The notes below the pieces were generated by a model. The model did not search any database, was not told the origin of the DNA, and worked only from the letters and a program-made list of their open reading frames with translations. 64,000 nucleotides of DNA from Macrostomum lignano (Eukaryota), in assembly GCA_002269645.1 (NCBI GenBank), contig NIVC01000217.1, positions 124,001-188,000 on the forward strand, in the 5' to 3' direction. Position 1 is the stretch's first letter. Every line of letters starts with the position of its first letter. The translations under genes were made by a program, and so were the position numbers. This document shows positions 1-64,000 of this stretch, piece by piece.

Positions 1-175
1 ACCCCTCCCCCCACCCCAGACAGCAGCCAATAAGAATCAGATACCAACTCCTCCCCCACCCCAGACAGCAGCCAATAAGAATCAGACACCAACACCCCTC
101 CCCCACCTCATACAGCAGCCAATAAGAATCAGACACCAACACCCCTCCCCCCACCCCAGACGGCAGCCAATCAGA
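1..175. repeat. 45-48 bp intronic tandem repeat (continues from the window edge) whose unit contains the SPNS splice acceptor
   Basis: Four copies of ccccacccc(AG)acagcagccaataagaatcagacaccaac; the AG positions fall at 18, 63, 110 (mutated) and 158. Confidence 0.9.
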
Positions 176-830
176 AGCGGGCAGCACCACGCTGGTGTTC
201 GGCGTCTTGACGTGCTTGGCCGGCATCTTCGGTGTGATCGGCGGCACCGAGCTCGCCCGCCGACTTCGCCGAAGAACCGCCAGAGCGGATCCGCTGGTCT
301 GCGCTGGCGGCCTGATGCTCTCGCTTCCGTTCCTAATGGCCACCCTGCTCACCGTCCGGTCCTACCTGGTCCTTGGCTACGCCTTCATCTTCTTAACTGA
401 GTTGGCCCTCTTCACCAACTGGGCCCTGGTCACCGATATGTGCATGCGAGTCTGCCTGCCGAGCTTGAGAGCTACGGCAACTGGCTTGAGTCTGCTCAGC
501 TCCCATCTGCTTGGCGATGCCACCTCGCCCTACCTGTTGGGCCTGTTGACCGACTGGTTTCGTGCCGGTGGGTCTGACAGCTATTATCGGCAGTTCATTG
601 CTTTGCGACGGGCCATGTACCTGGGGCTGTTCGTGCTCGTCGCCGGGTCTGCAGCGTTTATGGCCTGCGCTATTCGCTATCCGGAAGACTGCCGACGCGT
701 GGCCAAGATCGAGGAGGCCGCCCTGATTGCCGCTGCTAACAATAGGTGTCTGGATGATGAGGACGATGGGGAGACTGGGAATGAGGGCGAGTCTGAGCGG
801 CTAGTGGCTGCTGCAGCAACTGTGGCTTAA
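160..830 (+). CDS. SPNS1: Terminal exon of a Spinster-family MFS transporter (upstream exons lie outside the window)
   Basis: Frame is open from acceptor ccccAG|AC at 158-159; FGVLTCLAG, ADPLVCAGG, NWALVTDM and SHLLGDATSPYLLG match SPNS1/spinster motifs; stop at 828-830. Confidence 0.9.
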
Positions 831-859
831 GGAGTTTGATAATTTAGAAAATGAGATCA

Positions 860-1445
860 CAGAATGAAGGTTGCTATGATGCCTGAAGTGTTCCTGAGGG
901 TTTTCCGTGTGATTCCTGAAGCTTTCCTGAGTTCTATGATGCCTAAAGCGTTCCTGAGGATTTTCCGTGTGATGCCTGAACCTTTCCTGAGTTCTATGAT
1001 GCCTGAAGCGTTCCTGAGGATTTTCCGTGTGATGCCTGAAGTTTTTCTGAGTTCTATCATGCCTGAAGTGTTCCTGAGGATTTTCCATGTGATTCCTGAA
1101 GTTTTTCTGAGTTCTATGATGCCTGAAGTGTTCCTGAGGGTTTCCATGTGATGCCTGAAGTTTTCCTGAGTTCTATGATTCCTGAAGTGTTCCTGAGAGT
1201 TTTCGGTGTGATTCCTGAAGCTTTCCTGAGTTCTATGATGCCTGAAGCGTTCCTGAGGGTTTCCATGTGATGCCTGAAGTTTTCCTGAGCTCTACCGGTA
1301 TGATGCCTGAAGCGTTCCTGAGGGTTTTCCATGTGATGCCTGAAGTGTTCCCGAGGGTTTTCCATGTAATGAATGAAATTTTCCTGAGTATTTTGTTTCA
1401 TGCCTGAAGCTTCCCTGAAGATTTGTGCAACACTTGAAGTTTCCC
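860..1445. repeat. Minisatellite with 60-bp period (alternating 33 + 27 bp subunits)
   Basis: tgatgcctgaagtgttcctgagggttttccgtg alternates with tgattcctgaagctttcctgagttcta; starts about 30 bp after the SPNS stop. Confidence 0.95.
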
Positions 1446-1784
1446 TGAAGATTCTTTCTTACATTTGAAGATATGTTTATTTTGTGGCCTTAAAAGCCTC
1501 CCTGAAGATTATTCTCGTGCTAGAAAGTTTCTAGATATTAAAGATATTTTATTCGTATGATTTCTGAAGTTTTTATGATAATACGTGTTGTTTTTTTTTC
1601 TTGAAAATTGTGCCAATTATCTCAACTGCCACAATCAGTCTATTGGCTTTATGGGATACTTACCTATTCAAGATGTCAAGATTTTTTCCTATCTATAATT
1701 GCTAATGTTTTGAATTCATGAAATTATGGCTTCAGTGCATATAGTAAAATAGATATTTTTATTCCATTTTTATTATCTCAAGTA

Positions 1785-2450
1785 AAGATCAGGGAGAATT
1801 TATTTCCTCACTTAAGGATCTGGGAGAATTTATTCCCTTACTTAAGGACCTGGGAGTATTTATTCCCTCACTTAAGGACCTGGGAAAATCTATTCCTTCA
1901 CTTAAGGATCTAAGAGAATTTATTCCCTCACTTAAGGATCTAAGAGAATTTATTCCCTCACTTAAGGATCTGGGAGAATTTATTCCCTCGCTTGATTAGG
2001 ATCTGGGGGAATTTATTCCCTCACTTAAGGGTCTGGGAGAATTTATTCCCTCGCTTGATTAGGATCTGGGAGAATTTATTCCCTCACTTAAGGATCTGGG
2101 AGAATTTATTCCCTCACTTAAGGATCTGGGAGAATTTATTCCCTCACTTGATTAGGATCTGGGAGAATTTATTCCCTCACTTAAGGATCTGGGAGAATTT
2201 ATTCCCTCACTTAAGGATCTGGGAGAATTTATTCCCTCACTTAAGGATCTGGGATAATTTATTCCCTCACTTAAGGATCTGAGAGAATTTATTCCCCCAC
2301 TTAAGGATCTGGGAAAATTTATTCCCTCACTTGATTAGGATCTGGGAGAATTTATTCCCTCACTTAAGGATCTGGGAGAATTTATTCCCTCAGTTAAGGA
2401 TCTGAGAGAATTTATTCCCCCACTTAAGGATCTGTGAGAATTTATTCCCT
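1785..2450. repeat. 30-bp minisatellite (34-bp variant)
   Basis: ggagaatttattccctcacttaaggatctg repeated about 20 times. Confidence 0.95.
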
Positions 2451-2789
2451 CATGTGCTTAACAAGATACGGAATTTACTGTATTGCGATGCTTACAGAAA
2501 AGAAGACACACACAACAGTATTTTTTGATTAGAAGGAAATTATCTGTTCCCTTTTCTCAGTATTCTATTGTTCATCTCGATGTACCAATCACCAGCTGTG
2601 TTTTTATCGAGCGAATCTCCGCTATGAGCTAAGCTAGTGTTCCTTGTGTTTTTTGTTTTGCTGTTTTTCTTCTTCTCTATCACGTATACTCGGTGCTGCT
2701 CTTGTTTACTCTCTGTACCAGGTTTGTACACCAATAGATTGATTAATTAATAAATTACTTACAACATTTTTATTATTTCAAACTTGCGA

Positions 2790-3140
2790 GTTTGTGTTAT
2801 TTATTTTTTAATAGAGTCGGGGGTGCTTCGATCCGTGCGAAAGCCAACCCCCGAGGCACAGGAAGTGTACACGTCTGACGATTAGAAAGTCAGGACCTTA
2901 GAATTAGAAAGTTGGTTAGACCCTAACGTCTTGGCTAGGGCTGGGTGTGAACTACTTACTAACCCAAGCCTATGGACTAAGGCACCGCCAACCCAACAGT
3001 GGAATCAGGGACGGTGCTAGGACCGAGTCCACCCAGGCCACCACCCAGCAGACAAGTCCTTGGGAGTGCGCCCGAAAAATGGTTTAAAAAGCTTAAGTTT
3101 GCTACTTAAAGCGGTCCACTTAGAGTGCCAAGTTTAATTT
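2790..3140 (-). mobile_element. Dispersed retroposon-like fragment ('family B') carrying a conserved 85-nt core
   Basis: 2962-3046 matches 18886-18970 (6 substitutions, 1 gap); A-rich tail at the minus-strand 3' end; boundaries approximate. Confidence 0.55.
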
Positions 3141-3282
3141 TTAGTTTAGACGGCTCTTTCCGCTTATATTTTCTTGTCTAAAACTCCGCGTAATAATCCT
3201 ACTTCTGACATCTTCCGCCAATAAAGCTACTAACATTAGTGACAATGGCTTTATTGCATTCCTTCTGTCCTACGGATTCAGG

Positions 3283-3495
3283 GGCCCTAGCCCAGTGGTT
3301 CAACGAGGCGCTCTCACATTAATAGTTTGGGGCTGAATTGGAATCTCGGCTTGGCTCTGCTCGTGCAATTAACGCCTATGACGACCAACCCTTAAGGCAC
3401 AGTAAAGTGTACATGCCTAACGAAAAAGGAAGCTAGGTAGTCGGCGGAATGGGCAGTAGTGCCTCTCACCGGTTGTGTGAAAATGTCACTTAAAG
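3283..3495 (+). mobile_element. tRNA-headed SINE ('family A')
   Basis: A-box-like tagcccagtggt; central ggcttggctctgc...aaggcacagtaaagtgtac; tail gtcggcggaatgggcagta...ggttgtgtga; shared with 35225-35475 and 58290-58462. Confidence 0.75.
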
Positions 3496-3690
3496 TGCAC
3501 CAGGGTTAAAAAAAATCCTACGGATTTCCATATCTGTCATGTAAACTATAGGGGCAATCAAGTGTAGGCTGAGTTTTGATAAAAACATTTTTTCCTTCGT
3601 CCAGCTTACGAGATTATGCTGTAACTCAATGTGAAATAAAACGACCCATTTCAGGCCAGCCATCTCTCCCTCTGCTGCCAGCTCGCACAG

Positions 3691-4464
3691 ATGAATCGGC
3701 TGCATCGCCTTCTTCTACCGTCGCTGCTACAGCGGCATCACCGGAGAGCCTACGGCATCCTGGACACACCGGAGCAGAAGACCGTCTATCCCAGCTTCAA
3801 GCGTCTCCTTGATGCGGCCACTTCGGCGTCCCAGCAGTCCGACAAAGATCAACAGTCTACTGAAGACTCCGACAGCGCCGAACCGTCAGATCGACTATTA
3901 GACGCTGTTCAACGTTACGACAGCGAATTTCGTAAATCAGTTGAAGAAACTGCCGCTCTGGTTGCTACGGCAATGTCGCCAGATTCGGTAACTGCGGCTG
4001 TGTTGGAGTCGGCCAAGTCTGCCGGGCTGGTAACCGAGTCGAGAGCGGAACGATCCATCAGTTTGAGCTCGGATCCGTCTAAGAAGTTTCTGTTTTTGTC
4101 CGACTGTGTCCGGCGGTTGAATCGGCCAATTCCAAACTCGTTGCTGTCCGAGATCGCCACTGTAGGCGATGCAGTGGATTATTTCTTGCAACCGGCCGAG
4201 TTGCCTAAAGATCCGTTGAAACGGCTGGCCATGTCTGACGACCTGCCACCGAATGTTCACGTGCAGATTGATCCGCTGAGGTTTACAGATAATCCCGAGT
4301 TCTTTGATGGTGTCGACGCTTATCCAGGCAGGGACACTTTGGTTACGCAGCCCTGGGCCAGGGCCAAGTACCGCAGCAAGATTGCTCCGCCGCTGAGGTC
4401 GCCAAGGTGGACTGGGGTTGGCAGGAATCCCGGCAGTCTGTCCGATATGGTTAATAAGAGCTGA
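3691..4464 (+). CDS. MRPL50: Mitochondrial ribosomal protein L50, single exon
   Basis: 257-aa ORF; KFLFLSDC..IPNSLLSEI..LPPNVHVQ.DPLRF..GVDAYPG matches the Ribosomal_L50 pattern; basic transit-peptide-like N-terminus. Confidence 0.85.
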   Translation: MNRLHRLLLPSLLQRHHRRAYGILDTPEQKTVYPSFKRLLDAATSASQQSDKDQQSTEDSDSAEPSDRLLDAVQRYDSEFRKSVEETAALVATAMSPDSVTAAVLESAKSAGLVTESRAERSISLSSDPSKKFLFLSDCVRRLNRPIPNSLLSEIATVGDAVDYFLQPAELPKDPLKRLAMSDDLPPNVHVQIDPLRFTDNPEFFDGVDAYPGRDTLVTQPWARAKYRSKIAPPLRSPRWTGVGRNPGSLSDMVNKS

Positions 4465-4489
4465 TTGTCTTGATGAAGTCTGCTGTTCT

Positions 4490-4925
4490 CAACTCTGTAC
4501 TCACCTGTCTCTAGATTTGTCTGTTCTCACCTCACCTGTCTCTTGAACTGTCTGTTCTCACCTCACCTGTCTCTAGACCTGTCTGTTCTCACCTCACCTG
4601 TCTCTAGACTTGTCTGGTCTCACCTCGCCCTGTCTCTAGACTTGTCTGTTCTCATCTCACCTGTCTCTAGACTTGTCTGTTCTCATCTCACCTGTCTCTA
4701 GACCTGTCTGTTCTCACCTGTCTGTTCTCACCTGTCTCTAGACCTATCTGTTCTCACCTGTCTCTAGACCTATCTGTTCTCACCTGTCTCTAGACCTATC
4801 TGTTCTCACCTGTCTCTAGACCTGTCTGTTCTCACATGTCTGTTCTCTAGACCTGTCCGTTCTCACCTGCCTCTAGACCTGTCTGTTCTCACCCGTCTGT
4901 TCTCACACGTCTATTCTCACCTGTC
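4490..4925. repeat. 26-31 bp minisatellite
   Basis: ctcacctgtctctagacctgtctgtt units starting about 25 bp after the MRPL50 stop. Confidence 0.95.
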
Positions 4926-5897
4926 CGTCGGAATAAAAAGTTCCTAACCATCTTGCGGACTTATAGTAAATTTTAACGTATGTTTTTCAAGTGTCTGCAG
5001 CATATTTGCTTGTCATCTTGTTGAGTTTATTTTTGTTTCTTCGTTGCTATTGACGCAAGCTGAATGCACACATTATTGCTTGTGCGACTTTCTGCTTTTT
5101 GTATAATTCGAGTCATTTAAACAGTTTTCTAGTTGCAAAGTTGCTCCAAGAAAACCGTGTTAAACTGTTCTCTAAATATGTAATGGAAGTTTTCTGTAAT
5201 TGTTTTCTAATTGTTCATTTTTTACACTATATTAGAGGAAAAAGGTGTCGAATACCGTGACATGATGCCCCAAACGTGCACGATCTCGTGACAAGAATCG
5301 CTATAAAAACTCTCTAGTGGCTATAGGTTAAAAAGACTCTTGCGACTTTGTAACGACTCGAACGTGTTTATTGCAAGGCAGAGTCGTCCAATATTCATTG
5401 CGATGGCGCTTAACTTTTGGACACGCGTGGTACCTTGCTGGGGATTTACTAGTGGATTTACTGGTTTTAAATTTTGGTAGAATCGCTGCCACCAGGCTTC
5501 CTGCTTCCCTAATCCTATTAGTTTAGAGACAAAGGAAGAACTCAGGAAAACCAAATTATTTAACAAAAGTTTATATTTCAAAAAAATAGAATCCCGAATT
5601 CTAAGGAATCCCGAAAGCTAGCGATTTTCCCCCGCTCTAATTACTTTCCCAAACCTAAACTACTGACAGTAGGCAAAAAGCATATCTGCTTCGCTACTAA
5701 TTCCCCTTCCTAAAATACTACCCTACTAACACTTTCTACTAATTAAGTAGGCTAGTTAGCGGGAAATTGGAGATCAATAGGCCGCACTATTGCCAATGAT
5801 ACTCATTCTAGCGCAGATCAAGTCAACTGTTACAGCTCTGGATATTCTTTACTAACTTAATTCATCAATTTTTCAGCAGGTTTGTGTCAGTTAGGAC

Positions 5898-6314
5898 ATG
5901 GAAGATCTCGGAGGCCGGTGTCACAAGTGCGGCTTCCACGGTCACTACTCGTTCCAGTGCAGAAACATTGTGAATGGAGCTGAGATGGCTCTGGACGTGA
6001 GCAGCACGTCATCCGAGGATGAACCCGGCTCGTCCTTACAGAAACGCGACCGATCCAGGTCTCCTGTCCGGCCTAAAGAAGCGGCAGAGAAGCTGAAAAA
6101 GAAGCGAAAGGCAAAGAAAAAAGACGACATTAAAAAGAAGTTAAAAAAGAAGAAAGAGAAGAACAGGAAACGGTGGAGAAAGTCTTCAACCTCTTCGACG
6201 TCCTCGTCAAGTTCCAGTTCGTCTTCAGACTCGTCAAGCGATGCAAAAAAGAAAAAGAAGAACAAGAAGAAAGACAAAAAGAAGAACAAGAAGAAGGATA
6301 AGAAAAAGAAGTAG
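5898..6314 (+). CDS. SREK1IP1: SREK1-interacting protein 1 (zinc knuckle with Lys/Ser-rich tail)
   Basis: CHKCGFHGHYSFQCRN CCHC knuckle followed by LDVSSTSSED and a poly-K/S tail, as in SREK1IP1/p18SRP. Confidence 0.88.
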   Translation: MEDLGGRCHKCGFHGHYSFQCRNIVNGAEMALDVSSTSSEDEPGSSLQKRDRSRSPVRPKEAAEKLKKKRKAKKKDDIKKKLKKKKEKNRKRWRKSSTSSTSSSSSSSSSDSSSDAKKKKKNKKKDKKKNKKKDKKKK

Positions 6315-6924
6315 CTTAGCGATGTTACGACACATTTTAGGTCTTCTTAATCATATGGCTTAATATTTGACTCAAATTTGTAATTGTAAATTTTTTTGTC
6401 AACTTAAGTGCTTAACACTTTCAAATATTTCTACTGGTATTGCTTTTTTCATGCTAAGTTTGTAAACAGGCGTTCAAAGTTGAAAGTCTATAAAATAATA
6501 AAATAGATTCGGTCATAAAATTTCTGACTTAAGAAACTCCAATAAAACGCAAGCATTTAGCACAAGCACACAAGCATCCAATTGTTGAACGAACTGATTA
6601 ACATCAGTGCGCTCTACCAGTCTGACAAATAATAAAGCTCTAAACACCGAATTATACCAATATTGATGGGCGTTAGCTCGTTTCGGCCCCATGCAACCCT
6701 GTTTCACCACCCGCTGAGACTGTCTATGGTAAAATCCCATTTACTCCAATGCATTCAGTTGGTTTCACGGCCCGCTGAAAATGTCAATGGCAAAGTCAGA
6801 AGAAAGCGGCGTCAAGGGGGCGCTAAGCCCTCTTTCAAGGGTGTGGGACTCCCAGCACACCAGTACTCTAGAGAAAGAATGAAATCTAAGAAATTGTCTG
6901 CGAACTTATCAGTGGGCTTGTGTG

Positions 6925-6992
6925 CCTGCTCAGGGGAGTCGGCGGAATGGGCAGTAAATGTCTCTCGCTGGTTGTGTGAAATTTTTTTCGTA
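6925..6992 (+). mobile_element. Family A SINE 3' tail fragment
   Basis: cctgctcaggggagtcggcggaatgggcagtaaatgtctctcgctggttgtgtgaaa is nearly identical to the reverse complement of 35229-35290. Confidence 0.75.
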
Positions 6993-7589
6993 CGTAGTAG
7001 AAAAGTGAGTCTCGCGCAATTTTGTTTGAAACTGAATTCCAATGCTCTCAAATCTTCTTCCCGTCTGCGTAATTAATGCAAATTTACTTCAATCGTTCTA
7101 AAAACCTGAAATGCTCTCCGTAAAGGTGAAAACTTCGACACTGAAATATCTATGACGGGAATTGCCTAAAGACAAGACGTTTCTATTTCTTTACTTTTGG
7201 AGACTCTTTGGACTTTTGGAAAAAAATGGCAAAGAAAAAATATGAACCTTGCATGCTTTGTTGCTATTTTATAGGCCTTTTTAAGCTGTAAATATTATAT
7301 TATAAATATATAATGCGACGATAAGTATGGTATACATCATTTTATCGGTTTTTACAATTATATGAATGTTGGAAAATTCTCACAGGAATCTAATCAGAAA
7401 ACCGTTGGTTTGCGCCTTTAAAGTTATTTTTTAACTAGCTACCGTTGGTAAGTTCAGTTGACATCAAAGATCATACCAAATTCATAGTATATTATCATAT
7501 AATCTTAGGCAGGATTGGGAATGTGCAGTACACCAGTTATAGAAGCAAAACTATGAAAAAATTGGTTATATTTTAAGGAATTATTGTTC

Positions 7590-9330
7590 CTCCTTCCCTC
7601 ATGCTGTCTCTAGAATCTCCCTCATGCTGTCTCTAGAATCTCCCTCATGCTGTCTCTAGAAGCTCCCTCATGCTGTCTCTAGATCTCCCTCATGCTGTCT
7701 CTAGAATCTCCCTCATGCTGTCTCTAGAAGCTCCCTCATGCTGTCTCTAGATCTCCCTCATGCTGTCTCTAGAAGCTCCCTCATGCTGTCTCTAGAATCT
7801 CCCTCATGCTGTCTCTAGAAGCTCCCTCATGCTGTCTCTAGAATCTCCCTCATGCTGTCTCTAGAAGCTCCCTCGTGCTGTCTCTAGAAGCTCCCTCATG
7901 CTGTCTCTAGAAGCTCCCTCATGCTGTCTGTAGAACCAACCTCATGCTGTCTCTAAAATCTCCCTCATGGCTGTCTCTAGAATCTCCCTCATGCTGTCTC
8001 TAGAATCTCCCTCATGGCTGTCTCTAGAATCTCCCCTATGCTGTCTCTAGAATCTCCCACATGCTGTCTCTAGAATCTCCCCTATGCTGTCTCTAGAATC
8101 TCCCCTATGCTGTCTCTAGAATCTCCCCTATGCTGTCTCTAAAATCTCCTAAATGCTGTCTCTAGAATCTCCCTCATGCTGTCTCTAGAATCTCCCTCAT
8201 GCTGTCTCTAGAATCTCCCTCATGCTGTCTCTAGAATCTCCCTCATGCTGTCTCTAGAATCTCCCTCATGCTGTCTCTAGAATCTCCCTCATGCTGTCTG
8301 TAGAATCTCCCTCATGCTGTCTCTAGAATCTCCCCTATGCTGTCTCTAGAATCTCCCCCATGCTGTCTGTAGAATCTCACTCATGCTGTCTCAAGAATAT
8401 CCCTCATGCTGTCTCTAGAATCTCCCCCATGCTGTCTGTAGAATCTCCCTCATGCTGTCTCTAGAATCTCCCCTATGCTGTCTCTAGAATTTCCCCCATG
8501 CTGTCTGTAGAATCTCACTCATGCTGTCTCAAGAATATCCCTCATGCTGTCTCTAGAATCTCCCTCATGCTGTTTCTAGAATCTCCCCCATGCTGTCTGT
8601 AGAATCTCCCCCATGCTGTCTCAAGAATCTCCCTCATGCTGTCTCTAGAATCTCCCTCATGCTGTCTCTAGAATCTCCCCCATGCTGTCTCTAGAAGCTC
8701 CCTCATGCTGTCTGTAGAATCTCCCCTATGCTGTCTCTAGAATATCCCTCATGCTGTCTCTAGAATCTCCCCCATGCTGTCTGTAGAATCTCCCTCATGG
8801 CTGTCTCTAGAATCTCCCCTATGCTGTCTCTAGAATCTCCCTCATGCTGTCTCTAGAATCTCCCTCATGCTGTCTCTAGAATCTCCCCTATGCTGTCTCT
8901 AGAATCTCCCTCATGCTGTCTCTAGAATCTCCCCTATGCTGTCTCTAGAATCTCCCTCATGCTGTCTCTAGAATCTCCCTCATGCTGTCTCTAGAATCTC
9001 CCCCATGCTGTCTGTAGAATCTCACTCATGCTGTCTCAAGAATATCCCTCATGCTGTCTCTAGAATCTCCCCCATGCTGTCTGTAGAATATCCTTCATGC
9101 TGTCTCTAGAATCTCCCTCATGCTGTCTCTAGAATCTCCCTCATGCTGTCTCTAGAATCTCCCCCATGCTGTCTGTAGAATCTCACTCATGCTGTCTCAA
9201 GAATATCCCTCATGCTGTCTCTAGAATCTCCCTCATGCTGTTTCTAGAATCTCCCCCATGCTGTCTGTAGAATCTCCCCCATGCTGTCTCTAGAAGCTCC
9301 CTCATGCTGTCTGTAGAACCAACCTCATGC
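7590..9330. repeat. 23-bp minisatellite with variant units and higher-order blocks
   Basis: ctccctcatgctgtctctagaat repeated about 75 times; ends about 30 bp from the GT32 stop codon. Confidence 0.97.
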
Positions 9331-9358
9331 TATATACGCTGTACACTGCTCAGGAGCA

Positions 9359-9852
9359 TTAGAGCCGGTAAACTTCTACAGTTCTCCAGTAAACACCTGT
9401 CTTGCTGGCCTTCTCGTATCTCCGAACTGCTGGCCACACTGAAGTGACATTAAACAGCAGTTGATTTTTCCACCGGCCTTGTGCAGCAATCAGTCGCACG
9501 GAAGCAGATTGAATCAGGCCGTGATGTTGCAGTCCAACCGTGTACTCATTTGGTTGCAATCCGGCTCTGATTGCCGTAGCGTTGGGTTCGCCAGTTACAT
9601 TGGAGACTATACTTGAGCAGGCTTCGCTTCGAGTAGTGTAGACAGCTCTTAGTTCTGGCCATCGACGGAGTTGCTGGCAGAGGCCGAGCATTACGTCCGG
9701 GTTTCTCAGCGTAGATGAGAAATACTCCCACGGCAGCAGGTACACGCTTCGCTCCGGTTGGTACCTGTCTGCTCCTGGCTGCTTTCTCTGTTGTTGCTTT
9801 CTCTGCCACAGCAGGTGACATTCGGTTGGGAAGCTCCCGTCTAAGCTGAGAT
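9359..9852 (-). CDS. GT32-like glycosyltransferase, last exon
   Basis: Acceptor ttgcAG at 9854-9853, phase 1; encodes VYLLPWEYFS...YTVGLQHHG; stop at 9361-9359. Confidence 0.8.
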
Positions 9853-10481
9853 CTGCAATTGTTGGTAGAGCAGGCTTGGTAAACGCTAACAATAATATTG
9901 TACTCGTATTTCACAGTGTGTGAGTTGGTATCCTTCGCATCTCCATAAGTGCAGATAATAAAGTGGATGTCGGCTTCAGGGCCGAGAATGGAGACCGTAG
10001 TGAAGCTCCGGAACTTAACTTGATCATTCATTGTTGACACGAGATCCAATTTTAATTATCCCCGCAATTGAAGCAAGTATCTCACGCCTTAACAACGAAA
10101 CCATTTTGCTTATTCCGTCTCGATTTAAAATCTTGAAGACAGGGCGTGCTACGTCTCTGCCTGGTTTAAACACTGTGCCTTGCGAGAGAATTGATCTAGA
10201 TTAATGTTGCTTTAGCTACTGGGTCGGATGTTGCCATTTACTTCGTCAGGCTTTCAACTTACGAGGGTACTGGGACTAGATCTAGATAAATACATATGCG
10301 AGTTATTTTTAATATCACCTTAATTTAGACAACCCTTGACAATTTCGTGGCAGAAGCTCGAAATTAATTAATGCAACCGTGCACTAGAAATCGAACCACG
10401 AGGGCGACGGCGCTACAGTCAGGCTCGTTAAACGCTTTAATTGCTCTGCCAAGTCTCCTCTTCCTGTCTCTCTATTATTAC

Positions 10482-10703
10482 CTTGTCCAATGGACTCCCT
10501 TCTCTGCATAACGTCGATGGCGTGTCGGAACCAGGCACTTCCCGGCGCAGCTCCCATAGCCGCCGGGCTCAGTTTGAACTGAGCATTCTCAAGGATGCGA
10601 TGGTTCTCTGGTCGTTCCAACGCCAAGAAGGTGACGGAGTTTGCAGCTTCCAGTGCGATGTCGAGTGGCTTCAGGCACTCCACTGTAGTGTCCAAGAAGA
10701 CAC
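10482..10703 (-). CDS. GT32-like glycosyltransferase, exon 3 (DxD position)
   Basis: Acceptor cgcAG at 10705-10704, donor G|GTAATA at 10481; 222 bp, phase 1-1; GGVFLDTTVECLKPLD. Confidence 0.82.
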
Positions 10704-10839
10704 CTGCGAGGTGTGATGGGAAGAGGCTGATTTGGGGATTCTGCCATGGATGTACAGCCATGACTACTATCTGCAAATTTGTCTGCTATCTATCTGATAC
10801 AGCTAAATTATAGCACGCATCTATCTGCCCCAATCCAAC

Positions 10840-11175
10840 GCTAACTACTCCCACTCCAACCCCATCTAACTACCCCGCTCCAACCCCATCTAACTACCCC
10901 ACTCCAACCCCATCTAACTACCCCACTCCAACCCCATCTAACTACCCCACTCCAACCCCATCTAACTACCCCGCTCCAACCCTATCTAACTACCCCGCTC
11001 CAACCCCATCTAACTACCCCACTCCAACCCCATCTAACTACCCCACTCCAACCCCATCTAACTAACCCACTCCAACCCCATCTAACTACCCCACTCCAAC
11101 TCCATCTAACTACCCCGCTCCAACTCCATCTAACTACCCCACTCCAACCCCATCTAACTACCCCACTCCAACCCC
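10840..11175. repeat. 24-bp intronic minisatellite next to a splice donor
   Basis: taactaccccactccaaccccatc repeated about 14 times, starting about 15 bp into the intron after the donor at 11190. Confidence 0.95.
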
Positions 11176-11190
11176 ACCAGCCAGACTCAC

Positions 11191-11530
11191 CCCCGAACCG
11201 ATGCAGCACAGGATACTTGGCCATAGCCAGCCTCTCAGCCTGACTAACAGTGCCAGATGAGTAGAGTTTGAGCAGCTCCGGCCACTCTTTGAGCAGCAAC
11301 AGGCGAACATCGGCCTCAGTCCAGAGGTGCACAGTCCATCCGGGATTCAGTGCGATGCAGCTGTTCATCAGCGGCGCCAACGCGGCCGGCAGCAGCTCAG
11401 ACCTGCTGGCAAAGTGCAGCAATTTCGGGATAGTTGAGTCTGACTGGCCTAAGCCTGAGATGGCGAGGTAGAGCTGCTGTATGCCGCCGCTTTGCTCCAT
11501 CGCGATGAGCAGCGCTGCGATCACTAGCAC
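11191..11530 (-). CDS. GT32-like (Gly_transf_sug; SUR1/OCH1-type) glycosyltransferase, exon 2
   Basis: Acceptor ctcAG|GTG with upstream gctaac branch point, donor G|GTGAGT; IPKLLHF..NPGWTVHLWTE..WPELL..KYPVLHRFGG is the GT32 N-terminal signature. Confidence 0.85.
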
Positions 11531-11574
11531 CTGAGTGAGCGGTTTAGAGTTCGTTAGCTGGGGTTTGGATGGCC

Positions 11575-12710
11575 TGTGATCACAGGGGTGATTTCCTAGA
11601 ATAGATAGCTGTGATCTCAGAGTGATTTTCTAGAATAGATACCCTGTGATCTCAGGGGTGATTTCCTAGAATAGGGACCCTGTGATCTCAGGTGTGATTT
11701 CCTAGAATAGATACCCTGTGATCTCAGGGGTGATTTCCTAGAATAGATACCCTGCGATCTCCAGGTGATTTCCTAAAATAGATACCCTGTCCCTAGAATA
11801 GCTACCCTGTGATCTCAGGTGATTTCCTAGAATAGGGACCCTGTGATCTCAGGTGTGATTTCTTAGAATAGGGACCCTGTGATCTCAGGTGTGATTTCCT
11901 AGAATAGATACCCTGCGATCTCAGGGTGATTTCCTAGAATAGATACGCTGCGATCTCAGGGTGATTTCCTAGAATAGATACCCTGTGATCTCAGGGTGAT
12001 TTCCTAGAATAGATACCCTGTGATCTCAGAGTGATTTCCTAGAATAGATACCCTGCGATCTCAGGTGATTTCCTAGAATAGATACCCTGTGATCTCAGGT
12101 GATTTCCTAGAATAGAGACCCTGTGATCTCAGGGGTGAGTCAGGTGATTTCCTAGAATAAATACCCTGAGATCTTAGGGTGATTTCCTAGAATAGATACC
12201 ACGAAATCTCAGAGTGATTTCCTAGAGTAGATACCTGTGATCTCAGTGTGATTTCCTAGAGTAGATACCTGTGATCTCAGGTGATTTCTTAGAGTAGATA
12301 CCTGTGATCTCAGGTGATTTCTTAGAGTAGATACCTGTGATCTCAGGTGATTTCCTAGAGTAGATACCTGTGATCTCAGGTGATTTCCTAGAGTAGATAC
12401 CTGTTATCTCAGGTGATTTCCTAGAGTAGATACCTGTGATCTCAGGTGATTTCCTAGAGTAGGTACCTGTGATCTCAGGTGATTTCCTAGAGTAGGTACC
12501 TGTGATCTCAGGTGATTTCCTAGAGTAGGTACCTGTGATCTCAGGGTGATTTTCTAGAGTAGATACCTGTGATCTCAGGGTGATTTCCTAGAGTAGATAC
12601 CTGTGATCTCAGATGATTTCCTAAAATAAACACCCTGTGATCTCAGATGATTTCCTAAAATAAACACCCTGTGATCTCAGATGCTTTCCTAAAATAAACA
12701 CCCTGTGATC
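11575..12710. repeat. 33-35 bp minisatellite, array 1
   Basis: ctgtgatctcagg(g)tgatttcctagaatagatacc repeats; fills the intron between exon 1A and exon 2. Confidence 0.97.
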
Positions 12711-12754
12711 TCTGGTACTGAGCAAGCTCACACACGCATAAACACCTGTCTCAC

Positions 12755-12817
12755 CATCAATAGCAAAGATAGCAGAAGTCTTTGTCCAATCCGTGTTTTT
12801 GAAAGGCAAAATTTCAT
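12755..12817 (-). CDS. GT32-like gene, alternative first exon 1A (MKFCLSKTRIGQRLLLSLLLM)
   Basis: ATG at 12817, 63 bp, donor ATG|GTGAGA; joins exon 2 in phase 0 and completes a type II signal-anchor. Confidence 0.75.
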
Positions 12818-13194
12818 GCTGTATTGAATGACAAGAAAATGTTAGTCTTGCTTTAAAGGTCCAAATCGTAGCCATATAAAAGGGTCATCCATGTATGAAT
12901 AAAACCGTGTATAGGACTTTCCGTGCATAAGCACTGCAGCTTACGTTTTTACCATAGACAACTAAGGGATCTGCAGTAACCAATCGGTGCGAACGATGGC
13001 TTCGCGGGACAAAGTTGCATCCCCAAATTTAAGGCAGACGAGCAATCCATGGTTTTATTCATCCATGGGGTCATCCGAAAAGTTTCAGCAATCGGATGAT
13101 TTTGTGCCATAGACAACTCGTGTGATTAGGAGCAGTCGCAAACTTCTGTTCTCTAGAGAAAATTTTGTGAGATCACAGAGATAGCTCGTATATA

Positions 13195-13900
13195 CCCTGT
13201 GATCTCAGGTGATTTCCTAGAATAGATGCCTGTGATCTCAGGTGATTTCCTAGAATAAATACCCTGAGATCTCAGGTGATTTCCTAGAATAGATACCCTG
13301 TGATCTCAGTGTGATTTCCTAGAATAGATGCCTGTGATCTCAGGGTGATTTCCTAGAATAGATACCCTGTGATCTCAGTGTGATTTCCTAGAATAGATGC
13401 CTGTGATCTCAGGGTGATTTCCTAGAATAGATACCCTGTGATCTCAGTGTGATTTCCTAGAATAGATACCCTGTGATCTCAGTGTGATTTCCTAGAATAG
13501 ATGCCTGTGATCTCAGGGTGATTTCCTAGAATAGATACCCTGTGATCTCAGGTGATTTCCTAGAATAAATACCCTGAGATCTTTAGGGGGATTTCCTAGA
13601 ATAGATACCCTGAGATCTCAAGGTGATTTCCTAGAATAGATACCCTGAGATCTTTAGGGGGATTTCCTAGAATAGATACCCTGAGATCTCAAGGTGATTT
13701 CCTAGAATAGATACCCTGAGATCTCAGGGTGATTTCCTAGAATAGATACCTGTTATCTCAAGGTGATTTCCTAGAATAGATGCCCTGAGATCTCAGGTGA
13801 TTTCCTAGATTAGATACCATGTGATCTCAGGGGTGATTTCCTAGAATAGATACCTGTTATCTCAGGTGATTTCCTAGATTAGATACCTGTTATCTCAGCT
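13195..13900. repeat. 33-35 bp minisatellite, array 2 (same family as 11575-12710)
   Basis: Same unit as array 1; lies directly after exon 1B in transcript orientation. Confidence 0.97.
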
Positions 13901-13953
13901 ATGACAAGTAAACATGCTTACACGCACACGCACAATAACCGAGCCTTTCTCAC

Positions 13954-14037
13954 CGTCAAAAACAAAGACAACAGACGTCTTTGTCCAATCCTTGTTTTTG
14001 TAAGGCAAAAATTGCAAAACTTAAAAAAGTTTTTCAT
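13954..14037 (-). CDS. GT32-like gene, alternative first exon 1B (MKNFFKFCNFCLTKTRIGQRRLLSLFLT)
   Basis: ATG at 14037, 84 bp, donor ACG|GTGAGA, phase 0; clear paralogue of exon 1A (FCL-KTRIGQR-LLSL). Confidence 0.7.
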
Positions 14038-14419
14038 GCTTTTGTGGATGGCAACAAAACTGTGTTAAAGTCTTGCATTGGGCTTGGCTCTGTAGCCATA
14101 TATTGCAATATATATCATATTGCTAAGCGACAGAGAATTTCTACCCAGGTTATAACCGGTGCAGGTGAGGTTCATTATGTACTGTACAGGCTCTGGAATT
14201 GCGCAGTTCGGCGCACTGACGAATGAAATATCTGGGGTGGCTGGTAGCTATAAATATTTAGTTGCCAATCATTCTCTTCTTATACTGGTAACTTGGCAAC
14301 TTGGCTCAAGCATTATTTTCAATTCTAATTAGTGCCGGGCTTCACCTGCTGTTTCAAGTCACTAGCGTATGCTAAAACCGAGTTTGCATATTTGTGGTAT
14401 TAAAGCACATGAGTCTGAA

Positions 14420-16215
14420 ATCCCGATTTGAGTCTGAATCTCAAATCCCAATTTGAGTCTGAATCACAATTTGAGTCTAAATCCCTATTTGTAGGGCCTC
14501 AAATCCTAATTTGAGTCTGAATCCCAATTTGTAGGGCCTCAAATCCCAATTTGAGTATCAAATCCCAATTTGAGTATCAAATCCCAATTTGAGTTTGAAT
14601 CCCTATTTGGGTGGAGAATCCCAATTTGAGTATCAAATCCCAATTTGAGTATCAAATCCCAATTTGAGTATCAAATCCCAATTTGAGTATCAAATCCCAA
14701 TTTGAGTATCAAATCCCAATTTGAGTTTGAATCCCTATTTGGGTGGAGAATCCCAATTTGAGTATCAAATCCCAATTTGAGTATCAAATCCCAATTTGAG
14801 TATCAAATCCCAATTTGGGTATCAAATCCCAATTTGAGCACCTATCAAATCCCAATTTGAGTATCAAATCCCCATTTGAGTATCAAATCCCAATTTTAGT
14901 ATCAAATCCCAATTTGGGTATCAAATCCCAATTTGAGCACCTATCAAATCCCAATTTGAGTATCAAATCCCAATTTGAGTATCAAATCCCAATTTGAGTA
15001 TCAAATCCCAATTTGAGTTTGAATCCCTATTTGGGTGGAGAATCCCAATTTGAGTATCAAATCCCAATTTGGGTATCAAATCCCAATTTGAGCACCTATC
15101 AAATCCCAATTTGAGTATCGAATCCCAATTTGAGTATCAAATCCCAATCTGAGTATCAAATCCCAATTTGAGTATCAAATCTCAATTTGAGTTTGAATCC
15201 CTATTTGAGTATCAAATCCCAATTTGAGTATCAAATCCCAATTTGAGTATCAAATCCCAATTTGAGTATCAAATCCCAATTTGAGTTTGAATCCCTATTT
15301 GGGTGGAGAATCCCAATTTGAGTATCAAATCCCAATTTGAGTATCAAATCCCAATTTGAGTATCAAATCCCAATTTGAGTATCAAATCCCAATTTGAGTA
15401 TCAAATCCCAATTTGAGTATCAAATCCCAATTTGAGTATCAAATCCCAATTTGAGTATCAAATCCCAATTTGAGTATCAAATCCCAATTTGAGTATCAAA
15501 TCCCAATTTGAGTATCAAATCCCAATTTGAGCACCTATCAAATCCCAATTTGAGTATCGAATCCCAATTTGAGTATCAAATCCCAATCTGAGTATCAAAT
15601 CCCTATTTGAGTATCAAATCCCAATTTGAGTATCAAATCCCAATTTGTAGGGCCTCAAATCCCAATTTGAGTATCAAATCCCAATTTGAGCACCTATCAA
15701 ATCCCAATTTGAGTATCGAATCCCAATTTGAGTATCAAATCCCAATTTGTAGGGCCTCAAATCCCAATTTGAGTATCGAATCCCAATTTGAGTATCAAAT
15801 CCCAATTTGTAGGGCCTCAAATCCCAATTTGAGTATCAAATCCCAATTTGAGTATCAAATCCCAATTTGAGTATCAAATCCCAATTTGAGTCTGAATCCC
15901 AATTTGAGTATCGAATCCCAATTTGAGTATCGAATCCCAATTTGAGTATCAAATCCCAATTTGAGTTTGAATCCCTATTTGGGTGGAGAATCCCAATTTG
16001 AGTATCAAATCCCAATTTGAGTTTGAATGCCTATTTGGGTGGAGAATCCCAATTTGAGTATCGAATCCCAATTCGAGTATCAAATCCCAATTTGAGTATC
16101 AAATCCCAATTTGAGTATCAAAACCCAATTTGAGTATCAAATCCCAATTTGAGTCTGAATCACAATTTGAGTCTGAATCCCAATTTGAGTCTGAATCCCA
16201 ATTTGGGTGAAAAAT
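14420..16215. repeat. 19-bp minisatellite with interspersed variant units
   Basis: tatcaaatcccaatttgag repeats with recurring variants (gggtggag, gcacctatc, gtagggcctc). Confidence 0.97.
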
Positions 16216-16934
16216 CTCAATTTAAGTATCGAATCCTTAAGACCAAACCCAAGCTTCTGAACTCTATAGCCTTTCTCAACCTTCTCTTCCTTCGCCTGAC
16301 TCATCCAACTCTGTGAATGTTCAACATCAATCCTGCTGGATAAACGCGCAGAAACCTCCTCACCAACGAGCCGGTCGCAATGAAGGCAGTCAGCTGCCGC
16401 CGTCTCCAGCTGCCCCGAGGAACAACGAATTTGGCGCTCATATTGATAAAATTTTTTTGCACAGCATGTAGTCTGAGTCTCTGCTCTACCCATAGTTGGT
16501 TTTGAGCTCCCGCGGAGCGGATTAAAAAGAATCAGGGTCCTCCTGGTGTTGCCTGCCTGGGGTTGTTGCAAATTCTTCAAGTGGGAAGCATTAACTATAA
16601 TCCTTTCCTGTCTTACCTCTCCTTGGGGGGTAGGGGGGGGGGTTGCATTTTATTACTTCCTCTCTGTTGAAAATAACAATGTTCAGATTTTTGCTGAGCT
16701 GTTCTGCGGCACGGCAGGGCAGCATCTGCTCCCTATAGGTACCTCAGCTACAGTCACGCATGCAGACTGCAAATTCTCCTTTTCTACTGTTGAGACAGAA
16801 AAAACGATTTTTGCAAGTATTTTAACGTAAATTTTACATGAAATATTACTTTTTGCTATTCAAAAGGATCGCCAATAAAAAGTTCTTGGCCTGTCACGTG
16901 GCAAAATGTATTATCGATTAACATTCTAAATCGG

Positions 16935-17500
16935 AAATCACGTGACCAAGTAAATAAACAGAGAAAAGCTCCAAAGTTTAAAAATCACGGGACCAAGTAA
17001 ATGAACGGATAAGAGTTCCAAAGTTTTAAGATCACGTGACCAAGTAAATAAACAGAGAAGAGTTCCAAAGTTTTAAGATCACGTGACCCAGTAAATAAAC
17101 AGAGAAGAGTTCCAAAGTTTTAAGATCACGTGACCAAGTAAATAAACAGAGAAGAGTTCCAAAGTTTTAAGATCACGTGACCAAGTAAATAAACAGAGAA
17201 GAGTTCCAAAGTTTTAAGATCACGTGACCCAGTAAATAAACAGAGAAGAGTTCCAAAGTTTTAAGATCACGTGACCAAGTAAATAAACAGAGAAAAGCTC
17301 CAAAGTTTAAAAATCACGGGACCAAGTAAATGAACGGATAAAAGTTCCAAAGTTTTAAGATCACGTGACCGAGTAAATAGACGGAGAAAAGCTCCAAAAT
17401 TTTAAAATCACGTGACCAAGTAAATAAACAGAGAAGAGTTCCAAAAGTGTAAGATCACGTGACCCAGTAAATGAACAGAGAAGAGTTCCAAAAGTTTTCA
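16935..17500. repeat. 47-bp minisatellite
   Basis: tcacgtgaccaagtaaataaacagagaagagttccaaagttttaaga repeated about 11 times (period measured 17032 to 17079). Confidence 0.95.
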
Positions 17501-18018
17501 ATCATGTGACAAGACTGACGGCCTGATGGCTTGTGGATTAACTGTTGGATTAACAATCCGCGTAAAAATGTTGTGTTTTTGTCTAAGCCATTCTACACTT
17601 ACCCTTGTATATGTATTGAGCCTCCACATGGTAGCACTTTTGGGACTTCGCCAGACAATTTCTCTTATTAATAATAGGTCTAGTAGGTAATACTGTGTTT
17701 TCCAGTCTTTTTTATGCGAAGGCAAGACAAAACAGCTGTTTAAAGGAAAAGCAGAATGCATTTAATTGCTGAGTTGGGCTAGCAAACAGCATGCAGGCAT
17801 GCGTCCGCACAGGGCCATTATTGCCAAAATAAACCAGCTCTCCAGGTTCGAGATGATATGCATCTTCAAGGAAACTGATTTGCTGCTCTTCTCGGATCAG
17901 CAGGGAATTACTGTGGACTTTATCCGCTTCTTGAGAGCAGAAGCTGCTTTTAACCCCTCACTTTGCCCCCTTGCCATAACATGCACTCTGAATTCCTTAT
18001 ATGGAAAAGCTGCACTTT

Positions 18019-18063
18019 TATCTATCTATCTATCTATCTATTTATCTATCTATCTATTTATCC

Positions 18064-18102
<39 letters not shown>
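18019..18102. repeat. (TCTA)n microsatellite at the 5' flank of the Penelope-like element
   Basis: Direct reading. Confidence 0.97.
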
Positions 18103-18713
18103 GTGTTGATTTTGTTTACAACGACACGCGCTATCTTCAAGTCAAAGCACAAGCATGGGAAAGGCCTTTGCGCCATCCTACGCCAACATATTTATGTCTG
18201 CCTGGGAATCCAAAGCTTTAGAAGCTGCTCCGTTTACCCCTCGTTTCTTCAAGCGCTACATTAACGACATTTTTATGGTTTTCGTCGGCACTGACGACGA
18301 ACTAAAGGAGATGCACAGGCATCTGAATGAATTCGATAGCGACATCAGACTCACGATGCAATACAGCAGAGAGAAGATTCACTGAATTCCAGGACTGCTG
18401 TGTCAGTCTGACTGACGCAGGCAACAACAAGAAGAGACTTTTGTGCTCAATCTACTTCAAATCCATCGATTCACGCCAGCTCTTACATCCGGGATCTTTT
18501 CACCCTGAAAAGCACACTTTCAAAGGTATACTGAAATCTCAGTTCCTCCGTTACGCTCACCGTTGCTAATTTAAAGAAGACTTCGATGAGGCCAGCAGCA
18601 GCTTAACAAGCATCCTGAAGAAACAAGGATACTCTGTCTGCTTAATCAGGGATGCTAAGAAATCTGCTCTCATCCAGGTAGGCCTCTACATAGAGCACGG
18701 GAACTTTGGCCCA
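18103..18713 (+). mobile_element. Penelope-like element, 5'-truncated and decayed reverse transcriptase/thumb
   Basis: FVYNDTRYLQVK/SMGKAFAPSYANIFM, RYINDIF (YxDD mutated), KSIDSRQLLHPGSFHP..FKGILKSQFLRY, ILKKQGY; frameshifts and stops. Confidence 0.88.
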
Positions 18714-20080
18714 GTTTGTTTGATGTTGAACGAGGGTGGGAACCAGTGCTACCCGCGGATCAGCCCAGGGAAGGGCTCTGCCGCTAGAGTTAAGGGGCTA
18801 ATCTACCAGGGGCATATAAGCCCGAGTAGCCCAGATTTGGACCAGGACTCAAGGCCTGGTGAGAGAGCCTTATTGAGCGCTACTCACCCAAGCCTATGAA
18901 CTAAGACACCGCCAACCCAACTGTGGAATCAGGGGACGGTGCAAGGACCGAATCCACCCAAGCCACCACCAACGACAAAACCCGAGTGTGCGCGAAAAGT
19001 TTTGGAAGTTTTTCGAAAAGCGATCCGAGAGTGGGAAAACCCAAAGTCTGCGGAAAGAATGCTTTAGATTGGAGCGAGACTGGGCAGCTTATTGCGATGG
19101 GCGAGTCTCCTGTCAGGTAGGCCACGACCCAAATAACCACCTATAGGGCTGCCAGCCACAAGGCTTTTTCACCATCCAGCTCTAAGAGATTTTGGAATTA
19201 CTTAGTAGCAGTCCGAGAGCGGAAAGACTCGAGTCTACGGGAAAAGGCTAATTTATTGGAGCGAGACTGGGAAGCTTATTGCGATGGGAGAGTCTCCTGT
19301 CAGGTAGGCCACGACCCAAATAACCACCTATAGGGCTGCCAGCCACAAGGCTTTTTCACCATCCAGCTCTAAGAGATTTTGGAATTACTTAGTAGCAGTC
19401 CGAGAGCGGAAAGACTCGAGTCTACGGGAAAAGGCTAATTTATTGGAGCGAGACTGGGCAGCTTATTGCGATGGGAGAGTCTCCTATCAGGTAGGCAACC
19501 GCATAATCCTCCTATAGGGCTGCGAGCTTCAAGGCTTTTTCGCTATCCAGCTATCTGGGGAAAGCCGGTTTTCCCCGAGTCGGGACGAACTCATTCCCCA
19601 GGACTCCAATTCACTGTCAGAGATGAGAGCCGAGACACAAAAGCAGGGAGACAACCAGAGGAGCCAGCAGATGGACCGAGGGAGCAGGTGGAAACACTGA
19701 GGCGAGACTTTCACTCCCAATGATTGGGTGGCTCAAGTGCCAAGATAAAACCAAGGGCTAAAACATGGGGACTAAAACTGAAGGAGGATCACACAACCTC
19801 AGGGGCTCAGCCTCAGGGCTGGCATCAACTGGGCTCTACCGTAAACTTTTGTGAATGGTCGTCTTTCCTGCAGGGCGGGTGCGACCGAGGGGCTGAAGTC
19901 CCGATCTAGCCACACTGCAGTCAAGATCTCCAACTCACTCCAGGTACACCTCCCCCCCCCCTAAACCAAGGCAGGGCCGAAAAATTAGAAAAGAATTCAG
20001 GGTCTATTTTTAGATGTGTACATCGCCTCCGGTGAGGGCACATTTATGATTGGGCTACCCGATAGATAGGCCAATTAGAT
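18714..20080 (-). mobile_element. ~1.37 kb family B insert splitting the Penelope RT from its endonuclease
   Basis: Non-coding, contains the core shared with 2962-3046, has a caaacaaac-type tail at the minus-strand 3' end and an internal 187-bp duplication; exact ends uncertain. Confidence 0.55.
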
Positions 20081-20129
20081 TGCGGCACAACCCGAGAAAT
20101 GCCGCCAGAAGGCAGCCAGGATAAAAACA

Positions 20130-20625
20130 GTCAGATACCGTCTTTACGGTCTACCGGCCAAGTTTTTTTAGGGTCGTCCAGTGCAACAAAAATGATTTAC
20201 AAAATTTGTCAAAAAGTTCGCTGTAACTCCAGGAATGTGGTGTATGCCATTCTGTGCAAGACTTGCAATGACCGCTGTATCTACGTAGGTGAGACTGGAG
20301 GCGCTCTCAAAGTCAGACTTCAGGCTCACTTGAGCGACATCAGACTGGCTAAGGACACCCCAATCTCCAGGCACTTTCGGTCACCAAACCACAGTATTCA
20401 GGACCTCCGCTTTATGGGTCTGTGGTGCCTCAGTACTGAGTGCCTGGCCACTAAAGAGGGCGCTCAACGCAGGCGGAGGAATATGGAGCAGAAGCTCATC
20501 GCTTTACTACAGACCCAGACTCCGGCAGGCTTAAACACCGTCATCACTGAAAAAGACGCCTGCATCCCAATAGTGAATTTAATTAAAGAAATTGTAATTG
20601 TACTGTGTCTGGTTTCTTTTCGCCT
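20130..20625 (+). mobile_element. Penelope-like element GIY-YIG endonuclease and short 3' end
   Basis: CNSRNVVYAILCKTC..IYVGETG..LKVRLQAH..ISRHF..EQKLIALLQT..GLN is the typical PLE GIY-YIG pattern. Confidence 0.9.
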
Positions 20626-20676
20626 TATCTATCTATCTATCTATCTGTCTATCTATCTATCTATTTATCTATCTAG

Positions 20677-20732
<56 letters not shown>

Positions 20733-20760
20733 AGTCTGTCTGTCAGTCTGTCTGTACTGA
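20626..20760. repeat. (TCTA)n(TCTG)n microsatellite at the 3' flank of the PLE
   Basis: Direct reading. Confidence 0.97.
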
Positions 20761-21359
20761 CTGCAACCAGTTTAGTAACACTTGGCCCCCACTGCAATTA
20801 TCCTAAGCACGTTACAAGGCAGTAATTAACCACCCACCTTGACTCCGCTCTCGTCCCAGGACCAACCCAAGAGCGGTGAAACAGGAGTGCGCACCACCCA
20901 CCAGGATGTCCTCGCCTTTGCAATTACTGTTGTTAACTATTCGCGACCAGAGAAGCAAGCCCCACCCTTGTCTGCTTCCGAAAGTGCTCCTGTGTCTTCC
21001 GTTTGCTAATTGCTGAGCTGGGTTTGATGTTGCGCCTGATCGACTCAGTTTTATTTTAGTCCAAGCCCCAGTCTGCAGACTCGTGCTCTTATTCATTTTT
21101 GTAATGCCAGTTTTAGGTTTGTCTCTTTATGCAATCCGTGTCAGGTTACTTTTTACACTGGCTTGTCTCCCACTGCCAAGCTGTTTCATCTGCCTCAAAT
21201 ATGCATGGCACGGCAGTAACCTTGCAGTGCACTTAAGCCGAGGAGGCTCTTGTCGGTCTGCGCATCCCTGCCTGCCTCCTCTTTTATCTCTGTTCTCCCT
21301 CAATTGCACTTCGATCTCATTTTCTGTGGCTCCGGTTCCTTTCACGTTCTTAACCATAT

Positions 21360-22560
21360 TATCCCTCTCCCTCCGTATCTCTCTCTCGCTCTCCCCTCTC
21401 ACCGTTTCCCTCCTTATCTCTCTCACTCTCCCCCTCTCACCGTTTCCCTCCTTATCTCTCTCTCGCTCTCCCCTCTCACCGTTTCCCTCCTTATCTCTCT
21501 CTCTCGCTCTCCCCTCTCACCGTTTCCCTCCTTATCTCTCTCTCTCGCTCTCCCCTCTCACCGTTTCCCTCCTTATCTCTCTCTCACTCTCCCCTCTCAC
21601 CGTTTCCCTCCTTATCTCTCTCTCGCTCTCCCCCTCTCACTGTTTCCCTCCTTATCTCTCTCTCACTCTCCCCTCTCACCGTTTCCCTCCTTATCTCTCT
21701 CACTCTCCCCTCTCACCGTTTCCCTCCTTATCTCTCTCTCACTCTCCCCCTCTCACCGTTTCCCTCCTTATCTCTCTCTCACTCTCCCCCTCTCACCGTT
21801 TCCCTCCTTATCTCTCTCACTCTCCCCTCTCACCGTTTCCCTCCTTATCTCTCTCTCTCACTCTCCCCTCTCACCGTTTCCCTCCTTATCTCTCTCTCGC
21901 TCTCCCCTCTCACCGTTTCCCTCCTTATCTCTCTCTCACTCTCCCCTCTCACCGTTTCCCTCCTTATCTCTCTCTCACTCTCCCCTCTCACCGTTTCCCT
22001 CCTTATCTCTCTCTCGCTCTCCCCTCTCACCGTTTCCCTCCTTATCTCTCTCTCGCTCTCCCCTCTCACCGTTTCCCTCCTTATCTCTCTCTCACTCTCC
22101 CCTCTCACCGTTTCCCTCCTTATCTCTCTCTCACTCTCCCCTCTCACCGTTTCCCTCCTTATCTCTCTCTCACTCTCCCCTCTCACCGTTTCCCTCCTTA
22201 TCTCTCTCTCACTCTCCCCCTCTCACCGTTTCCCTCCTTATCTCTCTCTCGCTCTCCCCTCTCACCGTTTCCCTCCTTATCTCTCTCTCGCTCTCCCCTC
22301 TCACCGTTTCCCTCCTTATCTCTCTCTCACTCTCCCCTCTCACCGTTTCCCTCCTTATCTCTCTCTCACTCTCCCCTCTCACCGTTTCCCTCCTTATCTC
22401 TCTCTCACTCTCCCCTTCTCACCCTCTCCCTTTTTTCTCGCTTACCATCTTTCTCCCTCTCCTTTCGCTCCCTTCTCTTTACCTCTCCGATCCCTACCTC
22501 TCTCTCGCTCTCCCTTCCTATCTCTCCCTCTCCTCTCTCTGTCATCGTCTCTGTCTCCCC
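21360..22560. repeat. ~39-bp pyrimidine-rich minisatellite
   Basis: ctcccctctcaccgtttccctccttatctctctctc(a/g)ct repeats. Confidence 0.95.
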
Positions 22561-22869
22561 CCCTCTCCTTGTCTTGAAGTGAATATCTAGAAAACAAAGC
22601 ATCTAAAAACAAATATTTTCCCTCTAAGTATTATAGGAGCGTAGAAGTATCTTAAACATATCTTTTAATTCTCCCCTTGTACTTCTCACAGACAGGTAAG
22701 CTCTGTCGGCAGCCACAACTATGGCCAGAATTTTATATCAATAAGTTTTGTATTTTTTCGCGTCATAAATATTAATTTCCTATTGAAATTTCAGGTTTTA
22801 CAGACAAGCAACGACAAAAAAGCTGAATTTCAGCATCGAGATATTTTTACACAAAAGCTGAAGATATCT

Positions 22870-24460
22870 CTCTACCTGCCCCTGTCTATCTGCCGCTCCC
22901 TCTGTTTCCCTACCTCTCCTGTCTCTCTACCTCTCCCCTGCCTCTCTACCTCTCCCCTGTCTCTACCTCTCCCCTGCCTCCCTACCTCTCTTGTGTCTCT
23001 ACCTGTCCCCTGTTTCCCTACCTCTCCTGTCTCTCTACCTCTCCCCTGCCTCTCTACCTCTCCCCTGTCTCTACCTCTCCCCTGCCTCCCTACCTCTCTT
23101 GTGTCTCTACCTGTCCCCTGTTTCCCTACCTCTCCTGTCTCTCTACCTCTCCCCTGCCTCTCTACCTCTCCCCTGTCTCTACCTCTCCCCTGCCTCCCTA
23201 CCTCTCTTGTGTCTCTACCTGTCCCCTGTTTCCCTACCTCTCCCCTGTCTCTCTACCTCTCCCCTGTCTCTCTACCTCTCCCCTGTCTCCCTACCTCTCC
23301 CGTGTCTCTCTATCTCTCACCTGTATCTCTACCTCTCCCCTGTCTCTCTACCTCTCCCCTGTCTCCCTACCTCTCCATCGTCTCCCTACCTCTCCCTTGT
23401 CTCCCTACCTCTCCCTTGTCTCCCTACCTCTCCATCGTCTCCCTACCTCTCCCTTGTCTCCCTACCTCTCTTGTGTCTCTACCTCTCCCCTGTCTCCCTA
23501 CCTCTCTTGTGTCTCTACCTCTCCCCTGTTTCCCTACCTCTCCCCTGTTTCCCTACCTCTCCCCTGTTTCCCTACCTCTCCCCTGTCTCCCTACCTCTCT
23601 TGTGTCTCTACCTCTCCCCTGTTTCCCTACCTCTCCCCTGTTTCCCTACCTCTCCCTTGTCTCCCTACCTCTCTTGTGTCTCTACCTCTCCCCCGTTTCC
23701 CTACCTCTCCCCTGTTTCCCTACCTCTCCCCTGTCTCCCTACCTCTCCCCTGTCTCCCTACCTCTCCTCTGTCTCCCTACCTCTCCCGTGTCTCCCTACC
23801 TCTCCATCGTCTCCCTACCTCTCCATCGTCTCCCTACCTCTCCATCGTCTCCCTACCTCTCCCTTGTCTCCCTAACTCTCCCTTGTCTCCCTACCTCTCC
23901 ATCGTCTCCCTACCTCTCTATCGTCTCCCTACCTCTCCCTTGTCTCCCTACCTCTCCATCGTCTCCCTACCTCTCCCTTGTCTCCCTACCTCTCCCTTGT
24001 CTCCCTACCTCTCCATCGTCTCCCTACCTCTCCATCGTCTCCCTACCTCTGCCTTGTCTCCCTACCTCTCTTGTGTCTCTACCTCTCCCCTGTTTCCCTA
24101 CCTCTCCCCTGTCTCTCTACCTCTCCCGTGTCTCTCTATCTCTCCATCGTCTCCCTACCTCTCCCTTGTCTCCCTACCTCTCTTGTGTCTCTACCTCTCC
24201 CCTATCTCTCTACCTCTCCCCTGTCTCTCTACCTCTCCCCTATCTCTCTACCTCTCCCCTGTCTCTCTACCTCTCCCCTGTGTCTCTACCTCTCCCCTGT
24301 CTATCTACCTCTCCCTTGTCTCTCTACCCCTCCCTGTCTCTCTATCTGTCCCACGTCTTTCTACCTCTCCTCTTTCTCTCTACCTCTCCCCTGTCTCTCT
24401 ACCTCTCCCCTGTCTCTTCTACTCTTCCCCGTCTCTCTACCTCTTTGTATCCCTCCCCAC
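22870..24460. repeat. 18-19 bp pyrimidine-rich minisatellite
   Basis: cctacctctcccctgtct and variants. Confidence 0.95.
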
Positions 24461-24736
24461 TGTTAACCGTCCCAATATTCCTTCCCTGTACTTCCCACCT
24501 GACATGAGCCTCTGAATCTGCAGCGACAAGCCGAGAGTTGCAAAAAAGTCTTTGATCAACCCAAGCTGCATTCAATTCCAATAATTAGGAATGACCTAAG
24601 AAATATGCCTTTTAATCGTATTGATCCGTGAGAACTAGCCGCTTCAGTAGTCCCGATCAAAGTTTTACGAGTATTAGTGCCTCTGACAAATAGAGTGCAT
24701 TTCACTAAGGAAACAAGCTCTAACTGATTGGGAGAC

Positions 24737-25145
<409 letters not shown>

Positions 25146-26744
25146 CGAGCTGACTAAATGACTATTGGATTAAAACTAGGATAAGTAGCTCGTAATCAAT
25201 GTACTATATTTAAACTAATTACAATTTTGTTATAATGAGTAGCAAATTCAAAGCTTTCTTGCACACGAAACTTAGAAAAGCAGACTAGTAACTTGACAAA
25301 AATAGAATTTCTGGACAGAAGTTAATTGCAAAAGCTGATAGCAACGCGCACAATCATGATAGGACAAGAAATCTTCGCAGTGGCAATAGCAAATTAACTG
25401 ACACAATACGCCTTAGAGCAGTGGGTTATGTTAAGAAAGTAAAATCAATCATATTATCAAGCATCAAGCTTGCAATATTTCCTATCCAAATTACGCATTT
25501 GAAAAGAGGTCAAACGGACTGCTTTTTGTGATAAAAATCGTTTTAAATTGGTACTTCTGAATGGTTGATTTGTTTAACAATGCACCCTGTGATTACGCAA
25601 TCGCGCATGTACGAGTACTTTTTCAATTATAAAAACATTCTGTGATCCAATTGAACTGAGCGCTAAATAGAAAAATGTGAGAGTACACACAAAATTCAAA
25701 AAATCATTGGAAAAAATAACAGCATAGAGTTACTTCTAAAGTAAAAATTGAAAAAAAAACGTGTACAGAATAAATTCATTACAAATTTCGATGTATTTTT
25801 AATATAACAATAAATATCGTATACTACATCATGGACAGGTGAAGCAAAAGGACGCCATACTCGCAAAAGTTGTTTACAAAGAAAACAAAATATTTTGCCA
25901 AAACTTTGAACTTCTTTTGCTCTTTAGTAATATTTTTTTCAAACTATATTTGAAATTCGGTAGTCCAGAATTTACGCTCATAGCGCTGAAATATCTTACT
26001 AATGCATTTTTTGTAGCGGAAAAAGGCGCGTCTGGACTGCAGCAAAGTTTGCACGATTTATGAGTTTATAGCGTCCTTTTACTACAACTGGGCCTGCGTC
26101 CTTACTGACAAGCAGGGCATGAAAACGAAAAGTCCGAACCTCTGGTAAATTAGACGTCTTTAGTTCGAATTCGCGGGCTTTGCTTTCCCATCAGAGTCCC
26201 GACGGCGACATGTGGCTCTTGTGTCCAACTGGGAGCTGCAGAATTGAGTTGGTTGGGTTTCGGGAAGCTCCATACGGACGCCGAGGTAAGTGAGGCTACA
26301 GAGGGTCTTCAGATAATGCTTCGAATAGCTAAGTTTTCTTTAGTGCCCATCAGAATCTTAATAAAAAATCTAAAAAGCTCAGCTAAAAATAGATCGACCT
26401 TTGATGGTTTGCGTCTGAGCGGGTTTCAAAGTCGGGTTTGACAATTTGCAAGTCGATGGGTTCCTTTGTACTGATTCTATTTGAACTTGCATCCTCATTG
26501 GCATTCTAATTAAATGGTTATTTGAATAATATTTTTGAAATAGAATATATTAATCCAAGCATTAGATTCCCTGTTTATCGATCTGTTGTGAATTCAGTAA
26601 CAAATACTTGGCTCATAACCGCTTGTCTGTCTGTCTGCCAATTGACAGCTTCACTCGGGCTCAGATTTCTCAGCAATCTACTTGAAATTAATTTTAGCGA
26701 CAAGCCTTACCTTAGCGGAATGAAACACCTGATTGGAACTATGC

Positions 26745-29700
26745 CTAGCGCGACTCGTCAGCTGAGTAGCGGACCAGACAGAACACAATGTCCGATGCCA
26801 GCATGGGGAAGTCGGGCGCTGGGTTGGTGATGACGTACCGGGCGATGAGAGCCTGCTCGCCCTCCTCTGGCGGGGTGATGAAGCGGTACAGGCCGATGCA
26901 CAGAATCCCGTGCCGGTGCAGAGCGCCCAAGAATAGCTTGGAGAAGTCGCCCTGGCTGTACTGGCGGAGTCGCTCGTCGCTGACTGGCAGCTGGGCGACA
27001 CGAGCTCGATCTCGCCTGCGCAGCGTTTCCGGACTGCAGAAGCCGCCTCGGATGCCGGCACCCTCGGCGAGAATCTGCTCCAGCTCAGGAGTGGCGCCGC
27101 CGGTCACCAGAGTCCGGATGAGGGTCAGCGCGTTCTCGTTGAAATACGCGGTGCTCATCAGGGAGTCCAGCACACTCACAGCAAATGAGGTGCCGCAGGC
27201 GAACGGCTGCGTCATGTACAGCTCTGTGTCCGGATCGTCATCGTCGTCCTGCTCCAGGAATTGGACGTTTGCATCGACCGCCAACTCGGTGAGGATGCAA
27301 ATGTTGTTGAGACGATTCGAGCCCGAGCCCTGTTCGACAGGCGGCGTGTCGAAGGCCATGGCCTTGATGTTCAGGGAGCACAAGATCGCCTCCTTGTCGA
27401 CAAGAGTTGCATCGTCGCCCATTCCAGAGTTCTGCTTAGAGCTGAGCACGACGCACATTTGAGCAAGGTTGATGTTCACCGCTCTAAGGTTGGAACGGTT
27501 TAGCGGGGAGCCCGGAAAGAAGCTTAGCTTGGGAAAGTTTATCAAGGTCTTCCACTCGCGCCTCAGGTACTCCATGTTGCCGACAAATATGATGTGACGC
27601 AGCTCGCTATAATGAAAGTTGCTGGCCCTCAGAGGCATTACGAAGCTTCTGAGGCCAATTAAAGGACTTGATGAGTCTGCGAACACGCACACAACGATAT
27701 GGTTGCTGAAAACTGTTAAATTCACCTGCTCCCGGCTCAGTACTAGCTCTTCAAATGAGGTCTCTTGGCACCAGTGGAACATGCCTGTCGAGTCGAACCG
27801 TCGCTCGGACTGCTGCCCGAGTATTTTGGCTTCGTTAGGAGAGAGAAGTGACGGTCTGCGGCTGCCGGCGTTGAGTTCGGTGCTCGCTGGAGCTGAGGTG
27901 CCGCCGACGCCGCTGCTGCTGGCGCTGCCGCCGTTTCCGCTGGGGTTTCCACTGCCACCATTGCCAGCCGGTGTTGTTGTCAGGTTCGCCGAGCTGTCCT
28001 TGCTGTGCCGATTGCGAATCACAGTCTTGCCGGCCGAATGCTTCGGGTTGCTCTGCCTGCAGCGGCATCGCTTCACCAGCTCTGGGTCTGCAACGTCGCT
28101 GTGGCATCGGCTGCAGTAGAAGTAGGCCTTCTTCACCTCTTCGGCCGACTGAGCAACGAAGAACCCCTGAGTGCCTGCCTCTACTTTGATGCCCTCCTTC
28201 GGGTTGATGGCGATGCCAGTCTCGCCTTCAATGGCAATCAACAGGAGGTGCAGCTTGCTGAAGCACACCTCCGCTGCCGCAGGGAAACTCAGACCATCAA
28301 AAGCTGGCGATAGAAACTCGGTGTACATTTCCATGCCCGCCCCCTGCAAATAGTTGTTGAGCCATCTGGGGATGCTTTTCCCTTCACGGTAGCTGCGCAT
28401 GGTAAACAGATTCGCCAACAGGGTGGAGAAGCCGAATGCCATGCAGCTCTGAGCCAGGAAGCCTAGCTTCAGCTCGGCGACGCAGACGGCATCGTCGCCT
28501 TGCTTCCAGTCCCAGCTGGGGATGTTGAGCAGGTAGGTCTTGTTGTGGTACTGCATCAGCTGGATGATCACCTTGATGCGCTCGCAGAAGTTTTTAATTG
28601 AGATGACGCGCATGATGTTGGCGGCATCCTCGGCATCCGGGTCGGGGCAGTACTTGTTGGCCAGCACCAGACAGGCATCTGCAGACTCCAGGCCCACCCT
28701 GGCCAGGTCCCTCGTGTTCATCACGGAACCCTGAAAGAATTGAACCTGCGTGAAATGTCGCTTCAACAGGCCTTGCATCTCCAGGTCGGGTACGTGCTTG
28801 TCCAGCACCACAATCTGAACGTCGACATCCTCGCGATCCTCGTGCAGAAAATCGCCAAGAAAGTTGGCCACCGATTCGAAGGTGATGTGGCCGCACAGCA
28901 CGATGTGCTGTTTGCCTGCCTCCTTGCGAAAGTGGCCGCCGTACTTGTTGCGCGAGCTGAGGATGTCCGCAATCTCGGGAATAGAGTTGGCGAACACGGC
29001 CAGGCCGCCCATGATGACCAGCGCGGAGCCGATTTTGCCCGAGATCGTGGTGCAATAAACGTCTCCGTAGCCAACGGTTGACATTGTGACAATGACAAAG
29101 TAGATGCAGGTGAAGTAGTTCATGTCGTATAAGGTATTTTTGTTGGTAAAATTTGGCGGATCGCCAGAGTTTTCGACCAGGTGGATGAGACCTGCCGCGG
29201 TCAGGACCAGAGAAGCAAAGAAAGTGATCAGCTGTAGCAGCCGAATCCCTGTGCTGGTTCTTAGAATGTTTAAGTATTGAAGCACGTCCGGCAGGCTGAG
29301 AATTCTCAAGGCTCTGGTGGACCTGAGGCCGATCCAGTTCTGGTCAAGATAGACGGCAACAAATGACGGAGGAATGGTTAGAATATCCACTATGCTGTAC
29401 ATTTCAAACCAAAACCACAGTTTGTCCTGGGCGGCTATAAACCGAACAAAAAAGTACACCAGAAAAATGACGTTAAATGCCAGGTCCACCTGCTGCGTGA
29501 CGCTTTCGGACCAGGCGACGCACTCCTCCGTGTTTTTCATTCGGACGGTGTCAATTTGGTACACAACAAGAGACGCCATGCTAACGATGAATACCAGAAC
29601 TACCAGGATCCTACCCGTAGACGTCTGACCCGAGATGAGCTCGCCAGCCCAGTCCTTGGCTTCAGTGAGCCAGCTGATCTCTATCTGCTCCGACTCCTCC

Positions 29701-29921
29701 TCCGGAGGCTCCTCGTCCTCGTCAGTCTCCGGAGCGTAGCTTCGCTGCCCGCTGCCGATCCCAGAGCGGTGGCGCTGAATTAGGCGGCCGATGAACCGGC
29801 TCAGGAGGACAGTCAGAATGCCGCCTACCAGGGCGATCGCGCTGGACGCCAGAAAGATGTGCCACTTCCGGTGCTCAACGCAAGCAAGTTCCGGTGATGA
29901 AGAGGCATTGCTGCTAGACAT
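26745..29921 (-). CDS. KCNMA1: Large-conductance Ca2+-activated K+ channel alpha subunit (BK/Slo1), intronless, 1058 aa
   Basis: S0-S6 segments, filter TVGYGDV, S4 RSTRALR, RCK1 [10 protein letters not shown], heme motif CSRCH, Ca bowl [13 protein letters not shown], all in one continuous ORF. Confidence 0.97.
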
Positions 29922-32869
29922 GGTTGGCAGGCTTGGTTGTTGGCAGCCCCCCTTACACAGTGATACTGTCCCCTAGGTTAGGATGCAGTCGAAGTATCGA
30001 GAAATCCAATGCAATTTTCTAGTTGCAGGATCTCGTGATTTTGATTTCACTCGCGACTGATTTTCGATATTTTCTGGCTGCTTCCTTCGGCGAAGACATT
30101 TTAATATTGTTTCATTCTCGCTCTCTTTCTCTCTCTCTCTCTTCGGTAACGCGTGCTAATCACTCCCGCCCTCTACGCTTTCACCATTGGCTGAGTAACG
30201 AAACTAAACGCGGTTGGCTGACGAAACAGCAAAATCGTGGCATGGCTGGGTGAGAAGTACGCGCGCCATCCCCACCCCCGCGAGTGCTATGGTGTCGCGA
30301 GACGTTTGCTGTTGCGCTAAGCTGAGGTGAGGCCTTGTCTCAGCTGTTCCTGATTCCCGCCCCCCACCCCACTATTTCTTTCCCTTGCTCCCCTCTCTGC
30401 TTATATCTCATTGCCCACCTCACTCCCTGATCCCACAGGCCTTTTCTGCTTCCGCGTGAGCGTGCGGGTGCTTAGGTTGAAGAATGAGAGCAAGAGAGAG
30501 AGGGAAAGGGACAGGGAGGGAATTACGGAATCCCGCAGCACTTTTGAGTGCAAAGCAGCTCATAACGCCACCTAACGCCCCGTCCACTTCCTAGGACCAA
30601 GTCCTCCACGGTTTTGGGGGCTAAACAGAAAGGGGGGGCGGTTGAGCAGTAACGCTGCCGCCATCTCAGTCTCGGAGCACTGTGGGGGCATTATCCAGTG
30701 CAACTCCCCCCACAGATAACCCCCTGGGGGCATGGGAGGCCTCTCTGTCTTGTTCTGCCTTCCTGTCTGTCCCCGCCCGCCAGTCTGCTCAAACACTTTA
30801 ACGCTTTTTTCCGCATTTTCTCTCTCTCGCTCTCTCTCTCTACGGCGGAGCTTTGCATTAATAAATAAAAATTTTATACGCCTAAAAATGCAGAGCCAGC
30901 TTATGTAACAAGCCGGAACAGCGGGTCAAAAAGCCGGGCGGACAAGCCCCCCCCCCTCTCCCCGTCGTCCCCGGCCCCCTCTTGCGCATCCTGAATTTAT
31001 TAAATGCTTTGAATAAAAAAAGTTTGGGTGTGACTGTCAGAGCAATGCTGCGCAAAATGCTGAGATGGGGCAGGGGTGCATAGCCTACGGCTCAAGCATA
31101 CGCTCGTAGAGAACACCTGGTTGGATGATGTAAAGCCGCCTTCTGCTTCTTATATTTTACCCGCGATTTCCTATATGCCTAAAAATCATAAAATATGGCA
31201 CAGCTCGACTCATAGTTTTTTATGACTCTACTAGCGTCTTTTATAATTTCGGCAAAGCATAATTGTCGGCAAAGCATAATAAAAAAGAAAGAGTCCTAAA
31301 ACCAATGAGTCGATCCGCGCCATTTTTATATGATTTTAAACACAGTGCATGTACGATTGTACGTAGGATATAAAATTGAATATCAATAGAGCTATAATAT
31401 AAGAAAGGCAAAAAATAACAAAAGATGAACACTTGGGTCTCCCTTCTATTAAAAAGCAATAAAAATTTAAGCGTTGAAAAATGAAACCTCCTATCTCCGT
31501 AATGTCTTTTTTGGTAAAACATAGCTATCTAAAATTTTCCAAAAAAACGTTACATTAGTTTCAAGGCTCGCTCCAGAATACCGCCGTGACACATAGTGAG
31601 TTGGTTGTCGTCTCTGTCCCCTACAGCCCCCTCTGCAAACTTACTAATATAGCCAGTAGCTTTATGTATGTGTAACACGCAACTGACAGTGTTTATACAG
31701 TTCAAGAGGTATCCTTCTGGTCGACTGATTTGCACTTCAGGTCACGCGGTGACAGGATGTCAAACTTCGTTACGTCTATATGAGGTTCTCTGGTCTTTCA
31801 ACCGAGGTTAAGTGCATAGAGCCCGCTATAGTGAAGTAAATGAGCTACAAGAGGTGAAGCCGTGAGGTGCAGCTCCAATTAGCGTTTTTAGCGGTCATAA
31901 ATTTAATTGGATTGTTGATGCCTATCATCAAATTTGAAGCTAAAGGATATACTTCCGTACTATTAGAACTTCCCTACTGAATGCTTCCAATCGTCCTTTA
32001 AAGGCTTGAATGATCGAAGAGCTCCGGCACAAACCTGCAATATCATTGTGCTGCAATAGAGCCATATACTGTAAATGAGCAAACACGAACTTTCACAGTT
32101 GCACAATGAGCCTGCAGTATCGAGGATTAAATTATATGCAAAGGTAATTGGCTGTGTTGCTACAGGATGGAGCAGGTTAGTGATAAACTCGTCTGACTCT
32201 GGCGCCACGACACCTGGTTTGGTTCTGTGCATCTCTACACGCTATGAGTATGAGCGTGTTTGCTCAGGATGTGCTCACGAGTCAGCGGATGTGTCCAGAA
32301 TTGCCGTCAGCGCTGATTGTGGGACATTTTCACCGACGTGTCCACATCTCTTCCTGCAATTGCTCATGCTCATGTGGGCTGTTGAGATGCCAAGTGTCAA
32401 TAGGGAGATGTTGGTACGCCAAGCATCAAAGGGAGAGTTAGCGTTAAGACATGGCGGAAAGTGAGCTAGGATTTGATGTCAAAGCTGAAAGGGGGTGCTG
32501 ATATCTTTTGCTACGAGTAGATACTCGCGTAGCAGCTGACTTTCAAACATCTTTTTTTCCTTAAGAAACTAAAGAAACTTGTATGTAACACAATGCCGAA
32601 AGCTACATATGTAGCTTATTAAAAAATATTCATTTTTGTTGCCTTCCTATAAGAGAGAGAAGAATGCTAGTCCTCCATAGATAAAAAATGACAGTAAAGC
32701 TCGACAGTAATGTCTACTGAATGGTAGATGAGTTTCTGGGAAGCGTACGTCTCGAGAAAAGCAGGAAAGTCTCGAGATTGATAAAGGAGTCTCGAGATAA
32801 TTATAGAATGGAACGATGAAATGATGGATGGAAGAGTCTGAAGACTGATGAGTATCATTGAAGAGTCTC

Positions 32870-33175
32870 GAGAACGACTGAAGAGTCTCGAGAATGACTG
32901 AAGAGTCTCAAGAATGACTGAAGAGTCTCAAGAATGACTGAAGAGTCTCAAGAATGACTGAAGAGTCTCAAGAATGACTGAAGAGTCTCAAGAATGACTG
33001 AAGAGTCTCAAGAATGACTGAAGAGTCTCAAGAATGACTGAAGAGTCTCAAGAATGACTGAAGAGTCTCAAGAATGACTGAAGAGTCTCAAGAATGACTG
33101 AAGAGTCTCAAGAATGACTGAAGAGTCTCAAGAATGACTGAAGAGTCTCAAGAATGACTGAAGAGTCTCAAGAGT
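32870..33175. repeat. 20-bp minisatellite
   Basis: aagagtctcaagaatgactg repeated about 15 times, nearly perfect. Confidence 0.97.
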
Positions 33176-33952
33176 CCCGAGAATGATGAAATGGAATGAT
33201 GGAATGATGGATGAAACGAAGGAATGGGATGATCAAATGATCGAATGATTGATAGAAGAGTATGAAGAATGACGAGTCTCAAGAGGAGGAGTCTCGAGAA
33301 TGATGGAAACTCAATAAAAATGACTGAAAGAGTCTAAAGACTGATGATCTCCATCAGTCTCCATCCATCAGGCTCAGTCTCCAGAAGAGTCTTGACAATG
33401 ACAGAAGAGCCTCGAGAACGATGGAAGAATCTAAAGAGTGATGGAGATAGAAGAGCCTCGAGAATGATAAAGAGTCTCGAATATTTTAGGCACTTAATAT
33501 TCAACATATTCCTAATGCCTGTGATCTGCTTACTAATCGCAAAAGTAAACATGTAATCGAACACGTGATACTAAAAAATCTAACTGCATTGCAGTGCAAT
33601 TAGCAATTATTTGGTTAACAAGCATACGCTCTTATGATGCTTTTACCGCCCTTTTAGCTGGAACGGATTGTAAAACTGAGAGACCCAACGCAAGGCTTCC
33701 TAACTCTGCCTCTAGCCAGAGGTGATTAGCGTTACATCGACGGATATTAATCATGCTCAGAATTTTTAATTCAGCTGTTAGTTCAGCATTTTTATTAATC
33801 ATATGGAATTGAATGTAAAAATGAGTACGAATTGGGATGACCTGTGGCGGAGGTGGAGGTCGATAAAAATATTTTAGAACGGAGCTCAGCTGTTGAGCGC
33901 GGCTTAGCGATGGGCAATCAAACACACGAACATAGCCACATAGCGGCGTATG

Positions 33953-33986
<34 letters not shown>

Positions 33987-34336
33987 CATTCCGCCCGGAT
34001 CGGAATGGCTTGATGACTGCTGGGCTGTAAAATATGCAAAAAAATCCACAAAGTTTTTTATTGATTCAAACGACATAAAAATGTTTTGCCCTGCAGATAG
34101 GAAGCAGCTTCGAAGTTTTTATGCTCCAAATTTTAATTGGAAAATTTGAAAACTTCTTCAAACAAGTCAAGCTGCGGTGCTAGAAAGCTAGAAAAGTTTC
34201 TTTATTCTAGTTGGTTAGAGTCCTTAACTTTGCTAATAAATACTTTTTCAGCAGAAGAATATCGGTTGGAAGGTTTATATCTCTAGCACGCTACTTAAAG
34301 TAACAGAGAAAGGGTTTTATTAGTAGAACATCTTGC

Positions 34337-34713
34337 TCAGTAACCGTGTTCATGGTTGATCTTCTTTGATGTCACTCCGCCAACCCCGCTGCCAGGCTTG
34401 CTGTCCTGGGTCAATCTGGCCACGTCCTCCCGGTTCATGAGGTCATTCAACTCCTGCTCGATGCGCAGCAGCTTGGCATTGCTCTCGTTCTCTTTGAACA
34501 AGGTGTCCTTACAGGTAACCTGAGCCAGGAGCGAATTCAACTGCGACTGCTCCAAGTTTTTGAATACAGTTTGATGGTTTTGGTTCGGCTCCGAATCGAT
34601 CTCCTGGATGAGGTTGTGCAGTCCGTAGTTCAGAGCTCGGGTGTCGCCGCCCTGCTTGGCGCCCGGATCCGACAGCTGACTGTCGCGCGGCAGCTTCTGA
34701 GCGGCCGGTTGAT
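34337..34713 (-). CDS. Uncharacterised 253-aa protein, exon 2
   Basis: Acceptor ttgcAG at 34715-34714, phase 1 compatible with exon 1; open to the stop at 34339-34337; GC-rich, coding-like. Confidence 0.7.
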
Positions 34714-34800
34714 CTGCAAGCGGACAAAAATATACAATTAAAGCTTTTACTTAAAGCCAGTTCATACTGCCCGACAAGTGGAAAGCGAGGACTTTCTGTA

Positions 34801-35147
34801 CCCGGTATTACGGTTTAGAAACTCCGGGGCTCTGGTCAGTTTTGGGTCGCCGATCCGGAGACTGCAAACGGGCTGGGATCTCCGACCGGAGATCTTAAAG
34901 GGTTTAGGATCTCCTTCGGAGAATAAAAACGGTTAGGGATCTCCACGATCGGAGATCCGTAACCGTTGTGGGATCTCCGGGGCATGGTCAGGTCTCCCTA
35001 TCCGGAGATCCAAAACCAGATTCTGTTATCCCCTCGGAGATTCTACACCGATATCCGTGAGGGCGATTGTAAAATCGCGTAATTTTTTTGGTTGGATCGC
35101 CGGGCCGGAGATCCTTAACTCCGGAGAGCAGAAACCCTAACACCGGC
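34801..35147. mobile_element. MITE-like element with an internal array of GATCTCC...GGAGATC palindromes
   Basis: Imperfect terminal inverted repeats ccggt(a/g)tta(c/g)ggttt and 7-9 short hairpins; no TSD found. Confidence 0.5.
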
Positions 35148-35224
35148 TGAGTAAGTGTGTGAAGTGCCATAACAGCCGTTTTTGCAAACTAATTACAACA
35201 GTGTATGAGCACCCTGACGAACTT

Positions 35225-35475
35225 TGAGCGACATTGTCACACAACCAGCGAGAGGCATTACTGCCCATTCCGCCGACTCCCCTAAGCAGGTACACAAGCG
35301 CGCGGATACGTACGCAATCATACGCACAGCAGCCCAACTTTATTTAACCTTAGTTGTGTACACTTTACTGTGCCTTGGGGGTTGGCCCTCAGGGCCGCTA
35401 ATTGCGCGTGCAGAGCCAAGCCGAGAATCGAACTTGGGCCGCTAGAGCGCTGCGCTAGATCAAGCACTAAGCTAC
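35225..35475 (-). mobile_element. tRNA-headed SINE ('family A'), most complete copy
   Basis: Minus strand: A-box tagcttagtg, B-box gttcgattc, then the shared central and tail modules. Confidence 0.8.
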
Positions 35476-35721
35476 GGCTTCCCAATGTAACTGACATGAA
35501 AAAATCCAGCATATAGCTACGAGCGTATCAAGCGTTAACAGATATAGCTCGCAGACTTTTATGCTTCCATTTACGCTCCTAGCAATAGCCAACAAAGAAG
35601 TTTCTATACAGTGGAGCTAAAATCTGGTAATTCAGACACTCGTGTCGTTCTACAAAAGAATGCACTGCAGACTATGCAAACCATTTAATCAGCTCAATGT
35701 TCGCTCTGGTTTGTGTCTCAC

Positions 35722-36106
35722 CTCCTCCCGTGCTTTTCACTCCGCCAATGCCAAACTTGAGTATGGACGCATCCGCGCCCAACGCCTGCTGCCCAATGGA
35801 GGCCGTGGAGTCAAGCGAGCCACGGTTTAAATCCGCAGGCGGTGTGCACAGCGGGAAGTGCTGCCGCACAATGCGGCTCTGCTCAACTTCAATGTTAATC
35901 GGTAGCAGCATCCGTTTTTGATCCGGGGAAGCCTCCAGTTTCTTGCGCAGGATGGCGCACACCAGGCACTCGGGATCGCGGCGCTTGCCGCAGGCTTCCA
36001 TCATCCGCTGGATCCCTTCGCGACTCAGACTTTCCGAGTGGTTGATAACAGTGACGTCATTTAAGTGTTTTTCGCCGATTGACGCTGTCTGTTTGCTTTT
36101 TTGCAT
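35722..36106 (-). CDS. Uncharacterised 253-aa protein, exon 1
   Basis: aaaATG at 36106, donor G|GTGAGA at 35721; 385 + 377 = 762 bp gives an intact frame. Confidence 0.7.
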
Positions 36107-36254
36107 TTTAAAAGGAGCTGACTTGGGGCGATTTAAGTAAAAGCAGCAAAACTATTGAGCAATTTTAACTTCCCAAATAATACGAGCTGTTTTTGACACC
36201 ATTAATAAAGCAAGCAGACATAGACAATTGTTTTTCCTTAATCGGGGATCTGTT

Positions 36255-36562
36255 TTATTAATTGATAATAATTGATTACACCTGCCCCACTTGGCCCAGA
36301 TGTGCAACCGACAGCTCAGCCGCAGCTTGTGCGGGGCATCTGAAGGCTGCGTACGGCTGTTCAGTCCAAGGACTGTGGGGTCGTCACACAACCTCGATTA
36401 CCCCAGCTAATGCTGGCACCAATTTTTAAGTTGAGTGAACTGAAGCAATGCAGAGCTTAAAGTGCCTTGCTCAAGGCCAAAAATTGTTCCAGTGGGATCG
36501 AGAATCGAACCCTCGACCTTCAAGTCGTGATTCCGACGCTCTGACCACTAGGCTATCACTCC
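36255..36562 (-). mobile_element. tRNA-derived CORE-type SINE
   Basis: A-box tagcctagtgg and B-box ggttcgattc, followed by ccttgagcaaggcacttt...cttcagttcactc, which resembles the CORE domain (MIR ccttgggcaagtcactt); AT-rich tail. Confidence 0.8.
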
Positions 36563-36682
36563 TTAGTTTTTAGTTTTTCAACTTTTCTTGATTTTTTTCA
36601 ACAAAACTAAGGCAATAGACTATAAGGAAATAATAAACGCTTAATGATAGGTACTTGATTTCATTCCTGATTTCACGCACAG

Positions 36683-36930
36683 ATGTGGGCAGAAACACCT
36701 ACACGACGAAGATTCGGCAGTCCAGCCCTCCGGTGACTTCCGATTCAACTTCTATCTGGTCGGCCGCTGCCCCATCCGTCATGCGCTGCCTTTCCAAGTG
36801 CAGCGCCAGAGCCGACTGCCAGGCCGCCGTTTTCTCCCAGCGGCTGCTCGCCTGCCACCTGCTGGAGTTCGCCTACCCGCCAGCCAGCCTGACCGGACCC
36901 GACTGGACTCTCTACCAGCGTGGCTGCTGA
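36683..36930 (+). CDS. Terminal exon encoding a PAN/apple-like domain
   Basis: Acceptor cacAG at 36681-36682; SVMRCLSKCSARADCQAAVF..ACHLL has the C-x3-C-x5-C...C PAN spacing; upstream exon not identified. Confidence 0.6.
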
Positions 36931-37874
36931 AAACGATGACAACAAAAAATTGACTTTTTTGGATAACCAAACGCAAATCAAGAACGTTGTCTTCTGTTGT
37001 CCTTGATGCAAAAAATAAACCCATCATTTACTTGCTAACCGTTTGATTGAAGCCCAGCTTAACAGTTCGTCCAATTGAACTAGCAAAACGATTGTAATCG
37101 TCAAGATGTTGACGAATTGACTGCAAAATATGGAGTTTCTACCAGCGGAGAATTTTGCTTAGATTTTAACAATTAGCAAGCTACGCGCGAGTATTTCTAT
37201 CCAATCCAACAGAGCTAATAGCGTCATTACATCGAGGCAAAACGCTTTTTTTTCAGGCAGCCTCTGTCTTTGGTGGGCACCAGTGTATCTTGGTGGGCGC
37301 CCATTTCTGTAGGTTGGCGCCCCTTTTTTAGGTTGGCGCCCCTGTCTCTTGGTGGGCCCCTCTTTTCTCTTGGTGGGCGCCAGTGTCTCTTGGTGAGCGA
37401 CCCTCTAAGTTCGCCACTTCAATGCAATCAGCTTGAAATTCGAGAAAGATTTAAATTGCCCAGAAGCAAAAATTGACTCACACTCACTCATATCTTTGAT
37501 TGATAAAAATTCCCCTATGGCACTTGAAATATCGTGGCAGCAACATTATATTATCACCCTCTGAATTAGTAAGGAATCTTAGCCCCTGACAGAGCAGTTC
37601 AGTGAGCAGTTTTTAATTGCATTTCGTTCCCACAGCCTTGCAGGAAAACTCTGCTTCAAAGTTACTGCATGGAAACATGTGATTGAAGTTGATGCAGCTT
37701 GTGGATGCGAAAAGTTGGACTGGTGAAGACTTGGCTGATTTTCTGATTTAATCAACAATTCAAAGCACGAGCAGTTTCATAGGCTGGCTTTAGGTTAGAT
37801 TTGGCTTCCACAATATCTCTTCATCAAGAGATTACAAAATGGTTAATAAGGTATTTAGTTGTAAAAGAAATCTG

Positions 37875-38052
37875 ACTGACTGACTCACTGACTTAGTGAG
37901 TGGGTGACTGACTGACTGACTGACTGACTGACTGACTGACTGACTGACTGACTGACTGACTGACTGACTGACTGACTGACTGACTGACTGACTGACTTAG
38001 TGAGTGGGTGACTGACTAACTGACTTAGTGAGTGGGTGACTAGCTGACTGAC
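37875..38052. repeat. (CTGA)n microsatellite with ttagtgagtgggtg interruptions
   Basis: Direct reading. Confidence 0.95.
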
Positions 38053-38565
38053 CGTAAGTAGGCAACGTTAATGAATTGGCTTCACAAGGTTTGATAACAT
38101 ATTCATCTCTTCAAAATGTTATCAGTAGTGTAGATAATATGACAATATGATTTGCAAACAGCGATATTGCTAGACTGTAAAGTATTGCGTAGCGTTCAAA
38201 CGTAAATGCTGCAAATCAACAGAAAAAACCGGATGTTTGGGCAGCCCGCACGAGGTTCAACGGTTTTTCCTTAGTCCTCAATATCGGAGCAGGTGGAAAT
38301 ATATTACTTTGGCAGAAAGAAGTTAATGAATAATGCATTTATTCGCCCAAGGAGCTGTGTGCACTTTTTCACCCCCCTCTCTACCTCGTCACTGTGCGAA
38401 CCCGGCAAACATCAAGCGGGAACCGAGAAGTTTTTTCGGTTCTCTCTCTCCCTCTCCTTCCTCTTCGCTTCAACGTATTGCAAACTGGCTATTGCGCCGC
38501 AGCCTCCAGCCCGCTTATCTTATCCGACCCGTTGCTCCTTAAATGCGCATTCCGATGGATAGAGA

Positions 38566-39843
38566 ATGAGGCCAGATCCGAAGAAATACCAGATTTTAGC
38601 TTGGCTGCTTAAAGCGGCTCTCGAGCACACTATGCCAGATCTCGAGGGTGAAAACTGCAGCACCGGTTCGCTGGGAAACTGGACAACTCAGTTTTATCCT
38701 ACGACTCAGTATCCTTTCAGTGAATCGTGGAACAGATTTCACTGGTGCGTCTTTGTTTGGCTGTTTCCGACGCTCTGCTTTGTTGGCGGCGTGATGAATT
38801 CGCTCTGCTTCTGGGTGATCCTGAGGCATCGCCGCCTGTTCCCAAGGGTCACGCGGCTGTTCATGCTCATCATTAGCTTGAACGATGCTCTCATCCTACT
38901 GCTGAAGGCACCGACGCATTATTTGACTTACATGTCGCAGCCGTTTGTAGCAAATGCCTGGGACTGGTTCGTCAATCCATTTTACGGCAGTCACGCTGGT
39001 TGCATTCTCTATGTGTTCGTCACCCACTATGCCCTGTTTGGTGCGCCTTTCTTTCAGCTGGGCCTCACTGTGGATCGCCTGGTAGCCGTGGCGACTCCGT
39101 TAAGAGCTCGGCGCATTATGACAGTGACAAAGACTGCAGCTCTGCTAGCTGCGGTGACCACTTTGGCCATGGTACTGCCGGTACTGCGCACGGCCACCAC
39201 TAGCTGGAACGCAGACACTTCAGCCTGCATCGTTGGGGAGAACCAAGACTATGAGTCAACCTATGTGAAGCTCGAACTGTTCTATGGCCGAGTTGCTTTG
39301 ACTGTCTGCCTCATCTCCGGCTCGCTGGTGATCTGCATCCTTCTTCGCCGGTCGGATGTTGCGGCAGCCGATGCTGCAGCTGAACTGGGTCAGGCCAACA
39401 ACAGAACGGCCGCTGTACGAAGATTCCGGACACTCACCCGTCTCAGCATTCTGTTGGGCCTTTTCAATGCAGCCTTTTTGATTTGCAATCTACCTTGGAG
39501 TTCGGCCGAAATGCTGCATCTAGTTGGCGCCCTCGACCAGATACCGTCGAACACTTATGAGCTTCTCTTGCGTCAATTGAACACTCTGATGTACTTTCAG
39601 TGCGTTCTAAACGTTCTGGTGTACTTTTCTGGCGGAAGCTTCAGACAGAAGTTCTCCGCTACCTACTCTCGCGGCTGTTGTCGGCGAATCTGTTGTTGCT
39701 GTCCTCAGCAGTCGGGCGCGATTGTCGAAGCAAACGTCTTCTCGTTCAGCGGGACCGTTAATCCCATGGCTGCCGCCGGTAGATATCAGAGAAATCGGGA
39801 CTCCGGATTCAGAAACGTTCGCGACTCAACCAAGAACTGTTAA
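38566..39843 (+). CDS. Rhodopsin-family (class A) peptide-receptor-like GPCR, intronless
   Basis: 425 aa with seven hydrophobic segments; TM1 GGVMN, TM2 ISLND, TM3 DRLVAV, TM6 FLICNLPW, TM7 LNVLVY; Cys-rich tail. Confidence 0.9.
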   Translation: MRPDPKKYQILAWLLKAALEHTMPDLEGENCSTGSLGNWTTQFYPTTQYPFSESWNRFHWCVFVWLFPTLCFVGGVMNSLCFWVILRHRRLFPRVTRLFMLIISLNDALILLLKAPTHYLTYMSQPFVANAWDWFVNPFYGSHAGCILYVFVTHYALFGAPFFQLGLTVDRLVAVATPLRARRIMTVTKTAALLAAVTTLAMVLPVLRTATTSWNADTSACIVGENQDYESTYVKLELFYGRVALTVCLISGSLVICILLRRSDVAAADAAAELGQANNRTAAVRRFRTLTRLSILLGLFNAAFLICNLPWSSAEMLHLVGALDQIPSNTYELLLRQLNTLMYFQCVLNVLVYFSGGSFRQKFSATYSRGCCRRICCCCPQQSGAIVEANVFSFSGTVNPMAAAGRYQRNRDSGFRNVRDSTKNC

Positions 39844-40775
39844 AACTTGCACTTCAAGCCACTTCAAGCACCTTGATAGACGTGTCCTAAGCCACAAGTA
39901 AAATTATATGAAGTTTGTATTATTTCATTAAAATGTTTTTAACTATACAGACATTCTGTTGTTTATTTCGTCAATCAGCTAGCTTCTCATCAGCTAAGTT
40001 TGTGTAATAGAAAAACTAATGTTTATATGGTTGATTGTTATAAAAACGTTATTGTTAGAATGACTTTGAATTCCATGAATACGTGCGTATATAGGCCAGA
40101 GCAGGACTATGCAAGATTTCATACAACACGTATTTGACTAGCTCTCTGATGTAGCTTGGAAGAAAATTTAGACCTTTGAAGGAATATTCATAATTTTTGT
40201 GCTTATACTTCCTGCTTGTATCCTGGATCTTGGTACTTCCTGGATGTTTGGTTCTTGTTTCAAATACCTACTGATACTGACTTTATTGCGGACATTTACT
40301 GATATAGGCTTCGCTCGGAAAGTCGAGAAGTCGAAAAGTTACGTAGATAGCTTTGAACTTTGTCGGCGCCCCATCTTATGCTACATGGTGCTGCACTAGC
40401 TATAGCATCAATCGTTCTGTACTCCGTTTCCGGGTTCTAAGCCAGCGCCGCATATATAAACAAAAGATGCAAACTATCTAACCTTCAAACGCGCCAATTC
40501 CTATAAAAATGCGTGTAGACATCATAAATGCGCATAAAGAGCGAACAATGTGTTTAAACTTAGCGACATCCGATATGGTTTAAGACGACGTTTTGGTCTG
40601 TATCGCATGACAAAACGCGAACAATGATAAAATGGCTTGGTTTCCTAAAAATACTACACCATTATTTTGATGACTTTGTTTAACGTATGCCACTTTGGAT
40701 GCTACTTGTATATTAGGACAGTAAATTTTCTACCTTGCTAGTTCAACTGACAGCGACATCTGAAGAATCACAACC

Positions 40776-41195
40776 ATGCATCATTACATTCGGAAACTTG
40801 TGTATTTAGCTGCCGTCGCTACATTTATTTGCTGTGTGGCTCTTCAAAGCTGGACAACGGTCAGATATCACAGGTTAAATCTGGAACCGTCAGAGACACT
40901 GACTAAACCCGATAACAAAGCGACGCATTCAGCAGTGGATATTGGCGACTTTCACGCTCACTACCGTCAGTTGCGAGAGGAAATCACTCGAAAATATTTG
41001 TACCGATTTGATCGGCAGACTCCTGCCAGTGATGAGGCTCAAGCCTGAGGAGGCCAACTTTCAACTACGAGTGAAAGCCGGTCTAGACTGGATGCATCGG
41101 CAGGACCTGGTGGTGGCAATCACTGTTCGCGATGCAGCTCGAGGCCTGCCCGACTCGCTGGCGAACCTCGACCGTTTGAGAGCCCTGTTTAACAG
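40776..41195 (+). CDS. GT-A glycosyltransferase (CAP59/GT69-like), exon 1, containing a +1 frameshift near 40990-41045
   Basis: Signal-anchor MHHYIRKLVYLAAVATFICCVAL in one frame (stop at 41048); catalytic start LVVAITVRDAARGLPDSL in the next frame; donor AG|GTTTGT at 41196. Confidence 0.7.
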
Positions 41196-42010
41196 GTTTG
41201 TGAAGGGGCTGTCTTTTCAATGCCTTACAAAATATTATTTTTATCCTCGACTCCGCCTCCTTTTTCCATTCCTAGAGACTTCAATTTTATTAAAACCTAA
41301 ATCTGGACTGCAGTATTACTAGTAGGACTCTGATTGCAGAAAGGGTTTTGGTCATGAGGTCACCCTGGCACCCTGGCAATTCTGCCCATTCCGCTGGGTC
41401 CTGAGAACAGACAAACGCGCCAATATTGTACGCAGGCACGCACTCGTACACATGGTCACACAGGGTGTACAGTGCATGGTTCTGACTTTCTAACCGTCAT
41501 GAATGTACACTCTCTGTCTCTTGGGGTTGACCTTCATGACCTAACTATGAATCGAACAACAACCCAGATGCGTTTTTCCGCTAAGCTGCTCTCTCTCTCC
41601 CTCTACATCTGGACTCTAGTTGGACTGTTTTTAACAAAAATTCTCACAGTACTCGGAAATTTAAATCGATTATACATGCTTATTATGGTCAATTGAGCAA
41701 ATTATTCGATGTGCATCAACCCTTACGGTGAGAATTGATGTCAAAAATGGCAAATAAGTTTAGATTGAGCTGCTACTCTCCTTGTAACAACTTTGAGCTG
41801 GGATTTGAAATAGAGGGTGCCAGTTTGCGGTCCCATCTGTGTTAAAGTTGTACTCCGTACAAACTGTACATACTATACGCTTCCCTCGGATGCAACACGT
41901 AATTGTAGAAGCTATGCCCTTGGTTGCACACATAGACAAAATGTAATTTAGTGTAAATGTTTTCGTATTTTGCCTAGTACAGATGTCACTAGCTCGATCG
42001 TATTCCACAG

Positions 42011-42151
42011 ATCGTGGATCGTAGCTGTGGAAAGCGACTCCATTGACACCACGCGAGTACTGCTGCACAGCATTGGCAAACGCGACCCGACGATGCGCCT
42101 GCTGGGCTGCGGCCGCGTCAACTCACCTGAACCGTGCTTGTTGAATGCCAG
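42011..42151 (+). CDS. CAP59/GT69-like glycosyltransferase, exon 2
   Basis: cacAG|...AG|GTGTGT, 141 bp, phase 2-2; IVAVESDSIDTTRVLL (ENDSxDxT-like motif). Confidence 0.8.
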
Positions 42152-42472
42152 GTGTGTGCTGTGACTTATTCTATTTATCATTGAACCTACACGATCTCTG
42201 CTTTACATTGTTCCAAAGACGTAACCTTGCTCGTCATATGCTTAGTTTTCGTTTGGGGCGATGCGCCTATTTGAAGCGCCTCAGTATCAGTGACGCCAGC
42301 ACCAACCGTAGGTCTTTCCCCGGGTATCATCTTTGATTTGACACCCGCAGCTCACAGTTTGACGTCTCTTGACAATCTCCAGTGCTCAAAAACACCGAAT
42401 ACGAGTATTTGATTGACCTGAACTGACCGTTACAGCGCACATATTACCTCATCCTCAATTGCATTGCTGCAG

Positions 42473-42658
42473 ATACGCCAGCACCCGTCGCAGTCATCAA
42501 CCCGGATGGTTGGTGAAGCGCACCGTAGCGGAAGAGATTGACAGAGGCCTCATCATGTCCGCCCTGCGCAACCAGTATCTGGATTACACTTATAGGCATC
42601 TGGCACCGATGGGCCCCACTCTGTTGCTAGTGCTGGATGCTGATATTGCCTGGAAAAG
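42473..42658 (+). CDS. CAP59/GT69-like glycosyltransferase, exon 3
   Basis: tgcAG|...AG|GTGACT, 186 bp, phase 2-2; MSALRNQYL and LLVLDADI (DxD). Confidence 0.82.
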
Positions 42659-43279
42659 GTGACTGTCTAGTTTATTTGATGACTTTTATTGATTAAGAAG
42701 GTTCAACATTACTAATAAGAGATTCAATTAATTGTCATTAGACAACGACAATTTAGCACTCTGTCAGTTTTAGGTCTAATACAACAAATCATCGTTATAG
42801 GGTGGGTCTCTAGGGTAGGATGCGACCGAATCTGGGACGCTATATAGCATCAAGCTAGCAGGCAGTTGACGAAGCTCAAAGTGCGCGCCAGTCCTATTCA
42901 ATAGAGTGCCTGAAGAGGCAGCAGCAGCACCTGCTTCGGCTATAAGCAGTTCTCTTCGGCGTGGATGATGCGGCCTGCCAGCGTTCAGGTATCAGCGTTG
43001 TAAAGTCTATTCTGACCAATGCTAGTACAACGCTGTTTTTGTTTAAACTATGCATCAGTTAGTTGCATTAAATAATTTTTGGCACTACTTTCGAGCGTTA
43101 TTATAGGCATCGCCTACTAAAGAGTAGTAGGAAAGGAGTGTGAAAAGAATCCCTATAGTCAGAGTCAAAAGTTTATGGCCCCATTATGTGCAGGGCTCTG
43201 AACATCTGGCCGATCGGGAGTTCGAATGATTATTAAGCATGCATCTGAATGCCCAAATACCTCTTCTAATTGCCGCCAG

Positions 43280-43688
43280 ATGGAACCTGGACAACATTGC
43301 TCAAGGACTCTATTACTTTGCGAGCAGACCTCAGCTGCATCAGCTGTGCGCTAACACGCTTAGCGAGTCCAATGAGCTGCAGGACCCCTGCTCGCTGACA
43401 TTTTACAATAACAAGCAGTTTGGCGAGGAACGCAAACTGCCTACAGTTCACTACAATCACGTCATGGCCAACCTGTCAGCAAAAAGCCACCTGCCGCCTA
43501 TCAAAGTAGCCAGCTGCTTTCAATCATTTGCATTTTATAGACTGCAATACCTGGCAAACAGAAGGCTATTTTATCAACGAGCCCATGGTGAATGGATTTG
43601 CGAGCACAACACTTTGTCTAGGCAGCTGGCTGAGGTGTACATTGATCCGCTAATGCGTCTCGCAGTCCGACGTGCCTATGTTGGCTGA
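43280..43688 (+). CDS. CAP59/GT69-like glycosyltransferase, last exon
   Basis: Acceptor gccAG at 43278-43279 continues the frame (K-R-W-N-L-D); PIKVASCFQSFAFYR and ICEH motifs; stop at 43686-43688. Confidence 0.8.
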
Positions 43689-44114
43689 GGCGTGAGCAAG
43701 AGCCTGTAGCATCCAGCGACAGTTTCACATTCACCTTAACAGTCGATCGCATAGTAACACGCAAAATATTGCCTCTGGAATTATTAAAATCAATAGCTGA
43801 AAATTCTCGACTATATATCTTTTGCTTGCTAGTAGTTAGGGAATTAAATATTTCAAACAAAATTTCATCGAAATTCGTTGTTTTGAAAGAGAACACCACA
43901 GAGATGGCTCAAAAAGGGTTTATTGTTTCATATTTATGAAAGCTTTGACGTTCATTGGAGGGTTATCCCAACTGATCGCTATTTCTTTTTTATCACGCAA
44001 TTGTTTTTGATACGGTTGGGTTGAGACGAAAACCATCCCGGGATTTTTCTGTACCCATATCTCTATATGCCAAGGGTTGGAAAACTTTTTCACCTGAAGA
44101 GCCAGATGAAGAAT

Positions 44115-44352
44115 CTAGCTAGAGGAGGGGAGAGAGGAGACGGAATAGAGAAGAGAGGAGAGGAGGGGAGAGAGAAGTAGAGAAAAGAGAGGAGAAGGGA
44201 GAGGAGAGAGGAGAGAAGGTAGATGAGAGAAGGGAAAGGAAGAGGAGATCAGGAGAGAATGTAGAGGAGAGGTGAGAATGGAGAAGAGAGAAGAGAAGAT
44301 AGAGGAGAGGAGAGAAAGGAGAGGAGAGAAGAGAGAGAGATAAGAGAGAAGA
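44115..44352. repeat. GA-rich low-complexity tract
   Basis: Direct reading. Confidence 0.9.
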
Positions 44353-45005
44353 GCGCTAAAAGACACAGACCTTGAGCAGGTCTGATTGTTACAATGAAGT
44401 TTCAAAGAACCCGAGGGCCGGATAGAAGCTAAAGTCCCTATCCTCTAGTAACGATGTGCTATAGTCCCTACATGTATGTTGTACTAAGCCTCTGAGACAC
44501 TAGATGAGAGGAACTGCTGGTCAGTATCCCGGTACATTATGTTTATATTTACTGTGCCTAAACCAATACACGTGCTGAATAAAATATTATGTTGCTCCTT
44601 GCCAAGTTCTTGAAGATGTTCCAAAAGTACAACTCGCTGCTCCGGAAGTAGCTAGATAGTACCGTTGTACTACCTATCGATTTGCCTGAAAAAGAACCTA
44701 AAACGTTAGCCTTAGACTTGGTAGGGTTGCTGCCACCTTTGTGTGCGGACTCGACGCGTCGGCAGAGTTGTCTATCCCTCACCTGAAATAAAATAACGAA
44801 GTCTCTCGGAGCAAAGGCAAATCTGAAAATGTCTCGACAGTTGATCGTTCTAGTAGATGCTGCTCGAACCTGAAAACCTGAAAACCCTGAAATGAGAGAG
44901 GAGAGCTCGGAGGCAGAGAGGCAGCTCCGGACGAGGCCAGGCAGGACGACGCGAGGCTCTGCGCTGCTCCACGATCTGGAGAAAAAATGGCTCGCAGATG
45001 CTCTG

Positions 45006-45390
45006 TATTTATAGCCGAGCGGACGCCCAAAAGTCACGTGAGTTTCATGCAGTGAGCGCGTGAAACTTCCTTATTTGGTCCTCTGAATCATGCGAGCGAT
45101 GCGTGATCCAAGGCCAACTTCCAAATAAGGTAACCCTGTCACGCTGCTGTGGCGTGACTCAAGGTCAGCTGCCACGCAAAACTAGCGTGCACAGTCACGT
45201 GTTTTTCTGCTAAAAATAGAACTTGGGCGAATGAGTCATCCTGTTTACTCCCTCTAGGCAGCCTTTACACTCCGCGCAGGTGATGAGTCATCCAGCTATG
45301 CTTCCTCAGCGCGAGTGGGAAGACATTGAGTGTGGCTACTCGCGCCTGCTCGCCTGCTCGGGCGATGAGTCATCGGGGAGTAAACACTTC
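45006..45390 (-). promoter_or_regulatory. TATA promoter with a dense cluster of CArG/Ets, MEF2, AP-1, forkhead and E-box motifs
   Basis: TATAAATA 45013-45006; CArG boxes 45069-45078 and 45121-45130, each overlapped by acttcc; CTAAAAATAG 45210-45219; TGA(G/C)TCA at 45155, 45232, 45284, 45366; TGTTTAC 45242; GTAAACA 45380; GTCACGTG 45033 and 45194. Confidence 0.8.
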
Positions 45391-46184
45391 GGCCCAGCAC
45401 AGGGTAACTCTCTCAAACAGGTGGACTGAGCTGCTGTGCAGCGGATCACAGCACTCTTAGGAAAAGCTAGTGAATGTTGCTGAATAGCCAGTTAGCAGCC
45501 AGTCACTACAATATAATAAATTCAAAGTAAGTACATGCGATTCAATTAAAATCTGCTGCAGTGATTAAATACGCGACCACGGTGTTAACGCAAGTCGTAG
45601 CGTACAAAATCATACCTTACCGTCGGTGCGGCTGTGTTAACTCTGCATTAATATCAAACACTGTTTTTGAAGCCGATGATTAAAGATAGGCGATCTAGCT
45701 GTTTTTCCTGCAAACCTTCTTTTCTCTGAGCCCAATCTTTGAGCAAAGTGTAAAGTAAAACCAACACGAACAGTTGTCAGATTTCAGCAGCACGCGACCT
45801 TTTTAAGATACCCAGAATTTTTCGAAAGCCATGCTCAAACACAAGTGCTTTTATTGGGAATTTTTTATCTTTAATTCTAATTAGAACGGCCCCTTTTCTC
45901 GCACGATATTTTGTTTTTTAACTAACACATATTTATCCCGTTCGACGAATTTGCAAGGACGACTAAAAGTAACATATTCATACATGTACAATATATGTAG
46001 TCCTTTTAGTAGCCCTTGCAAAATTGACCGTCGTAGTTTACAAAAAATATGTGAAATAAAGAAGGACTAAAAATTGCTGTCAAAATACATGTATTTCACA
46101 TGTAGATCAAAACGGGGCGTCGACCGCCTAGGTGCAAAAATGAGTACCTGGTCGGCGCTGGTCGTGTGTTTTGCCGGGGTCTAT

Positions 46185-46430
46185 GAAATTTGCTTGCGGA
46201 ATTTCGCTTGCGGAAGTCTGCTTGCCGAACTTTGCTTGCCGAACTTTGCTTGCCGAACTTTGCTTGCGGAATTTCGCTTGCAGGAACTTTGCTTGCCGAA
46301 CTTTGCTTGCGGAATTTCGCTTGCGGAAGTCTGCTTGCCGAACTTTGCTTGCCGAACTTTGCTTTCCGAACTTTGCTTGCGGAATTTCGCTTGCAGGAAC
46401 TTTGCTTGCCGAAATTTTGCTTGCCGAGGT
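46185..46430. repeat. ~15-bp degenerate minisatellite
   Basis: gaactttgcttgccg / ggaatttcgcttgc units. Confidence 0.9.
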
Positions 46431-46504
46431 TTGCCAGCCAAAGTTTTCTTGCAGAACGTTATCAGGCGGATGCCAATGGGGGGTATTTCAAATACCCAAA
46501 AAGT

Positions 46505-46800
46505 TATCCACGCCATAACTCTTGAAACCGACGATGGATTCGTCTGAAAAACACTGTACGGGCTAAAATTTATCGAGGAATCTGATGAAGCCATCGCCTA
46601 TTCTCTCCGACATGAAGATCATCGAGATATTCAGCGATTCTCAAGGAGGTCCCCCTGTTTTTGAAGGCAAACCGTCGAATTCAGTGGCTAGGTCTTGACA
46701 CCAGGCAGTAAGGTGCACAAAATGATCCCAAACCTCATTTCAGCCATTGGTGAGGTAACCCAGAACACTTGTCGTGCGCTACAACAATGCCCCGTGGCCA
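46505..46800 (-). pseudogene. Possible decayed piggyBac-like transposase fragment
   Basis: Minus-strand reading FIRFLDKF*PVQCFSDESIVGFK resembles the piggyBac 'DEsmvpFkG' motif; stops present. Confidence 0.35.
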
Positions 46801-47654
46801 CCGTCGACCATCGTCAGGACATTCAACGAGCACATTCTGACATCATCGGAATTTGAGATCCGAAACAAATTTCGGTCAAATATTTATTATGAAATCTTGT
46901 TAATGAGCAACCTACGACTCATTGCACTCACTATACTTCCTGCACTATCCCGACCGTCTGGGACGACCGTCGGGACCTTCAACGGATGTGTCCATCGGAC
47001 TTCTGGCAGTCTAGCATATACTTTGGCTAGAAATTCTTGATCAAGCCTCACCAATGAGCAACGTGAGACTCCCTGTCGCACTCACTATACTTCCAGCACC
47101 ATCCCGACCGTCTGGATGCCTGAAAATAATATAGTAGGGAGTTTTCGTTTAGCATTTTCTGTTTTGTTCCGTAAACCACTTAATGAAAATCCATTGCGCC
47201 CTTGCTACATGCACTACATATGTACATTACGTACATGTAATTTGGATGGCTATACATGTACATGCATGCATTCGCATATATATATAATAATAATTCGGAT
47301 TAAGTCCGTATGGGCTAAAATCGACTATAGCTAGTACTGATTTTTATGTATGTATACATACTGAATGCTTTGAATCAAGTGCTTCCTAGAATCGACTTTT
47401 TCATACATTTGGCCTGGCCCAAGATTGTAAGGGGCGTTTACTTCCGCATACAGTAATAAGTGGCAATTTTTAAAAAATCCAAATGAAAGTTTGCACACAT
47501 TTTTTATAAGCATAATTTTTTTAAAATTATGGAATGCTTTATACTTCTTTTCTTCAGTCAAAAGATGTAATTTAGTAATGCTTTTTTGTTAAGCTACGCA
47601 TTTAAGAACCAATATTTTACAGGAACAATGAATATTGAAATTTAATTTGCGGAA

Positions 47655-50414
47655 GGGTCTGTATAAAAGCAGGGCACCATTGGCACATTGGACACCCCTT
47701 ATGTTAACAAAAATCGAGTTTTGATCGTTGTTTTGCTTGAATAAATATACTTTGGCTTTCGAATAAAAATGTAAATATTTATTTATAATTGCACTTTTTC
47801 ATATACTTCTAACAACCATGAGATTGGTAGTATCAACAAGTTTTATTCTACATTTAAATTCATTTCTTATCTTGCTTTATTGTCGAACTACTTTCGGTAC
47901 GTCATTTTCATTTACCTAGTTGGTGCACTTACAGAAAACATAGAAACATTAAATGCCGTTTCTTGTCCTCAATAAACGTTGGAAAAAGTGAGCAGCAGAC
48001 TAGTTGCAGAATTTTATTGCCGGACATGGCATATTTGACTATTTGCAGCTGCTCTGGCTTGTTTACTGCCTTTCCATAAATCAACAGCAATGGTGAAAGT
48101 GAATCTAATCCTTCTCTCTCTCTCTCTCCCATAATGTTAATGTTTGATTTGCTGTTAATATGGATTTTTAAAATCCCCCGTGTCTTAAATAAAAAACGAA
48201 TAATTTTTTAAGTTGTGATTTCCATCAAAATGCAATTAATTAATGTTTTAAAAACATTTAAACTCAATAAATTATTTATTCTCTTATCATATAGAATCCA
48301 ACTCTAGAATCTTTTTCAAGGAAGGAATACTAACTATCCTTAATATTCAATATGCATGATAATAAAGCAGTGCATTACTTTTTCAATTTAGAGAATCTAA
48401 CAAGGAAATAAATATAATTTAGTACAGTACCATTGTAAGCAAAAAACCATAAGTTTACAGGTACAATTTTTTGTAAAGATAGATACAGCGGAAAATTAAA
48501 ATTTGACAAAAGAATACCACAAACACTAAAAATGGGGAGAAAAAGTATTACAAACATTGGCATTAATAAAAAAGTAATAAATATTGCAGCTGAGCAAATG
48601 AAATTAGCAATTAAACAATGCAATGAGTTAAATGATAAATAACAAAGAAATGCTAAATAACATCTAGCAATGTATATTAAAGCAATTGAAGTGCACTCTG
48701 AGTTGAAAGGCTTACAACTCATAAAGTACAGTTTAAATGCAATGTAACTTTTTATTTATTTGTAACTTTATAACAATAGAAATCATTACCATAAGCAATT
48801 GTATGAAAAGTTGCTATTAATAGTCTTATGTACTTTATCTCTACTCTAAGAGCTAACTTTCTATAAATATATATGATTCCTTGTATAAAATTAGGGATTC
48901 TTTAAAAAATTCATGCTGCAATATGCATATATCACACTCTTGACCCAAGAAAATTATTGAAAGTGGTCAACCAATTAGCACAAAAAAATTATAGACGGCT
49001 GTAATGGTGCAAGTGGTGTTTCGGCACACCACTTAAATTAAAGTTGAAATTTTTGGAGCAGTTACACTAAAGAAAATTATTATTTTATAAAATTAAGAGA
49101 GGCTAATAAAATTAGTAGGGCTTGAATTGAATAATATGCTGTGAAGACTCAAACTTGTAAGCCAAGAAGGCTAGAATTAGGGTTAGCAATTAGGCAATTA
49201 GGCAAACTATAGACATTAAGGAATGTGTAGGTATTAAATAAATAAATCATGCAGGTGCTAATAGTAGCTTAAAACCTATCACTTGGTCCCTTAGAATGCC
49301 ATAATTTTGGACATTAGAATTAAAATATAGTGTTTTACTGATTGGGAACTTGTTCTTATTGGAAAACTTCTCATAAATATAGAAATATTAATATAAACAA
49401 TACGAATAAATTTGCCTATTAAAACTTTGTGGCATTTGTAGGATTTTAGAAGAAGGAAGTATACCCTGCAACATACGTGCAGAATATTTATGTGCTAAAG
49501 GATTTAGGTCTGAAATAAATGACAATAAATGTTATGTGAAGATGGTTTATATGTTGTTTTTTCAAAGCGTCACATATAAACTTTCAGTAAAAAGACTTCT
49601 TGGTCTGTGAGGTAGATTTTTTACTTATATGCTTGCATTTTTTAACTCATAATTTAAATGATTAGCACAATTTCTTAAATATCATGACTTGGCAAATTAT
49701 TCATAATAATGTTTTCTTAAAAGGATTGTATATAAAGAAGAGACTGTAATTTGAACTTTCACTGAGTAGCTATTCCTTTTTTTGTTGGTTGAAATCATAC
49801 AAAAAGTAATTGAACTAATAAAAGAAGAAGCTTGGAAATTATTAATTTAATCATCATCTTACAAAGTAAAAAAAACTTTTTGGGTGCAATTTTTTCATCA
49901 AATAATCTGCCAATGTATTAACTTTTTTAATATAGAAATACTTGCAATTTGGAATATCCAAAGTTCGTTCTTCATGAAGTAATCCTAACAAAATAAGTTG
50001 TGGTTTTTTGATAAGAGCAGAATGCTTCATCATTTTATGGAAAATTGAGTTCTGACTATTAGTTTGATCATTTCATATATCAGGCATATTTAGCATTAAA
50101 TCGGTACGCCTGTAGTACAGAACCTTCGGGGTAGTAAAATCACAGTGTAATAGCATTGCAAGCTGCAGTTTTTGCATGTGCGATTATTTTAAAAAATCGA
50201 ATGCCAAATTAAACATGTACAAAAAACGATAATACAAAGAATATTTAACAAATCATCTATCACGAAAGCAAGGATGTCATTTCTATTATTATCAATTTTT
50301 TAAATTATTTAAAAGTATCTCCGCAAGTTTATTCTGCATTTTCATATCTAATTTTGTTATAAAAAGGGGTGTCCAATGTGTCCAATGTGCCAGTGCCAGC
50401 TTTTATACACACCC
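47655..50414. mobile_element. Mutator-like (MULE) non-autonomous DNA transposon, 2760 bp
   Basis: Perfect 9-bp TSD tttgcggaa (47646-47654 and 50415-50423); ~60-bp imperfect TIRs gggt(c/g)tgtataaaagc...attggacacccc; very AT-rich interior with no intact ORF. Confidence 0.88.
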
Positions 50415-50804
50415 TTTGCGGAAGAGAAGACTGATAGACTGCGAGAGCTGTAGAAGAAGAAGTTAAATCAGTTTAAGCGTCGTGCGGCAACGCAAGCGCT
50501 TTATATTAAGTAAAATCAGATTGCACAATTTAGTCATGAGTCAGCCTTTGAATCAAATGATTCGTATTAAACTTATCTCTAAATAGCTTTTCACAAGAAA
50601 TTTACTTTTCTACTGCCCTGTCCTTGACTTAATTTTCTTGTGTTTCTCGTTGCTGTTTATTTCAAATTAAGCAGAAGCATAGTAGTTGTAGGCCTACACA
50701 GTAGGGAAAATACTGAATTAGTCACCATTTAGCAAGCAAAATTTCTGTTTAATCTCAATATTTATGTAAGTTTTTCTTGAGAAGCCATCTAAGATCATAG
50801 AAAC

Positions 50805-50966
50805 ATGTATAAGTGCTTTCCATTTCTTAAGGCTTGCAGTGGTCAAGCAGATTCACTTGACAAACGGCATGCCAGTTTGCAATCTGTGCCCGAGGATGTT
50901 TTCAGGAATGGTAGAACTCTTGAGGAATGTATGCTGGACTCTAATCAGATCAAAGAGCTTCCTAAG
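50805..50966 (+). CDS. scrib: Scribble (LAP family), exon 1
   Basis: [50 protein letters not shown] matches the Scribble N-terminus; donor AAG|GTAATA. Confidence 0.9.
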
Positions 50967-51517
50967 GTAATATTTTTTATTTTGTGCTTCATTGATTGTG
51001 CTATGTTTTTTTAGATGTCAAAATTTTTACAATCTTAGATACCTAAAGGTTTTTTGTCATTTGAATCATTGTCTATCTGTCTATCTTTGATCTTTTTCAA
51101 ATTAGCTTTTTTTTTAAACATTTTTTGGCAATCATGCATAACTTTTTGCTTAATATTTCAAAAGGGAAAGAAGTCAAATATAAAAAAATGCTTCAATGTA
51201 TACATGCCCAACAACCATCTGGACTGGATGGGTGAAATGGCTACCAGCCAAGGTAAATCACAAAAATAAAAAATGCAAGAAATGAAAATTTTGGATAAGA
51301 AAAGAAAAGAAAAAGAGAGAGAAATGAAAGAGGAAAAAGAAAAAAAAGCAAGAAAAGTCATATACAAATTGAAAATAAAGTTGCAATTGGGTGAACTAAG
51401 TTGCAAATCTAGACAAAGCTAAGTTGCACTGGATGGGTGAAATTTTGAGGTTAGGCATGTATGTTTCAATGGGCACTCTGTTTCTTAATTAAATTGGTCA
51501 GTTTAACTATTTAAACC

Positions 51518-52799
51518 GGCTACAGGTCAAAAGGGCGACAGATCAAAAGGGCGACAGTTAAAAGGGCGACAGTCAAAAGGGCGACAGTCAAAAGGGCGAC
51601 AGTTACAGTGTATTTATATTGAAAATACGAGTTCCACGTACATTAAAAGTATTTGTTAAAAGCAGTAAACATGTATTATACTTGTATTTGTTAAAATGCA
51701 TTGTTAAAATTGTACGAGCAGTTAAAATGGGGTTGTATAAAAGCTGGACACGTATTGGACACACTATTTCTAAAGTGGTTTTGTCTCGCATAGAGACGCC
51801 TAACCGCAGTCACTTCTGTGAAACTTGTCTCTGCCTGGCTGAAAGCTTGTAATGAGTGAGTAGGCTGGGTTGGAGGGTAATAGTGGATCGGGAGGGGCTG
51901 TGGGTAGCTGTATAGGAAGGCAGGCCTATACCTGTACCAAGGTGCTCTGACGGTATCTCTCAGGCACCCTCTGAGCGTACAGTCAGCGACCCTATTAAAG
52001 CTGGAGTGTGCCAGAACCAGGACTGAGTCTGAGCAGGACGAGACCGTTGGCACGGTCATAATAGAAATGGCGGGTTGGCGAAGCAAAGGGTGAAATAGTC
52101 CCGGCGATTAGCCCTCCTGCCGCTTCAAAGATAAGAGACTGTCTGTTGGCAAGAGTACCCGGGGTTTAGTTGGGGGGGAGGCTCCTTCGGGTTGCCACGG
52201 CCGTGGGGGCGGTCTTATGACTGGTGTTTTTGGCCTATCTAACCTAGGAAAAGGCACGGGCTCCCCTGAATGGTTCACTCTTCTCCCTCTAGCCTCGGGG
52301 AGGTTTATGATTTGTACCCGGGGGTGGTGGGCAGTCGGTCCCAGCATGGTAGCCACGGCTCTAGGCCTTCGGGCCACCCCTAATAGGCTGGAGTCTATCA
52401 AACCTGGTTTTTGGGCACGGGCTTCCTGACTGGTATGTCGTTCCGCTGTCACTGTCCCCCGGGGAGGTTTGGTTTTTTTGATTCAGCCCTGTACAGTCCT
52501 CTATAGTCTAACTTGGCTTTTAGTGTACATTAGTTCACTCCCTAGTAGGAAACTCATTTAGTCTAGTGGCGTAAGAGCCTATTTCAATGGCTGAGGCGCC
52601 GGAGCACTTATCTTAGTTAGTTAGTTAGACACACTATTTCTAAGAAACGGACACACTATTTCTAAGAAACGAGGTTTCCCGTCCTTCCACTTAAGTAGTT
52701 CTTGGTCTAATACCCTGTCGCCCTTTTGACTGTCGCCCTTTTGACTGTCGCCCTTTTAACTGTCGCCCTTTTCATCTGTCGCCCTTTTGATCGGTTGCC
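51518..52799. mobile_element. Mutator/Foldback-like element with tandem-repeat TIRs, in scrib intron 1
   Basis: Perfect 9-bp TSD atttaaacc (51509-51517 and 52800-52808); TIRs made of five copies of tcaaaagggcgacag. Confidence 0.9.
51774..52627 (+). mobile_element. Non-coding retroposon (distant family B) nested in the MULE
   Basis: 16-bp flanking duplication gacacactatttctaa (51758-51773 and 52628-52643); (TTAG)n 3' tail; contains ggtggtgggcagtcggtcccagca...ataggctgg. Confidence 0.7.
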
Positions 52800-53962
52800 A
52801 TTTAAACCTATTCTTGGCCAATGTACAATAAAGAACATGTATTCATAATAAAGCTAAGGAGTTTTATGACCCCTTGTATAGCAGGCAATATTGCGGGAAA
52901 GTGTAGTATATAGTATATGTTAGAAAATTCCAACATATAAACATTTTAGCTGGCATACATCTAGCATACAAATGCTTTAGCTAATATATATAATGGTATA
53001 CAAGAAGGAAATACAACTTTCTGGCACAATCATTGGCTTATAATTTTTAACTATACATGTTCAAGCTTGCAGTATCACATACTAAAGTGTTGAAGTATGT
53101 ATTATAATTGCAAAAATTACGCTAAGCAATCCTTTGCTATAATAGAAATTAATTTCAATTTTAAAACAGTAGATTAATTTTTTAAATAATAAATCTAATG
53201 TTTCTACAGTTACTAGTAAAAACTATATCTAAAAATAGTAAACATAACTATTTTGTTTTACTAATTATTTCTGTTTTTTAAATAATATAGTTTTCCTTCT
53301 TTTGCAGCAATTATTCACTACAAATATGCGTATTACTACTTGTAATATTAGTTATGTGCTTTTTTATCATAGAATTTTTAGTGGGGTACAATTTACTAGA
53401 ACTTTTAATTGATATAATTTATTGGCATACATTTTACTAGATAGCCAAATAATTTCTGGCATACATGTAACACAATCTGCAATATGGATAGTAGGCTTGT
53501 AATTTTATTTTAGTGTTGATTGAATTTTATTGTTTACCATATATTTATCTAACAAACAATCAATTAAAAAAGAGAAAGATTATAAAGCTAGTCTTAAAAT
53601 GACTAAAATGTGATATACAAAGCCTTTTTATCAATCCCTTGAACTACTCTAATCTTGTTTATTTTATTTAATAACACAAAGAGGGTAGCACAGTGGCAAA
53701 TAGAGGCAGTATCTAATGCACCTAATTAATTCAGAATTATTTGGCAAATATGTATATAAAGCTTAAACAAATTGGAAATATAGGTTAAATATTCAAAAAA
53801 ACATGTTTTTAATGCTTTCAATATTTAAATTTTGAATTTGAATACTCCCATGAGGTCTTAGTGCACTAGTGGTTACTAAAGATGGTAAACAGAAAAAACT
53901 ATGTGATAATACTAAAGTTGTTTTTTTATATTTTATATTATTTTATTATTATATTTATACAT

Positions 53963-54118
53963 GCGCAACTTTGGGAATCACCTGGCCGTTTCTATTGGCA
54001 ACACACACATGTAAGTCGCTATTGGCTAAGAGCAGTCACGCGACTACTATTCTGTCCGATAGCAACTTACATGTGTGTGTTGCCAATAGAAATAGCCAAG
54101 TGAATCCTAAGGTTGTGC
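53963..54118. mobile_element. Palindromic MITE
   Basis: ~65-bp inverted arms (tttctattggcaacacacacatgtaagt and acttacatgtgtgtgttgccaatagaaa) around a short spacer. Confidence 0.75.
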
Positions 54119-55300
54119 CCAAGCATGATTATATTAACATTCTATAATTTCATTATTTATTCTTGTTAACTATCTAACTTATTATCTTATTATCCATATC
54201 TAACCAAATCTATACTTAAATTATTTTATAAAGTTTGTTTTACTAATCATAAAAGAATTTTTTGGACATAAAAAGTCATATTAATATCCATATGGCTCTT
54301 TTGAACATGCAAAATAGAATATACAATTTGTTTTTTATTGGGTAACACAAAAAATTCCTATTTTTTTAAAGCCTTCTATAAAATAAAATACTTAAAATAT
54401 ATGTAATGGTACTATAGCACTGTAGCTGAAACTTGAATTCAGGTTGGTCTACATTAGTCAATGACCTTTTTATACCTTTGCACATGTGGCTTTCAGAAAG
54501 TCTATAGTCTTATCTTCATGCACAAACTGCGAGAACTTTCTGTTTTACCTAATAGTAATTAAAATATTTCCTTTTTCCTAACAAACAAATATATAAATCT
54601 ATCTTATTTTATCAATGTAGTATATATTTAGTATATTAATAAATAAAAAAACTGTAAAACTTATTGTCCTAATCTTAAGTTGCATACAACATGTTTTTTA
54701 GTTTAATCAAAGTTTAACAAAATCTTTATAAATGTTAAATAAAAAATAATACTTTGTGAAACTTTGAAATTTTATTTATAGGTTTTTTTTCTTCTAAACA
54801 AAAATAACTAATAGCATTTTAGTTGTGTTAGGTACTATGAGATAGAAACCTTTAAGATTACATAAGTTTATTACTTATGTTTTTAATGGCAATTGCATAT
54901 CTTAATGATAAGTGCTAGTATTTGTGGCTAGGTGATTCAAAAGATAAGGAATTAGCAAATCTCCTAAACTTTAATCGGGTTTGCCCTATGCTTAAATAGA
55001 AGATTATGTAGTTAAAATCGATTCCCATGAAAAGTTGAAAACTATAAACTTTTTTTCTAATATTCCAATAGGTATTTATAGTTATAAATTTGTTGACTTT
55101 TATGTGTACATAAATATTGTTTGGCATTTTTATAGTCACTGTGGGACCTGATTGAAAAGCAGTATTATTTTTGTCAGCAATTTTGGATGAAGTTGATATT
55201 GAAAAACTTACTGATACCACTAAGTTTCACCCAAGAACAAAGTGGAACTTTCTATACACAATGGACCATAACTTCTGCATGTCTCTCCACCATCCAACAG

Positions 55301-55418
55301 AAAATCTTCGCCATCACCCAGTTGAAGCGGCTAACACTCAGTGACAATTCACTCACACGGATTCCTCCAAATATTGGCAATCTCACAGCATTGCTGGAGC
55401 TGGATGTCAGTCGAAATG
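55301..55418 (+). CDS. scrib: Scribble exon 2 (LRR)
   Basis: aacAG|...G|GTAAGT; KIFAITQLKRLTLSDN..LLELDVSRN. Confidence 0.9.
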
Positions 55419-55492
55419 GTAAGTTGTCTCTTCAATTTAACTCAAAATCATCAGTTTTTTATATTGATATCATTTGTAACATTAATTTTTAG

Positions 55493-55571
55493 AAATCACC
55501 GACTTCCCCGAGAATATTAAATTCTGCTCAGATTTGAGAATGCTAGACATGTCAAGTAATCCGATTCAAGG
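55493..55571 (+). CDS. scrib: Scribble exon 3 (LRR)
   Basis: tttAG|...GG|GTGAGT; EITDFPENIKFCSDLRMLDMSSNPIQ; phase consistent. Confidence 0.88.
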
Positions 55572-55653
55572 GTGAGTTATTGTTAACTATTGTCTCCAAA
55601 ATAGCAGAAACTCGCAGATTGCCCTGATTCTGGTTTTTTGTGTTCCTTTACAG

Positions 55654-55743
55654 CCTGCCACCTGGGTTGTGTCAGCTGAAGAACCTCACACAGCTGAACC
55701 TCAATGACATCACGCTTGGAGAGTTGCCGCCGGATTTTGGAAA
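55654..55743 (+). CDS. scrib: Scribble exon 4 (LRR)
   Basis: tacAG|...AA|GTAAGT; LPPGLCQLKNLTQLNLNDITLGELPPDFG. Confidence 0.88.
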
Positions 55744-55779
55744 GTAAGTTGGCTGCATTAGTTGAGTAGTTGATGAGGA

Positions 55780-56060
55780 AGAGGTTGAATAGCTGATGGG
55801 AGAAGAAGCTGAGTAGCTGCTGATGGGAGGAGAGGCTGAGCAGCTGCTGCTAAGAGGAGAGGCTGAGCAGCTGCTCTGCTGCTGATGAGAGGAGAGGCTG
55901 AGCAGCTGCTGATGGGAAGAGAGGCTGAGCAGCTGCTGATGGGAAGAGAGGCTGAGCAGCTGATGGGGAAGAGACTGGATAGCTTCTGATGGGGAAGAGA
56001 GGCTGAGTAGCTGATGGATTGGGAAGAGACTGGATAGCTGCTGATGGGGAGGAGAGGCTG
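55780..56060. repeat. Degenerate ~25-bp intronic minisatellite
   Basis: gagaggctgagcagctgctgatggg units. Confidence 0.85.
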
Positions 56061-56238
56061 ATAGGAAGGCTGAATAGTTAGGTAATGGGGATGCGAGGCT
56101 AATTAGCTGTTGAGGAGTGGAATTCTGAGGATTTGATGATGAGCTGTTTTAAACATATTTTGGGGATTTAGAGTAAGGCAGATGAAGGTAAAGACAGTGT
56201 TGTAAAAGTCTCAAACCCAACTACCTCTCCCACGCCAG

Positions 56239-56652
56239 CCTGAACGCACTGAGACGTTTGGAGCTCCGGGACAACCTGTTGAAGTCTCTGCCGCCCAGTT
56301 TCGGCGCCCTCCAATGCCTGGAGTTCCTTGACCTCGGTGGCAACGAGTTCGCGGATTTGCCACCTCTGATCGGGCAGCTGAGATCGCTGGCCGAGCTGTT
56401 CCTTGACGCCAATGAGTTGAAGACTCTGCCGCCTCAGATTGGCTCTCTGAAGTGCCTGTTCCAGTTGGATGTGTCCGAGAATTTCTTGGAATTTCTACCG
56501 GACGAATTCTGCTGTCTGGCGGCGCTGACAGACCTGACGCTGACGCAGAACAATCTGGATGCTGTGCCCGAAGGATTTGGGAATCTGCGACGGCTGTCTA
56601 TGCTGAAATTGGACTCAAATAGGCTGGTATCCGTCACCTCTCAGATTGGCTA
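56239..56652 (+). CDS. scrib: Scribble exon 5 (LRR)
   Basis: gccAG|...TA|GTGAGT, 414 bp; LELRDNLLKSLP..LDLGGNEF..LDVSEN. Confidence 0.92.
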
Positions 56653-56734
56653 GTGAGTGCTTACTGCTCAGTGTATGATGGGCCGAGCTTGAAACTTTTG
56701 ACTGAAAACTTAATGGGCTAGGAGCTTCTTAATT

Positions 56735-57720
56735 CGAAGCTTCTCAAGCTCAAACCCTCTCAAGCTCAAAACTTTTCAAGCTCAAAACTTCTTAAACCCA
56801 AACTTCTCAAGCTCAAACTTCTCAAGCTCAAAACTTCTTAAACCCAAACTTCTCAAACTCAAAACTTCTCAAGCTCAAAACTTTTCAAGCTCAAAGCTTC
56901 TTAAACCCAAACTTCTCAAGCTCTAAACTTCTTAAACCCAAACTTCTCAAACTCAAAACTTCTCAAACTCAAAACTTTTAAACCCAAACTTCTCAAGCTC
57001 TAAACTTCTTAAACCCAAACTTCTCAAGCTCAAAACTTTTCAAGCTCAAAGCTTCTTAAACCCAAACTTCTCAAGCTCAAAACTTCTCAAGCTCTAAACT
57101 TCTTAAACCCAAACTTCTCAAGCTCAAAACTTTTCAAGCTCAAAGCTTCTTAAACCCAAACTTCTCAAGCTCTAAACTTCTCAAGCTCAAAACTTCTTAA
57201 ACTCAAACTTCTCAAGCTCAAAACTTCTCAAGCTCAAAACTTCTCAAGCTCAAAACTTCTCAAGCTCAAAACTTCTCAAGCTCAAAATTCTCAAGCTCAA
57301 ACCCTCTCAAGCTCAAAACTTTTCAAGCTCAAAACTTCTTAAACCCAAACTTCTCAAGCTCAAACTTCTCAAGCTCAAACTTCTCAAACTCAAAACTTCT
57401 CAAACTCAAAACTTCTCAAACTCAAAACTTTTAAACCCAAACTTCTCAAGCTCAACACTTTTCAAGCTCAAAGCTTCTTAAACCCAAACTTCTTAAGCTC
57501 TAAACTTCTCAAGCTCAAAACTTCTTAAACTCAAACATCTCAAGCTCAAAACTTCTCAAGCTCAAAACTTCTCAAGCTCAAAATTTCGTAAACTCAAACT
57601 TCTCAAGCTCAAACTTCTCAAGCTGAAACTTCTCAAGCTCAAACTTCTCAAGCTCAAACTTCTCAAGATCAAACTTCTCAAGCTCAAACTTCTCAAGCTC
57701 AAAGCTTCTTAAGTTCAAAA
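56735..57720. repeat. 15-16 bp intronic minisatellite
   Basis: aaaacttctcaagctc and aaacttcttaaaccc units. Confidence 0.95.
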
Positions 57721-58289
57721 CCAAACGAGTCTGAGGATGTGCTATATTTTAAAGTTAGGACACTGAACGCTTCGTTTACGAATCTAGTCGGGAGAAGTAA
57801 GGAGAGTAACTCGCGGTTGTAATTGCCTCGTCAGCTTCTCAGTCATGGAAATATCCACGAGAGTTGTATTTTAGCTACGTTCCAGTCTATTAGTCTCTGT
57901 ACACAGAGTATAGAGCATATGGTTGGCAGCTATTTTAATTACATCAGTACTCGCTGATACATATTTTCTGTTTGGATGTAGGAGAACTCACTAAAGAGCT
58001 ATATATGTGTGTATTTAAACCAGTCAGTCTCAGAAGATATATTTTGTGTAGCCAGACTCTAGTGTATATATTTAGTGTAGAATTTTGATCCATTGCAGAC
58101 TCGATAAGATAAGAATCAGTGGGGCGAGAGGGTATAAGACTATTGAGACTGCGATAAAAATACGAGTAATACTCCCAGGGCTGTGGGACATCGTCCCAGC
58201 AACCAGTGTTGAGGCAACACTGTACGCAGGCAAGCATTCATACACACTCTCACACAGGAGTGTACAGCGGCCCATGACTATTTATCATT

Positions 58290-58462
58290 AGACATGTACA
58301 CTTCACTGTGCCTTGGGGGTTGGGCCTCAAGGGGCGTTAATTGCACGAGCAGAGCCAAGCCGAGATTCCACTATGTATCCTTAAATTAATGTGACTGCAC
58401 TTGGAATCGAGCCTAGGCCGCTGGCACACCAGAGCGCCGCGCTTAAGTATTCATACTAGCTA
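58290..58462 (-). mobile_element. Family A SINE, head plus central module
   Basis: Reverse complement shares ggaatctcggcttggctctgctcgtgcaattaacgcc..aaggcacagt.aagtgtacat with 3340-3415; B-box-like ggctcgattcc. Confidence 0.75.
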
Positions 58463-58690
58463 CCAGGCTACTAGCTATTAGACTACTAGCTATCAGGCTA
58501 CTGGCTATTAGACTACTAGCTCAGCTATCAGGCTACTAGCTATTAGACTACTAGCTCAGCTATCAGGCTACTAGCTATTAGACTACTAGCTACCAGGCTA
58601 CTAGCTATTAGAATACTAGCTTAGCTACCAGGCCACTAGACCACTGCGCTACTAGCCACCAGACTGTTAGCTACCAGGCTACTAGGGCTT
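58455..58690. repeat. Short minisatellite abutting the SINE head
   Basis: actagctatcaggct / actagctattag units. Confidence 0.9.
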
Positions 58691-59129
58691 GCTGCATCCT
58701 CGTTGGCTGCGGGCGTCGCCTGTCACCTGATTTTCAAGTTCCAGTAGTGCGCATTCCTTGCAAGCACGCATGCGGCATGCACGTACAACCGCCGTTTGTA
58801 TAGGTTATCATTCAATATCTGTCGCTACCGCCAGGGCATTATTCAATTTCTCTGCTTAGGGAAGAGAGGATGCAGGAGGGAAGGGAAAGAAGGCGACGTG
58901 GAGAGGAAAGACTGAGTGGATTATGGGAATTTCGCTGTCTGTCTGTCGGCCTCAGATTAGAATATGCCTACTAAATATTCGACTTTGATGGCCGCGGCAA
59001 AGCTAGCCAGTTCACTATTGAGTAGAGAATTTTGTCTTGATTTCATTTTGTTGCCGTTTGATGACTCCTTGCTTCTAGAAGCTTTTGTGCTGCAGGTCTC
59101 TTCCTGTGTGGTGCGTGTGTGTGGGTTGT

Positions 59130-60540
<1,411 letters not shown>

Positions 60541-60694
60541 ATGAAATTTAAGAAGAATGCCAATTTTTCCTGTGCAGTTACTGGTTTATTATCATGCAAT
60601 CTGGTTATTTATAAACTCTTAGCCCAATTGTATTCCAAATTTATCTGCTGGGTCCCACTTGCACTGATAAATCCCCCAACTCTTCATTTATCAG

Positions 60695-60740
60695 CTGCAC
60701 AAATCTGGAGGAGATCTACTTAACGGACAATCTGCTCTCG
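60695..60740 (+). CDS. scrib: Scribble exon 6 (gene continues beyond the window)
   Basis: tatcAG|...TCG|GTGAGT, 46 bp; (Y)CTNLEEIYLTDNLLS continues the LRR frame. Confidence 0.85.
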
Positions 60741-60794
60741 GTGAGTTCTTCCTGAATGCCTTAATACTTTTTCAAGAGAGCTTGGGAATGGTCA

Positions 60795-61340
60795 GGAGTG
60801 TGACTTCAGGAGTGTGACTTCAGGAGTGTGACTTCAGGAGTGTGACTTCAGGAGTGCGACTTCAGGAGTGCGACTTCAGGAGTGCGACTTCAGGAGTCAG
60901 AGTGTGACTACATGAGTGCGACTTCAGGAGTGTGACTACATGAGTGTGACTTCAGCAGTGTGACTACATGAGTGTGACTTCAGCAGTGTAACTTCAGGAG
61001 TGTGACTGTGACTTCAGCAGTGTAACTTCAGGAGTGTGACTGTGACTTCAGGAGTGTGACTTCAGGAGTGTGACTTCAGCAGTGTGACTTCAGCAATGTG
61101 ACTTCAGCAATGTGACTTCAGGAGTGTGACTTCAGCAATTTAAATTCAGACTGACTTCATGTGTGTGACTTCAGGAGTGTGACTTTATGTGTGTGACTTC
61201 AGCAGTGTGACTTCAGTAGTGTGACTTCAGGACCAGGAGTGTGATTGTGACTTCAGGAGTGTGACTTCAGGGCCAGGAGTGTGACTGTGACTTTAAGAGT
61301 GTGACTTCAGTAGTGTGACTTCACGAGTCTGTCTTCAGGT
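60795..61340. repeat. 14-bp intronic minisatellite
   Basis: aggagtgtgacttc units. Confidence 0.95.
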
Positions 61341-61944
61341 GTGTGACTTGAGCAGACTGAGTAGGACTCAGGATACTAATGAGCTGAGAGTAGCTTAAGA
61401 AAAGTGACGTAAAAAGAGTGACTGAGGTCAAGTTAACCTTGAATGAGTGATGGACTCAAAAGTGAGTTTTTAAGGTAGATATGAATTTTGTTAAGTGTTC
61501 CAAAGATAAAAAATTGAAAATAAAACTTGCTTCAAGTTGAAGGAATGATTTCATAAAGTACATTATATAGATTTTACTACTGAATTAATAATAGCTGAGA
61601 TGCGGGACGGCATGCCCCCCGCTATCTGTCACACCCGGTTTGGCGCAATGAGCCATGAGCAGTCAGTCAGTGCATACATATTCATATTGTTGCTGTGTGT
61701 GTACTATTATTAATCTTCTTGGCTGGCTTGCGAGCTAATTTAGCAAAGTAACCCGGCTCTAGGGCTAAGTATAGATTCGAAAATGTTCTGTTTCGAATCT
61801 GGGCATTCAAGCGTTATGTCCCGCTCTGTTGGTCTCCTGTGTTTCTACCTGTGCGTGTCTTTTGCATTGGCCCAAGTTTGCAAGCTGTGAAGCTCTTGTT
61901 TGTTTTAGTAAAGTGGAGGTGTGACCCGTTGTTGTACCCGGTTT

Positions 61945-64000
61945 GTCACATCTGACACATTCAGTTTGGCGCATCTGACACATTCAGTTTGGCGCATCTG
62001 ACACATTCAGTTTGGCACATCTGACACATTCAGTTTGGCGCATCTGACACATTCAGTTTGGCGCATCTGACACATTCAGTTTGGCACATCTTCAGTTTGG
62101 CGCATCTGACACATTCAGTTTGGCGCATCTGACACATTTAGTTTGGCACATCTATCTGACACATTCAGTTTGGCACATCTATCTGACACATTCAGTTTGG
62201 CGCATCTGACACATTCAGTTTGGCACATCTGACACATTCAGTTTGGCGCATCTGACACATTTAGTTTGGCACATCTATCTGACACATTCAGTTTGGCACA
62301 TCTATCTGACACATTCAGTTTGGCGCATCTGACACATTCAGTTTGGCGCATCTATCTGACACATTCAGTTTGGCACATCTATCTGACACATTCAGTTTGG
62401 CGCATCTGACACATTCAGTTTGGCGCATCTGACACATTCAGTTTGGCACATCTGACACATTCAGTTTGGCACATCTGACACATTCAGTTTGGCACATCTG
62501 ACACATTCATTTTGGCACATCTATCTGACACATTCATTTTGTCACATCTGACACATTTAGTTTGGCGCATCTGACACATTCAGTTTGTCACATCTGACAC
62601 ATTCAGTTTGGCGCATCTGACACATTCAGTTTGGCACATCTGACGCATTCAGTTTGGCACATCTGACACATTCAGTTTGGCGCATCTGACACATTCAAAT
62701 TGGCACATCTGACACATTCAGTTTGTCACATCTGACACATTCAGTTTGGCGCATCTGACACATTCAGTTTGGCACATCTGACGCATTCAGTTTGGCACAT
62801 CTGACACATTCAGTTTGGCGCATCTGACACATTCAGTTTGGCGCATCTATCTGACACATTCAGTTTGGCACATCTATCTGACACATTCAGTTTGGCGCAT
62901 CTGACACATTCAGTTTGGCACATCTATCTGACACATTCAGTTTGGCGCATCTGACACATTCAGTTTGGCGCATCTGACACATTCAGTTTGGCACATCTGA
63001 CACATTCAGTTTGGCACATCTGACACATTCAGTTTGGCACATCTGACACATTCAGTTTGGCACATCTGACACATTCAGTTTGGCGCATCTGACACATTCA
63101 GTTTGGCACATCTGACACATTCAGTTTGGCACATCTGACACATTCAGTTTGGCACATCTGACACATTCAGTTTGTCACATCTGACACATTCAGTTTGGCA
63201 CATCTGACACATTCATTTTGGCACATCTATCTGACACATTCATTTTGTCACATCTGACACATTCAGTTTGGCGCATCTGACACATTCAGTTTGTCACATC
63301 TGACACATTCAGTTTGGCGCATCTGACACATTCAGTTTGGCACATCTGACGCATTCAGTTTGGCACATCTGACACATTCAGTTTGGCGCATCTGACACAT
63401 TCGAATTGGCACATCTGACACATTCAGTTTGTCACATCTGACACATTCAGTTTGGCGCATCTGACACATTCAGTTTGGCACATCTGACGCATTCAGTTTG
63501 GCACATCTGACACATTCAGTTTGGCACATCTGACACATTCAGTTTGTCACATCTGCCACATTCAGTTTGGCACATCTGACACATTCAGTTTGTCACATTT
63601 GACACATTCAGTTTGGCGCATCTGACACATTCAGTTTGGCACATCTGACACATTCAGTTTGGCACATCTGACACATTCAGTTTAACACATCTGACACATT
63701 CAGTTTGTCACATCTGACACATTCAGTTTGGCGCATCTGACACATTCAGTTTGGCGCATCTGACGCATTCAGTTTGGCACATCTGACACATTCAGTTTGT
63801 CACATCTGACACATTCAGTTTGGCGCATCTGACACATTCAGTTTGTCACATCTGACGCATTTAGTTTGGCACATCTGACATATTCAGTTTGGCACATCTG
63901 ACACATTCAGTTTGTCACATCTGACACATTCAGTTTGGCACATCTGACACATTCAGTTTGGCGCATCTGACACATTCAGTTTGGCGCATCCATCTGACAC
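61945..64000. repeat. 23-bp minisatellite running off the window edge
   Basis: catctgacacattcagtttggc(a/g) repeated more than 80 times, with gtca and +tcta variants. Confidence 0.98.

What the first reader, a model, noticed from the sequence alone, without database searches (positions are those of the whole stretch)
2962..18970. Conserved ~85-nt structured-RNA core shared by dispersed non-coding retroposons
Seen: 2962-3046 and 18886-18970 differ by only 6 substitutions and 1 gap, while their flanks are largely dissimilar. On the minus strand the core folds into nested stems GCCU/AGGC, UGGACU/AGUCCA and GCACCGUC/GGCGGUGC, with an internal loop CGGUCC(U/U)(A/U)GC. Four of the six substitutions turn G-C pairs into G-U pairs on that strand (they would be A-C mismatches on the plus strand); the other two lie in loops. 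A more distant version (ggtggtgggcagtcggtcccagca...ataggctgg, with a C(UUCG)G tetraloop) sits at 52321-52390 inside a TSD-flanked, (TTAG)n-tailed insert. A 17-nt echo occurs at 30591. In all three main copies a simple-repeat or A-rich tail lies 3' of the motif in the same orientation. Inference: a family of non-autonomous retroposons held together by a functional RNA structure, either an RT-recognition element or an unclassified self-cleaving ribozyme. It does not fit hammerhead, HDV or twister consensus. Caveat: C-to-T changes are also the commonest mutation type.
Basis: partly seen in the sequence, partly recalled or inferred. Interest (0 to 1): 0.72.

Follow-up and report, generated by a model that had tools for sequence, protein, structure and literature searches.

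The report
Conserved hairpin in flatworm retroposon copies
The two similar stretches are decayed copies of one short non-coding jumping element of the flatworm Macrostomum; its middle part is well preserved and can fold into a hairpin, but nothing shows it is a ribozyme, so this is ordinary repeat biology.

Summary
The core pair is real: 2962-3046 and 18886-18970 differ by 6 substitutions and 1 gap, and similarity runs over 2957-3078 / 18881-18998. The window is Macrostomum (lignano or very close).

A third copy lies in M. lignano contig NIVC01001406.1. It is a 447-nt element with perfect 14-nt target-site duplications and a short (AAC)n-like tail. This fixes the sense strand as the window's minus strand and shows a non-autonomous retroposon family.

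- Copy B is colinear with that element over about 300 nt. It is part of a 1,434-nt TSD-flanked insertion that splits a Penelope-like element.
- Copy A is only a 170-nt fragment, and its "A-rich tail" is not its own.
- The "distant version" at 52321 and the 17-nt echo are not supported.
- Rfam gives nothing on either strand, ribozymes included.
- The hairpin is predicted in all three copies but is no more stable than shuffles. There is no compensatory covariation.
- All 8 single transitions in the main stems keep G·U pairing on the sense strand (p about 0.004-0.03), which is suggestive only.
- Segment phylogenies disagree (p=0.013), so mosaicism or local gene conversion partly explains the 92% A-B identity.

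Verdict: a probably undescribed but ordinary retroposon family. A functional RNA domain is possible but unproven, and a ribozyme is unlikely.

The parts
2913..3082 (-). Copy A: a 170-nt fragment of the retroposon family, equivalent to positions 158-329 of the full L001 element. It comprises the linker, the hairpin core (2962-3046) and about 45 nt 3' of it.
   Evidence: blastn of the L001 element against the window: 3082-2913, 76% over 177 nt, E=2e-29. Covariance-model hit at 2952-3052(-), 113 bits.
18722..19019 (-). Copy B: the 3' two-thirds of the element, equivalent to L001 positions 142-433. It comprises the linker, the hairpin core (18886-18970), the 3' region, and the terminal sequence CCCTCGTTCAACATC abutting the TSD.
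   Evidence: blastn: 19019-18720, 70% over 316 nt, E=3e-34. Covariance-model hit at 18876-18976(-), 96 bits. Tail and TSD read.
19018..19552 (+). The family's 5' module (L001 positions 4-139), inverted relative to copy B's core and repeated about 2.6-3 times as a 187-nt tandem.
   Evidence: TRF reports period 187, 2.6 copies, 94%. blastn of the L001 element matches 19018-19157, 19207-19344 and 19394-19527 on the + strand.
19553..20155 (.). The remainder of the same TSD-bounded insertion. It has no homolog in the 109 kb examined and its origin is unknown.
   Evidence: blastn finds a self-hit only. It lies inside the TSD pair.
18708..18721 (.). Left target-site duplication (GGCCCAGTTTGTTT) of the 1,434-nt insertion carrying copy B.
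   Evidence: Pattern positions. The PLE protein alignment overlaps itself at residues 310-313 across the insertion.
20156..20169 (.). Right target-site duplication (GGCCAAGTTTTTTT), matching the left one at 12 of 14 positions.
18103..20625 (+). Host of copy B: a 5'-truncated Penelope-like element. RT fragments lie at 18103-18721 and the GIY-YIG part at 20156-20563. It sits between (TATC)n arrays at 18019-18102 and 20626-20670. It is not itself part of the core family.
   Evidence: ORFs and frame translations. Homologs carry RVT_1 plus GIY-YIG Pfam domains. tblastn with P0121. TRF.
2816..2897 (+). Fragment of a different, tRNA-like-head SINE family (S-type), abutting copy A in the opposite orientation. 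It explains why A's 3' flank differs from B's.
   Evidence: Shares the B-box-like and CCAACCCC.AAGGCACAG.AAGTGTACA domain with the S copies at 3279-3515, 35211-35432, 58215-58370 and 41382-41535.

Best explanation
The two similar stretches are diverged copies of one modular, non-coding, non-autonomous retroposon family of Macrostomum lignano or a very close relative.

**Shown**
- A complete member is 447 nt long. It has a roughly 135-nt 5' module, a 45-nt linker, a 78-nt G/U-rich hairpin, a roughly 150-nt 3' region and a short (AAC)n-like end.
- It is flanked by 14-nt target-site duplications, so it moves through an RNA copy that is reverse-transcribed at a staggered nick by an enzyme supplied in trans.
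- The element has no tRNA, 5S or 7SL head.
- Copy A is a 170-nt fragment. Copy B is the 3' two-thirds, joined head-to-head to tandem copies of the 5' module inside a single TSD-bounded insertion in a Penelope-like element.
- The 'core' is simply the element's slowest-evolving, almost indel-free middle segment.

**Inferred**
- The segment is kept because the sense-strand RNA of the source (master) copies needs this hairpin and its invariant loops in cis. Possible roles are RNA stability, RNP assembly, or recognition by the partner's protein. This would resemble the conserved central domains of SINE superfamilies.
- The unusually high A-B identity (92%) is partly due to mosaicism or local gene conversion rather than constraint alone.
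- It is not a self-cleaving ribozyme.
For: **Organism**
- The BK-channel ORF is 95% identical to M. lignano A0A1I8JSB2.
- Repeats are shared with M. lignano contigs.

**Retroposon nature**
- The L001 element spans 18734-19180, between perfect 14-nt repeats TAACTATAGGTGTT at 18720-33 and 19181-94. Zero of 100 shuffles give two such matches.
- The insertion carrying copy B has a 12/14 TSD and interrupts a contiguous PLE protein alignment.

**Family homology**
- B-L001: 316 nt at 70%. A-L001: 177 nt at 76%. A-B: 123 nt at 84%.
- There are three covariance-model hits of 93-113 bits in 109 kb and nothing else.

**Conservation profile**
- Hairpin identity is 92, 86 and 81% for the three pairs, with 1-2 gap columns.
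- Identity is 62-77% with many gaps in the next 50 nt, and 43-64% further 3'.
- Loops are nearly invariant: 2 variable unpaired columns.

**Structure**
- The same nested hairpin is predicted in all three copies, with 92.6% of cells paired against 29-49% when partners are slid.
- At copy A's Watson-Crick pairs in the main stems, 8 of 8 single transitions in B and L001 give G·U on the sense strand and none gives A·C. This gives p=0.004 under symmetry and 0.009-0.03 after allowing for the observed C/T excess.

**No small-RNA head**
- ARAGORN finds none, and Rfam at E<=10 finds none.

**Precedent**
- Conserved SINE central domains include a V-domain hairpin with an internal loop, and SINE-like elements exist without a small-RNA head (PMC4758252, PMC4824008, PMC5786205).
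Against: - Only three copies could be gathered.
- There is no compensatory double change in the main stems, and the covariation term is -0.32 kcal/mol.
- Five pairs are broken by transversions, mostly in L001.
- Fold energies are ordinary: z = -1.4 and +1.07 for the hairpin, and +1.31 for the whole L001 element, where the hairpin is not in the MFE structure.
- C/T differences exceed A/G differences on the sense strand outside the hairpin too, so G·U-type changes are partly a mutational signature.
- For A versus L001 the linker (88%) is as conserved as the hairpin (86%).
- The partner reverse transcriptase is unidentified.
- Membership in Repbase, Dfam or SINEBase families could not be checked.
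Confidence: 0.6

Rival explanations
1. There is no functional structure. The high A-B identity comes from mosaic evolution: either ectopic gene conversion between two same-orientation copies 15.9 kb apart, or template switching between subfamilies. The G·U pattern is a strand-biased C-to-T mutational signature in a G/U-rich sequence that folds by chance.
For: - Segment incongruence. In the linker A groups with L001 (8 sites against 1). In the hairpin A groups with B (10 against 5). Fisher p=0.013.
- A and B lie in the same orientation 15.9 kb apart.
- The A-B similarity tract is only about 122 nt with sharp edges.
- There is a C/T excess over A/G in the flanks.
- Fold z-scores are not significant.
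- No compensatory changes are seen.
Against: - The hairpin is also the least gapped segment, and among the best conserved, against the unlinked L001 copy.
- 8 of 8 transitions are sense-compatible, which remains p of about 0.01-0.03 after allowing for the C/T bias.
- The loops are nearly invariant.
Confidence: 0.3
2. The core is a new self-cleaving ribozyme carried by retroposons, comparable to the hammerheads in schistosome Sm-alpha elements, PLE pLTRs and retrozymes.
For: - The elements are flatworm retroposons.
- One copy lies in a complex tandem/inverted insertion next to a 187-nt tandem.
- The loops are conserved.
Against: - There is no hit to any Rfam ribozyme model on either strand at E<=10 in the three loci, and none at gathering score in the window.
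- The fold is a simple bulged hairpin without a multi-helix junction or pseudoknot.
- The hairpin sits mid-element, not at a processing boundary.
- No CUGANGA...GAAA core was seen by eye.
Confidence: 0.03
3. The core is the stringent-type 3' stem-loop through which a partner LINE's reverse transcriptase recognises its template.
For: - It is a hairpin on the sense strand.
- Family members end in a short repeat-like tail rather than poly(A).
- Such stem-loops with G·U and compensatory changes are known (PMC4824008).
Against: - The hairpin ends about 150 nt upstream of the 3' end in both L001 and B. Recognition stem-loops normally sit directly before the tail.
- No LINE carrying it was found in 109 kb.
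- The only RT-bearing element in view, a PLE, has an unrelated 3' end.
Confidence: 0.07

Closest known systems
Conserved central domains of SINE superfamilies (CORE, V, Deu, Nin-DC, Ceph, Meta), especially the Vhc hairpin subdomain of V-SINEs (PMC4758252, PMC4824008, PMC5786205)
   Same: It is a short central segment that is better conserved than the rest of a non-autonomous retroposon. It is predicted to form a hairpin with an internal loop, its function is unknown, and the elements are modular with exchangeable parts.
   Different: It has been seen in one species only. There is no tRNA, 5S or 7SL head. It has not been shown to be shared by families with truly different heads and tails. Sequence similarity to any named domain could not be tested because no Repbase or SINEBase was available.
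LP-SINEs and bipartite non-autonomous LINEs: short retroposons without a small-RNA head (PMC4758252, PMC5786205)
   Same: The elements are TSD-flanked, a few hundred nt long and non-coding. They have a short repeat-like 3' end, and the head is not derived from a small RNA.
   Different: The 5' module has not been traced to any LINE 5' UTR, and no partner has been identified.
Non-autonomous Penelope-like derivatives, animal retrozymes and schistosome Sm-alpha elements (PMC8557442; bioRxiv 10.64898/2026.07.22.740005; Sm-alpha cited from own knowledge)
   Same: It occurs in a flatworm genome that carries PLEs. Copy B lies in a single insertion with an inverted 5'-truncated part plus head-to-tail repeats, which is the architecture described for PLE-type insertions.
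   Different: There is no hammerhead motif. The 3' end is unlike that of the one PLE seen. The L001 copy is a plain, simple insertion.

Membership tests
Non-autonomous retroposon (SINE in the broad sense) | Target-site duplications flanking the copy | tested here: met
   L001 has a perfect 14-nt repeat at 18720-33 and 19181-94. The insertion carrying copy B has 12/14 matching repeats at 18708-21 and 20156-69, backed by the PLE protein overlap. None was found for fragment A.
Non-autonomous retroposon (SINE in the broad sense) | Dispersed multiple copies with no coding capacity | tested here: met
   Three copies were found in 109 kb. All frames across the core are broken by stops or are shorter than 80 aa. 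phmmer of the longest core-spanning peptide gave 0 hits among 1.84 billion representatives.
Canonical SINE (pol III) | 5' head derived from tRNA, 5S, 7SL or another small RNA, with A/B boxes | tested here: not met
   ARAGORN found 0 tRNAs. Rfam at E<=10 found nothing on the 5' module in the window or in L001.
Canonical SINE or LINE-dependent element | 3' end shared with an autonomous partner | not testable with these tools
   No LINE was found in the 109 kb. The PLE's 3' end is unrelated. A genome-wide search was not possible.
SINE superfamily central domain (CORE, V, Deu, Nin, Ceph, Meta) | Sequence similarity to a named domain consensus | not testable with these tools
   No repeat library was available. 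The papers hold no sequences or supplements as text, and k-mer text searches found only primers.
SINE superfamily central domain | The same domain shared by families with different heads or tails, and across species | tested here: inconclusive
   B and L001 are colinear. A differs because it is a fragment next to another SINE. No copy was found in metagenome, viral or prokaryote collections. Other flatworm genomes were not searchable.
Self-cleaving ribozymes (hammerhead, HDV-like, twister, twister-sister, pistol, hatchet, hairpin) | Match to the family covariance model | tested here: not met
   Rfam gave 0 hits at gathering score. The E<=10 scans of the three loci gave no ribozyme hit on the core.
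Self-cleaving ribozymes | Site-specific self-cleavage | not testable with these tools
   This needs in vitro transcription or RNA-end mapping.
Stringent-type LINE 3' recognition stem-loop | Stem-loop immediately upstream of the 3' tail repeats | tested here: not met
   The hairpin ends about 150 nt before the 3' end in L001 and in B.
PLE-mobilised non-autonomous element or retrozyme | Hammerhead motif, and/or 3' similarity to a PLE | tested here: not met
   No hammerhead was found. There is no similarity to the PLE 3' end at 20564-20625.
PLE-mobilised non-autonomous element or retrozyme | Complex tandem/inverted insertion architecture | tested here: inconclusive
   The feature is present in the insertion carrying B but absent from the simple L001 copy.

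The most novel reading that the evidence does not exclude
The hairpin with its invariant loops is a so-far undescribed cis-acting structured-RNA module, selected in the master copies of a flatworm retroposon family. That family is perhaps mobilised by Penelope-like elements. The module would be needed for template recognition or RNP assembly, or less likely would be catalytic.
Probability: 0.12. Interest if true: 0.55.

Novelty: new member of a known kind. Interest (0 to 1): 0.22.

Why it matters
If the hairpin is truly selected, it would be a small central domain of a non-autonomous retroposon in Macrostomum lignano, an animal that can be genetically transformed. The function of such domains has been an open question for SINE superfamilies (PMC4824008), and this could give a handle on it. 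As the evidence stands, the finding mainly adds a probably unannotated repeat family. It also gives a worked example of a nested, complex insertion inside a Penelope-like element, which is useful for repeat annotation of this very repeat-rich genome.

Tried and rejected
- **7SL, 5S, tRNA or snRNA origin of the core or the 5' module.** An apparent resemblance to the 7SL Alu domain was a lead only. Rfam at E<=10 found nothing and ARAGORN found nothing.
- **Hammerhead in the 187-nt tandem.** By eye there is a GAAA plus short stem but no CUGANGA, and there is no Rfam hit.
- **The 52321 site as a family member.** Rejected by blastn, the shuffle test and the covariance model.
- **My first idea that copy A is + oriented.** It was based on the S-type SINE domain at 2843-2880. 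It is resolved as two abutting fragments in opposite orientation.
- **More copies from public data.**
  - Two metagenome pattern scans gave 0 hits and 1 chance hit inside a bacterial membrane-protein gene.
  - One viral scan and one prokaryote scan gave 0 hits each.
  - phmmer with a core-spanning peptide gave 0 hits.
- **More Macrostomum DNA.**
  - Exact-protein look-ups of three window ORFs and of P0001 found nothing.
  - The PLE protein search returned only short non-Macrostomum contigs.
  - The GPCR search returned nothing.
  - Only two M. lignano loci (44 kb) could be fetched.
- **Known SINE-domain sequences from the literature.** None are held as text.
- **TSD for copy A.** None was found.


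Full report
**What is there**

Positions 2962-3046 and 18886-18970 differ by six substitutions and one single-base gap. blastn extends the match to 2957-3078 / 18881-18998, which is 84% over 123 nt with E=2e-28. Beyond that the two loci do not align.

The 17-nt echo at 30591 has E=2.9 and is chance. The "more distant version" at 52321-52390 fails three tests:
- blastn does not find it.
- Its best local alignment to copy A, essentially GGGTGGTGG...GTCGGTCC.AGCA, is reached by 30 of 500 dinucleotide shuffles.
- A covariance model of the core does not list it at E<=10, even with all filters off.

That site does lie in a genuine retroposon. It spans 51774-52627, has a (TTAG)4 tail and a 16-nt TSD. 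It belongs to a different family.

**Organism and extra material**

The window is eukaryotic and very rich in minisatellites. An intronless 1058-aa BK-channel ORF at 26745-29921(-) is 95% identical to Macrostomum lignano A0A1I8JSB2. I fetched two M. lignano loci around paralogous genes, L001 and L002, 44 kb in total.

L001 holds a third copy of the core. Read in full, it is a 447-nt element at L001 18734-19180. It is flanked by a perfect 14-nt direct repeat, TAACTATAGGTGTT, at 18720-33 and 19181-94, and it ends ...CCACCCCCGTTTAACAACAACAA. This shows the family moves by retroposition.

**Anatomy of the window copies**

Using the L001 element as a ruler, copy B (19019-18722, minus strand) is colinear with L001 positions 142-433 at 70% identity. 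That stretch covers the linker, the hairpin and the 3' region, and it ends in CCCTCGTTCAACATC.

Copy B lies inside a 5'-truncated Penelope-like element (PLE):
- The RT fragments and the GIY-YIG ORF are seen, and homologs carry RVT_1 plus GIY-YIG domains.
- The PLE sits between (TATC)n arrays, which fits the microsatellite insertion bias reported for PLEs (PMC8557442).
- tblastn with a related PLE protein covers residues 88-313 at 18090-18719 and residues 310-448 at 20156-20575.
- So a 1,434-nt insertion (18722-20155) splits the PLE. It has a 12/14 TSD: GGCCCAGTTTGTTT at 18708-21 and GGCCAAGTTTTTTT at 20156-69.

That single insertion contains three parts:
- copy B;
- immediately at 19018, the family's 5' module (L001 positions 4-139), inverted and repeated about three times as a 187-nt tandem;
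- about 600 nt with no homolog in the 109 kb examined.

An inverted 5'-truncated copy next to head-to-tail repeats is the architecture described for PLE-type insertions (PMC8557442). Twin priming by a LINE enzyme could also produce it. I cannot decide between the two.

Copy A is only a fragment (2913-3082, L001 positions 158-329, 76% identity). It abuts a 5'-truncated piece of a different, tRNA-like-head SINE family (2816-2897) that lies on the opposite strand.

**Is the core special?**

In a three-way alignment the segments compare as follows.

| Segment | A-B | A-L001 | B-L001 | Gaps |
|---|---|---|---|---|
| 78-nt hairpin | 92% | 86% | 81% | 1-2 gap columns |
| 45-nt linker | 65% | 88% | 72% | 8-11 gap columns |
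| Next 50 nt | 62% | 62% | 77% | many gaps |
| Further 3' | 43% | 57% | 64% | many gaps |

The middle of the element is therefore the best kept and least gapped part. However, the segments tell different histories. In the linker A groups with L001 (8 informative sites against 1). In the hairpin A groups with B (10 against 5). Fisher p=0.013. A and B lie 15.9 kb apart in the same orientation. Mosaicism or local gene conversion therefore accounts for part of the striking A-B identity.

**Structure**

RNAfold predicts the same nested hairpin in A and B on the sense strand, and RNAalifold predicts it for all three copies. In the consensus structure 92.6% of cells are paired, against 29-49% when partners are slid.

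Several results count against a selected structure:
- The fold is not unusually stable. z is -1.4 for A and +1.07 for B, and the antisense strand of A folds about as well.
- In the full L001 element the hairpin is not in the MFE structure, and z is +1.31.
- In B's 304-nt part the inner stem persists, with z = -2.8.
- There is no compensatory double change in the main stems, and the covariation term is -0.32 kcal/mol.
- Five pairs are broken by transversions.

One result counts for it. I took the structure from copy A alone. In the main stems, all 8 single transitions in B or L001 at A's Watson-Crick pairs give G·U on the sense strand, and none gives A·C. Only two unpaired columns vary. Under a strand-symmetric null this is p=0.004.

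- 8:0 and 4:0 in pairwise flank alignments;
- 20:7, 15:8 and 22:10 in the noisier three-way alignment.

Allowing a per-site C/T excess of 1.7- to 5-fold, the probability of 8 out of 8 becomes 0.009-0.03. With three sequences this is suggestive and no more.

**What it is not**

- Rfam gives no hit at gathering score in the whole window.
- Rfam also gives nothing on the core, the 5' module or the 187-nt tandem on either strand at E<=10 in any of the three loci. So it is not a hammerhead, HDV-like, twister, pistol or hatchet ribozyme, nor a tRNA, 5S, 7SL or snRNA derivative.
- ARAGORN finds no tRNA.
- The hairpin is about 150 nt from the 3' end, unlike the terminal recognition stem-loops of stringent LINE/SINE pairs (PMC4824008).
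- It is non-coding. All frames across it are broken or short, and a 55-aa conceptual peptide found nothing among 1.84 billion protein representatives.

**Comparison with what is known**

The picture matches the well-known class of modular non-autonomous retroposons with a conserved central domain of unknown function. Examples are CORE, V, Deu, Nin and Meta.
- The V-domain contains a conserved hairpin with an internal loop (PMC4758252, PMC4824008).
- Lacking a small-RNA head, the family resembles LP-SINEs or bipartite non-autonomous LINEs (PMC4758252, PMC5786205).
- A PLE-dependent element is also possible (PMC8557442; bioRxiv 10.64898/2026.07.22.740005).
- I found no description of SINE-like families of M. 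lignano in the searchable literature.
- I could not screen Repbase, Dfam or SINEBase, so "undescribed" is provisional.

**Verdict**

The retroposon reading and the strand assignment are right. The third copy at 52321, the echo, the tail of copy A, and the ribozyme and RT-recognition suggestions are not supported. A selected sense-strand hairpin is possible, at roughly even odds against mosaicism plus mutation bias. Proof needs a genome-wide copy set. Interest is low to moderate, and the finding is a new member of a known kind.

Noticed in passing
window 18103-20625 (+), with (TATC)n at 18019-18102 and 20626-20670: A 5'-truncated Penelope-like element (RT fragments plus an intact-looking GIY-YIG domain) is inserted in a (TATC)n microsatellite. 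It is split by the 1,434-nt nested insertion.
   Followed up: yes
window 3279-3515 (+); also 35211-35432 (-), 58215-58370 (-), 6899-6981 (+), 41382-41535 (-), 2816-2897 (+); L001 3145-3198; L002 13920-14033: A second SINE family with a tRNA-like head. The copy at 3279-3515 has a poly(A) tail and an 11-nt TSD, TCCTACGGATT. The copies share the domain CCAACCCC.AAGGCACAG.AAGTGTACA, which may belong to a known SINE superfamily. ARAGORN does not call the head as a tRNA.
   Followed up: partly
window 51511-52806: An 854-nt retroposon (51774-52627, (TTAG)4 tail, 16-nt TSD) is nested in a TIR element. The terminal arms of that element are tandem 15-mers (GTCAAAAGGGCGACA), 92% complementary.
   Followed up: partly
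window 19018-19552: A 187-nt tandem (2.6 copies, 94%) made of the retroposon family's 5' module, inverted relative to the adjacent core copy. It has a retrozyme-like layout, but no hammerhead was found.
   Followed up: partly
core family copies A, B and L001, sense strand: C/T differences outnumber A/G differences on the sense strand both inside and outside the hairpin (for example 8:0 and 4:0 in the B-L001 flanks). This points to a strand-asymmetric mutation process, perhaps acting at the RNA stage.
   Followed up: partly
window 53963-54118; L001 580-743: A foldback repeat with 63-nt arms (86% complementary, 30-nt spacer) is also present in an M. lignano contig. It may be a MITE-like element.
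   Followed up: no
window 26745-29921 (-) and 38566-39843 (+): There are long intronless ORFs: a 1058-aa BK (Slo) channel and a 425-aa GPCR-like protein. The GPCR-like ORF returned no homolog at all in the word-indexed search.
   Followed up: no
window, many sites (e.g. 7595-9331, 11573-13898, 14441-16236, 21368-24444, 56740-57721, 59134-60525, 61941-63990): Minisatellite arrays with periods of 14-47 nt, and tetranucleotide arrays, are exceptionally dense. They cover a large share of the window.
   Followed up: no
protein P0122: A protein deposited as coming from a 'Kangiellaceae bacterium' MAG is a Penelope-like RT/GIY-YIG protein, 52% identical to the window's PLE. It is probably animal DNA binned into a bacterial MAG.
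   Followed up: no

What the first reader, a model, noticed from the sequence alone, without database searches (positions are those of the whole stretch)
44783..45390. Textbook immediate-early-gene promoter with no adjacent protein-coding ORF
Seen: within about 380 bp upstream of a minus-strand TATAAATA box lie two perfect CArG boxes (CCTTATTTGG, CCAAATAAGG), each overlapped by an Ets core (acttcc), a perfect MEF2 site (gCTAAAAATAGa), four AP-1 sites (three as ATGAGTCAT), two forkhead sites, two GTCACGTG E-boxes and TCAAGGTCA. Established: SRF+Ets (serum response elements), MEF2 and AP-1 clusters are the architecture of egr/fos-type stimulus- and wound-induced promoters. The ~200 nt downstream of the TATA box contain no ATG and end at CAG|GTGAGG (44783). 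Inference: a non-coding first exon or lncRNA under strong activity or injury control, which would matter in a regenerating flatworm.
Basis: partly seen in the sequence, partly recalled or inferred. Interest (0 to 1): 0.7.

Follow-up and report, generated by a model that had tools for sequence, protein, structure and literature searches.

The report
Signal-responsive promoter of a non-coding transcript
A 400-base stretch of the flatworm Macrostomum lignano genome looks like a real, single-copy gene switch packed with binding sites for signal-activated factors. It appears to start a short spliced RNA with no protein-coding capacity, but nothing here shows that it is switched on by injury.

Summary
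It holds both of the window's two CArG+GGAAGT composites, all three ATGASTCAT, 4 of 11 AP-1 cores, a MEF2 site, TCAAGGTCA, two GTCACGTG and two forkhead sites, all within 380 bp upstream of a minus-strand TATAAATA with an initiator. The block has no second copy in 109 kb of M. lignano DNA and shows no transposon hallmarks.

Exon 1 (206 nt) has no ATG. It is followed by the only textbook short intron I could find in the window (97 nt, CAG|GTGAGG, CTAAC branch point, pyrimidine tract, CAG). Exon 2 runs to an AATAAA with a GT-rich element. The predicted RNA is about 1 kb and its longest ORF is 38 codons.

The best reading is a Pol II promoter of SRF/AP-1/MEF2 type driving a short spliced non-coding RNA. 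Two same-strand coding genes lie further downstream and could be the real targets. One is a two-exon gene found here (36106-34337), matching M. lignano uncharacterized protein A0A1I8JC49. The other is an intronless BK/Slo channel (29921-26745).

Wound or activity induction is inferred only. CArG plus MEF2 fits muscle expression equally well, and the Ets cores overlap the CArG boxes in a non-canonical way. Interest is moderate, and public 5'-end, poly(A) and ATAC data could settle it.

The parts
45365..45386 (-). Distal AP-1 site ATGASTCAT (45365-45373) and forkhead site TRTTTAC (45380-45386). This is the upstream edge of the module.
45283..45291 (-). Second ATGASTCAT AP-1 site. It shares 16 of 19 flanking bases with the site at 45356-45374.
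45231..45248 (-). Third ATGASTCAT AP-1 site (45231-45239) and a forkhead site (45242-45248).
45210..45219 (-). MEF2 consensus YTAWWWWTAR (CTAAAAATAG).
45194..45201 (-). Distal GTCACGTG E-box, of bHLH-ZIP / USF / TFE type.
45155..45171 (-). Fourth AP-1 core TGASTCA (45155-61) overlapping TCAAGGTCA (45159-67, ERR/FTZ-F1-type half-site), followed by CAGCTG (45166-71).
45117..45130 (-). Distal CArG box CCTTATTTGG with an overlapping GGAAGT(T).
45065..45078 (-). Proximal CArG box CCAAATAAGG with an overlapping GGAAGT(T), 52 bp from the distal copy.
45033..45041 (-). Proximal palindromic E-box (G)TCACGTGA, about 45 bp upstream of the start site.
45006..45013 (-). TATA box TATAAATA. It is one of only four minus-strand TATAWAWR matches between 29900 and 46500.
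44981..44990 (-). Predicted start site. Either the initiator CCA(+1)TTTT with A at 44988 (25 nt after the first T of the TATA box), or C at 44981 (32 nt after it).
   Evidence: inference from consensus spacing
44783..44988 (-). Exon 1, about 206 nt, with no ATG.
44686..44782 (-). Intron 1, 97 nt. Donor CAG|GTGAGG, branch point CTAAC at 44709-44705 (A is 20 nt from the 3' splice site), 80% pyrimidine tract, acceptor CAG. It is the only match to this stringent pattern on either strand of the window.
43899..44685 (-). Predicted exon 2, about 790 nt. It includes a CT-rich microsatellite (about 44140-44360). Its sORFs are at most 38 codons.
43919..43924 (-). First AATAAA after exon 2 begins, followed by CA and a GT-rich element (TGTGGTGTT).
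34337..36106 (-). Possible downstream target 1: a two-exon gene. ATG at 36106; exon A runs to 35722 (GAG|GTGAGA); the intron is 1008 nt; exon B runs from 34713 to TGA at 34339-34337; AATAAA follows at 34321. The product is 253 aa, matching M. lignano uncharacterized protein A0A1I8JC49.
26745..29921 (-). Possible downstream target 2: an intronless BK/Slowpoke channel ORF of 1058 aa. It has its own CCAAT/GC-box region at about 30150-30200.

Best explanation
The block 44981-45390 is a compact RNA polymerase II promoter on the minus strand of the Macrostomum lignano genome. Its core is a TATA box plus an initiator. The 380 bp upstream carry two SRF (CArG) sites, four AP-1 sites, one MEF2 site, two CACGTG E-boxes, an ERR/FTZ-F1-type half-site and two forkhead sites.

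Transcription would start at about 44988 (or 44981). It would produce a 206-nt ATG-free first exon, remove a canonical 97-nt intron, and continue through exon 2 to the poly(A) signal at 43924-43919. The result is a spliced, polyadenylated RNA of about 1 kb with no credible ORF, that is, a long non-coding RNA gene.

By analogy with SRF, AP-1 and MEF2 target promoters in other animals, its output is expected to follow MAPK, Rho-actin or calcium signalling (wounding, mechanical stress, activity).

Shown here: the sequence anatomy, its statistical excess, its uniqueness, and the absence of coding capacity.

Inferred: that the promoter fires, the exact transcript ends, and above all what induces it.
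For: - Motifs and their enrichment.
- TATA box with an initiator at consensus spacing.
- The block is unique in the window and absent from two other M. lignano loci, while other window segments do recur there.
- No terminal repeats or LTRs.
- The only stringent short intron in 128 kb of sequence (both strands) sits directly after exon 1. Only three AG|GTRAG donors occur on this strand across 15 kb.
- First AATAAA with a GT-rich downstream element lies 1.07 kb from the start site.
- Longest ATG ORF in the transcript model is 38 codons and the first ATG is at nt 355.
- No Pfam domain, no homolog of the exon-1 or exon-2 frames, no Rfam family, and no conserved miRNA.
- In M. lignano, <=2 kb upstream of the start site sufficed for tissue-specific reporters. 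Non-coding transcripts exist but were removed from the GenBank annotation (PMC5730564).
Against: - No transcript, 5'-end, poly(A) or chromatin data could be reached, so activity is unproven.
- The intron pattern was defined after I had seen the intron.
- One AATAAA within about 1 kb is not unusual.
- A strong 5' splice site after a short ATG-free first exon, and an ATG-free run of 511 nt, are also what the leader of a protein-coding mRNA looks like.
- Two same-strand coding genes lie downstream.
- The predicted RNA has no AUUUA destabilising element, and the block has no CRE.
- The GGAAGT cores overlap the CArG boxes, so canonical SRF-TCF geometry is not met.
- Conservation in sister species or in the paralogous copies of this hidden polyploid could not be checked.
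Confidence: 0.4

Rival explanations
1. The promoter is real, but the transcript is the non-coding leader of a downstream protein-coding gene on the same strand. The target would be the 253-aa gene at 36106-34337 (an intron of about 8.6 kb) or the BK/Slo channel at 29921-26745 (about 14.8 kb). Joining would be by cis-splicing, or within a long polycistronic unit resolved by spliced-leader trans-splicing.
For: - Exon 1 ends in a consensus donor, and the ATG-free run fits a translated mRNA's leader.
- The 253-aa gene is the next minus-strand coding gene. It is independently annotated as A0A1I8JC49, and its leader is ATG-free only for about 95 nt.
- Drosophila slo has at least five promoters over 7 kb, including a muscle promoter, and its expression is inducible (PMC2020501).
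Against: - The canonical 97-nt intron and a nearby poly(A) signal offer a complete local transcription unit.
- A plus-strand GPCR gene (38566-39843) would have to sit inside the intron.
- The 253-aa gene and the GPCR are head-to-head with 2.4 kb between them, the usual place for their own promoters.
- Slo has its own CCAAT/GC-box region, and the 253-aa gene with its own AATAAA lies in between.
- Acceptors upstream of both ATGs are weak, with pyrimidine fraction 0.60.
- The average M. lignano intron is 1.1-1.4 kb.
- The two paralogous Slo loci show no comparable cluster within 8.7-10 kb upstream.
Confidence: 0.25
2. The promoter and transcript are as described, but regulation is constitutive and tissue-specific (muscle or neuron) rather than immediate-early or wound-induced. 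Paired CArG boxes, MEF2 and an E-box form the classic muscle-gene grammar.
For: - Two CArG boxes, one MEF2 site and one CAGCTG are present.
- There is no CRE and no AUUUA element.
- The Ets cores are not in ternary-complex geometry (sequence; own knowledge of the c-fos SRE).
- Nuclear-receptor half-site motifs (NR4A1-type) are muscle-enriched in flatworm accessible chromatin (PMC11398382).
Against: - Four AP-1 sites, three in the extended palindromic form, are more typical of stress- or growth-responsive promoters.
- No TEAD/MCAT site is present.
- No muscle structural gene lies downstream.
Confidence: 0.25
3. It is a relic: the promoter, first exon and first intron of a gene whose coding part was lost or displaced in this copy of a recently duplicated, rearranging genome. 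It may still be transcribed, but the RNA has no function of its own.
For: - The signals are well formed but followed by a CT-rich microsatellite and no ORF.
- M. lignano is a hidden polyploid with many duplicated loci (PMC10468722 abstract).
- Annotated proteins from this region differ from the window by indels, which suggests several copies exist.
Against: All core signals (TATA, initiator, donor, branch point, acceptor and every 9-14-mer site) are intact, which argues for ongoing constraint or a very recent origin. No paralogous copy could be examined.
Confidence: 0.12
4. It is not a promoter. It is a distal enhancer for neighbouring genes, or a chance or transposon-derived cluster with no transcript.
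For: There is no expression evidence. The sites were picked by eye from many possible motif families.
Against: - The homotypic excess was never reached in 20,000 simulations.
- A TATA box, an initiator and a canonical intron are all correctly ordered on one strand.
- There is no second copy and there are no terminal repeats.
Confidence: 0.08

Closest known systems
Serum-response-element promoters of immediate-early genes (c-fos, egr-1, junB type)
   Same: CArG boxes within 150 bp of a TATA box, AP-1 sites, and a compact module of <400 bp.
   Different: The GGAAGT cores share bases with the CArG boxes instead of lying 2-3 bp away. There is no CRE. No transcription-factor ORF lies downstream. 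The predicted RNA has no AU-rich element. Induction is untested.
SRF/MEF2-driven non-coding host genes (miR-1/133, miR-143/145-CARMN type) and AP-1-driven pri-miR-21
   Same: A non-coding Pol II transcript under CArG, MEF2 and AP-1 control.
   Different: A lineage-specific small RNA is not excluded.
Muscle-gene promoters with paired CArG boxes plus MEF2 (actin, SM22, myosin type)
   Same: Two CArG boxes, a MEF2 site, an E-box, a TATA box, and a non-coding first exon followed by an early intron.
   Different: No structural gene follows. There is no TEAD/MCAT site. Four AP-1 sites are present.
Alternative upstream promoters of slowpoke (Drosophila slo C0/C1/C2; PMC2020501)
   Same: Same strand and upstream of a BK channel ORF. 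The first exon is non-coding. The Drosophila gene has tissue-specific and inducible promoters.
   Different: It lies 15 kb away, with another same-strand gene and a plus-strand GPCR in between. No splice evidence exists. The Drosophila induction runs through CREB sites, which are absent here.

Membership tests
SRF-TCF serum response element / immediate-early promoter | CArG box CC(A/T)6GG close to the core promoter | tested here: met
   Two perfect boxes lie at about -80 and -135 from the predicted start. They are 2 of only 4 in 64 kb.
SRF-TCF serum response element / immediate-early promoter | Ets (TCF) site beside, not inside, the CArG box, allowing a ternary complex | tested here: inconclusive
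   GGAAGT(T) follows both boxes but uses the box's own GG. In c-fos the core lies 3 bp outside the box (own knowledge). Binding was not testable.
SRF-TCF serum response element / immediate-early promoter | Rapid, protein-synthesis-independent induction by a stimulus | not testable with these tools
   No expression data were reachable.
SRF-TCF serum response element / immediate-early promoter | Short-lived transcript (AU-rich elements) | tested here: not met
   The 0.99-kb transcript model contains 0 ATTTA.
Long non-coding RNA gene | No ORF of credible length or homology | tested here: met
   The longest ATG ORF is 38 codons. There were 0 Pfam hits and no homolog.
Long non-coding RNA gene | Own promoter, splice signals and poly(A) signal | tested here: met
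   TATA box plus initiator, a canonical 97-nt intron, and AATAAA with a GT-rich element. These are sequence predictions only.
Long non-coding RNA gene | A transcript is actually made | not testable with these tools
   RAMPAGE, poly(A) and RNA-seq data exist for M. lignano (PMC5730564) but could not be queried.
Alternative distal promoter of the BK/Slo gene | First exon spliced to an acceptor upstream of the Slo ATG | tested here: inconclusive
   The only candidate acceptor close to the ATG, at 29972, has a weak pyrimidine tract of 0.60; a stronger one at 30190 (0.73) lies about 270 nt upstream, inside the CCAAT-box region. There are no reads to test either.
Alternative distal promoter of the BK/Slo gene | No independent same-strand gene between promoter and coding exon | tested here: not met
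   The two-exon gene 36106-34337, with its own AATAAA, lies between them.
Muscle-type CArG/MEF2 promoter | Paired CArG boxes, a MEF2 site and an E-box upstream of a contractile or cytoskeletal gene | tested here: not met
   The sites are present, but no such gene lies downstream and there is no TEAD site.
Interspersed repeat / LTR promoter | Multiple copies; terminal repeats | tested here: not met
   There is no second copy in the window or in 45 kb of other M. lignano loci, and no TIR or LTR. Genome-wide copy number was not testable.
pri-miRNA / snoRNA host gene | A known small RNA embedded in an exon or intron | tested here: not met
   Rfam found nothing at gathering thresholds in the window and nothing relevant at E<=5 in 29900-46000. 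There were no matches to conserved mature miRNAs.

The most novel reading that the evidence does not exclude
This is a wound- or activity-induced long non-coding RNA gene in a regenerating flatworm, switched on directly by SRF, AP-1 and MEF2 through a 400-bp promoter. That would make it the first compact injury-responsive promoter usable for transgenesis in the only flatworm with stable transgenic lines. Alternatively, the same module could be a distal, stimulus-dependent promoter feeding the downstream orphan gene or the BK channel.
Probability: 0.25. Interest if true: 0.55.

Novelty: new member of a known kind. Interest (0 to 1): 0.35.

Why it matters
If active and inducible, the 400-bp block would be a ready-made injury or activity reporter for M. 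lignano transgenesis. In that species, <=2 kb of upstream sequence has been enough for faithful reporters (PMC5730564).

It would also show that the SRF/AP-1/MEF2 promoter grammar known from vertebrates operates almost unchanged in an early-branching flatworm. And it would add a non-coding RNA to the early wound response, which so far is described mainly through protein-coding genes.

If it turns out to be constitutive, or to be a leader exon, it is an ordinary promoter.

Tried and rejected
- **Exact look-ups.** The GPCR and Slo ORFs were not on record in public assemblies.
- **GPCR as an anchor to fetch the locus elsewhere.** No homolog at E<=1e-10.
- **Three-frame Pfam scan by DNA reference.** Replaced by a pseudo-protein of stop-free segments joined by X, which gave 0 families.
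- **Homolog search with pseudo-proteins.** The trimmed 4944-aa version timed out. The 923-aa version found nothing. That search missed A0A1I8JC49, which the exhaustive HMMER search later found, so the word-index negative is weak.
- **Slo paralog loci L001 and L002.** Coding similarity only, with no promoter homolog and no comparable motif cluster.
- **pri-miRNA or snoRNA host.** No Rfam or mature-miRNA match.
- **LTR or transposon origin.** No repeats.
- **Metagenome scan for the doubled CArG-GGAAGTT pattern.** 18 hits. All were tandem or coding repeats, or an interspersed repeat of an unidentified eukaryote, and were uninformative.
- **Look-ups of the downstream gene.** P0121 has no contig on record.
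- **Plus-strand ORFs at 40.9-43.7 kb that looked protein-like.** No Pfam or PDB hit.
- **Prokaryotic promoter/terminator scan.** Irrelevant for this genome.
- **Literature searches for Macrostomum wound or immediate-early genes, and for planarian SRF.** Nothing locus-specific.
- **Cloned M. lignano promoter sequences in the supplement.** Truncated, so no motif comparison was possible.

Full report
**Origin of the window.** The window is Macrostomum lignano DNA. The 1058-aa intronless minus-strand ORF at 26745-29921 is a BK/Slowpoke channel (Pfam Slo-like_RCK, Slowpoke_C, BK_channel_a, Ion_trans). Apart from gene-model gaps, it is identical residue for residue to UniProt A0A1I8JSB2 of M. lignano.

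**The observation.** Reading the minus strand from 45400 to 44780 and scanning with IUPAC consensus patterns confirmed every listed site.
- TATAAATA at 45006-13.
- GTCACGTG at 45033 and 45194.
- Two perfect CArG boxes, at 45069-78 and 45121-30. Each is followed on the minus strand by GGAAGT(T), which shares the box's GG.
- TGASTCA at 45155, 45232, 45284 and 45366. The last three are in the extended form ATGASTCAT.
- TCAAGGTCA at 45159, CTAAAAATAG (MEF2) at 45210, and TRTTTAC at 45242 and 45380.

The whole 64-kb window has only 4 CArG boxes, 3 ATGASTCAT, 11 TGASTCA, 1 TCAAGGTCA and 2 CArG-GGAAGT composites.

In 420-bp sliding windows, only windows overlapping this block contain all seven motif classes. 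Two other M. lignano loci (45 kb) never exceed three, and the few windows in this window that score 4-6 are most likely partial overlaps of the block; their positions were not listed. None of 20,000 Markov simulations of the block's own composition gave two CArG boxes, four AP-1 sites, or the observed total. The classes were chosen after the fact, but the homotypic excess survives any reasonable correction.

Paired sites share extended flanks, 16 of 19 bases for two AP-1 sites and 13 of 15 for the E-boxes. The two CArG composites lie 52 bp apart.

**Not a repeat, as far as can be seen.** The segment 43500-46500 has no second copy in the window, apart from the microsatellite and a tandem array outside the block. 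It does not occur in two other M. lignano loci that I could fetch, whereas several other window segments do recur there. There are no terminal inverted or long terminal repeats. Genome-wide copy number could not be measured.

**Core promoter and transcript anatomy.** The TATA box is one of four minus-strand TATAWAWR matches in 16.6 kb. An initiator, CCA(+1)TTTT, lies 25 nt downstream of it. A pyrimidine-run C lies at 32 nt.

From 45047 to 44538 the minus strand has no ATG, a run of 511 nt. This is the longest such run outside tandem repeats. Against a dinucleotide shuffle it reaches only P of about 0.05.

Exon 1 (about 206 nt) ends at CAG|GTGAGG. Ninety-seven nucleotides later comes TTCTTTTTCAG|G, preceded by a perfect CTAAC branch point whose A lies 20 nt from the acceptor. 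A stringent short-intron pattern (MAG|GTRAG, 40-160 nt, CTRAY branch point, >=70% pyrimidine tract, YAG) matches exactly once on the two strands of the window, and that match is here. I defined the pattern after noticing the intron, so this is supportive rather than independent evidence.

Only three AG|GTRAG donors exist on this strand between 45000 and 29900.

Exon 2 runs through a CT-rich microsatellite to the first AATAAA (43924-43919). That signal is followed by CA and TGTGGTGTT. The mature RNA would be about 0.99 kb. Its first ATG is at nt 355, its longest ATG ORF is 38 codons, and it has no AUUUA.

**No adjacent coding sequence.** Minus-strand stop-free segments of >=44 aa from 45000 to 29990 gave no Pfam family at E<=0.1. 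A pseudo-protein of the exon-1 frames and the nearest ORFs had no homolog. Rfam found nothing relevant.

**What lies further downstream.** A codon-usage score trained on three M. lignano Slo genes ranked two minus-strand segments highest. They join in frame through GAG|GTGAGA and TTTGTCCGCTTGCAG|A into a 253-aa ORF. The ATG is at 36106, the intron is 1008 nt, the stop is at 34339-34337, and an AATAAA lies 15 nt beyond the stop.

An exhaustive HMMER search found one relative: the 247-aa M. lignano 'uncharacterized protein' A0A1I8JC49. It matches both exons. So the gene is real by independent annotation, although it has no known domain or solved relative.

This gene starts 8.9 kb downstream of the promoter, and the Slo ORF starts 15 kb downstream. 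Between the promoter and both genes lies a plus-strand rhodopsin-family GPCR ORF at 38566-39843, which is head-to-head with the 253-aa gene. Slo has its own CCAAT/GC-box region.

The acceptors upstream of both ATGs are weak. The average M. lignano intron is 1.1-1.4 kb. However, 39% of transcripts are trans-spliced and 7% of transcription units are polycistronic (PMC5730564). A long transcription unit therefore cannot be excluded.

Drosophila slo provides a precedent for several upstream, tissue-specific and inducible promoters (PMC2020501). The two paralogous M. lignano Slo loci show no similar cluster within 8.7-10 kb upstream.

**Most likely mechanism.** I read the block as a functional Pol II promoter that drives a short, spliced, polyadenylated non-coding RNA. 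Its output would be set by SRF, AP-1 and MEF2, and therefore probably by MAPK, Rho-actin or calcium signals. The anatomy is shown here. Activity and regulation are inferred.

Several points cut against a strict immediate-early reading.
- The GGAAGT cores overlap the CArG boxes rather than flanking them as in c-fos (own knowledge).
- TCAAGGTCA is an ERR/FTZ-F1-type site (own knowledge).
- There is no CRE.
- The RNA has no AU-rich element.
- CArG plus MEF2 is equally the grammar of muscle genes.

**Rivals.** There are four:
- a leader exon of the 253-aa gene or of Slo;
- the same promoter with constitutive muscle or neural expression;
- a relic promoter left by duplication in this hidden polyploid;
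- an enhancer or a chance cluster.

**Verdict.** This is a new member of a known kind, of moderate interest. The decisive public data (RAMPAGE, poly(A), RNA-seq, single-nucleus ATAC, and sister-species genomes) exist, so the question can be settled quickly.

Noticed in passing
window 34337-36106 (-): A previously unnoticed two-exon gene. ATG at 36106; donor GAG|GTGAGA, with exon A ending at 35722; a 1008-nt intron that contains an interspersed repeat; acceptor with exon B starting at 34713; TGA at 34339-34337; AATAAA at 34321. The 253-aa product matches M. lignano uncharacterized protein A0A1I8JC49 (247 aa). It has no Pfam domain, no PDB relative, and no relative outside M. lignano in 1.8 billion representatives.
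   Followed up: yes
window 26745-29921 (-); loci L001, L002: An intronless BK/Slowpoke channel ORF of 1058 aa. M. lignano has at least three Slo paralogs, 69-76% identical at protein level, and all appear as single long ORFs. The UniProt model A0A1I8JSB2 differs from the window only by a 15-aa gap, a frame-shifted stretch and the C-terminus.
   Followed up: partly
window 38566-39843 (+): An intact 425-aa rhodopsin-family GPCR ORF (7tm_1, E=2.4e-15). It has no homolog at E<=1e-10 in 5.8 billion clusters and is absent from the M. lignano annotation. It is either an orphan or a fast-evolving receptor.
   Followed up: partly
window 40903-41319, 42417-42659, 43230-43685 (+): Plus-strand stop-free segments that read like protein (for example LLLVLDADIAWKR) and that converge on the predicted lncRNA. 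They have no Pfam or PDB hit and a low codon-usage score. Their coding status is unresolved. If they are real, the lncRNA would end about 210 nt from this gene's stop codon, tail to tail.
   Followed up: partly
window 42126 (-): An isolated perfect donor CAG|GTGAGT on the minus strand, with no recognisable exon upstream of it.
   Followed up: no
window 55187-55492 and 56258-56653 (+): Two exons of a leucine-rich-repeat protein gene on the plus strand (LRR_8, LRR_14).
   Followed up: no
window 51511-52806: A transposon-like element bounded by 92-nt inverted arms that are 92% complementary. The arms are themselves built of tandem about-15-nt units (AAAAGGGCGACAGT-).
   Followed up: no
window 7600-9300, 14400-16300, 21000-25400, 56700-57500, 59000-63300: Very large minisatellite arrays with periods of 8, 15-16, 19, 23, 39 and 47 nt. 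They show extreme strand asymmetry (GC skew down to -0.77 at 21-25 kb) and together make up a large share of the window.
   Followed up: no
window 35206-35432, 3338-3506, 6895-6978, 53954-54130, 2957-3082, 18720-19527: Interspersed repeats that recur within the window or in the two other M. lignano loci. They served as a positive control that repeats were detectable.
   Followed up: partly
window 3691-4464 (+) and 20099-20806 (+): A mitochondrial ribosomal L50-like ORF (E=1.5e-5) and an ORF with a weak GIY-YIG nuclease hit (E=6e-4, below Pfam's cut-off). The latter might be a Penelope-like element remnant.
   Followed up: no
loci L005, L006, L009, L017 (metagenome VSKX01): The doubled motif CCAAAT(A/T)(A/T)GGAAGTT ... 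ACTTCCAAATAAGGAAGTT recurs in four contigs of an unidentified eukaryote, next to dynein-, WD40- and RAD51-like exons. That is, it is part of an interspersed repeat there. Its 15-mer CCAAATAAGGAAGTT is identical to the proximal site in the window, but nothing else aligns.
   Followed up: partly
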